A stretch of 32,000 bases of DNA, taken from contig NZ_JAYKGW010000155.1 of assembly GCF_035285525.1 (NCBI RefSeq), positions 1-32,000 of the forward strand. The letters are read 5' to 3'. The position numbers and the translations under genes were made by a program. This DNA comes from Okeania sp. GTDB taxonomy: Bacteria > Cyanobacteriota > Cyanobacteriia > Cyanobacteriales > Microcoleaceae. Below the pieces are notes generated by a model. That model did not search any database. It saw only the letters and a program-made list of their open reading frames with translations, and had not been told where the DNA came from. Shown one piece after another: positions 1-32,000 of this stretch; the stretch's first letter is position 1; each line of letters starts with the position of its first letter.

Positions 1-352
1 GAGCTTAAGTCATTTTTAGATAACTAAATTATCTGTACTTCTTGTATCCTAAATAACTAAAGTCTTCTTCCTTCTTCTTCAAAAAATTCTTAACTGAACT
101 GTATTGCCCTAAAAGCAACAAAATTTTAGACAGAACTAAAATAGGATTTATAGAGAATCCTAAAATAAAATAGAAACATATAGCAATTAGAAATGATTTA
201 TGAGATATTTAATAACCATCAAGATAAATCAAAATCTTTTTATATTGTGACTCCTAACTCCTAATTACGAATAAAATATCACATCTGATTTCTGATTACT
301 ATAGATAAATATTTAACAATTAATTCCACCTACCTTCCAGAGGACTTTTTCT

Positions 353-1441
353 ATGGCTTTAAACTTTAGATTTGCTGTTGCAAGTGACTTACATATCGCT
401 CTTCCTCAAACTATTTCTGAATCAAAACATCGTTTTCATTTAGTAGAAATTAGTATCCCTGCTTTAGAATTTGTACTAGAACATTTAAGTAAATTAAATA
501 TTGATTTTCTGCTAATACCTGGAGATTTAACTCAAGACGGTGAACCAGATAATCATACTTGGTTAAGTAAAAAATTAGCTACACTTCCTTACCCTGTTTA
601 TGTAGTTCCTGGTAATCACGATGTACCTGTAAAATTTGCTAATGATTATTCTATTGATCTCGCAGATTTTCCTAGTTATTATCATCATTTTGGATATGAT
701 AATTTACAAAGATTATATTATACTAAACAAGTATTGCCTGGAGTCCGAATAATTGGGTTAAATTCTAATCAATTTGATGTTTCAGGAAAACAAGAATATA
801 CTGGTGGTTTAGATGCAGAACAATTAAATTGGTTACAACAAGTTTTAAACAGTGCTGAAGAAGAATTAATTATAGTAATGATTCATCATAATGTCATAGA
901 ACATTTGCCTGATCAATCTAATAATCCTCTTGGTCGTCGTTATATGTTGAAAAATAGGTCAGTATTATTAGATATCCTCAAATCTTATAGTGTGAAACTA
1001 ATATTTACTGGTCATCTTCATCTTCAAGATGTTGCTGAATATGAAGGAATTTATGAAATTACTACAGGTTCTTTAGTTAGTTATCCTCATCCTTATCGGA
1101 TAATTAATTTTACTACTGATGCCAATGGTAAAAAGTCTTTAAAAATTGAAAGTCATTGTGTTAATTCTTTGCCAGAATTTCCTAATTTAAGTGATTTTTC
1201 TCGGAACTGGATTGGCGATCACTCTTCCTTTTTTATGTCTAAACTTTTGACTAATCCTCCTTTAAGTTTATCCCCAGAATTTGCTAAAGAACTTGTTCCT
1301 AGTTTACGTTATTTTTGGGCTGATATTGCTGCTGGGGATGCTATGTTAGATTTTCCTAATTTTCCACCTAAAGTCCGACAATATTTTCAAAGTTTTAATG
1401 CCAAGAGTAATATTGATAATAATGGGACGTTAATGTTGTAA
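353..1441 (+). CDS. Calcineurin-like metallophosphoesterase
   Basis: ATG start. Carries the ordered metallophosphoesterase motifs D-x-H (ASDLHI), GD-x-x-D (PGDLTQDG), GNHD (VPGNHDV), HH (MIHHN) and GH-x-H (TGHLHL). Confidence 0.85.
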   Translation: MALNFRFAVASDLHIALPQTISESKHRFHLVEISIPALEFVLEHLSKLNIDFLLIPGDLTQDGEPDNHTWLSKKLATLPYPVYVVPGNHDVPVKFANDYSIDLADFPSYYHHFGYDNLQRLYYTKQVLPGVRIIGLNSNQFDVSGKQEYTGGLDAEQLNWLQQVLNSAEEELIIVMIHHNVIEHLPDQSNNPLGRRYMLKNRSVLLDILKSYSVKLIFTGHLHLQDVAEYEGIYEITTGSLVSYPHPYRIINFTTDANGKKSLKIESHCVNSLPEFPNLSDFSRNWIGDHSSFFMSKLLTNPPLSLSPEFAKELVPSLRYFWADIAAGDAMLDFPNFPPKVRQYFQSFNAKSNIDNNGTLML

Positions 1442-1735
1442 TAAAATGGATTATCTGTTTGTCTAAGGAAATTATTCAATTTATATTTTCAAGAATTCGC
1501 CTATTAGTTAAGGTTAAAACTATTACCTGTAAAATATGTAAGCATTTTCTACAGAATGCTTACTAAAATATAGCAATCCTAAAGTAGGTTGTAAAAATTC
1601 AAAAGCTATAAGTAGGGGTTGCTGAAAAAGTCTGTTGCTTAAGGTAGGGAATATACAGCAGTTACAAGTGTTAATTTTTTTACATTTTTCCAATTTCAAT
1701 TTTTTATGAGAAAAAATCTAGACTTTTAAAGATTA

Positions 1736-1850
1736 ATATCATGTCCGGATAATTAGTGATAAAAAAACTTTCTCCTGTTCCCCTCCTGGGAGGGGTTAGG
1801 GATTGGTTGGCTACCCGATTATTTATAACTATTCAACCGGACATGATATA
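1736..1850. mobile_element. MITE-like element with perfect 13-bp terminal inverted repeats (ATATCATGTCCGG / CCGGACATGATAT)
   Basis: The TIRs are read directly. The interior carries the CCCCTCCTGGGAGGGGTTAGGG hairpin module, which also occurs near 2693-2730 and 29400-29440. A solo right end (AACTATTCAACCGGACATGAT) recurs at 17518-17541. Confidence 0.7.
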
Positions 1851-2733
1851 ATTAGGCTTTGCTGATTAAATCTAAAAGCTTTGACATTCTAAAGTTTCAA
1901 AATTTAAGGAATAAAAAAAAGTACCTTCTTTTTGCTCCTTAAACCTGAAAAAGTTAGTATTTCGTTCAGCAATAAAGCCATGAACAATTAATAATCCATA
2001 ATTACCCCTTCTTCAAAGAAGAGGATTGACTAATCATGAAAATTTTTGATTTATCCCCTATTCAAGGGGAGGCTTCCAAAGGTGAATTGTTGAATTAATA
2101 ATTATTGACTATCAACTCTTAATTATTAATTATTAACTATTAATTATTAATTATTCGGTAAAAGTTTAGCTAAACTTGGCAAGGGATGATTTTTCCAAGT
2201 ACCTTTTTTATAATTCTCTGCTCCTTTTGACTCTTGCATCTTCTCTCTTCACTACTCCCTATCTTGATAAAAAGGCTTTTTCAGTCAACCCTATATTAGT
2301 AATTTTTGGGCACTTTTTCTTACCCCAACAACTTAATTATTTGTCAAGGCTTTGATAAATAATTCAGCAAACCCTAAATAAATCCTGAAACTTTTACCTA
2401 TTACCTATTCACAAAAAAAGACAAGATTTTTGACACCAATCAAATAGGATTGCTATATTTATTTTAGACTGTACTTTTACTTGTGAAAAGTAGTCAATTC
2501 AAAAGTACACAATTACCGCTTTTTACTTTGACAGTACCTTCCACTACCCGTGAGGTAAACCCAAAAGCTAGCAATATGACTGCACTACCAGATTTTCACT
2601 ATTTGCTTTGTACATCATTTGCCAGAAATATGCTCTAACTTCCTTGAAACAGTATAACTAACTTTGCATCTTCTAACTTCTAACTTCTGACTTCCCCTCC
2701 AGGGAGGGGTTAGGAGTGGGTTGACTTCTGACT

Positions 2734-3978
2734 TCAAGAAGGTTCGCGACAAATACCAAATACAGAAGTATAACCATGTAAAAATGTACTACCACCTACA
2801 GGGCCAATTTCACCATTACAGAAAAACCCACTTATCGGAACATTCAAATAACTACTAAATAACCTAGAATCAAAATTAGGCTTACCATATAATCCCTCAC
2901 CGCGTCCCATACAAGAAAACATCAAACCAGCAGCATTATTTGTAGAAATAGTCTCCAAACCAACTTCCCTTTGATAACGTTGTAATAACATTTCTAAATC
3001 TTCTGCTGAAGTATTAGCATCCCTTAAATGAAATTGAATTCTTTGACCAGTTCTAACTCTATCACCTATAGCGATCGCTCCTGCTTTTGGATCCACCCCA
3101 ATTAAATTACGAATTAAAAAATCTCCCTGTTCTAAATTTTGTTTAAATTCGTCTCTTACTATACCGATAAATAGAGAATTTTCTGCTAACTTACGGTCTT
3201 TTTCATTGAGATTTTGTACTAAATTTTGTAATGCTTCTAATGGAGACTGTTTTATACCATCACTAACTACTTGATCTACACTAACCAACTCTTCAAGTTC
3301 CAGAACAATATTACGTTCTACTTCAGTCACCCGATAAGGTTTACCAATAGGACGACAACCTTGAGCTACTATTGTTTCTAAAATTATCTTACCCGAAAGA
3401 GATACACCTACAGTTCCTTCTTGGTAGAAGCGACCTTCACAGAATAGCCCTGTACCTTGACCATTTAATCCGCTACTAGCTAATCCTCCTACCTTGGGAG
3501 AATTTGGGTAAGCATAATCTAATCCTTGAAGTAAATCGTTAATTTTAGTAAAAAATGGATCGGCAAGAATAATAAATTGAGGTTGGTCTGCGGTAGGTAC
3601 TCCAATAAGATTACACCATAGGTCAGGAGAACTATCTAAATCTGGTAAGTGTCCTGCTGATATATGAAAAGCTTTTATTGCTACTTCTGGTAAATGTGCC
3701 AAACTAAGGCTAATGGCAATTTGTTGTTCTACTTCTTCTGGTTTATCATTTTCATCCATACCAACAATACCACCGCCACCACAGCCTATCATAATAGTTT
3801 CTGGTAGATACTCTTTTAATAGTGGCATTAGTCGTGGATATTCACTGGTAAAAGCTGACGAGATAAATACCAGTCCCAAATCTGCTGTAGCTCCTAATAA
3901 TTCTAAACTTTTTTCTGCTACTTCTTTAACTGCTGCTTCTAATGAAGGACGAGTTGATAGAAAATTTGACCACCGCAT
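2734..3978 (-). CDS. FIST-domain sensory protein (FIST_N + FIST_C), with no attached output domain
   Basis: ATG start. The N-terminal half (DLGLVFISSAF...IGCGGGGIVG) and C-terminal half (GLMFSCMGRGEGLYG...ISGFFCNGEIGPV) match the characteristic FIST N and C signatures. Confidence 0.8.
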   Translation of the reverse strand: MRWSNFLSTRPSLEAAVKEVAEKSLELLGATADLGLVFISSAFTSEYPRLMPLLKEYLPETIMIGCGGGGIVGMDENDKPEEVEQQIAISLSLAHLPEVAIKAFHISAGHLPDLDSSPDLWCNLIGVPTADQPQFIILADPFFTKINDLLQGLDYAYPNSPKVGGLASSGLNGQGTGLFCEGRFYQEGTVGVSLSGKIILETIVAQGCRPIGKPYRVTEVERNIVLELEELVSVDQVVSDGIKQSPLEALQNLVQNLNEKDRKLAENSLFIGIVRDEFKQNLEQGDFLIRNLIGVDPKAGAIAIGDRVRTGQRIQFHLRDANTSAEDLEMLLQRYQREVGLETISTNNAAGLMFSCMGRGEGLYGKPNFDSRLFSSYLNVPISGFFCNGEIGPVGGSTFLHGYTSVFGICREPS

Positions 3979-4452
3979 CTGTTTGACGCTCCTTATAATT
4001 ATGTATGATTATATTCTCTAATCTTAATATCTAGACAGTAGAAAGTTCTAGGAATAATTATTACTAGCTAAGGCTTTCAGCTATCTAAAGGTGAGAAACT
4101 TTATATTGGGAACTTTCAGTATATTCTCCTATTCTAAATTTGTACTCTCCAGTTAATATTTCAATTGTGAATATAAAATCACGAATAGGGCAAAAACCGA
4201 ACCTGGAAATAAGGTAGAATATTAGAGAATGGAATTAATTTTCTTAGTCCTTATGAGTTGGTCAGTAAATCTTAAAAGATCAAGATCATTTGGTTAGGAA
4301 ACCCGAAAAACCTATATATAAAGATAAAGAGGGATAATCTTAGCTAATTTATTGGACTATCCTTTAATTCCTAGCCCCTTTTATCGTGTTCTAGTTTAGT
4401 TAAAAATATAGAACTTAAAATTTGTAGGTAGTAAATCAAAATAAAAAAAACT

Positions 4453-4680
4453 ATGACTAATCAAAACATTCAAGAAAAAATCGAGCAAGAGCGCGAGAAT
4501 GCTCGTGAAGCTTGTGATATTTCTGGTGCTAACTCTAAAGAATGTGCAGCAGCTTGGGATGCAGTCGAAGAACTTCAAGCGGAAGCTTCTCATCAAAGTA
4601 AGACAAAACCAAAAAATTCCTTTGAAACTTATTGCGATGATAATCCTGATGCTCTTGAGTGTCGAGTACATGATAACTAG
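4453..4680 (+). CDS. cp12: CP12, Calvin-cycle GAPDH/PRK regulatory protein
   Basis: 75 aa. Contains the AWDAVEEL core motif, an N-terminal Cys pair (CDISGANSKEC) and a C-terminal Cys pair (CDDNPDALEC) ending in RVHDN. This is the canonical CP12 architecture. Confidence 0.95.
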   Translation: MTNQNIQEKIEQERENAREACDISGANSKECAAAWDAVEELQAEASHQSKTKPKNSFETYCDDNPDALECRVHDN

Positions 4681-4709
4681 GATTAACTGATTTAACTACT
4701 AATAATTGA

Positions 4710-4740
4710 ATAAACTACATCAAAATGCAGTTTATTTAAT
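4710..4740 (+). terminator. Possible intrinsic terminator downstream of cp12
   Basis: AT-rich hairpin ATAAACTACAT-CAAA-ATGCAGTTTAT with 10 of 11 bp paired, followed by TTAAT. It lies about 30 nt after the cp12 stop. The stem is weak. Confidence 0.3.
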
Positions 4741-4747
4741 ATGATCA

Positions 4748-4835
4748 GGATTTACGCAAAGTCACTATATATAGAGTCTGGGTGCGTTAGCGGTAGCGTA
4801 ACGCACCCTACCAATAGCGTTCATGTGTAAGTCCT
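4748..4835. mobile_element. AGGACTTACGCA-family palindromic mini-element
   Basis: Ends are AGGATTTACGCA ... TGTGTAAGTCCT. The interior holds the nested palindrome GGGTGCGTTA..GTAACGCACCCTAC. It is a close relative of the copy at 11343-11431. Confidence 0.75.
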
Positions 4836-5115
4836 AATTATGTTCAGCAAATAAGCAACTGAAGTCCTTGAGTTTGTGGCTCAGTTGCTTAATATTGAAC
4901 TAATATCAGAAAATCAATTAATACAGTTTAGATAATTAAACTAGATTTCCATATAGACAAGCAATATGCTTGTGTTGCTGAACAGTATGGCACTGTAAAA
5001 TAAATAAATTTTTATTGTTGAATTATTCATGTTTATAGCAGTTTCTAGCAATAGAGAAAACTATCTTCAAAAACAAAACCATTTTTAGGAATTTTCTTAG
5101 TTAAAGAGTAATTAA

Positions 5116-5362
5116 CTAGGGTTTGCTGATTAAACCTAAAATAATTTACAGATAAAAAAGTCACCCTTTTCAGACTCTAAAAAGAGTAAGTTTTTACGTC
5201 TGAAAAATTAAAAAAAGTTAGAATTTTGGGGTAACGCGAGGCAGACAAACAAAGGAACCTTTCTTAAAAAATACCTTCTCTATAACTCCTAGTTCGTCCT
5301 GATTTTTAACTACTCCCTAATCCCTACCTCCATAAAAAGACTTTCCATACCCAAACCCTAAA
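5116..5362. mobile_element. MITE of the TAGGGTTTGCTGA...CAAACCCTAA family
   Basis: Left end is CTAGGGTTTGCTGATTAAACCTAAAA and right end is CCCAAACCCTAAATAAA. Same end family as 10923-11192, 17618-17860, 20732-20982 and 21494-21760. Confidence 0.55.
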
Positions 5363-5630
5363 TAAAAACTATGTAAGCATTTCCTACAGAATGCTTCGCC
5401 AACAGTCCTCAGCTAAAAGCCAACAGCTATCAGCTATAATTTATTAACTGATTATATGATAATCTTGGAATCAGAGATTAGCTTTCCAGGAAAATTAAAA
5501 GTTATTAGTAAAGTATACTCCTGTAACCTGAAAAATAATTATTCATTATTTGCTGATTGCTGAGGTGCTAATATTTCAATGCTTACAAAACTACTATCTA
5601 TAGAAAATATCGATAAATTACTAAGTTATT

Positions 5631-6251
5631 ATGTTGAATTATTTACCCTTAGCTATTACATCTGAATTAGATATTTGGGTTTGGCTAGACTATAGATTAG
5701 CAGTATTATTTACTGTGATAATACCTCTATTTTTATTAGTTTGGGCTTTTGTCAAAAGAGCTGAATCTATTCAACACTTGTTGATTATTTATTGGCGAGT
5801 TGCTAGTTTATTGGCAATCACAGTTTACTTAATGATTGCTGCAATACCTATCAGTTTTTTCACATCATTAATAGCTAGATTATTAATTCCTATATCTTTA
5901 TGGTTTTGGGTAGATTTGAATGAAGAAATTAGAGAAGCTCGAAATTCTCCTCTCAAAACAAGTTTTACTTCTTGGCGCGTTGCCTGTACTATTTATAATA
6001 TCATCGGCGTAATACTGCAAATTCCTTTTGGACTTTGTGGTTTTAAATCCCGAAGTGAATTACTAAGCGATCCTTTGTGTAATGTTTGGTTAAATCCACC
6101 TTGGGCATTTAAAGAAATTTTTCATCCAGATTGGCCTCAAGAATTTATAGGTTTTTTGGGATTTTCTGGATTAATAATTTATACAATTTTTCTTTGCTAT
6201 TTCGCTTTAGTAAAGCTACAAAGACAAGGACGATCTGCTACGGGAAATTAA
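5631..6251 (+). CDS. Conserved-looking multi-pass membrane protein of unknown function
   Basis: ATG start, 206 aa, with about 5-6 hydrophobic segments (for example LAVLFTVIIPLFLLVWAF and VASLLAITVYLMIAAIPISFF). No recognisable catalytic motif. Confidence 0.6.
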   Translation: MLNYLPLAITSELDIWVWLDYRLAVLFTVIIPLFLLVWAFVKRAESIQHLLIIYWRVASLLAITVYLMIAAIPISFFTSLIARLLIPISLWFWVDLNEEIREARNSPLKTSFTSWRVACTIYNIIGVILQIPFGLCGFKSRSELLSDPLCNVWLNPPWAFKEIFHPDWPQEFIGFLGFSGLIIYTIFLCYFALVKLQRQGRSATGN

Positions 6252-6453
6252 TAATATTAAGTATCTAAATTAAATTCTTTTGAGAGGCTTAATTATTTAT
6301 TATTCTTTTTCATCCAAACGACTACTAAAATGACGTACTTCTTCTAAGAGAATATTAAATAGTTGATCGTTTTCCTCTTGACTTTGTGTTATTTCCAGAT
6401 ATCTCTGAGTTTGTGCTGCTACTTGAAGTAAAGCTTGAGTTGAAAAATAAAAA

Positions 6454-6753
6454 ATGAACAAGAATATTGCTCATCGTTTAGAACAGTACACAATTAAACG
6501 ACCAAATCAAGTATTAATAGTTAAGACAGTAATTAATGAACAGCCAGATGAAATAGCTATCTTTAAAGGTTTCTCTAGTTCTCTAATGCAGTCTACTAAT
6601 TTTAACCCAGATATACCAGTATTACCAGAAACAACTAAAATTATCAGTATTGATATACTTGCTAGTCCCTACAATCCAGAATCACCTATCTATATTCAAC
6701 AGGGACTGACTTGGGAACAAATGCAGTCCCTGTTAATAGAAGTAAGACTTTAG
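6454..6753 (+). CDS. Hypothetical protein (99 aa)
   Basis: ATG-initiated ORF with protein-like composition. No SD sequence and no motif recognised. Its stop codon overlaps the atpC stop convergently. Confidence 0.45.
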
Positions 6754-7163
6754 TTAACCATTCCACCTGCTGCTTGCAAACGCGCTCTGGCTCGCTTTAA
6801 GGTTTTTTTAGCTTGAATCTTTTCTTCAAGATTATCACCACTTTCAGCACTTTGCAGACGTTTTTCAGCTTCATCAAAAGCTAGACGAGCTGCTTCCTTA
6901 TCAATGTCTTCTCCTTTTTCCGCGCCATTAACAAGTATAGTTACTTCATTTTCTTCCACTTCCGCAAAACCACCCATAAGGGCGATCGGTGTCCAGTCCT
7001 TTTCCGCACGAACTCGCATTACACCTGCATCAAGAGCAGTCAACAGAGGAGCGTGTCCACTTAAAATGCCTAATTGGCCTGTCGTACTAGGTAAAATTAC
7101 TTCTTGAGCTTCTGAGTCCCAAACTGTTTTGTCGGGAGCTATTACACGCACAGTTAATGTCAT
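6750..7163 (-). CDS. atpC: F0F1 ATP synthase epsilon subunit
   Basis: 137 aa. The N-terminal sequence [44 protein letters not shown] is typical of the epsilon subunit. It sits downstream of the beta subunit, as in the cyanobacterial atpB-atpE (beta-epsilon) operon. Confidence 0.95.
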
Positions 7164-7194
7164 TTGTCAATAATTTGTTATTGTTTTTTATATT

Positions 7195-7232
7195 TCAGTT
7201 ATTTGAGTTATCAGTTATTAGTTATCAGCTAG
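7195..7232. repeat. STRR-like degenerate heptamer tandem repeat (TATCAGT-type)
   Basis: TCAGTTATTTGAGTTATCAGTTATTAGTTATCAGCTAG lies in the beta-epsilon intergenic spacer. Heptamer tandem repeats are typical of heterocystous cyanobacteria. Confidence 0.6.
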
Positions 7233-7457
7233 AGCACTTTCCATCGCTATTAAGTACATATCTAAGGATAAATATGACCATATTACAAGTACTTTAAGAT
7301 TTATGCTTGTACATCAATCGATCTAAAATATACTCTATAAGGAATAACTTCTGACTTCTGACTGCCGATCCATACCTCTGGATAAAACCAGAGGTTTGAG
7401 ACCTGATCTTTTCGTCAAGATTTATCTGATAACTGATGGGTAAGAGAGAAGGTCTAA

Positions 7458-9002
<1,545 letters not shown>

Positions 9003-9168
9003 TCAATTATCAATTAGCTATCAGCTTTTAGCATTCAGCTAGTCTCTTGCAGAGGAACTGCGTTAACAGCTTTTTGCAGCTCTGGGAGCAAATGCCCCAG
9101 CTATTTATTGTGCAGGATTGTTGAGTTGGAGTGAAAATCTCCAACTCATAGTGTCAAAAAATAATCTT

Positions 9169-9198
9169 GCTGACTGCTGAGTGCTGGCCGCTGACCGC
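9169..9198. repeat. STRR-like heptamer tandem repeat (GCTGAST x4)
   Basis: GCTGACT GCTGAGT GCTGGCC GCTGACC, read directly. Confidence 0.6.
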
Positions 9199-9204
9199 TT
9201 TTTT

Positions 9205-9233
9205 TTAAGAAAAACCCTAACAGGGCTAGGGTT
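9205..9233 (-). terminator. Possible intrinsic terminator for the minCDE transcript
   Basis: On the minus strand the hairpin AACCCTA-GCCCTGT-TAGGGTT is followed by TTTTCTTAAAAAAAA. It lies about 350 nt downstream of the minE stop and upstream of the atpD promoter region. Confidence 0.35.
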
Positions 9234-9588
9234 GAAACCCAATTTTTCGGTCATATTTTAGAGTATCATTGAAGGGTTCATCCGAGATGATATTAATTTT
9301 TTTGCTCAGAAATTTTTTCTAATCATACTAGAGGAATTTTTAATATCACTTTATGTTTATATTGTCAAATATATAAAACAGATATAATAACTCAATAGTG
9401 TAAAGTTATAGGAATAACTACTTGTAGCTAAGGCTTTCAGCTATCTAAAAGTATTCAGGATTGTAGGTAATGTAAGCCTTTTCCAGTAATACTTTCAGCC
9501 TGAAAAGCAAATGATTTTTTAGGATAACTTTGTACTCTCAAGATCATAACAATATTAAAATTATTACTTGTATTTGTTATACTATTAC

Positions 9589-9879
9589 TCAACTATTATT
9601 ATTCTCAGTATTTGGGTTAGCTTTAACACGTCTAATTGGTAAATTGGCCACCAAAGCTGTAGCTCTTTGATTATTTTCCAACAAAAATTCTGAGTCCCTA
9701 TCATCTATTTCGACATAACGGGACACTACTTCCATAATTTCTTTTCTCATGGCTTCAATGGTTTCTGGATTAAGGTCAGCACGGTCATGGGCAATAACCA
9801 ATTTCAGGCGACGCTTAACTTCTTCACGACTCTTAGAAGCATTTCTAGAAAAAAGTTTTTCTATAATTTCATTTAACAT
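9589..9879 (-). CDS. minE: Cell division topological specificity factor MinE
   Basis: [58 protein letters not shown] is classic cyanobacterial MinE. I chose the ATG at 9879. The track ORF extends to a TTG at 9945, which adds a non-MinE-like 22-aa extension overlapping minD. Confidence 0.85.
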
Positions 9880-9941
9880 TAGCTTATCTTGAACTAACAT
9901 AATTAGTTTACGAGGTAGGTTGAGGTAAGTTTTTTTTAGGA

Positions 9942-10748
9942 TCAAACAACTTTAGATGACAATAATTTACGCAACCAAGTAAAAAAATTTTCTTGAGGAG
10001 GGTTTAAGTCAAGAAACTCTACTCTTTCTCCATCTAAACGACGAGCAATATTATTAAATTCCAAACCTGCTTGAGAAGGATTTTCTGCTAAGACTAAAGG
10101 TTCGCCTCGGTTAGTAGAGACAATTACTTTTTCATCATCTGGAATAATTCCCATTAGTGGAATAGCCAATATTTCTTTAACGTCTTGTACAGACATCATT
10201 TCATCAGCTAGCACCATATTTGGTCTAATGCGATTAACGATAAGATTGATTTTCCGGACATTATGTGCTTCTAGGAGTCCAATTACTCTGTCTGCATCAC
10301 GGACTGCAGATATTTCTGGAGTAGTAATAATTATAGCTTCTTGGGCTGGTGCAATTGCATTCTGGAACCCTTGTTCAATACCAGCAGGACAGTCAATCAA
10401 AATATATTCATATTTTGGCACTAACATATTGACTAATTCCTGCATTTGTTGAGGAGTAACTGCTTCTTTCATGCGGTTTTGAGCCGCCGGTAAAAGGGAT
10501 AAACGGGGTTGTCGTTTATCCCTAACTATTGCTTGTTCCAGACGACATTCTCCTGCTAAGACCTCCATTGCTGTATAAACAATTCTATTTTCCAAACCCA
10601 AAAGTAAGTCCAAATTTCTCAAACCGAAATCTGCATCAATTAGTGCAACTCGGCGACCTTGTTGAGCTAAAGCCATACCTAGGTTGGCTGTGCAGGTAGT
10701 TTTTCCTACTCCACCTTTACCAGAAGTAATCACAATAATTTTGCTCAT
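9942..10748 (-). CDS. minD: Septum site-determining ATPase MinD
   Basis: Deviant Walker A ([10 protein letters not shown]), a ParA/MinD fold signature and a C-terminal amphipathic helix (FFTWLRKLL). Confidence 0.97.
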
Positions 10749-10922
10749 AAGCTATTAGATATTAAGTATAAGTAATATATATATAGTCAATTTTTGTTAT
10801 AGTACAAAGGAGGCTTTTATAAATAAAATTTTATTTTTGCCAAATTTTAAGTCAGTCAGCCAAGATCTTCAAGCTTGTATATTCTAAACTTTATATGAGT
10901 ATTTTTCCCTAAAAATTTTTAA

Positions 10923-11192
10923 CTAGGGCTTGCTGAAAAAGTCTTTTTGTCAGAGGAGAATCCAGGAGAAATGAGAAATGAGAAACATAAAAGAGTAGGG
11001 ACCTTGGATGCAAGTTGCGTACAAAAGAATCAACATTATGATTTTCTGCCCCTCGAAATTCCCAAAATCCTAGAATGCATAATTTTTCGGGAACCGTACT
11101 GGAATCACCTAAAAGCTGGTACTTTATTAGTCTCTGTAAAAGCTGAAATCTTTACCAGTAAACACTTTTATATTTACATACGCAAACCCTAA
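10923..11192. mobile_element. MITE of the TAGGGYTTGCTGA...GCAAACCCTAA family, inserted between minD and minC
   Basis: Ends are CTAGGGCTTGCTGAAAAAGTC ... CGCAAACCCTAA. It shares the internal blocks CCTAAAAGCTGGTACTTT and TTTTTCGGGAACCGT with other copies. The track ORF 10947..11192 (TTG start) lies entirely inside it and is judged spurious. Confidence 0.7.
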
Positions 11193-11342
11193 CTATTTAT
11201 CAAAATAATTAATTGGGTCTAAAACCCCGCTTTGATCGGCGAAATGTTTTTGGAGCTTTACTCAAATCCCCGTTACAAAAACAACTTCTGATTTCTGATT
11301 TCGTGAACTTGAGGCCATTAATTGTGACTGATTAAAAATACT

Positions 11343-11431
11343 AGGACTTACGCAAAGACACTATATATAGAGTATTGGTGCGGGACGAGGTATGTAACGC
11401 ACCCTACCAGTAGCGTTAATGCGTAAGTCCT
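11343..11431. mobile_element. AGGACTTACGCA-family palindromic mini-element
   Basis: AGGACTTACGCAAAGACACTATATATAGAG...GTAACGCACCCTACCAGTAGCGTTAATGCGTAAGTCCT. Near-copy of 4748-4835. Confidence 0.8.
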
Positions 11432-11482
11432 AAATACAATTTTTGTAGACTATTAATTATACATCATAAATAATATTTATCC

Positions 11483-12265
11483 CTACATCCTAGCAAAATC
11501 TCTAGCTCTACTAATACGAATACTTTGATCTACCACATAAGCCACTTCTGGATAAAATTGGACTGGTGGTTTTTCTGGCCCTCTAGCGACTTGCTCGGCA
11601 ATCCTAATTAGAGCTGGTTCCATCTGCAAAGTCATAATTACGCTCTTAGAATTTCCTCTAGCACCTGCATGGACTACTCCCCGTAAACGACCCCACACCA
11701 GAATATCTCCATCTGCAATTACAGAGCCACCAGGATTTAGGTCTCCTACAACTATTACAGTACCTGGATGCCGAATTTCTACTCCAGAACGTACAGTCAT
11801 TTCTAGATAAAGTGGTTCAGCTAAAGGTTGAACTTTTTCTGGGGAATTTTGGTTGAGACTGGTGGAAATAGATTTTTGTTCCACAGAATAACCTACTGTA
11901 GCTGCTGCTACAGCAGTTTGACGACGTGAGGTGTGAACTTTCTCTAGTTGTAGTTTTTCTTCTTGAAGAGCTTCGGCTATTTCTTGCAGTTGGCGAGTAT
12001 CTAATAGACGGTCAAATGCAATTAGCTCTACTTCTGTTTTTGGTTGCCAAAATTTCTCTCCTGCGATGAGGCGTTGTTTTAACTGTTGCCAAATTTCTGT
12101 CCAAGTCATGGGTGTTGGATTTTCTATCTCTCCATTATTAGATTCGGGAGGCAATAATAATAACAATTTTCCCTCCTCTGTTTTGAACCGTACTTGTAAA
12201 TTGGTATCTATTTGTTTTTCTGGTTCTGAGGTAGAAGTGGTTGAGGTGGAAGCATCAGAAGACAT
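11483..12265 (-). CDS. minC: Septum site-determining protein MinC
   Basis: The C-terminal beta-helix region (VRSGVEIRHPGTVIVVGDLNPGGSVIADGDILVWGRLRGVVHAG) is typical of MinC. It lies upstream of minD and minE on the same strand. Confidence 0.9.
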   Translation of the reverse strand: MSSDASTSTTSTSEPEKQIDTNLQVRFKTEEGKLLLLLPPESNNGEIENPTPMTWTEIWQQLKQRLIAGEKFWQPKTEVELIAFDRLLDTRQLQEIAEALQEEKLQLEKVHTSRRQTAVAAATVGYSVEQKSISTSLNQNSPEKVQPLAEPLYLEMTVRSGVEIRHPGTVIVVGDLNPGGSVIADGDILVWGRLRGVVHAGARGNSKSVIMTLQMEPALIRIAEQVARGPEKPPVQFYPEVAYVVDQSIRISRARDFARM

Positions 12266-12419
12266 AGAGTATGGGTTATTTTCTATCTTTTCTTATGGTT
12301 TAGATGAGCATATTATATAATCATTAGTCCAGAGTTTGGTTATTGTGTTATTTAGATTTTTTTACCATAAGATACAGCAGTAGTCAAGTTATAATTTCAA
12401 GTCGTAAAGGGTAAGGCAG

Positions 12420-12574
12420 AAGGCAGGAGGGTGTAGGGGAGTAGGGGGAGTAGGGGAGTAGGGGGAGTAGGGGAGAAAGATTCTGGTTGGGTTTCGCATT
12501 TCCATGCTCCGCAACCCTAAAGGGAACAACCCAACCTATATTGAACCATTTAAGGTGTGTCAGTCTAGTAGAGG
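12420..12574. repeat. Composite repeat: (GGGGAGTA)n octamer run + GTTGGGTTTCG...AACCCAAC hairpin + CATTTAAGGTGTGTCAGTCTAGTAG end
   Basis: The same three-part arrangement recurs in the same orientation at 28928-29052. Track ORF 12384..12584 is composed of this repeat and is rejected. Confidence 0.7.
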
Positions 12575-12944
12575 ACTGTTTCATCTAATAACTGTGCAGA
12601 GGGATTTTCTCTCTTGCTACCTTGTCTACCTTGTCTAGACACAATCAAAAAGTAATGCACCATTTAAGATGAAACAATACAGTACTGATTATCCAAAAAT
12701 CATATTAGTAGGATTTATTTGAGTTAGTAAAGCTATTACAGGCAAGATGTCTGTACGTCTGTGGTACTTCAATCATCATAACTTTTAAACAGGTGACATG
12801 ATTGATTCGACTTGATTCTATTTTTCTGATCGCTTATCCTACAGAATACTGGTCAACTGGAAGATTGGAAAAACTATTGGAAATAGGTGTTAATCAGATT
12901 TAATTAGGACTGACAAATTCTGTTCGCAGAAATCTCATGAAACT

Positions 12945-13045
12945 AGGACTTGCGCAGAAACTGGGTTGATTTAGGGAAATTTTGTTGTTTGAAGAACAAT
13001 ATCACCGCCATCAACCTGGTTTCTTGGTTGTGCGTGCGTAAGTCC
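12945..13045. mobile_element. AGGACTTACGCA-family element, subfamily with a GAAACYGGGTTGAT...AACCYGGTTTCTTGGT interior
   Basis: Ends are AGGACTTGCGCA ... GTGCGTAAGTCC. It has the same subfamily and orientation as 20563-20678. Confidence 0.75.
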
Positions 13046-13117
13046 AGATGAAGTCATTTGTAAGAAAAAATTTTAGGGGTTTCGAGACCAAACCCCGTTA
13101 GATAAAATATTACAATG

Positions 13118-13311
13118 TCAGAACTAAAGGCATGAATGCTAATTTTAGGGTGTGTTTTGACTTTATTATGTCTGTCCCGGAGCATTTTGCTCCGGGACAT
13201 GTTTGCGGAAATGTAGCATCCCGTAGGGAATCATTCCGCAGGAAAGGAAAAAGCGCACAACGCACAACGCACCAAGACTCTATAGATAGATAGTACCTTT
13301 GCATAAGTCCT
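13118..13311 (-). mobile_element. AGGACTTACGCA-family element (reverse orientation, degenerate far end)
   Basis: The reverse complement reads CAGGACTTATGCAAAGGTACTAT...GGTGCGTTGTGCGTTGTGCGC...CACCCTAAAATTAGCATTCATGCCTTTAGTTCTGA, which parallels the copy at 28049-28205. Track ORF 13110..13304 lies inside it and is rejected. Confidence 0.65.
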
Positions 13312-14291
13312 GATATATTTAAGTTTCCTGAAAAAGTCTAATAGTGATGATAGGGAACATTTAACTAGGAAATTGATTTTGCATAACAGTCATTGCGACG
13401 ATAGAAAGCAATTTCAGAGACCTAAAGAGATTGCTTCTTTCCACTTCTAATGACTTAAGTATAGAATTATCCGGATTTTATATACTTTGGATATTATTGC
13501 GGAATGGGAGCACATTCCGCACCGAAGAACTGACGTCTAATATCTGAATGGGAGCGCATTCCACAGGAAATGCTTACATTAGGAATTATGAATAATTACT
13601 TTATGTATTAGGGGGTTAAGGATGATTAACCCCCTATAAATTTTGTATATTTTCATCTTTTTGTAACTTATCATACATTATGAAAATATAGATTTAATTT
13701 GATGGGTTTACCTAATTAATTAATTAGGGTATGTAAATATAGCAATTTATATACTGATGAGGTCAAAAGTTTCGATTTGAGCTAACCTTAACCAGGAATA
13801 AAAAGAAAAAGATAAGTTTATCTCACGAGCTTAAAAACCGCTATACATTTTTTCCTACTTTACGATAACTTCATATTAGTCATAATATCTTGTTTTCACT
13901 ACAACATATAAATGACTAGGTAACATTTTTTATTTTGTTATTTTGCTCAGTATAATTTTGGTTTCAAGCCTATATTAATACAAATATAGTAATCTTATTT
14001 TCATCCTATCCAAAATTGCTTTGCTTTGAGTGCATAAGGAACAGAGAATAGTAAATAGGTGAAAGTTTAGGTTTTTTTATTGACTTTTTGATTTATCGGA
14101 AACAATTTAGGATGGCTATATAGCTTCAGTATATTAAATGTGTTTAGGTATAAAATGATCATAGACTTAGATGAAATATTTCCGTATAAAAACTATTGAA
14201 GCGAGTTAAATACCAGAAGAGTTTTTAAAGATTCAGTAAATTTATAGACAAAGGGTTGTCATGTTTAAGTAAGAATGGCTATAGTGTATTT

Positions 14292-14571
14292 GTCAGGGAA
14301 AAAAAAGTTAACTAACCCTCCAAAACCAGGAAAAGAACTGCAAGCTTCTATCTACGAAAATATCTAAATAAACTAATCATTGATGTCATCATTACTGACT
14401 GAATAGTAAGAGTAGCTATTGTCTGTATGTCAGTGAAAAAAAAGTTAACTAACCCTCCAAAATCAGGAAAAAAACTTCAAGTTTCTGTCTACACAAATAT
14501 CTGAAGAAACTAATCATTTACCTCATAATTACTGAAAAAAATTCGACATAATTAATTAAGGAGTTCTCAAA
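14292..14571 (+). promoter_or_regulatory. Doubled ~135-nt leader module directly upstream of PEP-CTERM gene 1, including the RBS AAGGAG
   Basis: Copies at 14292-14428 and 14429-14571 share GTCAG.GAAAAAAAAGTTAACTAACCCTCCAAAA.CAGGAAAA and CAAG.TTCT.TCTAC..AAATATCT.AA.AAACTAATCATT......CAT.ATTACTGA. AAGGAG lies 8 nt before the ATG. Confidence 0.6.
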
Positions 14572-15255
14572 ATGAAAAACCAAATCGTTGCTTCCATTCT
14601 TGCTGTTCCTTTCGCTTTAGGTGCTGTATTCGCTGGTGCTGCTAATGCTTTTGAAGGTAGTGCTCAACTAAATGGTACTCCACTATTTGAATTAGATTGG
14701 AGTACAGAAGGAAATACAACAGCTACATTATCTAGTAATTCATTGACCTTTACTCCAGATGTAGCTGGTGTGTCACTGACATCACAAACAGGAGATTTTT
14801 TAGGTTTTGACATTGCACAAATCCAAGATGTGATTACATTTGACCCTTTTGAGGCAGAAAACCCTTTTCTAGACTTCGGTTCAGTCATTCCAGAGGGTCT
14901 ATCTCCTACAAACTCTACTATTAATGATGGTGAAAATGTTTTTATCCTCACTGATTTGGATTACGATGTTAGACAAGTGGCAACTAACTTAGTCGGTATT
15001 GATATAATACTTTATGGAGACTTTAATATTGGTGGAGAAGTAACTTCTGGTCAAGGTCTCTTCACATTACAATATGCTCAAAACGGTGCAACAGTAGATT
15101 CAGTCAACGCACAAATTAATAGTGATACTGGTCTCGAAGGTCTAGCTCTTTCTGGTGCTGTGTTCACTACTTCTGTTCCTGAACCAACTGCATTATTCGG
15201 TATTGGTGTTTTTGCTACAGGTTTAGTTGCTAGTCGTCGTCAGAAAAAATCTTAA
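14572..15255 (+). CDS. PEP-CTERM sorting-domain secreted protein, paralog 1
   Basis: Strong RBS and a signal peptide (MKNQIVASILAVPFALGAVFAGAANA). The C-terminus is VPEP-TALFGIGVFATGLVASRRQKKS, that is a PEP motif, a TM helix and a basic tail. Confidence 0.88.
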   Translation: MKNQIVASILAVPFALGAVFAGAANAFEGSAQLNGTPLFELDWSTEGNTTATLSSNSLTFTPDVAGVSLTSQTGDFLGFDIAQIQDVITFDPFEAENPFLDFGSVIPEGLSPTNSTINDGENVFILTDLDYDVRQVATNLVGIDIILYGDFNIGGEVTSGQGLFTLQYAQNGATVDSVNAQINSDTGLEGLALSGAVFTTSVPEPTALFGIGVFATGLVASRRQKKS

Positions 15256-15412
15256 GTAAAAATCTGGCGTTCGGGTGAGCGATCGCCCTACCTTTACTGA
15301 GAAACTCGGTTCAGATTCAATGCTGAATACATACACAGGACTCCTGATGAAGTCATTTGTGAGAAAAAAACTATAGGGGTTTGGTCTTCAAACCCCTACC
15401 ATAAATAAAATT

Positions 15413-15526
15413 AGGACTTACGCAAAGCAAGGTATTTCTGTCCGATACGAGCGACAGCGTTTGCGGAGCATTCCGTCAGGAAAGCAATCTCAAATGACCA
15501 AAGCTCCTCGATTATGCGTAAGTCCT
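15413..15526. mobile_element. AGGACTTACGCA-family element
   Basis: AGGACTTACGCAAAGCAAGG...GAGCATTCCGTCAGGAAAGCAA...GATTATGCGTAAGTCCT. Confidence 0.75.
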
Positions 15527-15734
15527 GTAAAATGTTACGATATATTTAGGGTTTCCTGAAAAAGTCTAGTAGTTATGACAGGGAACACTTAACTAGGAAA
15601 TTGATTTTGCATAACAACTCTAAGTAGTCCCTATCCATGATAGGAAGCAATTTCAGAGCTGCGTAGAGATTGCTATCCTTACCGAATGCTGCGCCAATCT
15701 TCCACTCCGTTTCAGTTCCAATGACTTAAATATC

Positions 15735-15823
15735 AGGACTTACGCAAAGGTACTATATGTAGAGTTAAAAAACTATTGCGCAATAGTTTTAACCACTATA
15801 TCTAGGGTCGCTGCGTAAGTCCT
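15735..15823. mobile_element. AGGACTTACGCA-family element (AAAAAACTATTGCGCAATAGTTTTAA interior); filled site relative to unit 1
   Basis: Sibling of 27898-27994. It is absent from the paralogous site in unit 1, which reads ATGACTTAAGTAT^AGAATTATCCGG at about 13451-13474. Confidence 0.8.
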
Positions 15824-15830
15824 GATATAT

Positions 15831-15923
15831 AGGACTGAAGCCATGAGTTACGAAAAACAGGGGTTTGAGATTGCTTCTCTTCGGTCGTATCGAACGAAAA
15901 TACGTTGCAGTTGCGTAAGTCCT
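15831..15923. mobile_element. AGGAC...GCGTAAGTCCT element with a degenerate left end, second insertion at the same site
   Basis: AGGACTGAAGCC...GGGGTTTGAGATTGCTTCTCTTCGG...GCAGTTGCGTAAGTCCT. The GGTTTGAGATTGCTT interior is shared with 17864-18008. Confidence 0.65.
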
Positions 15924-16558
15924 GATAGAATTATCCGGATTCTATATACTTTGGATATTATTGTTGAATGGGAGGGGATTCCACAGAAAGAGCTGACAGT
16001 TAATAGCTGAATGGGAGCGCATTCCACAGGAAATGCTTACATTAGGACTTACGAATAATTACTTTATGTATTAGGGGGTTAATGATTATTAACCCCCTAT
16101 GAATTTTGCATACTTTCATCTTTTCCTAATTTATAATTCATTATGAAAATATAAAGTTAACTTTATGGCCTTACCTAATTAATTAAGGTATGTAAACATA
16201 GGAATTTCTATACTGATGAGGTATAAAAGTTTGGATTTTAGCTAACATTAATAGGCAATAACAAAGATAAATAGATTAGTTTGCCCCACAAACTTGAAAA
16301 ACACATACATTTTTTCATGTTTTACTATAACTTAATATTAATAAAAATATTTTTTCACTTCATATAAACGACTAATTAAAATTTATTATTTTGTGGTTTT
16401 CATAACTATAATGAGGATTTTAAGCCTATATTCCTGGAAATATAGTCATCTTATTTTAGCATTAAGATCAGTTAAATTACACAAGATTTTTTTAAAGATT
16501 CGGTAAATTAATAGATAAGGGGTTGTCATACTTAAGTAAGAATGGCTATAGTGTATTC

Positions 16559-16834
16559 ATCAGGGAAAAAAGTTCATTAACTCTCCAAAATAGAGAGAAT
16601 AAATTCAAGCTTATATCTACGAAAATATCTTAATAAACTAATCATTGATGTCATAATTACTTACTAAATAGTAAGAGTAGTTATTGTATATATATCACTG
16701 AAAAAAAGTTCACTAACTATCCCAAACATGGAAAAGAACATCAAGTTTATGTCTATACAAATATCTGAATAAATTAATCATTGACATCATAATTACTGAA
16801 AAAACTCGACATAACTAATTAAGGAGTCCTCAAA
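16559..16834 (+). promoter_or_regulatory. Doubled ~135-nt leader module directly upstream of PEP-CTERM gene 2, including the RBS AAGGAG
   Basis: Copies at 16559-16693 and 16694-16834 are homologous to each other and to the two modules at 14292-14571. Confidence 0.6.
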
Positions 16835-17461
16835 ATGAAAAACCAAATCGTTGCTTCCATTCTTTCTGTTCCTTTTGCTTTAGGTGCTGCTGTATTCGCT
16901 ACTACTGGTGCTGCTAATGCTGCTTCTTTAAGTGGTAGTTTCCAATTTGATGGTTCAGGCGATCCTCCAACTACCCTTATTCTTACCGATGATCAACTTG
17001 ATTTCAATCCTGATGATGCACAGCTTGACCTCAAACTACAAACAGAAAGTTTTACATCTTTTGATTCTGCTTTCATTTATGACTTAGAAAACCCAGTTAA
17101 TCCTAATCCTAGTTTATTTATCGATTTAGGCGATCAAGATGGTGAGAACCTTTTATATGTTAACAACATAGGAGAATATGTCTATACTGGTGTTGGTTTG
17201 TCAACTATTATAGGTATTTCATTCGATGGTTTCTTTGAGAGCACCACTGGTGAAATATCACAGGCAACAGGTTTAATTAGTCTCACCGCAAACGATACTG
17301 TTGCAAATGTACAAAATGCTGTAGAAAATGGTACTGGTATTCAGGCAAGTTTCACTGGTTTTAGTGTTGCTACTACTTCTGTTCCTGAACCAACTACATT
17401 ATTTGGTCTAGGTGTTGTTGCTACAGGTTTAGTTGCTAGTCGTCGTAAGAAAGATGCTTAA
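16835..17461 (+). CDS. PEP-CTERM sorting-domain secreted protein, paralog 2
   Basis: Same RBS and a near-identical signal peptide (MKNQIVASILSVPFALGAAVFATTGAANA). Same tail (VPEPTTLFGLGVVATGLVASRRKKDA). The mature region is only distantly similar to paralog 1. Confidence 0.88.
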   Translation: MKNQIVASILSVPFALGAAVFATTGAANAASLSGSFQFDGSGDPPTTLILTDDQLDFNPDDAQLDLKLQTESFTSFDSAFIYDLENPVNPNPSLFIDLGDQDGENLLYVNNIGEYVYTGVGLSTIIGISFDGFFESTTGEISQATGLISLTANDTVANVQNAVENGTGIQASFTGFSVATTSVPEPTTLFGLGVVATGLVASRRKKDA

Positions 17462-17617
17462 GTAAAAATCTGCTGATAGGGTGAGCGATCGCCCTACCCT
17501 CTGCTTTCCTCCAAAGTGTAACTATTCAACCGGACATGATCGGGACTTACCCAAAGAAACGCGGTTTCTAAAGTAAATCATTGTTTTTGACAATAAACAT
17601 TTACCGAAGAATTAATA

Positions 17618-17860
17618 ATTAGAGTTTGCGCTTCTTCAGTCTTTTAGTAGCGGGGAGGAGCCAGAATCGAGCAATCCAGAAGGAATGGTCATTACAGAAG
17701 AGGTAGGAGGAAGAATTATCCCTTGATTTTCTGTCACAATTAGCCAAAAATACTAGACTTTTTAGCTTTCAAGATCTAAAAGCTGGTACTTTTTCCCGAC
17801 TAAAAAAGCTGACACCTTTATCTATTAATGCTTTCATGCTTTTTTCACAGACCCTAATTA
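17618..17860 (+). mobile_element. ~245-bp MITE (TAGRGTTTGC...CCCTAATTA family), copy A, left of the PAD-like gene
   Basis: Collinear and in the same orientation as 20732-20982. The central stretch of more than 100 nt (CCAGAAGGAATGGTCATTACAGAAGAGGTAGGAGGAAGAATTATC.CTTGATTTTCTGTCACAATTAGCCAAAAATACTAGACTTTTTAGCTTTCAA) differs at one position by eye. Confidence 0.85.
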
Positions 17861-17863
17861 ACC

Positions 17864-18008
17864 AGGACTTACGCATTAGAAATGCAATTTCAAGGTTTGA
17901 GATTGCTTTCCTTCAGAATGCTGCGCTTTCCATGTCGCGAAGTGAAACGCTGTTGCTTGCGCTGCGAGTCGCGCCATGACAAAAATACGCTGCGGGTGCG
18001 TAAGTCCT
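17864..18008. mobile_element. AGGACTTACGCA-family element
   Basis: AGGACTTACGCATTAGAAATGC...GGTTTGAGATTGCTTTCC...GCTGCGGGTGCGTAAGTCCT. It abuts MITE copy A. Confidence 0.8.
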
Positions 18009-18157
18009 GTTAACATTAACTTAGGTTGAATTATCAAAAAATTGATTCTGTTTATGCTAATGAGTTAATAACTGGAGTCTTGCCCAAGCATAGCACTATT
18101 TTTAGGAATTGGTATAAAACAAATGTAGAGTCTCTCCAATTACTGAGGTAAAGTTAG

Positions 18158-18225
18158 TTTTCTTCTTTTCTTCTTTTCTTCTTTTCTTCTTTTCTTCTTT
18201 TCTTCTTTTCTTCTTTTCTTCTTTT
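18158..18225. repeat. Octanucleotide microsatellite (TTTTCTTC on the plus strand, GAAGAAAA on the gene strand), about 8.5 units
   Basis: A perfect tandem run, read directly. It ends exactly at the stop codon (18226-18228) of the PAD-like gene. Confidence 0.95.
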
Positions 18226-20469
18226 CTACTCCCTATTCCCTAAAAAAGATTTCCAGAAAGAATAATTTTTTCCTAAACGAGTTGTATTCGTAGCATCCTG
18301 AACATTGCCTTTCAATTCTTGATAATATTTATCGTCCATAAAATTAATATTTAAACTAGAATCAGCCACCAATCTCCGGAATTTTTCCTCAGTATAATCT
18401 CTCCCATTAATTAATGCTCCTCCAGGATTGGAAACCAATAATTCTCCATTAATCGCTACCGAATTAACCATATTCGGCCACCAAGCATAACCGCTATATC
18501 CAAACATTGCTGGCACTCTAATTATCTGTTGATCAGTCAGATTAAATTCCTGTTTTAACTTCTCTATTAATGGATTTATTTTTTCCCTTTGTAAATAGAG
18601 ATTATGCTCAATTAATCTAGTATTTTTTAAAGTAGCTCTTACTGTTGTTTGAGTGCTTGAACCACGATTTATAGCAGCTTGACCATAACCTTGTTGACTC
18701 AATTCTTCTAATAATTTAACCCCCGCTTCTGGACTCACAATTAACATTAATGGTTTGCCAAATTTGCTAGGAATAAAATTAATAATTTCATCAACATGAC
18801 GAATCATTAACCAAGAAGTATCAATATCAACTGGCGGACCTTGAACTTTCTGTGCTTTAATAAAGTCAATAATTTCAGGATTCATACCTACTTCTCCTGC
18901 TTTACCATAATATATTCTTCCCATCGGATATCCTGGTAAAGATGGTGTCACCTCCAGATTTCCATAACCATCCACCCATCTATTTAGAGGATCAAGTCGT
19001 CTAGGTTGACCAACTTCAAACCAACCAAAATTTTCTTTGAGAAGACTGAGAGAATATTGGTCATTTTCCCCCTCACGATTAGCTTTGAGGACCACATTCA
19101 TATTATGGAGCTGACCTTGACTGGGAAACTGCACATAACCTATTTCTTGAGTGTCTTGCATCCAGGTAGTGCCACCAGGATTAATTTTTGCTGTGGCACC
19201 TGTTTTTTCAATAATTTCTCTAATTTTATTAATAAACTCTTCATTGGCAAAACCACGATCGCTCACATGAAGTTCTTTGACTGGAGCAGTATTAGGAGAC
19301 ATTAACCAAGGAACCACACCTATTTGAATACTATCAGTAGCAATTTGTTGACCATTTTTTTCAGCGATCGCCTTCAAATTAACTACTCCTTTCCAGTTGC
19401 GATCAGCAAATTGTTTTGCTTCTACACCTAATACTATTTTATCCCCAGGTATCAAAGCTTCAATGCCAGAAATATCTACTCTTTCCCATCCATATTCTGT
19501 TTTTTGGAAAACATTGATATAATCACTAACATTTGCATCTGTAGAAATATAAATTTGAGCATCCCGATAAGTTTCTGCCAATTGAATATTAATCATAGCT
19601 AAATCTGCTACATCACTTTCACCATTAACATATTGATCTTCCCAGTCTGGAATGAAATCATTGTTATCATCATCATTATTAAATAACATCAACGCACCTG
19701 TTGATAAAGACCATTTTTCTCTATCTGACTTATCAGTTTCATCCAGTTTCCCATCTCTGTTAGTATCACCATAAATTGTGAAACCAGGGGATAAACTATA
19801 TGCAATAGGTGAATGAGTTTCAGTATTATTATTTATTTGATTTTCTGTATCTTCTTCCCATGCTCTTGCTGCTATTACTTTTTCATAACAAGCAACTGCT
19901 AAATACCCCTGGTATTCTATCATTTTTTCAATCGCTCGATCTGTCATCAATGAATCTTGAGGTATTTGTCGCAAAGTTTCAATTGCCTCTAACCATAAAT
20001 TTTCTGCTTCTTGCCATGTTTGATAATTTGGCTGTTTATTTTTTCCTTTTGCTACTGCATTAGTTGCTATGCTCAGTGCTTGTTTCCAATTTTCAACAGC
20101 TTTTTCTTCTTTAATAATTCTTGCTTCTAAACTACGGAAATCTTTCAAAGTTTTTTCATATTGTCGCACTTGAAATTGGTATTGCCAAGGTTCTATTTTA
20201 TTTTGAAAATTTGGCATTTTAGATACTTTATCAAGTTCTTTTTTTAGTTGGTTTTTAACCTCGTAAAGTTCTGGTAGAGAAGTTATTTGTTCAGGAATTT
20301 TTATACTGTTATTTGCCAAATTAATAGTTTCTAACAAAGAAACTTCTGAACTTTCTGGTTGAAGAAGTGAAGATTGTGCTACTGCTTGAGGCATAGGTAT
20401 CCAAATAATTCCTACCAATGCTCCCACAGTATTAACTAGAGCTATTTTAACGTATCGCATCCAACCCAT
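18226..20469 (-). CDS. Secreted protein-arginine deiminase (PAD)-like protein lacking the catalytic cysteine
   Basis: Start chosen at ATG 20469 (GAAAGGA lies 8 nt upstream); the track ORF begins at a TTG at 20517. It has a signal peptide ending AVA|QS, a helical N-terminal region, then PAD middle-domain and catalytic-domain motifs: WMQDTQEIGY, GYGNLEVTP, YPMGRIYYG, HVDEIINFIP, WWPNMVNSV. The expected GEVHCGTN motif reads GNVQDATN. Confidence 0.8.
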   Translation of the reverse strand: MGWMRYVKIALVNTVGALVGIIWIPMPQAVAQSSLLQPESSEVSLLETINLANNSIKIPEQITSLPELYEVKNQLKKELDKVSKMPNFQNKIEPWQYQFQVRQYEKTLKDFRSLEARIIKEEKAVENWKQALSIATNAVAKGKNKQPNYQTWQEAENLWLEAIETLRQIPQDSLMTDRAIEKMIEYQGYLAVACYEKVIAARAWEEDTENQINNNTETHSPIAYSLSPGFTIYGDTNRDGKLDETDKSDREKWSLSTGALMLFNNDDDNNDFIPDWEDQYVNGESDVADLAMINIQLAETYRDAQIYISTDANVSDYINVFQKTEYGWERVDISGIEALIPGDKIVLGVEAKQFADRNWKGVVNLKAIAEKNGQQIATDSIQIGVVPWLMSPNTAPVKELHVSDRGFANEEFINKIREIIEKTGATAKINPGGTTWMQDTQEIGYVQFPSQGQLHNMNVVLKANREGENDQYSLSLLKENFGWFEVGQPRRLDPLNRWVDGYGNLEVTPSLPGYPMGRIYYGKAGEVGMNPEIIDFIKAQKVQGPPVDIDTSWLMIRHVDEIINFIPSKFGKPLMLIVSPEAGVKLLEELSQQGYGQAAINRGSSTQTTVRATLKNTRLIEHNLYLQREKINPLIEKLKQEFNLTDQQIIRVPAMFGYSGYAWWPNMVNSVAINGELLVSNPGGALINGRDYTEEKFRRLVADSSLNINFMDDKYYQELKGNVQDATNTTRLGKNYSFWKSFLGNRE

Positions 20470-20562
20470 AGTATAAATCCTTTCTAAGAAACCTATAATA
20501 ATCTCTAAAGTATACAATTCTCTATTTTATTCGAGTTTCAATGAGAATTGTTTAAATATTTT

Positions 20563-20678
20563 AGGACTTACGCAGAAACCGGGTTGATCAGACAATTTTT
20601 CGGGAACCGTATTTCCTGGTTTGAACCACAATATCACAGGCCAAAACCCGGTTTCTTGGTGGCGCGTGCGTAACTCCT
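20563..20678. mobile_element. AGGACTTACGCA-family element, same subfamily and orientation as 12945-13045
   Basis: AGGACTTACGCAGAAACCGGGTTGAT...AAACCCGGTTTCTTGGTGGCGCGTGCGTAACTCCT. Confidence 0.8.
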
Positions 20679-20731
20679 GTATTTAATTTACACAAATAGA
20701 AAACTAACTGCTATCCTTAGCCAAATTTAGT

Positions 20732-20982
20732 AATTAGGGTTTGCCTAAAAAGTCTTTTAGTAGGGAGGAGGCTCCAGAATCGGTGAATCCAGAATCCAGA
20801 AGGAATGGTCATTACAGAAGAGGTAGGAGGAAGAATTATCTCTTGATTTTCTGTCACAATTAGCCAAAAATACTAGACTTTTTAGCTTTCAACACCTAAA
20901 AGCTGGTACTTTTTCCTGACTGAAAAAGGCTGAAACCTTTATTTAATGGTGCTTTTATGCTTTTTTCAGCCAGCCCTAATTA
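20732..20982 (+). mobile_element. ~250-bp MITE, copy B, right of the PAD-like gene
   Basis: See copy A (17618-17860). It contains an extra GAATCCAGAATCCA micro-duplication. Confidence 0.85.
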
Positions 20983-20985
20983 TAA

Positions 20986-21080
20986 TAAATCCGGTTCGTG
21001 GAGAGAAATTTACTCTGAAGGTAAGGCAGTCAAGATGAGAGAGCAAGAGCAAAAAGTGACCTCTTTAATAACCGGATTTA
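20986..21080. mobile_element. Small MITE with perfect 11-bp TIRs (TAAATCCGGTT / AACCGGATTTA)
   Basis: TIRs read directly. It abuts MITE copy B. Confidence 0.65.
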
Positions 21081-21250
21081 GTATGATATAAAGTTCTGCA
21101 AGAATTGATTTGATTTTTTATTTTTGGAGATGTCTATTCTTATCTTTCTTTTAGCTTTTTTTTAGTAATTATATTGTCTTGGGATAATAAAATAAGTGAT
21201 AAAAAAATTTATCATTTCTCACCTTTTCTTTCCTTCTACCTTCTGCCTAT

Positions 21251-21459
21251 TGACCAATAAAAATTTTAACTTTTTTAGGCTTTGATTTCTCGGAAACCGT
21301 AAAAGTAGGAGTTTTTAGGTCCCTCAGGTTAAAAAAGTAAGCTTTTAATCCTGACTAGGGCAGAAAAATCAAGGGATAATTGTTCTAATTTATCGGGAAC
21401 CGTCTATATCCTCTTAACTCTTAACTACTCCCTACTCCCTACTCCCTAACTTAACAAAA
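21251..21459 (+). repeat. Truncated copy of the interior of the neighbouring MITE (direct repeat, offset about 278 bp)
   Basis: TGACCAATAAAA.TTTTAACTTTTTTAGGCTTTGATTT.TCGG.AACCGTAAAAGTA ... GGCAGAAAAATCAAGGGATAATTGTTCT.ATTTATCGGGAACCGT.TATATCCTCTTAAC...TACTCCCTACTCCCTACTCCCTAACTTAACAAAA is repeated at 21529-21735. Confidence 0.8.
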
Positions 21460-21493
21460 TGAGATTACTGTATATTTCCGGTTGATAGATCGT

Positions 21494-21760
21494 AATTAGG
21501 GTTGGCTGAATAAATCTAAAATTATTACTGACCAATAAAAGTTTTAACTTTTTTTAGGCTTTGATTTATCGGGAACCGTAAAAGTACGAGATTTTTTTGC
21601 TCATACATAGAGGAACAAAAATTAGTATTTAGGTAAGACCAAGGCAGAAAAATCAAGGGATAATTGTTCTGATTTATCGGGAACCGTGTATATCCTCTTA
21701 ACTACTCCCTACTCCCTACTCCCTAACTTAACAAAAAGACTTTTTCAGCAAACCCTAATT
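21494..21760. mobile_element. MITE of the TTAGGGTTGGCTGA...TCAGCAAACCCTAATT family
   Basis: Both TIR ends are present: AATTAGGGTTGGCTGAATAAATCTAAAA ... AAAGACTTTTTCAGCAAACCCTAATT. Confidence 0.75.
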
Positions 21761-21868
21761 ATATATAAATTTTATAGGATAGTTAATAAATACCTTATTT
21801 GGCTTCATATTATCTGCCTAATTATGACTTTTCAACCGGAAATTTTTGTCATATTCTTTAACCCAATC

Positions 21869-22624
21869 CTAATTTGGTTTTACCCAATTAGCTGTTTCTA
21901 GATTATTCGCACTAGCTCCATTATTAGGTAACTCTAAACAGTAACCAGCACCGTATACTGTTTTAATAAATCGAGGATGACGAGGATCTGGTTCCATCTT
22001 CGTTCTCAAATGTCTAATATGGACTCGAATCGTCTCAATATCATCATCTGGATCATAACCCCAAACTTCCTTGAGAATTTCACTAGGAGATACTGTTTGG
22101 CCATGACGTTGCAATAAACAGTGGAGTAACTCAAATTCTAAATGAGTTAGTTTAACTGTTTGATCAAACCAAATAGCCTCAAACCTTTCTGGAACTAAAG
22201 TCAGAGGGCCATAACTGAGTATTTCGCTATGTTTAGCTGCTTGAGGAATTCGATCTGTCCGTCGCAGTAAGGCACGCACTCTTGCTAATAATTCTTCAAC
22301 TTCAAAAGGTTTTGTTAAATAATCATCTGCTCCAGAATTGAAGCCTTCTACTTTATCTTGGGTTTGACCCAAAGCAGTTAACATCAATATAGGAATATCT
22401 GCTGTCCGTTCATCACGACGCAGACGTTGACATACCGTAAACCCATCTACTTTTGGTAGCATTAAATCTAATACTATCATGTCTGGTAATAGTTGCAAAG
22501 CTAGGGCTTGCCCTTTTATACCATCCTCTGCTTGACTAACTTCATAGCCAGCCATTTCTAGGTTTACGGCAACGAGTTCTGCGATCGCAGGATCATCATC
22601 AATGACGAGTATTCTAGGCATCAT
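21869..22624 (-). CDS. rpaA: OmpR-family response regulator RpaA (circadian/redox output regulator)
   Basis: Receiver domain plus winged-helix domain. Long stretches match RpaA as I remember it ([113 protein letters not shown]). Confidence 0.85.
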
Positions 22625-23030
22625 TTGTTACATCTAACCTACGATTTTTTTCTTATTGTAATGTTTAATTAAGATTTTTAAGTTTTTTCTATATTTTTTT
22701 CATTAAATCTTAATTCTTTTTGATCAACATCATTTTTCTTTAAAAGTTTTATAATTGCGCCATTGTTCCTTAACACAAATTTATTTTATTGTCAAGGCAC
22801 TAAATGATACTGAATTGATACTGTGTAAGAATCTTGCATACAACACTTTTAACTACTCCCTAGAACCAAAGAACTTTGTACCTCAGACTTTTCAGGAATT
22901 GCCGTAGAAAATATTGTACTATTAGACATCTGCAAAAATTACAAATATAATCAATTATTATCCAGAAATCATCAATTACTTCCCCTTGTTCCCAGTTAAG
23001 TGTTAAGTTTTCCCTCTTTTCTGGAGATGT

Positions 23031-23759
23031 CTATTTGGAAATTATTGGTAAAAATCGAGCTTGCTCCTTTAAATATTTCCATGAAATTAATTCTGGGTCT
23101 TTTTGACTACTCCATTCACTAAAATCAGGTTTTGTTTTCCGCTTACTAATAGTGCTACTATGAACCTTTAGCCGTGCTGCCAACTCTTTCTGAGTCAAAG
23201 AAACTACTTTATCTATATCCTCAGAATAATTATTTTCTGGGGTAAATTTAAAACCGCCATTTATCTGAGAATCCTGGGATGGAGTCCAAGAAGTTGATAC
23301 TTCTTCTAAAACCGACTCTCCATTGTACCCTAAAATTTCATCTACAGGTACTTCAATTATATCTTTTTGAGCAGCCACTAGAGATACAGCAGTCGGAAAA
23401 TAGTACAATAAACCACCTTGCTCTGTAATTTCTAACTCAGCACCAAACTCTTTGGCTCTTTCATCAAGAAACTTTTGGACAACTTTCCCTGACAGTTTAG
23501 AGTTGATGGCTAAATCTAAAGCTGTAATATGTCCCTTATTCTCCCGGATTAACTTATAGAATAGAGTATTTAAACTGTTTTGTTGGTGTTTTTTTTGTTC
23601 TTGATAACGTCGAAAAGTCCACAACACTCCAAAACCAATAATGATAATTGCCAACAAGCGCCAGGGTAAACTGAGCATTAGTAACCCTAACCCAATACAA
23701 ATCATAATGGGAGAGTTATAGATAGGATTTTTGTCAAGGTTTTTGGGTATTTTGGACAT
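23031..23759 (-). CDS. Membrane-anchored protein with putative DNA-binding (HTH) segments
   Basis: ATG start. Two N-terminal TM helices (IMICIGLGLLMLSLPWRLLAIIIIGFGVLWTF), a wHTH-like segment (GHITALDLAINSKLSGKVVQKFLDERAKEF) and a C-terminal HTH-like segment (LTQKELAARLKVHSSTISKRK). Confidence 0.6.
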   Translation of the reverse strand: MSKIPKNLDKNPIYNSPIMICIGLGLLMLSLPWRLLAIIIIGFGVLWTFRRYQEQKKHQQNSLNTLFYKLIRENKGHITALDLAINSKLSGKVVQKFLDERAKEFGAELEITEQGGLLYYFPTAVSLVAAQKDIIEVPVDEILGYNGESVLEEVSTSWTPSQDSQINGGFKFTPENNYSEDIDKVVSLTQKELAARLKVHSSTISKRKTKPDFSEWSSQKDPELISWKYLKEQARFLPIISK

Positions 23760-23832
23760 AATTAGTGTTTTTGAGCCAGATTTTCTGCTTCTAAGGCGTA
23801 CCTCCTAAATTTATTTAATACAATTTTAAAAT

Positions 23833-24297
23833 ATGTTTCGTAAACTAACAATTATTAGTGGCGTTATTATAGTTTGTTTATCAATCGCTGGTTGTGGCGG
23901 TAGTAAGGTTTTTCAGTGTAGTCAATTAGTTTCTATTGTTAACAAAGGTAATACTCTTGTCAATGCTCAAACTTCTTATGATGCGACGACAACTAATGAA
24001 CTTGGAGAAGAGTTAGAAGAAATTGCTCAGGAGTTAGAAAATTTAAAACTGAAGGATGAAAATTTGCAACAGTTTCAGCAGGAATTTTTTGAAAGTTTTA
24101 GAGAACTTTCTCAAGAGTTTGTTAATATGAGTTTAGGTCTTAAAACTAGCAGAAAAATAGAAGCTTCATTAGAAGGTAGCAAAAAATTTAATCAGGCTAA
24201 AGATCAAGTTACTCAAGCTGGGGAACAGGCAAATAAATTGGCGAATAATCAAGATATTTTACTAGAAGAGCTTATTAGTTACTGTCAAAATAATTAG
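23833..24297 (+). CDS. Putative lipoprotein, coiled-coil rich
   Basis: Signal peptide with a lipobox (VCLSIAGC-GG). The remainder is E/Q/L-rich and helical. Confidence 0.6.
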   Translation: MFRKLTIISGVIIVCLSIAGCGGSKVFQCSQLVSIVNKGNTLVNAQTSYDATTTNELGEELEEIAQELENLKLKDENLQQFQQEFFESFRELSQEFVNMSLGLKTSRKIEASLEGSKKFNQAKDQVTQAGEQANKLANNQDILLEELISYCQNN

Positions 24298-24524
24298 GGT
24301 TTAATCAATAATGAATCATTGCTCATTAGGGTTTCCTGATTCAATCTCAAAGCATTTACACTTTAGACCAACACAGCTCAAATAGTGCATTAGGTAATCA
24401 AGGTTCCTAGGGACGGGATGGATAATTAACAATTAATAATTACTTCTTGTTAAAACCGAGATATATTAAGCAAGTACATAAACCTTATTTCATTATCAAT
24501 TGTCAATTATCCATTATTAATTAT

Positions 24525-25010
24525 TCATTGTATTTCTAGCTCTAGCACATAATGTCCCATGGGTAACTGTTGAGACCAGAGTTCATATTCTAGGCGCAGA
24601 TAATTGGGAATTGGCGTTCCCTTAACTACTAAATTACGGGTAAAATTACGCAGTCGTAATTGATAATGTAAATTTAATGAATCATCTTGAAGCCAATAAC
24701 GACAGATACCATAAACCCCTCTTTCCCAAAGATGGCGGTAACAATATTTCCCACTTCCTTGCATTGTCAGAATGATTCTAGAAGGAGAAACTTCTAGCCA
24801 TAAAAGTCTGGGTTTGGGAATATTTGGTAATATAGATAATTCATTACTAGATGATACTGCTCTCTCAATAATTGCAGGTTCATGCAATAATATGTGGAAC
24901 TGGTCTCGATCTTTATGATAGAGAGTAGCTGCAGTTTCAACTAGAGACCAAATAGGTAAGTCTGTTGATATTAATGACAAACTTACAGGTTTGCGTTGAT
25001 AAGTTAGCAT
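24525..25010 (-). CDS. Hypothetical protein (161 aa)
   Basis: ATG start with non-repetitive, protein-like composition. No motif recognised. Confidence 0.55.
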   Translation of the reverse strand: MLTYQRKPVSLSLISTDLPIWSLVETAATLYHKDRDQFHILLHEPAIIERAVSSSNELSILPNIPKPRLLWLEVSPSRIILTMQGSGKYCYRHLWERGVYGICRYWLQDDSLNLHYQLRLRNFTRNLVVKGTPIPNYLRLEYELWSQQLPMGHYVLELEIQ

Positions 25011-25670
25011 ATATTTTTTCTAATTGTGATTGTTGATTTAATAGCTATTTTGAAGAAGGAAGAAGGAAGAAGAAAAGTAGATACACTGCCTTTCATTTTT
25101 ATGAGGTACAACTGTAGCGGGCGTATCGATCAGACCCCACTACAATAATTTTATCATTCACGCGCTGGGCAGCATTCCGCAGGAAAGGAAACGATATTGG
25201 ATTTAATAGTTATTATTTTCTTGACTGAAAAATAAGGTATCAAGTTTCTTCTTTTCAGATGATAAAGAAAGAAAATGAATGGGTTTATCTAACATTTTGA
25301 AGAAAGCCAAAAAAACAGGAAATAGAAAAAAGTATTTTGGCAAATATGAGTAAGATGCACCCAATTATTAATTATTCAATTCTTCTCCACATATTATTAT
25401 TATTATTATTCAAAAGCTTAAGAGAATGTATAAAACTTCCTGATAAATTTTCATAAATTATTTTTATCCTATCACATCAGAAATATTTGCGGAGAAGAAA
25501 TAGTTATTTACCAAACAATCTTAAAATTATCTATAGTTTATCCTGTATAGTAGTTAAATTGAATTATTATTCTAAGTTTAATTGCATTTTTTTTGCTTTT
25601 GTTCCAAATTTTTAACTTAGGATAGTAATCCTAGTAATATTATTCCTGTGTAAAATTTATAGTTACTTTT

Positions 25671-27017
25671 ATGATAGCTGCCGTAGTTAGTACAGAAATT
25701 ACAAATAGTCAGGAAACTTTAATAATTCAGAGACCAAAATCAGGTCTATCTCTTCAAGGTAATATCTCAATTCCTGGAGATAAATCAATTTCTCACCGCG
25801 CTCTAATGTTAGGAGCGATCGCTGAAGGACAAACTAATATTCAAGGTTTACTTCTCGGAGAAGATCCCCGTAGCACTGCTAAATGTTTTTCTCTTCTGGG
25901 AGCTAATATTTCTCAGCTCAATACAAAATTAGTAGAAGTTCATGGTGTAGGTATAGGCAATCTTAGGGAACCATCTAGTATTTTAGACTGTGGTAATTCT
26001 GGTACGACAATGCGACTAATGTTGGGCATTTTGGCATCCCATCCAGAACATTACTTTACAGTTACAGGGGATAATTCTTTAGTTAATCGTCCAATGTCCC
26101 GGGTTATTAAACCACTTACAGAAATGGGCGGTCAAATTTGGGGTAGAAAAGGGAATACTTTGGCACCTTTAGCAGTTCAGGGACAAAAGTTAGGACCAAT
26201 TCATTATCATTCTCCTATAGCTTCCGCTCAAGTAAAATCTTGTATTTTGTTTGCTGGTTTAATGGTAGAGGGGAAAACTACAGTAACTGAACCTGGTCTA
26301 TCACGAGACCACAGCGAAAGAATGTTAAAAGCTTTTGGAGCAGAAGTTCAAGTTGATCCAGAAACAAATAGTGTGACAGTGACAGGTCCAGCTCAACTTC
26401 AAGGCCAAAATGTGGTTGTACCTGGTGATATTAGCTCCGCAGCTTTTTGGTTAGTTGCAGCAGCTATTGTACCTGGGTCAGAATTAATAATTGAAAATGT
26501 GGGTGTTAATCCTACCCGTACAGGTATCTTGGAAGTCTTGGAAATGATGGAGGCTAATATTATACAAGAAAATCAACGAATTGTGGCGGGAGAACCTGTA
26601 GCAGATTTACGGGTAGGTTATAGTTCATTGAAAGCTTGTGAAATTTCTGGTTCTATAATTCCCAGATTAATTGATGAAATTCCAATTTTGGCCGTAGCTG
26701 CTATGTTTGCTGAGGGGACAACTGTGATTCGGGATGCTGCGGAATTAAGGGTCAAAGAAAGCGATCGCTTGGCAGTTATGGCCACCCAGCTCCAAAAGCT
26801 GGGGGCCAAAGTGACAGAATTACCTGATGGTTTGGAAATTACTGGTGGTGTTTCGATAACTGGTACAGATGTTGAAAGTGATGGGGATCATCGAGTAGCT
26901 ATGAGTTTAGCGATCGCTGCACTGAATGCTACTGGCACTACTAACATTCATCAAGCTGAAGCTGCTAGTATTTCTTACCCCAACTTTACGCAGACTCTGC
27001 GACAAATCTGTACTTAA
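25671..27017 (+). CDS. aroA: 3-phosphoshikimate 1-carboxyvinyltransferase (EPSP synthase)
   Basis: 448 aa with hallmark motifs [44 protein letters not shown] and [13 protein letters not shown]. Confidence 0.97.
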
Positions 27018-27036
27018 AACAACTTATGTTAAATAT

Positions 27037-27053
27037 TGCCTAAATTTTAGGCA
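27037..27053. terminator. Short palindrome between the convergent aroA and curT-like genes (possible bidirectional terminator)
   Basis: TGCCTAAATTTTAGGCA. There is no clear U-tract, so this is weak. Confidence 0.25.
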
Positions 27054-27109
27054 TCGTGAGTTATCAGAAATTAATTAATGCTTATTTATTAAAATCTGCT
27101 CAAGTATGG

Positions 27110-27532
27110 TTAACTATCAGATGACTTATCACCTATTAGTTGATCTTTCCAAGCTTGAATTTCTTTTGATAACTCCTGGCGATTAGAAGCAAGAAGTAGA
27201 TACCGATAAACAAACCAACCAGAATAGATAATACCAATTAACTCAAAGGTTGGAGCTAGTAGTGGAATATCATTTAATGATTCAACTACTGCGAACATTA
27301 CCTTGAAAATAATAATTGCTCCTAGAATTATACCCAGAGTAATGATTGGCTTTTGATATTTTCCAAAAAAGCCAGCAATAATTATTGGTAGTTCTGATAA
27401 GATTTCCAAGAATTGGTTTTTGATATCTTGAAATTGATCAGATTTTTCTTCAGAACTCTCTACTGTAACTAGAGAACTTGTCTCTGTAGAACTTACTCCT
27501 AATTTCTGTGTAGTATCTTCTTTCTCTTGCAT
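27110..27532 (-). CDS. CAAD-domain / CurT (CURT1-like) thylakoid membrane protein
   Basis: Good SD (AAAGGAG). Acidic N-terminus, two TM helices (PIITLGIILGAIIIFKVMFAVV; FELIGIIYSGWFVYRYLL) and a C-terminal amphipathic helix, which is the CAAD/CURT1 pattern. Confidence 0.65.
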   Translation of the reverse strand: MQEKEDTTQKLGVSSTETSSLVTVESSEEKSDQFQDIKNQFLEILSELPIIIAGFFGKYQKPIITLGIILGAIIIFKVMFAVVESLNDIPLLAPTFELIGIIYSGWFVYRYLLLASNRQELSKEIQAWKDQLIGDKSSDS

Positions 27533-27897
27533 GAGAATCTCCTTTACTTAACTTAACAAATTAACTACGACAAACATCGAAGTTGTATAGGTTAGTAGTC
27601 CATTTTATAGGACATGGCCTACTTTACTGGGAAGTAATCTTGAGACTTACACCTAAAGCAGGAAAACCTAATATTGTTAAGAATAATCTATAGACTTGAT
27701 ATATGAATATTGATTTAATTATTGCTACAAATCTTAAAATATTAACTTCAAGTAGAAAAGAGGGAGTAGGAAGTAGACGGATATGAATTATAAGTTTTTC
27801 TTGATAAACCACATTTTTAAGGAGTAAGGGAGTAGGGGAGATAGATAAAGCTTCAAAGCTTTTTTGGGTCACAAAAAGTATCAAAAAATTACCAACA

Positions 27898-27994
27898 AGA
27901 CTTACGCAAAGGTACTATATATATAAAATATATAGTCAAAAAACTATTGTGCCATAGTTTTAAGCACTATATCTAGGGTTGCTGGGTAAGTCCT
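27898..27994. mobile_element. AGGACTTACGCA-family element (sibling of 15735-15823)
   Basis: AGACTTACGCAAAGGTACTATATATAT...AAAAAACTATTGTGCCATAGTTTTAAGCACTATATCTAGGGTTGCTGGGTAAGTCCT. Confidence 0.8.
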
Positions 27995-28048
27995 GACCAA
28001 GTTAATCTTTAAAACTCTGGATTTTTCCTCACAAAACTTAGAAAAATC

Positions 28049-28205
28049 AGGACTTACGCAAAGGCACTACATAAGGGGTATTAGTGCGTTGTGCGTTGCG
28101 CGCTTTTCATGTCGCGTAGCGTTTCGGCGCTTGAGCCGACATATAAAGCGGAGCTTTGCGGAACGCAAAACGCACCCTACCAATAGCGTTCATGGCTCTA
28201 GTCCT
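28049..28205. mobile_element. AGGACTTACGCA-family element (long variant; sibling of 13118-13311)
   Basis: AGGACTTACGCAAAGGCACTAC...GTGCGTTGTGCGTTGCGCGC...AACGCACCCTACCAATAGCGTTCATGGCTCTAGTCCT. Confidence 0.75.
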
Positions 28206-28236
28206 GAAAATGTAGAAAAATTAACGCCTGTAACTA

Positions 28237-28763
28237 TTACCCTCTGATAATAAAATCATCAGCTGCAGGCAGTGCTTTATTGCTCAAAGTTGCAAACTGA
28301 CCACCATCACCAAAACCACTGGCACTACCATTATAATTGTAGAATAAAGCACCATTATTAACGTTGTCAACAATTACAGCATCAGAAGTTGCAGCACCTG
28401 CTGTAACAGTAGCAAAATCTACAATATCTGTAAATGTAGTTAGAACCAAGATAATTTTATCTTGACGAACAAAAAAATCAGTAATTACATCTACTATCAT
28501 TAGAATCAAATGGTTGGTTGGTAGCAAAGATGAAACGGTCAATACTCGCTCCACCAGTTAGGTGTCATCTCCCGAACCAGCATTTAGGCGATCATTGCCT
28601 TCCCCACCAAAGATATGGTAAAACCCAAGACGACCATCTAAAAAATCATTGCCATTTTTTCCATAGAGAGAGTCATTATCCTGACTACCAATAATCGTAT
28701 CATCACCACCTTGACCAACGAGAGCATTATCTCCCGCTCAACCAATAATGAGATCGTCTGCAC
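28237..28763 (-). pseudogene. Remnant of an RTX-type (GG-x-G-x-D nonapeptide repeat) calcium-binding protein with a bluetail-like C-terminus
   Basis: The minus-strand translation gives GADDLIIG*AGDNALVGQGGDDTIIGSQDNDSLYGKNGNDFLDG...GGEGNDRLNAGSGDDT*. After a frame shift it gives GGASIDRFIFATNQPFDSND, and after another shift ...VITDF...GALFYNYNGSASGFGDGGQFATLSN. In-frame stops lie at 28738-28740 and 28558-28560. The 5' part is missing and is replaced by a MITE at 28764. Confidence 0.7.
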
Positions 28764-28922
28764 CATTTAAGGTGTGTCAATCTAGTAGGGTGCGTTACAT
28801 TTCATTAACGCAGCGCATATCCTGTATATTTAGGTGGGTTGGGTTTATAGACGATGGCTGTATTTCGGTGCGTTACGGAAGTGCGGCTAACGCACCCTAC
28901 TGGACTGACACACCTACAAATG
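28764..28922. mobile_element. MITE with ~35-bp TIRs (CATTTAAGGTGTGTCAATCTAGTAGGGTGCGTTA / TAACGCACCCTACTGGACTGACACACCTACAAATG)
   Basis: TIRs read directly. Solo ends of the same type occur at 12547-12574 and 29025-29052. Track ORF 28748..28930 lies within it and is rejected. Confidence 0.8.
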
Positions 28923-28927
28923 TGCAT

Positions 28928-29052
28928 TAGGGAGTAGGGGAGTAGGGAAGTAGGAAAGTAGGGGAGTGGAGGAGTAGGGGAGAGAGATTATTGTTGGGTT
29001 TCGGGTTCCTTAACCCAAAAATAATCTATTGCATCATTTAAGGTGTGTCAGT
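28928..29052. repeat. Second copy of the composite repeat: (GGGGAGTA)n + GTTGGGTTTCGG...AACCCAA + CATTTAAGGTGTGTCAGTCTA
   Basis: Collinear with 12420-12574. Confidence 0.7.
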
Positions 29053-29538
29053 CTACTACTAGATAAAATCAATAGTAGGGGAGGGTTTTAGCTAGAATTT
29101 TAATGCTTACTCTCAGACTTACATAAACCCGCCCTCATGCACAAAATTAGTTACGGTAGTTTACTAAAATTTTTGCTATTTTTTTGTACAAAGTTTGACA
29201 TAATTAGCATCTGCTGAATAAATATAGCTGAATAAATATAAAAGTATTCAGAGATAAAGATTTCAGTATTTTTATGGTCAGAAAAAGTGCAAGTTTTTAG
29301 GTGGCTAAGGTTCAAAACCTGAGCATTTTAGATTCACACTTGAGGTGAAAAATTAAGAGACAATTCTTACTTATAGGTAATCTATAACTTTCATTCCTCC
29401 TAAATTCTTCTCCTGGGATGGGTTAGGGGTGGGTTTACTCCCTACTCCCTACCTTAACAAAAATACTTTTTCAGCAAACCCTAATTAATGAGATAATAAA
29501 ACAGCCAAAAAATTAACTCAATTTTCCAGTTATAAATT

Positions 29539-31866
29539 ATGTCACAAACTCCCTTTTCTCCAGAAGAAATAGCATCCGAAGGTATCAAAGCCGAAGAATA
29601 TCAAGAAATTATCAACCGTCTTGGTCGCCACCCGAATAAAGCAGAACTAGGAATGTTCGGGGTCATGTGGTCTGAACACTGCTGCTACAAAAACTCCCGC
29701 CCTCTCCTCAAACAATTTCCAACCACCGGGAAACGCATCCTTGTCGGACCGGGAGAAAACGCTGGAGTGGTAGACTTAGACAACGGACTCCAACTCGCTT
29801 TCAAAATTGAATCCCACAACCACCCATCCGCTGTTGAACCATTCCAAGGTGCTGCCACTGGAGTCGGGGGTATTCTCCGAGATATTTTCACAATGGGTGC
29901 GCGTCCTATCGCCGTACTCAATTCTCTCCGTTTCGGTTCCCTAGAAGATGCCAAAACTAAACACCTATTTACTGGAGTCATTTCTGGTATTTCTCACTAC
30001 GGGAACTGTTTCGGTGTACCTACCGTCGGTGGAGAAATTTATTTTGATCGCGCTTACGCAGGCAACCCCCTAGTCAATGTGATGGCATTGGGATTAATGG
30101 AAACACCCGAAATTGTAAAATCTGGTGCATCCGGTATTGGCAACCCAGTTTTATACGTCGGTTCCACCACAGGTAGAGACGGTATGGGAGGAGCAAGTTT
30201 CGCCAGTGCCGAACTCAGCGAACAGTCAATAGATGATCGCCCCGCCGTCCAGGTAGGCGATCCATTTTTAGAAAAATGTTTAGTGGAAGCTTGTTTGGAA
30301 GCATTCAAAACTGGAGCAGTAGTAGCAGCACAAGATATGGGAGCTGCTGGTATCACCTGTTCCACTTCAGAAATGGCAGCAAACGGAGGTGTTGGTATTG
30401 AATTTGACTTGGATAAAGTACCAGTCCGAGAAACTGGCATGGTTCCCTACGAATATTTGCTCTCAGAATCTCAGGAACGAATGTTATTTGTTGCTGAAAA
30501 AGGTCGCGAACAAGAATTAATTGATATTTTTGAACGTTGGGAACTTCATGCAGTGGTAGCAGGTACAGTTATCGAAGCACCTATTGTGCGCATTTTCTTC
30601 CAGGGAAAAATTGCTGCCGAAATACCTGCTAGTGCTTTGGCAGATAATACTCCTCTTTATCACCGGGAATTATTGACTGAACCGCCAGGATATGCTAAAA
30701 AAGCTTGGCAGTGGAATGTGGAATCATTGCCATCATGTACGGAACAGGGTATGGAAATTAAGGGAAATTTTCAAACCTGGAATCAGATTTTACTGACTTT
30801 ATTAGACACTCCAACTATTGCTTCTAAAAATTGGGTGTATCAGCAATACGACTATCAAGTACAGAATAATACTGTGATGTTGCCTGGTGGTGCTGATGCT
30901 GCTGTGATTCGGTTACGTTCCCAAATTTATGATTTTAACAACCCAACTACAAATTCCGGTGTTGCTGCCACAGTTGATTGTAATTCCCGTTGGGTTTATC
31001 TCGATCCCTACAGGGGTGCAAAAGCGGTAGTAGCAGAAGCAGCAAGAAATCTCAGTTGTGTGGGTGCTGAACCTGTGGCAGTTACAGATAATCTCAATTT
31101 TGGTAGTCCGGAAAAGCCTGTAGGATATTGGCAGTTAGCAGAGAGTTGTCGTGGTATTGCTGAAGGTTGTCGGGAGTTGGGAACTCCTGTGACTGGTGGG
31201 AATGTATCTTTATATAATGAGACTTTGGATGCTGACGGTGTTCCCCAGGCAATTTATCCGACTCCAGTGGTGGGAATGGTGGGATTAATTCCTGATATCA
31301 CTCGTATTTGTGGTCAAGGTTGGCAAACTGAGGGCGATATTATCTATTTAATTGGAAATTTAATGGGTAGTTCTTTAGCTGCTTCTGAATATTTGGCAAC
31401 TGTTCATGGTGTGGTTGCTGGAAAACCGATGGAAGTAGATTTTGATTTGGAAAAGCGGGTGCAAGGAGTTTGTCGTTATGGTATTCGTGAAGGTTGGTTG
31501 CGTTCTGCTCACGATAGTGGTGAGGGAGGTTTAGCGATCGCTTTGGCGGAATGTTGTATTAGTGGGAAGTTAGGAGCTAAGATTATTTGGGAATTATCTG
31601 ATGTTTCTGCTTGGCGATGGGATGAATTTTTATTTGGTGAAGGTGGTTGCCGAATATTGGTTTCTGTTGCGCCAGAAAATCAGATAATCTGGGAATCATA
31701 TCTTCAGGAAAATTTGGCAGATTTTTGGCAGAAAATTGGTTTGGTGGAGAATGCTGAAAGTGATTTACAAATTTTAGTTAATGAGAGTTTGTGTTTGATT
31801 AATGTAGAAATGGGAGAAATGAGCGATCGCTTTGAAAATTCTATTGAAAGACGTTTGAATTTTTAG
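29539..31866 (+). CDS. purL: Phosphoribosylformylglycinamidine synthase subunit II (FGAM synthase, PurL)
   Basis: 775 aa with typical PurL blocks: [72 protein letters not shown] and [10 protein letters not shown]. Confidence 0.98.
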
Positions 31867-32000
31867 CTTGAAGTAGTTAGTTTGTAGTTGGTGCGTGACA
31901 CTACAAACCCTACAGGAGAAGTGACTCCTCCGTTCACTATTGATTTAACAAAATTGGAAGGGTTATCCCAGGATATACTTAGTAAACTTGGGAATCTTTC

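Follow-up and report, generated by a model that had tools for sequence, protein, structure and literature searches.

Adjacent PEP-CTERM genes of Okeania combine recently related flanking modules with old, separate cores, probably through recombination

The PEP-CTERM/exosortase sorting system (Haft et al. 2006; PMC1569441), represented by the models TIGR02595 and PF07589, is among the closest described counterparts of two neighboring genes, A and B, found in 32,000 nt of Okeania sp. DNA, the whole stretch analyzed here and termed the window. The family to which they belong resembles that system in its N-terminal signal peptide, its C-terminal Pro-Glu-Pro motif, transmembrane helix, and basic cluster, and its diverse cores, which are poor in basic residues and lack known homologs; single-gene units behind large intergenic regions and lineage-specific paralog expansions are likewise common to both. 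Proteobacterial PEP-CTERM genes carry an upstream sigma-54 motif with PrsK/PrsR/PrsT, which the study describing it found in Proteobacteria only (PMC1569441). The window family also has one DNA element before most of its genes and before no others, implying that the whole set is co-regulated; however, this element is unrelated in sequence to the proteobacterial one, being sigma-70-like (TTGCAA/TTGTCA, 18 nt, TAGATT/TATAGT) and accompanied by a AAAGATTCRGTAAA box and a 5'UTR conserved over 150 nt. Unlike the general system, paralogs of the window family also have the signal peptide, promoter/5'UTR, and 3'UTR in common at the nucleotide level, and their cores appear to be exchanged as units. The cyanobacterial subclass model TIGR04155 gave 12.3 bits, below its cut-off of 21.6. 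An exosortase gene, which is part of the general system and which the initial annotation had reported absent from the window, was indeed not found there in an NCBIfam scan covering 17 ORFs judged likely genes, each 100 aa or longer (four ORFs overlapping in other frames were skipped).

Mosaic surface-protein genes are exemplified by flagellin central-domain replacement, Neisseria pilE/pilS, and Campylobacter fetus sap, in which conserved ends, required for export or assembly, serve as homology arms while the exposed middle is replaced by recombination, generating strain-level surface diversity. The window family may be regarded as analogous in its conserved ends and replaced middle; however, each of its copies has its own predicted promoter, unlike the silent promoterless cassettes of such systems, and its variation is seen between strains and paralogs only, as opposed to within-clone switching of a programmed or high-frequency type. 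RiPP precursor families of the NHLP/Nif11 and prochlorosin types join a conserved leader to a hypervariable core (PMC2887384) and resemble the window family in having many paralogs in which a near-identical recognition segment is coupled to a highly variable payload. RiPP precursors, however, are short, and dedicated enzymes modify and cleave them, whereas the window family is predicted to comprise folded, beta-rich proteins some 200 aa long that bear a Sec signal along with a sorting tag at the C-terminus. In Nostoc punctiforme, cyanoexosortase B substrates serve in adhesion to secreted polysaccharide, motility, and biofilm formation, and their genes are indirectly regulated by SigJ (PMC12188702). 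Likened by description, these too are cyanobacterial PEP-CTERM exoproteins of a filamentous gliding organism and may, by analogy, be considered the best experimental model for window-family function, although that study describes no common leader or signal-peptide module.

The two genes lie in consecutive units on the forward strand, each composed of upstream intergenic DNA, promoter, 5'UTR, a PEP-CTERM gene, and a 3' module. Unit A spans 13043–15320 with the complete ORF of gene A at 14572–15255 (227 aa), and unit B spans 15342–17500 with that of gene B at 16835–17461 (208 aa). The initial description of collinear tandem units of 2.2–2.3 kb holds for their overall order (BLASTN, E = 1e-148) but overlooks an insert in each: about 200 nt at about 14000–14200 in unit A, absent from unit B, and about 180 nt at about 15746–15925 in unit B, absent from unit A. 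Part of the latter is a MITE-like inverted repeat (15727–15831, no strand assigned) bounded by AGGACTTACGCA termini, which was located by an inverted-repeat search, falls in an alignment gap confined to the upstream region of unit B, and has further copies in other loci, with 20 half-sites within the window. A distal upstream block of unit A (13461–13995) pairs with 15925–16452 of unit B; the small hairpin repeat GAATGGGAGCGCATTCC occurs in it at positions 13502 and 13546, and a terminator-like palindromic hairpin is located at 13609–13636 in A and 16072–16099 in B. Relative to the closest genomes, synteny is broken at the pair.

Identity between the units was profiled in 60-nt sliding windows over their global alignment. 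It reached 67–97% in the distal upstream region (13461–14000 versus 15925–16457), 77–97% from the promoter through the 5'UTR, ribosome-binding site, and signal peptide (14208–14626 versus 16474–16889), and 87–88% from 15164 onward, in the PEP-CTERM codons and 3' tail, whereas the core (14627–15134) stayed at 27–55%, which is aligner background. At either edge of the mature domain, the fall to background takes no more than about 30 nt, and the breakpoints lie at about 14627 and about 15165. The initial annotation had claimed that the ends are alike while the mature domain has diverged, and that the non-coding leader is better conserved than the protein core; both statements agree with this profile, in which upstream DNA, signal-peptide codons, PEP-CTERM codons, and 3' tail together show 70–97% identity and the leader block alone 77–97%. 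The uniform profile named beforehand as contrary evidence is far from what was found (27–97%). Compared alone, the cores are collinear homologs with 29% identity (E = 1e-7), as opposed to an unrelated insertion.

Within gene A, the AAGGAG ribosome-binding site (14558–14563) precedes the signal-peptide codons (MKNQIVASILAVPFALGAVFAGAANA; 14572–14649), which are conserved across the family. The acidic, beta-rich mature domain follows at 14650–15174; AlphaFold predicts an all-beta fold with two short helices (mean pLDDT 74.7), and the PDB gave no match. The nearest relatives of this core are found in a Tara scaffold (L031, 69%) and a Trichodesmium MAG (L001, 57%), with only 30% for core B. The sorting tail and stop codon of A (VPEPTALFGIGVFATGLVASRRQKKS; 15175–15255) score 17.0 bits with TIGR02595 (cut-off 16) and 16.4 bits with PF07589, below the cut-off of 20.7. 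The 3'UTR module (15256–15320), whose end near 15320 is set by alignment with L031 and another locus, L037, is conserved in Dapis, Okeania, L031, and L037 and contains a hairpin (GGGTGAGCGATCGCCC; 15273–15288) bearing HIP1, the highly iterated cyanobacterial palindrome GCGATCGC. Gene B repeats this arrangement, with AAGGAG at 16821–16826, signal-peptide codons (MKNQIVASILSVPFALGAAVFATTGAANA) at 16835–16921, a core at 16922–17380, and a tail with stop codon (VPEPTTLFGLGVVATGLVASRRKKDA) at 17381–17461 that exceeds both cut-offs (TIGR02595, 27.2 versus 16 bits; PF07589, 21.8 versus 20.7 bits). Core B is closest to P0025 (54%), P0019 (52%), P0023 (44%), and the plasmid-like L032 (40%). The 3' module of B (17462–17498) is shortened, homology to A, L031, and L037 stopping directly past the HIP1 hairpin (17479–17494).

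In the conserved leader, an upstream box and what resembles a sigma-70-type promoter are followed by an A-rich 5'UTR. The box (TTAAAGATTCAGTAAA; 14225–14240, and 16492–16507 in unit B), a candidate regulator site just 5' of the -35 hexamer, has near-invariant columns in the leader alignment, and its exact matches occur solely before family genes, in the window and at 10 loci of other genomes. The putative promoter TTGTCA-18-TATAGT (14256–14285; unit B, 16523–16552) matches the consensus at 10 of 12 positions, at equivalent places in both units, and aligns with TTGCAA..TAGATT of other genera; promoter and 5'UTR limits were set by consensus. A 137-nt tandem duplication inside each leader, absent from the initial annotation, was also observed. 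In unit A, its two copies (u1 and u2) occupy 14268–14535 (Tandem Repeats Finder: period 137, 2.0 copies, 84% matches; nhmmer: 14264–14398 and 14401–14535), extending the 5'UTR to about 285 nt, and in unit B nhmmer places them at 16532–16799. Corresponding copies are 86% (u1) and 84% (u2) identical between the genes, against 73–82% for u1 and u2 within one gene. Genes of other genera have one leader unit each, and the duplication is particular to the window lineage; the unit lies 35–48 nt upstream of family genes at 11 loci in seven other genomes.

A long conserved non-coding leader before many genes, here in a tandem form resembling tandem riboswitches, could suggest a structured regulatory RNA (riboswitch, thermosensor, or similar) under RNA-level constraint. 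This is highly unlikely, as Rfam has no match in the window, RNAalifold predicts zero base pairs over 22 leaders, and single sequences fold no better than their shuffles (z = 0.04 and -0.36); the leader is A-rich, its conservation lies at the primary-sequence level, and it is without RNA structure.

The segments of the two units differ in age. Between A and B, dS is 0.052 in the signal peptide and 0.102 in the tail, from a small count of 41 synonymous sites in the ends, whereas the core is saturated (dS = 2.4, pS 0.72; Fisher p = 7e-13 for the synonymous contrast between ends and core). Non-coding flanks have K = 0.12–0.22, with 0.19 over 523 aligned nt of the distal block. Since flank K is lower than housekeeping dS to the closest relatives (L038, 0.35–0.42; L042, 0.47–0.65), the 2.2-kb frame had a recent common ancestor (K about 0.05–0.2), one that postdates the divergence from the nearest sequenced relatives. 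The cores separated long before the frame, because their synonymous sites are saturated, and are old, separate subfamilies; the initial term "tandem duplication" is fair for the frame and not for the cores.

Surface proteins often evolve under positive selection, and a recent tandem duplication followed by strong selection of this kind on the core, with purifying selection on export signal and tail, would fit both the functional constraint on the ends across the family and the raised dN/dS between orthologous cores (0.53 for A versus L031, 0.73 for A versus L001) in the per-segment comparison that had been suggested. Nevertheless, this account is very improbable: dN/dS is below 1, each core is closer to cores in other organisms than to its neighbor, and core synonymous sites are saturated while those of the ends are almost unchanged, so amino-acid selection cannot be the cause. 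Diversifying selection, initially offered as one cause of the A/B difference, is therefore not what set the two apart. The orthologous values mean that core evolution is fast and weakly constrained, with an average dN/dS below 1.

An ancient duplication without recombination, its ends and leader kept alike by very strong purifying selection and codon bias, is unlikely. Proximal leader, signal peptide, tail, and 3'UTR retain 61–93% nucleotide identity between genera, and the tail uses preferred AT-rich codons, a bias that raises its nucleotide identity; flank similarity does in part reflect purifying selection, proximal leader, signal peptide, and tail being conserved between genera. However, the similar distal block mostly has no counterpart in other genera, A–B flank identity (86–90%) exceeds that of A to its ortholog L001 (69–83%) while the cores rank oppositely, and both window paralogs have private states in common, namely SIL for SIA, AGT CGT CGT codons, and the leader duplication.

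The suggested search for paralogs with the same leader, signal peptide, and tail uncovered a multigene family of PEP-CTERM exoproteins that, by sequence, appears specific to marine filamentous Microcoleaceae (Trichodesmium-like, Okeania, Dapis, and Lyngbya). In 28 family proteins, signal peptide and tail are conserved and cores vary; common promoter/5'UTR, signal-peptide, and PEP-CTERM/3'UTR modules surround four or more core families among which BLASTP detects no relationship, one core family is paired with two different signal peptides, and one member lies on a plasmid-like, apparently circular element. Flanking modules of paralogs are thus kept alike at the DNA level around old and diverse cores. 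At one syntenic locus, flanks are 92–100% identical between genomes whose cores are unrelated, and the breakpoints fall where the signal peptide ends and at the PEP motif: L017 (Dapis M229) and L007 are 97–100% identical to about codon 26, at background between, and 90–97% identical from the PEP motif on; L017 and L018 (Dapis M172) show the same breakpoints, and L018 and L016 are collinear through the core. These comparisons use short-read assemblies, one of them a MAG, in which paralog repeats could in principle mis-join, but mis-joins are an unlikely explanation because three independent comparisons have both flanks syntenic. The window itself lies on a metagenome-type contig of 35,224 nt, and such families are known to confuse assemblers; even so, it is extremely unlikely that collapsed or chimeric paralogs produced its mosaic. 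The A and B flanks differ at 10–20% of positions and carry private insertions, and therefore are not collapsed copies, and like architecture occurs in Dapis and Okeania isolate assemblies and independent metagenome contigs.

Taken together, A and B are quite probably adjacent, separately promoted family members made mosaic by recombination that exchanged cores or ends as units. The other cause initially proposed, gene conversion or an exchange of cassettes delimited by the targeting and regulatory ends, is supported by the end dS of 0.05–0.10 against a saturated core, the young flanks, the closer core relatives outside the window, and the unrelated cores at one syntenic locus. The proposed module order runs from upstream box and sigma-70-type promoter through a 5'UTR that is A-rich and apparently unstructured, a Sec signal peptide (MKNQIVASI...ANA), a core that varies but is acidic and beta-rich, and a PEP-CTERM tail (VPEPTxLFGLGVVATGLVASRRKK) to a short 3'UTR with the HIP1 hairpin. 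Homologous recombination, with the conserved ends as homology arms, would generate the mosaic, more likely by duplication of the frame and a later exchange of one core for that of a different paralog, or alternatively by gene conversion acting on the flanks at both sides of two old neighbors. Judging from family knowledge, the proteins would be exported through the Sec route, remain anchored in the membrane by their C-terminal helix, and presumably be processed by a cyanoexosortase encoded elsewhere, their final site probably being the cell surface or exopolysaccharide layer. Given such a location, core swapping would vary the surface properties of these cyanobacteria from strain to strain.

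The PEP-CTERM genes A (14572–15255, plus strand, a complete ORF of 227 aa) and B (16835–17461, plus strand, a complete ORF of 208 aa) are mosaics whose edges fall sharply on module boundaries, whose flanks are young and whose cores are old; across their family, the flanks are reused with unrelated cores, and differing cores occupy one syntenic locus. The surrounding regions 13030–15345 and 15330–17560 give collinear BLASTN matches (E about 1e-148). In a global alignment scored in 60-nt windows, the distal upstream block (13461–14000 versus 15925–16457) is 67–97% identical and the leader with the start of the gene (14208–14626 versus 16474–16889) 77–97%, whereas the core span 14627–15134 drops to 27–55%, the background level of this aligner, before identity returns to 87–88% at 15164 and stays there through the 3′ tail. 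The fall and the rise at the core edges are each completed inside about 30 nt, so that conserved ends around a diverged core, as described in the initial annotation from the sequence alone, are borne out. That reading had overlooked a private insertion in unit A (about 14000–14200), another in unit B (about 15746–15925, containing a MITE-like inverted repeat at 15727–15831), and two tandem 137-nt units inside each leader.

Each gene is a single-gene unit with a large non-coding region on its 5′ side and its own promoter-like site; the 1.3–1.5 kb upstream of each contain no ORF of at least 40 aa except short overlapping ORFs at the far ends (13054–13304 and 15843–16027). Two types of palindromic, G+C-rich hairpin occur in each unit, in the intergenic DNA before the gene: those at 13609–13636 and 16072–16099 (TAGGGGGTTAA..TTAACCCCCTA) score as intrinsic terminators on the plus strand, and those at 13076–13096 and 15373–15399 (GGGGTTTGG..CAAACCCC) on the minus strand. 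They may be the ends of unannotated transcripts, or repeat elements.

Both proteins score above the cut-off of 16 bits for the PEP-CTERM model TIGR02595 (A, 17.0; B, 27.2), while for PF07589 (cut-off 20.7) B passes with 21.8 bits and A, with 16.4, lies just under; their C-terminal sequences are VPEPTALFGIGVFATGLVASRRQKKS and VPEPTTLFGLGVVATGLVASRRKKDA, respectively. The cyanobacterial subclass model TIGR04155 (cyano_PEP, cut-off 21.6 bits) gave 12.3 bits for B and no match for A. None of the named PEP-CTERM families (LEVG, FxDxF, THxN, PepA, cistern, and others) matches A or B over its full length; the C-terminal 30–60 residues alone match these models, at 12–19 bits against cut-offs of 50–100, and nothing beyond the C-terminal tail was matched in Pfam or NCBIfam. 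The N-termini, read from the sequence as MKNQ, a hydrophobic stretch, and ANA, look like Sec signal peptides. The cores are acidic, with no lysine and one arginine in core A and one lysine and no arginine in core B. The AlphaFold model of A (mean pLDDT 74.7, pTM 0.68, confident over most of residues 51–200) predicts an all-beta fold plus two short helices. A search of the PDB with this model gave no meaningful match, and hence no functional clue from the core; an astrovirus spike (best E 0.003, TM 0.15–0.22) was taken as noise. As the initial annotation had noted, the window holds no exosortase gene: none of the EpsH/Xrt/Crt family occurs among the 17 scanned ORFs of at least 100 aa.

An unrelated insertion in one of the genes would leave cores without common ancestry. 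Compared alone, however, core A and core B are distant homologs (29% identity, E = 1e-7) and collinear, so this explanation does not apply to the pair. The age of the segments was estimated from synonymous divergence (Nei–Gojobori, on codon alignments). Between A and B, dS is 0.052 for the signal peptide and 0.102 for the tail, whereas the core is saturated (pS = 0.72, dS = 2.4); pooled over segments, 3 of 41 synonymous sites differ in the ends, against 71 of 99 for the core (Fisher p = 7e-13). The segments therefore differ in age, a contrast that selection on amino acids cannot yield. The non-coding flanks agree with the young age of the ends: K is 0.19 in the distal upstream region (523 nt), 0.15–0.22 in promoter and leader units, and 0.12 in the 3′UTR.

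To place these values on a scale, the closest relatives were found through MinC, whose best named matches are a ‘Trichodesmium sp.’ MAG and a ‘Microcoleaceae’ MAG (79–80% identity), other marine contigs reaching 87%, and the housekeeping genes atpD, atpC, minD, and minC were compared. Their dS from the window is 0.35–0.42 to the contig L038 and 0.47–0.65 to L042, both above the flank values, and the A/B frame is thus younger than the splits from these two lineages. The cores tell a different history: core A is 69% identical to that of L031, a Tara scaffold (core dS 0.36), and 57% identical to that of L001, which belongs to the MAG that also includes L042 (core dS 0.41); the identity of core B to the family proteins P0019 and P0025 is 52–54%; and core A matches core B (30%) no better than A or B matches many other family members. 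The histories of flanks and cores are incongruent, which requires recombination. Between the alternatives offered in the initial annotation, the incongruent ages support gene conversion or cassette exchange, and diversifying selection on the exported domain is not needed. With dN/dS of 0.53 and 0.73 in orthologous core comparisons, the cores evolve fast under weak constraint, and this is not the cause of the difference between A and B.

The same modular design recurs throughout the family. A protein search with A returned no more than 29 relatives, every one of them from a filamentous cyanobacterium of marine origin (Trichodesmium, Okeania, Lyngbya, or Dapis), in whose alignment the signal peptide and tail are near-invariant and the middles very different. 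A scan of one genome per species found 30 family loci, often in tandem arrays, including four genes in tandem in Okeania KiyG1. Clustering of the cores by BLASTP revealed at least four unrelated core families between like flanks, and one core family is found behind two signal peptides, MKNQIVASI... and MKNLLKYAF..., so that modules are freely combined. Between the Dapis loci L017 and L018, nucleotide identity is 95% in the leader, 96% in the signal peptide, at background in the core, 89% in the tail, and 87% in the 3′UTR, and the pairs L004_4001/L004_5346, L006_4001/L006_4965, and L016/L020 present a similar segment pattern. Such specific pairs and syntenic loci were used because a pooled comparison of flank identity within and between genomes mixes several leader classes and is uninformative. 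Metagenome scans with lineage-specific leader and signal-peptide patterns gave no match. A HIP1 palindrome, GCGATCGC, lies at 15273–15288 and 17479–17494 and at the same place in the 3′UTR of family genes across genera (L003, L006, L007, and L016–L024); this position is at the downstream edge of the exchanged segment. On the Tara scaffold L031, a leader unit (860–914) follows the A-type gene by about 75 nt, so the next family gene there is without the 1-kb upstream region of the window.

That the core moves as a cassette is clearest from near-identical genomes in which one frame encloses unrelated cores. The loci of Dapis BLCC M229 (L017), BLCC M172 (L018), and BLCC M126 (L016), of the Okeania SIO2F4 MAG (L007), and L001 have the upstream neighbour gene in common, and the downstream DNA too wherever sequence exists. 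L017 and L007 are 97–100% identical to about codon 26, 28–55% in the core, and 90–97% from the PEP motif on; L017 and L018 differ with the same two breakpoints, whereas L018 and L016 are collinear across the core. These are short-read assemblies, in which repeats shared by paralogs can mislead assemblers; synteny on both sides of the core in three independent comparisons argues against such mis-joins, as does the fact that two of these genomes were assembled from cultures. Closer to the window, A, B, L031, and L037 are almost identical as far as GCTGTATTCGCT in the signal peptide, beyond which A goes with L031 and B with L037, and all four are alike again from GTTCCTGAACCAACT.

We infer that homologous recombination in the conserved ends produced this mosaic. 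In the window, the 2.2-kb frame was probably duplicated first and one of the cores then replaced; alternatively, two old neighbours may have had both of their flanks converted.

Upstream of the genes, an nhmmer profile of the 137-nt unit detected one copy 35–48 nt before family genes at 11 loci in seven other genomes, two copies per gene in the window, and no matches elsewhere in the DNA examined. The alignment across genera gives a constant order, which begins with a near-invariant box, TTAAAGATTCRGTAAA, found in front of family genes only (box AAAGATTCRGTAAA); CTAAGTATTAACCTCAT is a conserved segment of the leader. The second element is a putative sigma-70-like promoter (TTGCAA or TTGTCA, 18 nt, TAGATT or TATAGT), which agrees with the consensus at 10 of 12 positions in each window unit. 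Its −10 hexamer is followed directly by GAGGGCAAGAGAGGTTCACAAAC, and then come an A-rich stretch, CTAAGTATTAACCTCATAAT, and TAACTAATTA with AGGAG, 8 nt before the ATG. Transcription would be expected to begin about 7 nt past TATAGT, near 14292 and 16559, and the second unit has a degenerate −10 hexamer, TATTGT. Judged from these predicted limits, the 5′UTR would be about 150 nt long in other genera and about 285 nt in the window. A structured, riboswitch-like leader RNA was rejected: Rfam gave no match in the whole window, RNAalifold predicted 0 pairs from 22 leaders, and single leaders fold no better than shuffled sequences (z = 0.04 and −0.36). The leader is therefore read as combining a promoter and a regulator site with a 5′UTR that lacks structure. 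A leader peptide was also rejected, as the 24-codon ORF starting at 14428 in the second unit of A has no ATG in B, and inspection by eye found no NtcA-like (GTA-N8-TAC) or J-box-like motif conserved across the leader alignment.

The corresponding units of A and B are more alike (86% for the first, 84% for the second) than the two units within a gene (73–82%), and the 137-nt duplication is thus older than the split of the A/B frame. It is also present in L037, a third gene of the window lineage with an unrelated core, in keeping with a spread of the flank module from one paralog to another. A second, unrelated leader class (GTGAC..CATCAC ... GATGATAAAAACATAGAG, with ACC directly before the ATG) lies upstream of MKNQIIASIAAVPFAF-type genes of one subfamily (L002, L005, L008, L010, and L028); leader modules are therefore of at least two types.

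The window is chromosomal, with FIST, CP12, DUF3177, atpC, atpD, minE, minD, and minC on one side of the pair and an OmpR-type response regulator, aroA, and purL on the other. The contigs L038, L039, L040, and L042 are collinear with 2726–12302 (FIST to minC) at 79–90% nucleotide identity, and synteny stops at about 12302, just before the pair; upstream of minC, the place of the pair is taken in the closest relatives by a GNAT acetyltransferase gene or by other genes. The pair thus lies in a variable segment. It is adjoined by a 763-aa ORF (18226–20517, minus strand) with no NCBIfam match and no counterpart at the relatives’ loci, whose 3′ end abuts a perfect (TTTTCTTC) x 8.8 microsatellite (18158–18227). 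A MITE-like element with terminal inverted repeats AGGACTTACGCA / TGCGTAAGTCCT is abundant in the window (4747–4835, 11343–11431, 12945–13046, 15413–15526, 15735–15823, 17864–18008, 20563–20678, and 27897–27994), with 20 half-sites where chance alone would give 0.06; Okeania and Dapis loci contain copies too, and one copy is the private insertion upstream in unit B. Contigs of about 12.7 kb from four samples (L032–L035) are rotations of one gene order with two DUF3854/VapE-like primase-type genes and a family member with a B-type core (P0022). They probably represent a circular plasmid, by which cores might be carried.

Cyanobacteria have many PEP-CTERM proteins, and, to our knowledge, CrtB of Nostoc punctiforme is the sole cyanobacterial exosortase system studied experimentally. 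PEP-CTERM paralogs with conserved ends and diverse middles are established, and mosaic surface-protein genes are well known in other bacteria. Our literature searches turned up neither this family nor any case of PEP-CTERM genes swapping cores, and likewise no account of whole-core replacement between near-identical strains or, for cyanobacteria, of shared promoter-leader and 3′UTR modules. Systems of the pilE/pilS type combine one expression site with silent promoterless donor cassettes and switch within a clone; here, none of the family copies examined is a silent promoterless cassette, each being equipped with a promoter-like leader and a start codon, and the family does not fit a programmed cassette or antigenic-variation system of this type. 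A PEP-CTERM gene typically forms a unit by itself, preceded by a large intergenic region, and a common upstream element with a sigma-54 motif was reported in Proteobacteria only (Haft et al. 2006, PMC1569441); the leader element of the present family is a cyanobacterial, sigma-70-type counterpart. In N. punctiforme, PEP-CTERM proteins are needed for secreted-polysaccharide adhesion, gliding, and biofilm formation (PMC12188702). By analogy with such proteins, A and B would be exported by Sec, anchored by the C-terminal helix, and processed by a cyanoexosortase, and they may be destined for the cell surface or the polysaccharide layer and serve adhesion there (PMC1569441, PMC12188702).

A broader proposal, which we consider rather unlikely, is that the flanks are a standing cassette-exchange architecture and that the shared leader acts, in addition, in cis for a PEP-CTERM regulon so far undescribed in cyanobacteria, as the counterpart of the proteobacterial sigma-54/PrsR element. 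The promoter/5′UTR/signal-peptide and PEP-CTERM/HIP1-3′UTR modules would then act as portable homology arms, by which marine filamentous cyanobacteria could shift surface-protein cores among loci, strains, and plasmids; if true, surfaces would vary at the level of populations, for instance as protection from phages or grazers, or in filament–filament recognition within colonies. Apart from this proposal, one promoter-leader module common to a whole set of genes in the Trichodesmium/Okeania/Dapis clade offers a concrete handle on their regulator. Since the cores are exchanged as units between near-identical strains, these genes are candidates for what sets strains apart at the surface in marine cyanobacteria that form blooms and mats.

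Follow-up and report, generated by a model that had tools for sequence, protein, structure and literature searches.

A predicted exported protein-arginine deiminase homologue of Okeania with aspartate in place of the catalytic cysteine: a probable pseudoenzyme of filamentous cyanobacteria

Protein-arginine deiminases (PADs) attract much attention because citrullination plays a part in human disease, and their origin in bacteria is under active study. To our knowledge, all characterised enzymes that modify guanidino groups (pentein enzymes) use a cysteine thiolate as nucleophile. Human PADI1-4 and the 'cyanoPADI' of Cyanothece sp. 8801 are cytoplasmic or nuclear, demonstrably active, Ca2+-dependent citrullinating enzymes (PMC8826395). 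The phylogenetic study of this family stated that no PADI homologue lacks any of the catalytic residues, and found Ca sites 2 and 4 solely in Clade Ai, which groups the three-domain cyanobacterial and animal PADIs (Cummings et al. 2021, PMC8826395). In its supplementary trees, sequences from Trichodesmium, Lyngbya, Planktothrix, Arthrospira and Oscillatoria form a separate long-branch clade with 100% support, which stands beside Lysobacter/Thalassospira and actinobacterial sequences. Mammalian PADI6, described as an essential component of the oocyte cytoplasmic lattices, has an alanine at the aligned cysteine position; it keeps the Asp/His/Asp residues, binds no Ca2+ and is inactive in vitro (PMC11402830).

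We analysed a stretch of 32,000 nucleotides from Okeania sp., hereafter the window, which encodes a PAD homologue on its minus strand. The gene and its flanks are organized as follows.

18226..20469, minus strand: coding sequence of the PAD homologue, 747 residues plus stop, from ATG (ORF listing, orthologue starts, leader)
20470..20560, minus strand: 5' leader or promoter-proximal region, with a TAAAAT box and an AGGA Shine-Dalgarno-like element (upstream alignment)
18158..18227, no strand: perfect octamer microsatellite of 8.8 copies, TTTTCTTC on the plus strand and GAAGAAAA on the minus strand (TRF)

The maximal reading frame in the ORF listing, 18226..20517 on the minus strand, begins at a TTG (20515-20517) that lies in frame within the leader. 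Translation almost certainly starts at the ATG of 20467-20469, with MGWMRYV as the first residues, because the orthologues begin at the same methionine and a conserved leader bearing a Shine-Dalgarno-like element adjoins it upstream. Indeed, in the alignment of 13 orthologous loci the conserved upstream block ends ...TAAAAT...GAGGAT(G/A)TATACT-ATG, and the Shine-Dalgarno-like GAGGA/AGGA just upstream of the ATG is conserved among them. The frame proposed in an earlier note made from the DNA letters thus exists as a 763-aa maximal ORF, but its extent was overstated by 48 nt of leader. An identical 747-aa protein (P0001) is present in the database from an independent assembly, and WP_324237380.1, annotated in Okeania sp., falls in the same 90%-identity cluster as the window protein. 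At the other end of the gene, the microsatellite (TRF score 140, 100% matches) abuts the stop codon. The window protein ends at least 13 residues earlier than its closest orthologues. The neighbouring genes are housekeeping genes, and no functional partner was found in the genomic neighbourhood; an OmpR-type response regulator, ~1.3 kb upstream, is the sole neighbour that recurs in the genus group.

Pfam models, alignment to PADI4 and structure prediction followed by Foldseek all agree on the PAD-family relationship that the earlier note had put forward. The Pfam PAD model (PF03068) matches with E=4.6e-63 and 214 bits for a cut-off of 25, over positions 2-395 of 395, and PAD_M (PF08527) with E=1.8e-8 and 34.6 bits for a cut-off of 24.8. 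Human PADI4 was matched by phmmer in the PDB at E=4e-51 over residues ~224-741, and the best Foldseek matches of the AF2 model are PADI4, PADI1, PADI3 and PADI2, with E-values down to 8e-47 and a TM-score of 0.72 for PADI4. No match to the cupredoxin-type PAD_N domain was obtained in the Pfam search of the window protein. The columns of Ca-binding site 2 (E351, D369, S370, N373) read T440, K, A and E; threonine at the E351 column is the common state in Cys-bearing bacterial PADs too. Our neighbour-joining (NJ) tree places the protein among PADs that lack PAD_N. Membership of the three-domain Clade Ai was considered and rejected, as the protein has neither PAD_N nor the Ca2 site and stands outside the metazoan PADI clade. 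Its earlier description as 'eukaryote-type' is thus misleading: it belongs to a bacterial lineage without PAD_N or the Ca2 site.

The protein is built from the following segments.

20377..20469, minus strand: residues 1-31, predicted Sec-type signal peptide or signal anchor (MGWMRYVKIALVNTVGALVGIIWIPMPQAVA, then QS; hydrophobicity, motif conservation)
20290..20376, minus strand: residues ~32-60, variable linker (AF2 pLDDT below 50 at 28-56; length varies in the alignment)
19831..20280, minus strand: residues ~64-213, four-helix N-terminal domain, which holds C194 (AF2)
19345..19785, minus strand: residues ~229-375, PAD middle domain, Ig-like beta (Pfam PAD_M, AF2 beta strands)
18229..19344, minus strand: residues 376-747, PAD catalytic (pentein) domain (Pfam PAD, PADI4 alignment, Foldseek, dN/dS)

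The helical N-terminal region reported earlier was recovered, and the putative signal peptide is seen by inspection: R5 and K8 precede a hydrophobic stretch at 9-25, followed by AVA and then QS. The strongest hydrophobic window of the protein lies at ~8-25, with a Kyte-Doolittle maximum at 8-24, and the cleavage-type motif AxA-Q-S/P is conserved, together with N13 and G16, across the Cys-less clade described below. Cleavage would occur after AVA. The h-region is long (~17 residues) and unusually conserved, and an uncleaved signal anchor is therefore possible. The whole-protein AF2 model (pLDDT 84.7) shows helices over ~65-213 (at 66-84, 95-143, 150-168 and 177-214), then the beta PAD_M domain and PAD_C. 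Modelled alone, the N-domain reached a pLDDT of 87.4. It gave no Pfam, PDB-sequence or Foldseek match but is homologous to that of a Cys-bearing protein of Zarconia, invariant columns being common to both, and it is specific to this cyanobacterial PAD lineage. In the Microcoleus versions, long inserted spacers, both charged-helix and Pro/Thr-rich, separate the N-domain from the PAD module.

Three motifs hold the active-site residues, numbered here in the window protein with the PADI4 equivalents in brackets.

19144..19164, minus strand: WMQDTQE motif (alignment to PADI4, column table, codons)
18790..18798, minus strand: H558-V-D560, equivalents of catalytic H471 and D473 (PADI4 alignment, codons)
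18286..18309, minus strand: G-N-V-Q-D-A-T-N motif, with D725 for Cys645, Q724 for His644, and N728 (N648) kept

In the alignment to PADI4, Asp725 falls directly below position 645 of the crystallised C645A mutant, and its codon, read directly, is GAT at 18295-18297, next to CAG for Q724; the replacement of the nucleophile by aspartate noticed earlier is thus unambiguous. The other three of the four catalytic residues are retained, as had also been claimed: D439 (D350; codon 19153-19155), H558 (codon 18796-18798) and D560 (codon 18790-18792). The WMQDTQE motif further supplies W436 (W347) and the Ca1 ligands Q438 (Q349) and E442 (E353), while T440 occupies the E351 column, so that this Ca2 ligand is absent. 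With E506 (E411) the Ca1 ligands are complete; they are eroded elsewhere in the Cys-less clade. The acidic Ca-binding cluster of PAD_M is also present (N264, D266, D268, D275, D286), with columns that reach at least 94% conservation among Cys-bearing PADs and are invariant (100%) within the Asp subclade. The PAD region contains no cysteine at all, hence no alternative thiol. This agrees with the earlier observation that the only cysteine of the protein lies in the VACYEK segment: it is C194 (TGT, 19888-19890), at a column occupied by A, S or T in the orthologues.

The nucleophile column was then surveyed across relatives. None of the 120 closest proteins has a cysteine there (120/120), nor do 75 of the 80 genome loci kept; His-Cys is found in 129 of 134 more distant PAD representatives that cover the column. 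The Cys-less members carry S, D, T, A, G, M, N or Q (S24, D16, T11, G7, A5, Q1, N1 in a subset of 65 sequences) and belong to Okeania, Trichodesmium, Dapis, Planktothrix, Lyngbya, Arthrospira, Microcoleus and Kamptonema. Most of them have no cysteine in the whole protein. The ORF is intact, at ~50% identity, across the 80 genome loci (153 relatives were detected), and GAT is found at the D725 codon in 22 orthologous loci, which disposes of the sequencing error that the earlier note had envisaged. Cys-less members of this clade are already present, unremarked, in the supplementary alignment of the PADI phylogeny (PMC8826395).

In the NJ tree (200 bootstraps) the Cys-less proteins are monophyletic (200/200) and lie nested within Cys-bearing PADs of cyanobacteria, a number of which already possess the helical N-domain. 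Their sister is the Cys-bearing P0121 group (200/200), inside which a second, independent loss of Cys to Ser/Thr has occurred (198/200); the Zarconia-type proteins, with N-domain and Cys, fall outside both (199/200). From these sequences, the Cys-less clade is large, old and vertically inherited. Within the gene, constraint is strongest in PAD_C, with dN/dS of 0.11-0.17 against orthologues, compared with 0.20-0.46 for the N-terminal part. We compared columns between 101 Cys-bearing representatives and 50 dereplicated Cys-less sequences. Out of 29 columns at least 93% conserved in the former, 21 are still at least 90% conserved in the latter, and the eight relaxed ones are the equivalents of D155, D176, D350, G503, H471, D473, H644 and C645. 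Constraint has thus been relaxed specifically at catalytic and Ca-site columns, while PAD_C is under purifying selection. Conversely, constraint has been gained at ~50 columns, whose conservation reaches at least 96% in the Cys-less clade and stays below 40% in Cys-bearing PADs, for example G384 (an arginine in 82% of Cys-bearing PADs), F263, W276, N601-R602, Y658/Y661/W663 and Y692. The D350/H471/D473 triad is kept in 12 of 38 non-Asp Cys-less members, different genera having lost different residues. The triad, W347, the PAD_M Ca ligands and the aspartate at the nucleophile column are all found in 12/12 dereplicated sequences of the Asp subclade (Okeania, Trichodesmium, Dapis and relatives), down to 58% identity. 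About 40% of columns are invariant in this subclade, and four invariant catalytic columns would be expected by chance at ~2.6% if shared ancestry is ignored. The His644 column, beside the cysteine, is invariant in 99% of Cys-bearing PADs and varies between H, R, G and Q within the Asp subclade.

These data lead us to propose that the window protein is probably an exported PAD-fold pseudoenzyme, a catalytically dead binding or scaffold protein that would be periplasmic, extracellular or membrane-tethered. Two marks of a pseudoenzyme were found, a clear homologue without an essential residue and purifying selection with catalytic relaxation. The earlier note had left the choice between a pseudoenzyme and altered chemistry; the variability of the column, together with the loss of D350, H471 or D473 in sublineages, favours the former. 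Export would be Sec-dependent through the N-terminal hydrophobic signal, and the flexible linker and the lineage-specific four-helix domain would carry the PAD_M and PAD_C module. With Asp725 for Cys645 the S-alkylthiouronium intermediate of arginine deimination should not form, and, from the chemistry of PADs and other guanidino-modifying enzymes, no citrullination is expected. The fold, the PAD_M Ca cluster, Q438/E442/E506 and W436/D439/H558/D560 are kept in this gene and in the whole Asp subclade. Because the fold, the Ca ligands and the guanidinium clamp are retained, the protein would most likely bind a guanidinium or peptidyl-arginine ligand in a Ca2+-dependent, non-catalytic manner, and/or act as an extracytoplasmic scaffold. 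Arginine binding is plausible in the Asp subclade since the rest of its pocket is intact.

Almost no weight can be given to an artefact, whether the codon was misread or misassembled or the gene is a normal PAD decaying into a pseudogene. Nothing was found in its favour, the one oddity being the octamer microsatellite at the stop codon with the short C-terminal tail, and the artefact is refuted by the orthologue survey: GAT recurs in 22 independent genomes, the identical protein comes from an independent assembly and a same-cluster protein is annotated in Okeania sp., and the ORF is full-length with dN/dS of 0.11-0.26. A purely structural protein is an appreciably better contender, although we judge it unlikely. 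The old active site would then be irrelevant and other surfaces would act, for instance through oligomerisation via the helical N-domain or through surface patches that have come under new constraint, the conservation of the pocket in the Asp subclade being structural or reflecting limited divergence. Such a role would fit the clade-wide erosion of catalytic and Ca1 residues on a maintained fold, the ~50 newly constrained columns, the precedent of PADI6 in oocyte lattices, and the Microcoleus spacers, which seem typical of extracytoplasmic structural proteins. However, it does not predict that all pocket and Ca ligands are retained in the Asp subclade, and no partner gene was found in the genomic context.

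The same retention could equally mean that chemistry persists. The pocket of the Asp subclade might still perform a hydrolytic or transfer reaction on a guanidino or an amidino/ureido substrate, in which Asp725, together with His558, would serve either as the general base that activates water or as an oxygen nucleophile; this may even be an adaptation, as an oxidising extracytoplasmic setting would inactivate a free thiolate. The strict aspartate, the intact triad, W347 and PAD_M Ca ligands (12/12, against 12/38 for the triad elsewhere) and the intact Ca1 site are compatible with it, as are the strong constraint on PAD_C and a clade that is predicted to be exported throughout and is nearly Cys-free. 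We nevertheless regard it as improbable. Pentein enzymes without a cysteine thiolate are not known to us, and the His644 column is Q in the window protein and H/R/G/Q in the subclade. Moreover, sister sublineages have G or A, which cannot be nucleophiles, or have lost H471 or D350, and the protein is equally conserved in them, which argues that the ancestral function after the loss was non-catalytic. It is slightly less probable still that the Asp subclade consists of working extracytoplasmic guanidino-modifying enzymes, derived from a dead intermediate or directly under oxidative pressure; these would be the first Cys-independent members of the guanidino-group-modifying (pentein) superfamily.

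For the pseudoenzyme that we favour, the history would start from an exported Cys-bearing PAD with a helical N-domain in filamentous cyanobacteria, a form that the Zarconia and Geitlerinemataceae proteins would still represent. The cysteine would have been lost once, at the base of the Okeania-to-Kamptonema clade, after which the column drifted among small or polar residues and more catalytic residues disappeared from single lineages, with purifying selection presumably still acting on the remainder of the protein. Catalytic erosion combined with purifying selection would imply that the selected function needs no catalysis.

A whole old lineage would thus have dispensed with the nucleophile while its fold stayed under strong selection, which contrasts with the universal conservation stated previously (PMC8826395). 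This lineage comprises bloom-forming, ecologically dominant filamentous cyanobacteria (Trichodesmium, Planktothrix, Microcoleus, Arthrospira, Okeania). Annotation calls for caution here, since all of these proteins bear the label 'protein-arginine deiminase' and a genome survey would take them for citrullination capacity. Since pseudoenzymes occur widely and the PADs already include one inactive member, these proteins are an interesting variant and no new principle, unless the Asp forms are active. Their natural Cys-to-Asp/Ser/Thr/Gly/Ala variants, together with the Cys-bearing sisters, offer a way to dissect catalysis-independent PAD functions.

The nearest comparison is with the Cys-bearing exported relatives, the ~750-aa proteins of Zarconia navalis LEGE 11467 and Geitlerinemataceae and the ~620-aa proteins of Microcoleus sp. 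FACHB-68 and Oscillatoria, which are sister and outgroup in the tree. No experimental characterisation of them was found in the literature consulted. They are 44-60% identical to the window protein and share with it an N-terminal hydrophobic segment, PAD_M and PAD_C, the lack of Ca2-site ligands and, in the Zarconia group, the same helical N-domain. In contrast, they have the full G-N-T-H-C-A-T-N motif and all catalytic residues, and look catalytically competent. The cyanoPADI and human PADI1-4 share the PAD_M and PAD_C fold (TM ~0.72 to PADI4), D350/H471/D473, W347, Ca1 and the PAD_M ligands of Ca3/5 type, but they possess Cys645, His644, PAD_N and Ca sites 2 and 4, all four of which are missing from the window protein; the latter has a predicted export signal. 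The PADI4 C645A and PADI3 C646A mutants are at present the best guide to the pocket of a natural Cys-less PAD, and without the nucleophile they still fold and bind Ca2+ and arginine substrates; such mutants, in complex with substrate or Ca, make up the PDB matches 1wda, 2dew/2dex/2dey and 7d5r. They carry an engineered alanine, whereas the window protein has a naturally fixed aspartate, a third carboxylate in the pocket. In PADI6, as here, the nucleophilic cysteine is replaced, Asp/His/Asp are kept and the protein is maintained by selection. The two losses are independent, since PADI6 matches the window protein at 2.7e-22 compared with 4e-51 for PADI4. PADI6 is cytoplasmic with a PAD_N domain, whereas the window protein is predicted to be exported and has a helical N-domain instead; PADI6 keeps two flanking cysteines, discussed as possible nucleophiles, and the PAD region of the window protein has none; PADI6 no longer binds Ca and an inserted loop blocks its cleft, whereas the window subclade keeps the Ca1 and PAD_M ligands. 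The Cys-less clade is thus a bacterial parallel to the puzzle of PADI6, and it offers many natural 'mutants' of each catalytic position.

The earlier note had described a minus-strand ORF at 18226-20517, and the ORF listing of the window bears this out, the maximal ORF there encoding 763 aa from a TTG start. The N-termini of its orthologues coincide with an internal methionine (MGWMRYV..., ATG at 20467-20469), and the leader is conserved in 13 orthologous loci, with a TAAAAT box and then a GAGGA-type Shine-Dalgarno sequence just 5' of the ATG. We thus took the coding sequence of the PAD gene as 18226-20469 on the minus strand (747 aa). Residues are numbered from this methionine; the reference used for the Pfam, PADI4 alignment, hydrophobicity and 65-sequence column analyses was one residue longer. 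The 747-aa protein is database protein P0001, and a 763-aa version from Okeania sp. (WP_324237380.1, annotated 'protein-arginine deiminase domain-containing protein') falls in the same 90%-identity cluster. A perfect octamer microsatellite begins directly at the stop codon (18158-18227; (TTTTCTTC) x 8.8 on the plus strand, GAAGAAAA on the gene strand). The protein ends in ...FWKSFLGNRE and its closest orthologues run on for at least 13 residues (...SLSDNISEFKAQSLDMADMR); possibly the gene's original 3' end has given way to the repeat.

Sequence and structure comparisons agree with the PAD-family relationship first proposed by eye. Pfam matched PAD (PF03068, 4.6e-63) over the whole model and PAD_M at 1.8e-8, and an NCBIfam search gave no meaningful match. 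Against PDB sequences, phmmer retrieved human PADI4 (4e-51), PADI3, PADI2 and PADI1 (about 1e-49) and PADI6 (2.7e-22). The AlphaFold2 model, built from 65 homologues (mean pLDDT 84.7), had PADI4, PADI1, PADI3 and PADI2 as its best Foldseek matches, with E-values down to 8e-47 and a target-normalised TM score of 0.72. In the PADI4 alignment, WMQDTQEIGY faces WMQDEMEIGY, IRHVDEI faces VGHVDEF, and KGNVQDATN faces HGEVH(A)GTN of the C645A construct. The domains and key codons, the latter read directly, are as follows.

Domains and active-site codons of the window protein
Residues 1-31: predicted Sec signal; most hydrophobic stretch about 8-25, R5/K8 before it and AVA-QS after it (by inspection)
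Residues about 32-60: linker, variable, low AlphaFold2 confidence
Residues about 64-213: N-terminal domain of four long helices (AlphaFold2 model and domain model)
Residues about 229-375: PAD_M, acidic Ca cluster N264, D266, D268, D275 and D286 kept
Residues 376-747: PAD_C
19888-19890, minus strand: C194, the sole cysteine (TGT)
19153-19155, minus strand: D439, equivalent of PADI4 D350
18796-18798, minus strand: H558, equivalent of H471
18790-18792, minus strand: D560, equivalent of D473
18295-18297, minus strand: D725, equivalent of C645 (GAT)
Minus strand: Q724, equivalent of H644 (CAG)

Three of the four catalytic residues are thus retained, as the earlier note had it, and the fourth, the nucleophile, is replaced by the aspartate that lies under position 645 of PADI4. 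The PAD region is free of cysteine, C194 lying in the N-terminal helical domain. The label 'eukaryote-type' did not hold. The PAD_N cupredoxin domain is absent, the PADI4 Ca2-site ligands E351, D369, S370 and N373 are replaced by T, K, A and E, and Ca sites 2 and 4 occur only in the three-domain cyanobacterial/animal clade (Cummings et al., PMC8826395); the protein is therefore a member of a bacterial PAD lineage lacking PAD_N. At the E351 column, Thr is also usual in Cys-bearing bacterial PADs.

The signal peptide and helical region noticed at the outset both reappear in this anatomy. The hydrophobic segment and an AxA-Q-S/P motif are kept across the whole clade of cyanobacterial PAD homologues without the nucleophile Cys (the Cys-less clade), and we read residues 1-31 as a putative Sec signal peptide; it might instead be an uncleaved signal anchor, since the h-region is long and unusually conserved. 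The helical domain matched neither Pfam (21 members searched) nor, in a profile search, any PDB sequence, and Foldseek with the confident domain model gave insignificant generic helical-bundle matches only (best E 0.24). Only same-family fragments came back when the N-terminal 225 aa served as a database query, with no other architecture at that sensitivity. Two database proteins (P0080, P0122) and some 40 others from Microcoleus/Tychonema (loci L050-L080) carry an insert between the N-domain and PAD_M, for a total of 820-905 aa; it combines a long helix-like stretch rich in Glu, Arg, Lys and Gln with Pro/Thr-rich repeats, a match to Pfam HC2 (PF07382).

Cys is missing from the nucleophile column in all of the 120 nearest database proteins, which span 100% to about 48% identity; most of them are wholly Cys-free. 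Their sources are Okeania, Dapis, Trichodesmium, Lyngbya/Limnoraphis/Capilliphycus, Planktothrix, Arthrospira/Limnospira, Kamptonema, Tychonema and Microcoleus, and clade members are annotated 'protein-arginine deiminase (family/domain-containing) protein'. In a 65-sequence subset the column holds Ser (24), Asp (16), Thr (11), Gly (7), Ala (5), Gln (1) and Asn (1). Scanning a single genome for each GTDB species, we found 153 relatives and kept the best 80 loci, each genome being represented once. GAT occupies the column in 22 of these 80 (Dapis, Okeania, Trichodesmium and allied MAGs), Ser codons of both TCN and AGY type in 39, Thr in 8, Ala in 4, Gly in 2, Met in 1 and Cys in only 4. The survey of orthologues for Cys or Asp therefore excludes a sequencing error at the D725 codon. 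HMMER, run exhaustively against 1.84 billion cluster representatives, yielded 1570 PAD relatives; among the best 150, 134 from outside the Cys-less clade cover the column and 129 of them have His-Cys there. Four distant metagenomic PADs (P0164, P0167, P0201, P0256) have Arg at this column, further changed by D473S or H471M/A plus N648Q/S/A. They are possibly another degenerate PAD lineage; P0164 and P0167 group together, adjoining a Cys-bearing relative.

Neighbour-joining trees of the PAD region (200 bootstraps) recovered the Cys-less clade as monophyletic (200/200). Its sister (200/200) is the P0121 group, about 620-aa proteins from Microcoleus sp. FACHB-68 and Oscillatoria spp. that have the N-terminal hydrophobic segment in common with the clade, no helical domain and mostly G-N-T-H-C-A-T-N. 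The approximately 750-aa proteins of Zarconia navalis LEGE 11467 and Geitlerinemataceae branch outside both groups (199/200). They combine the helical N-domain with all the catalytic residues (WMQDTMEIGY, IRHVDEI and GNTHCATN; L065:195-2486 and P0296-P0307), and the invariant N-domain columns of alignment A2 are common to the Zarconia protein. The helical domain would then be older than the loss of Cys, which probably took place once, on the stem of the Cys-less clade. Inside the P0121 group, a second and apparently independent Cys to Ser/Thr loss marks the subgroup of P0309, P0316, P0318, P0323 and L054 (L054:7689-9563; 198/200), accompanied by E353K at the Ca1 site in P0316, P0318, P0323 and L054. 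Given this second event, nucleophile loss looks recurrent in exported cyanobacterial PADs. After the hydrophobic segment, the approximately 750-aa proteins carry a conserved PP-x-x-C motif (for example ALSPPAPCGW; APPASCS in the P0121 group) at the position of AxA-QS in the Cys-less clade; this PP-x-x-C motif could be a lipoprotein-type signal.

Measured against orthologues with unsaturated dS, dN/dS is 0.11-0.17 in PAD_C, 0.12-0.33 in PAD_M and 0.20-0.46 in the N-terminal part; no other part of the gene is as constrained as the 'dead' catalytic domain. Among 101 Cys-bearing representatives, 29 columns reach 93% conservation or more, and in 50 dereplicated Cys-less sequences 21 of these stay at 90% or above. 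The eight relaxed columns correspond to D155 and D176 (PAD_M Ca ligands), D350, G503, H471, D473, H644 and C645. Microcoleus and Arthrospira show H471Q, Planktothrix D350G and the Lyngbya group D473S, and the D350/H471/D473 triad is kept in only 12 of the 38 Cys-less members without Asp. About 50 further columns are near-invariant in the Cys-less clade and variable in Cys-bearing PADs, for example G384 (Arg in 82% of Cys-bearing PADs), F263, W276, N601-R602, Y658/Y661/W663 and Y692. Judged from sequence, this pattern is the signature of a pseudoenzyme lineage with an acquired or retained non-catalytic function.

The Asp-bearing part of the clade, to which the window protein belongs, was sampled with 12 dereplicated sequences (pairwise identity down to 58%) and groups together in 147 of 200 bootstraps, with support of 200 of 200 for its core. 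Asp at the nucleophile column, the D350/H471/D473 triad, W347 and all PAD_M Ca ligands are present in 12 of 12, Q349 and E353 in 11 each and E411 in 7. The His644 column holds H in six, R in three, G in two and Q in one, the window protein. Joint invariance of the four pocket columns would have a chance of about 2.6% if columns were independent; since about 40% of columns in the subclade are invariant anyway, this is suggestive and not decisive.

In PAD chemistry, the Cys thiolate attacks the guanidinium carbon, leading to an S-alkylthiouronium intermediate. With Asp at the nucleophile position and no other cysteine available, we infer that the window protein does not citrullinate. PAD mutants without the nucleophile (PDB 1wda, 2dew/2dex/2dey, 7d5r) fold, bind Ca2+ and bind arginine substrates, and the natural pocket formed by D439, D560, D725, W436 and H558, with its Ca1 site intact, should still hold a guanidinium group in place. 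We consider it fairly probable that the protein is an exported, Ca2+-dependent, non-catalytic arginine- or guanidinium-binding and/or scaffold protein, carried outside the cytoplasm on a helical N-terminal stalk.

The clade-wide erosion of catalytic residues would also suit a pure scaffold in which, as in PADI6, the pocket no longer matters; we regard this as unlikely. Strict conservation of the pocket in the Asp subclade could instead reflect an enzyme with an altered, Cys-independent chemistry, but such chemistry has no known precedent, sister lineages have Gly or Ala at the nucleophile column and His644 is lost, which makes this reading more doubtful still. Of the two possibilities raised in the earlier note, pseudoenzyme or altered chemistry, the evidence thus favours the former. 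That the gene is an artefact or a pseudogene has a negligible probability.

The genomic context is uninformative on the role of the protein: its neighbours are housekeeping genes. Around it the window encodes MinC/MinD, a beta-type subunit of ATP synthase, a PEP-CTERM protein, an OmpR-type regulator and AroA. Among the best 80 of 153 loci, synteny is found on the upstream side only, mainly within Okeania/Dapis/Trichodesmium, and neighbour clustering revealed no clade-wide partner. Recurrent neighbours are lineage-specific (a trypsin-like/TPR protein, putA, a DUF433/DUF5615 pair in Microcoleus); in the Microcoleus group, 30 loci have the trypsin-like peptidase/TPR protein downstream, encoded on the opposite strand, with putA next in 24. 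The OmpR-family response regulator (21869-22624, minus strand) lies about 1.3 kb upstream on the same strand and is the sole syntenic neighbour, an adjacency seen in about 18-20 loci including Planktothrix L026 and one other Oscillatoriales locus, L048; its full-length matches are 93-96% identical across Okeania/Dapis/Trichodesmium. The spacer (20470-21868) is poorly conserved save for about 60 nt before the ATG, and no conserved NtcA-type GTA-N8-TAC site was found upstream of the PAD gene. About 0.8 kb past its 3' end and convergent with it, the PEP-CTERM gene (16835-17461, plus strand) encodes a secreted protein of 208 aa with the C-terminal sorting motif VPEPTTLFGLGVVATGLVASRRKK; it adjoins the PAD gene in none of the 80 related loci. 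A 145-aa ORF without Pfam match follows the PAD gene in 16 Okeania/Dapis/Trichodesmium-type loci (L001:10490-10927 and 15 others) and is absent from the window, whose downstream side is rearranged. Between genes of the window, stretches without ORFs of at least 100 aa are unusually long (12266-14571, 15256-16834, 17462-18225, 20518-21868), which would fit the high non-coding fraction of Trichodesmium-like genomes.

Cummings et al. (PMC8826395) already include six members of the Cys-less clade in their supplementary alignment and trees, and the sequences themselves are not new. As our literature search found no paper mentioning Cys-less or pseudo-PADs in bacteria, we rate as new a pseudoenzyme branch of a known enzyme family, in which the N-terminal domain is new and each catalytic position varies naturally. 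The Trichodesmium 'arginine deiminase' of Schriek et al. was rejected as a match, being an unrelated ArgZ-type protein. The importance of the clade would rise sharply only if the Asp forms were active. In function, mammalian PADI6 comes closest: this essential component of the cytoplasmic lattices of oocytes has Ala at the aligned Cys, keeps Asp/His/Asp, binds no Ca2+ and is inactive in vitro (PMC11402830). Compared with PADI6, the cyanobacterial loss of Cys is independent, the protein is predicted to be exported and has a different N-domain, its PAD region is wholly Cys-free, and the Ca ligands are kept in the Asp subclade.
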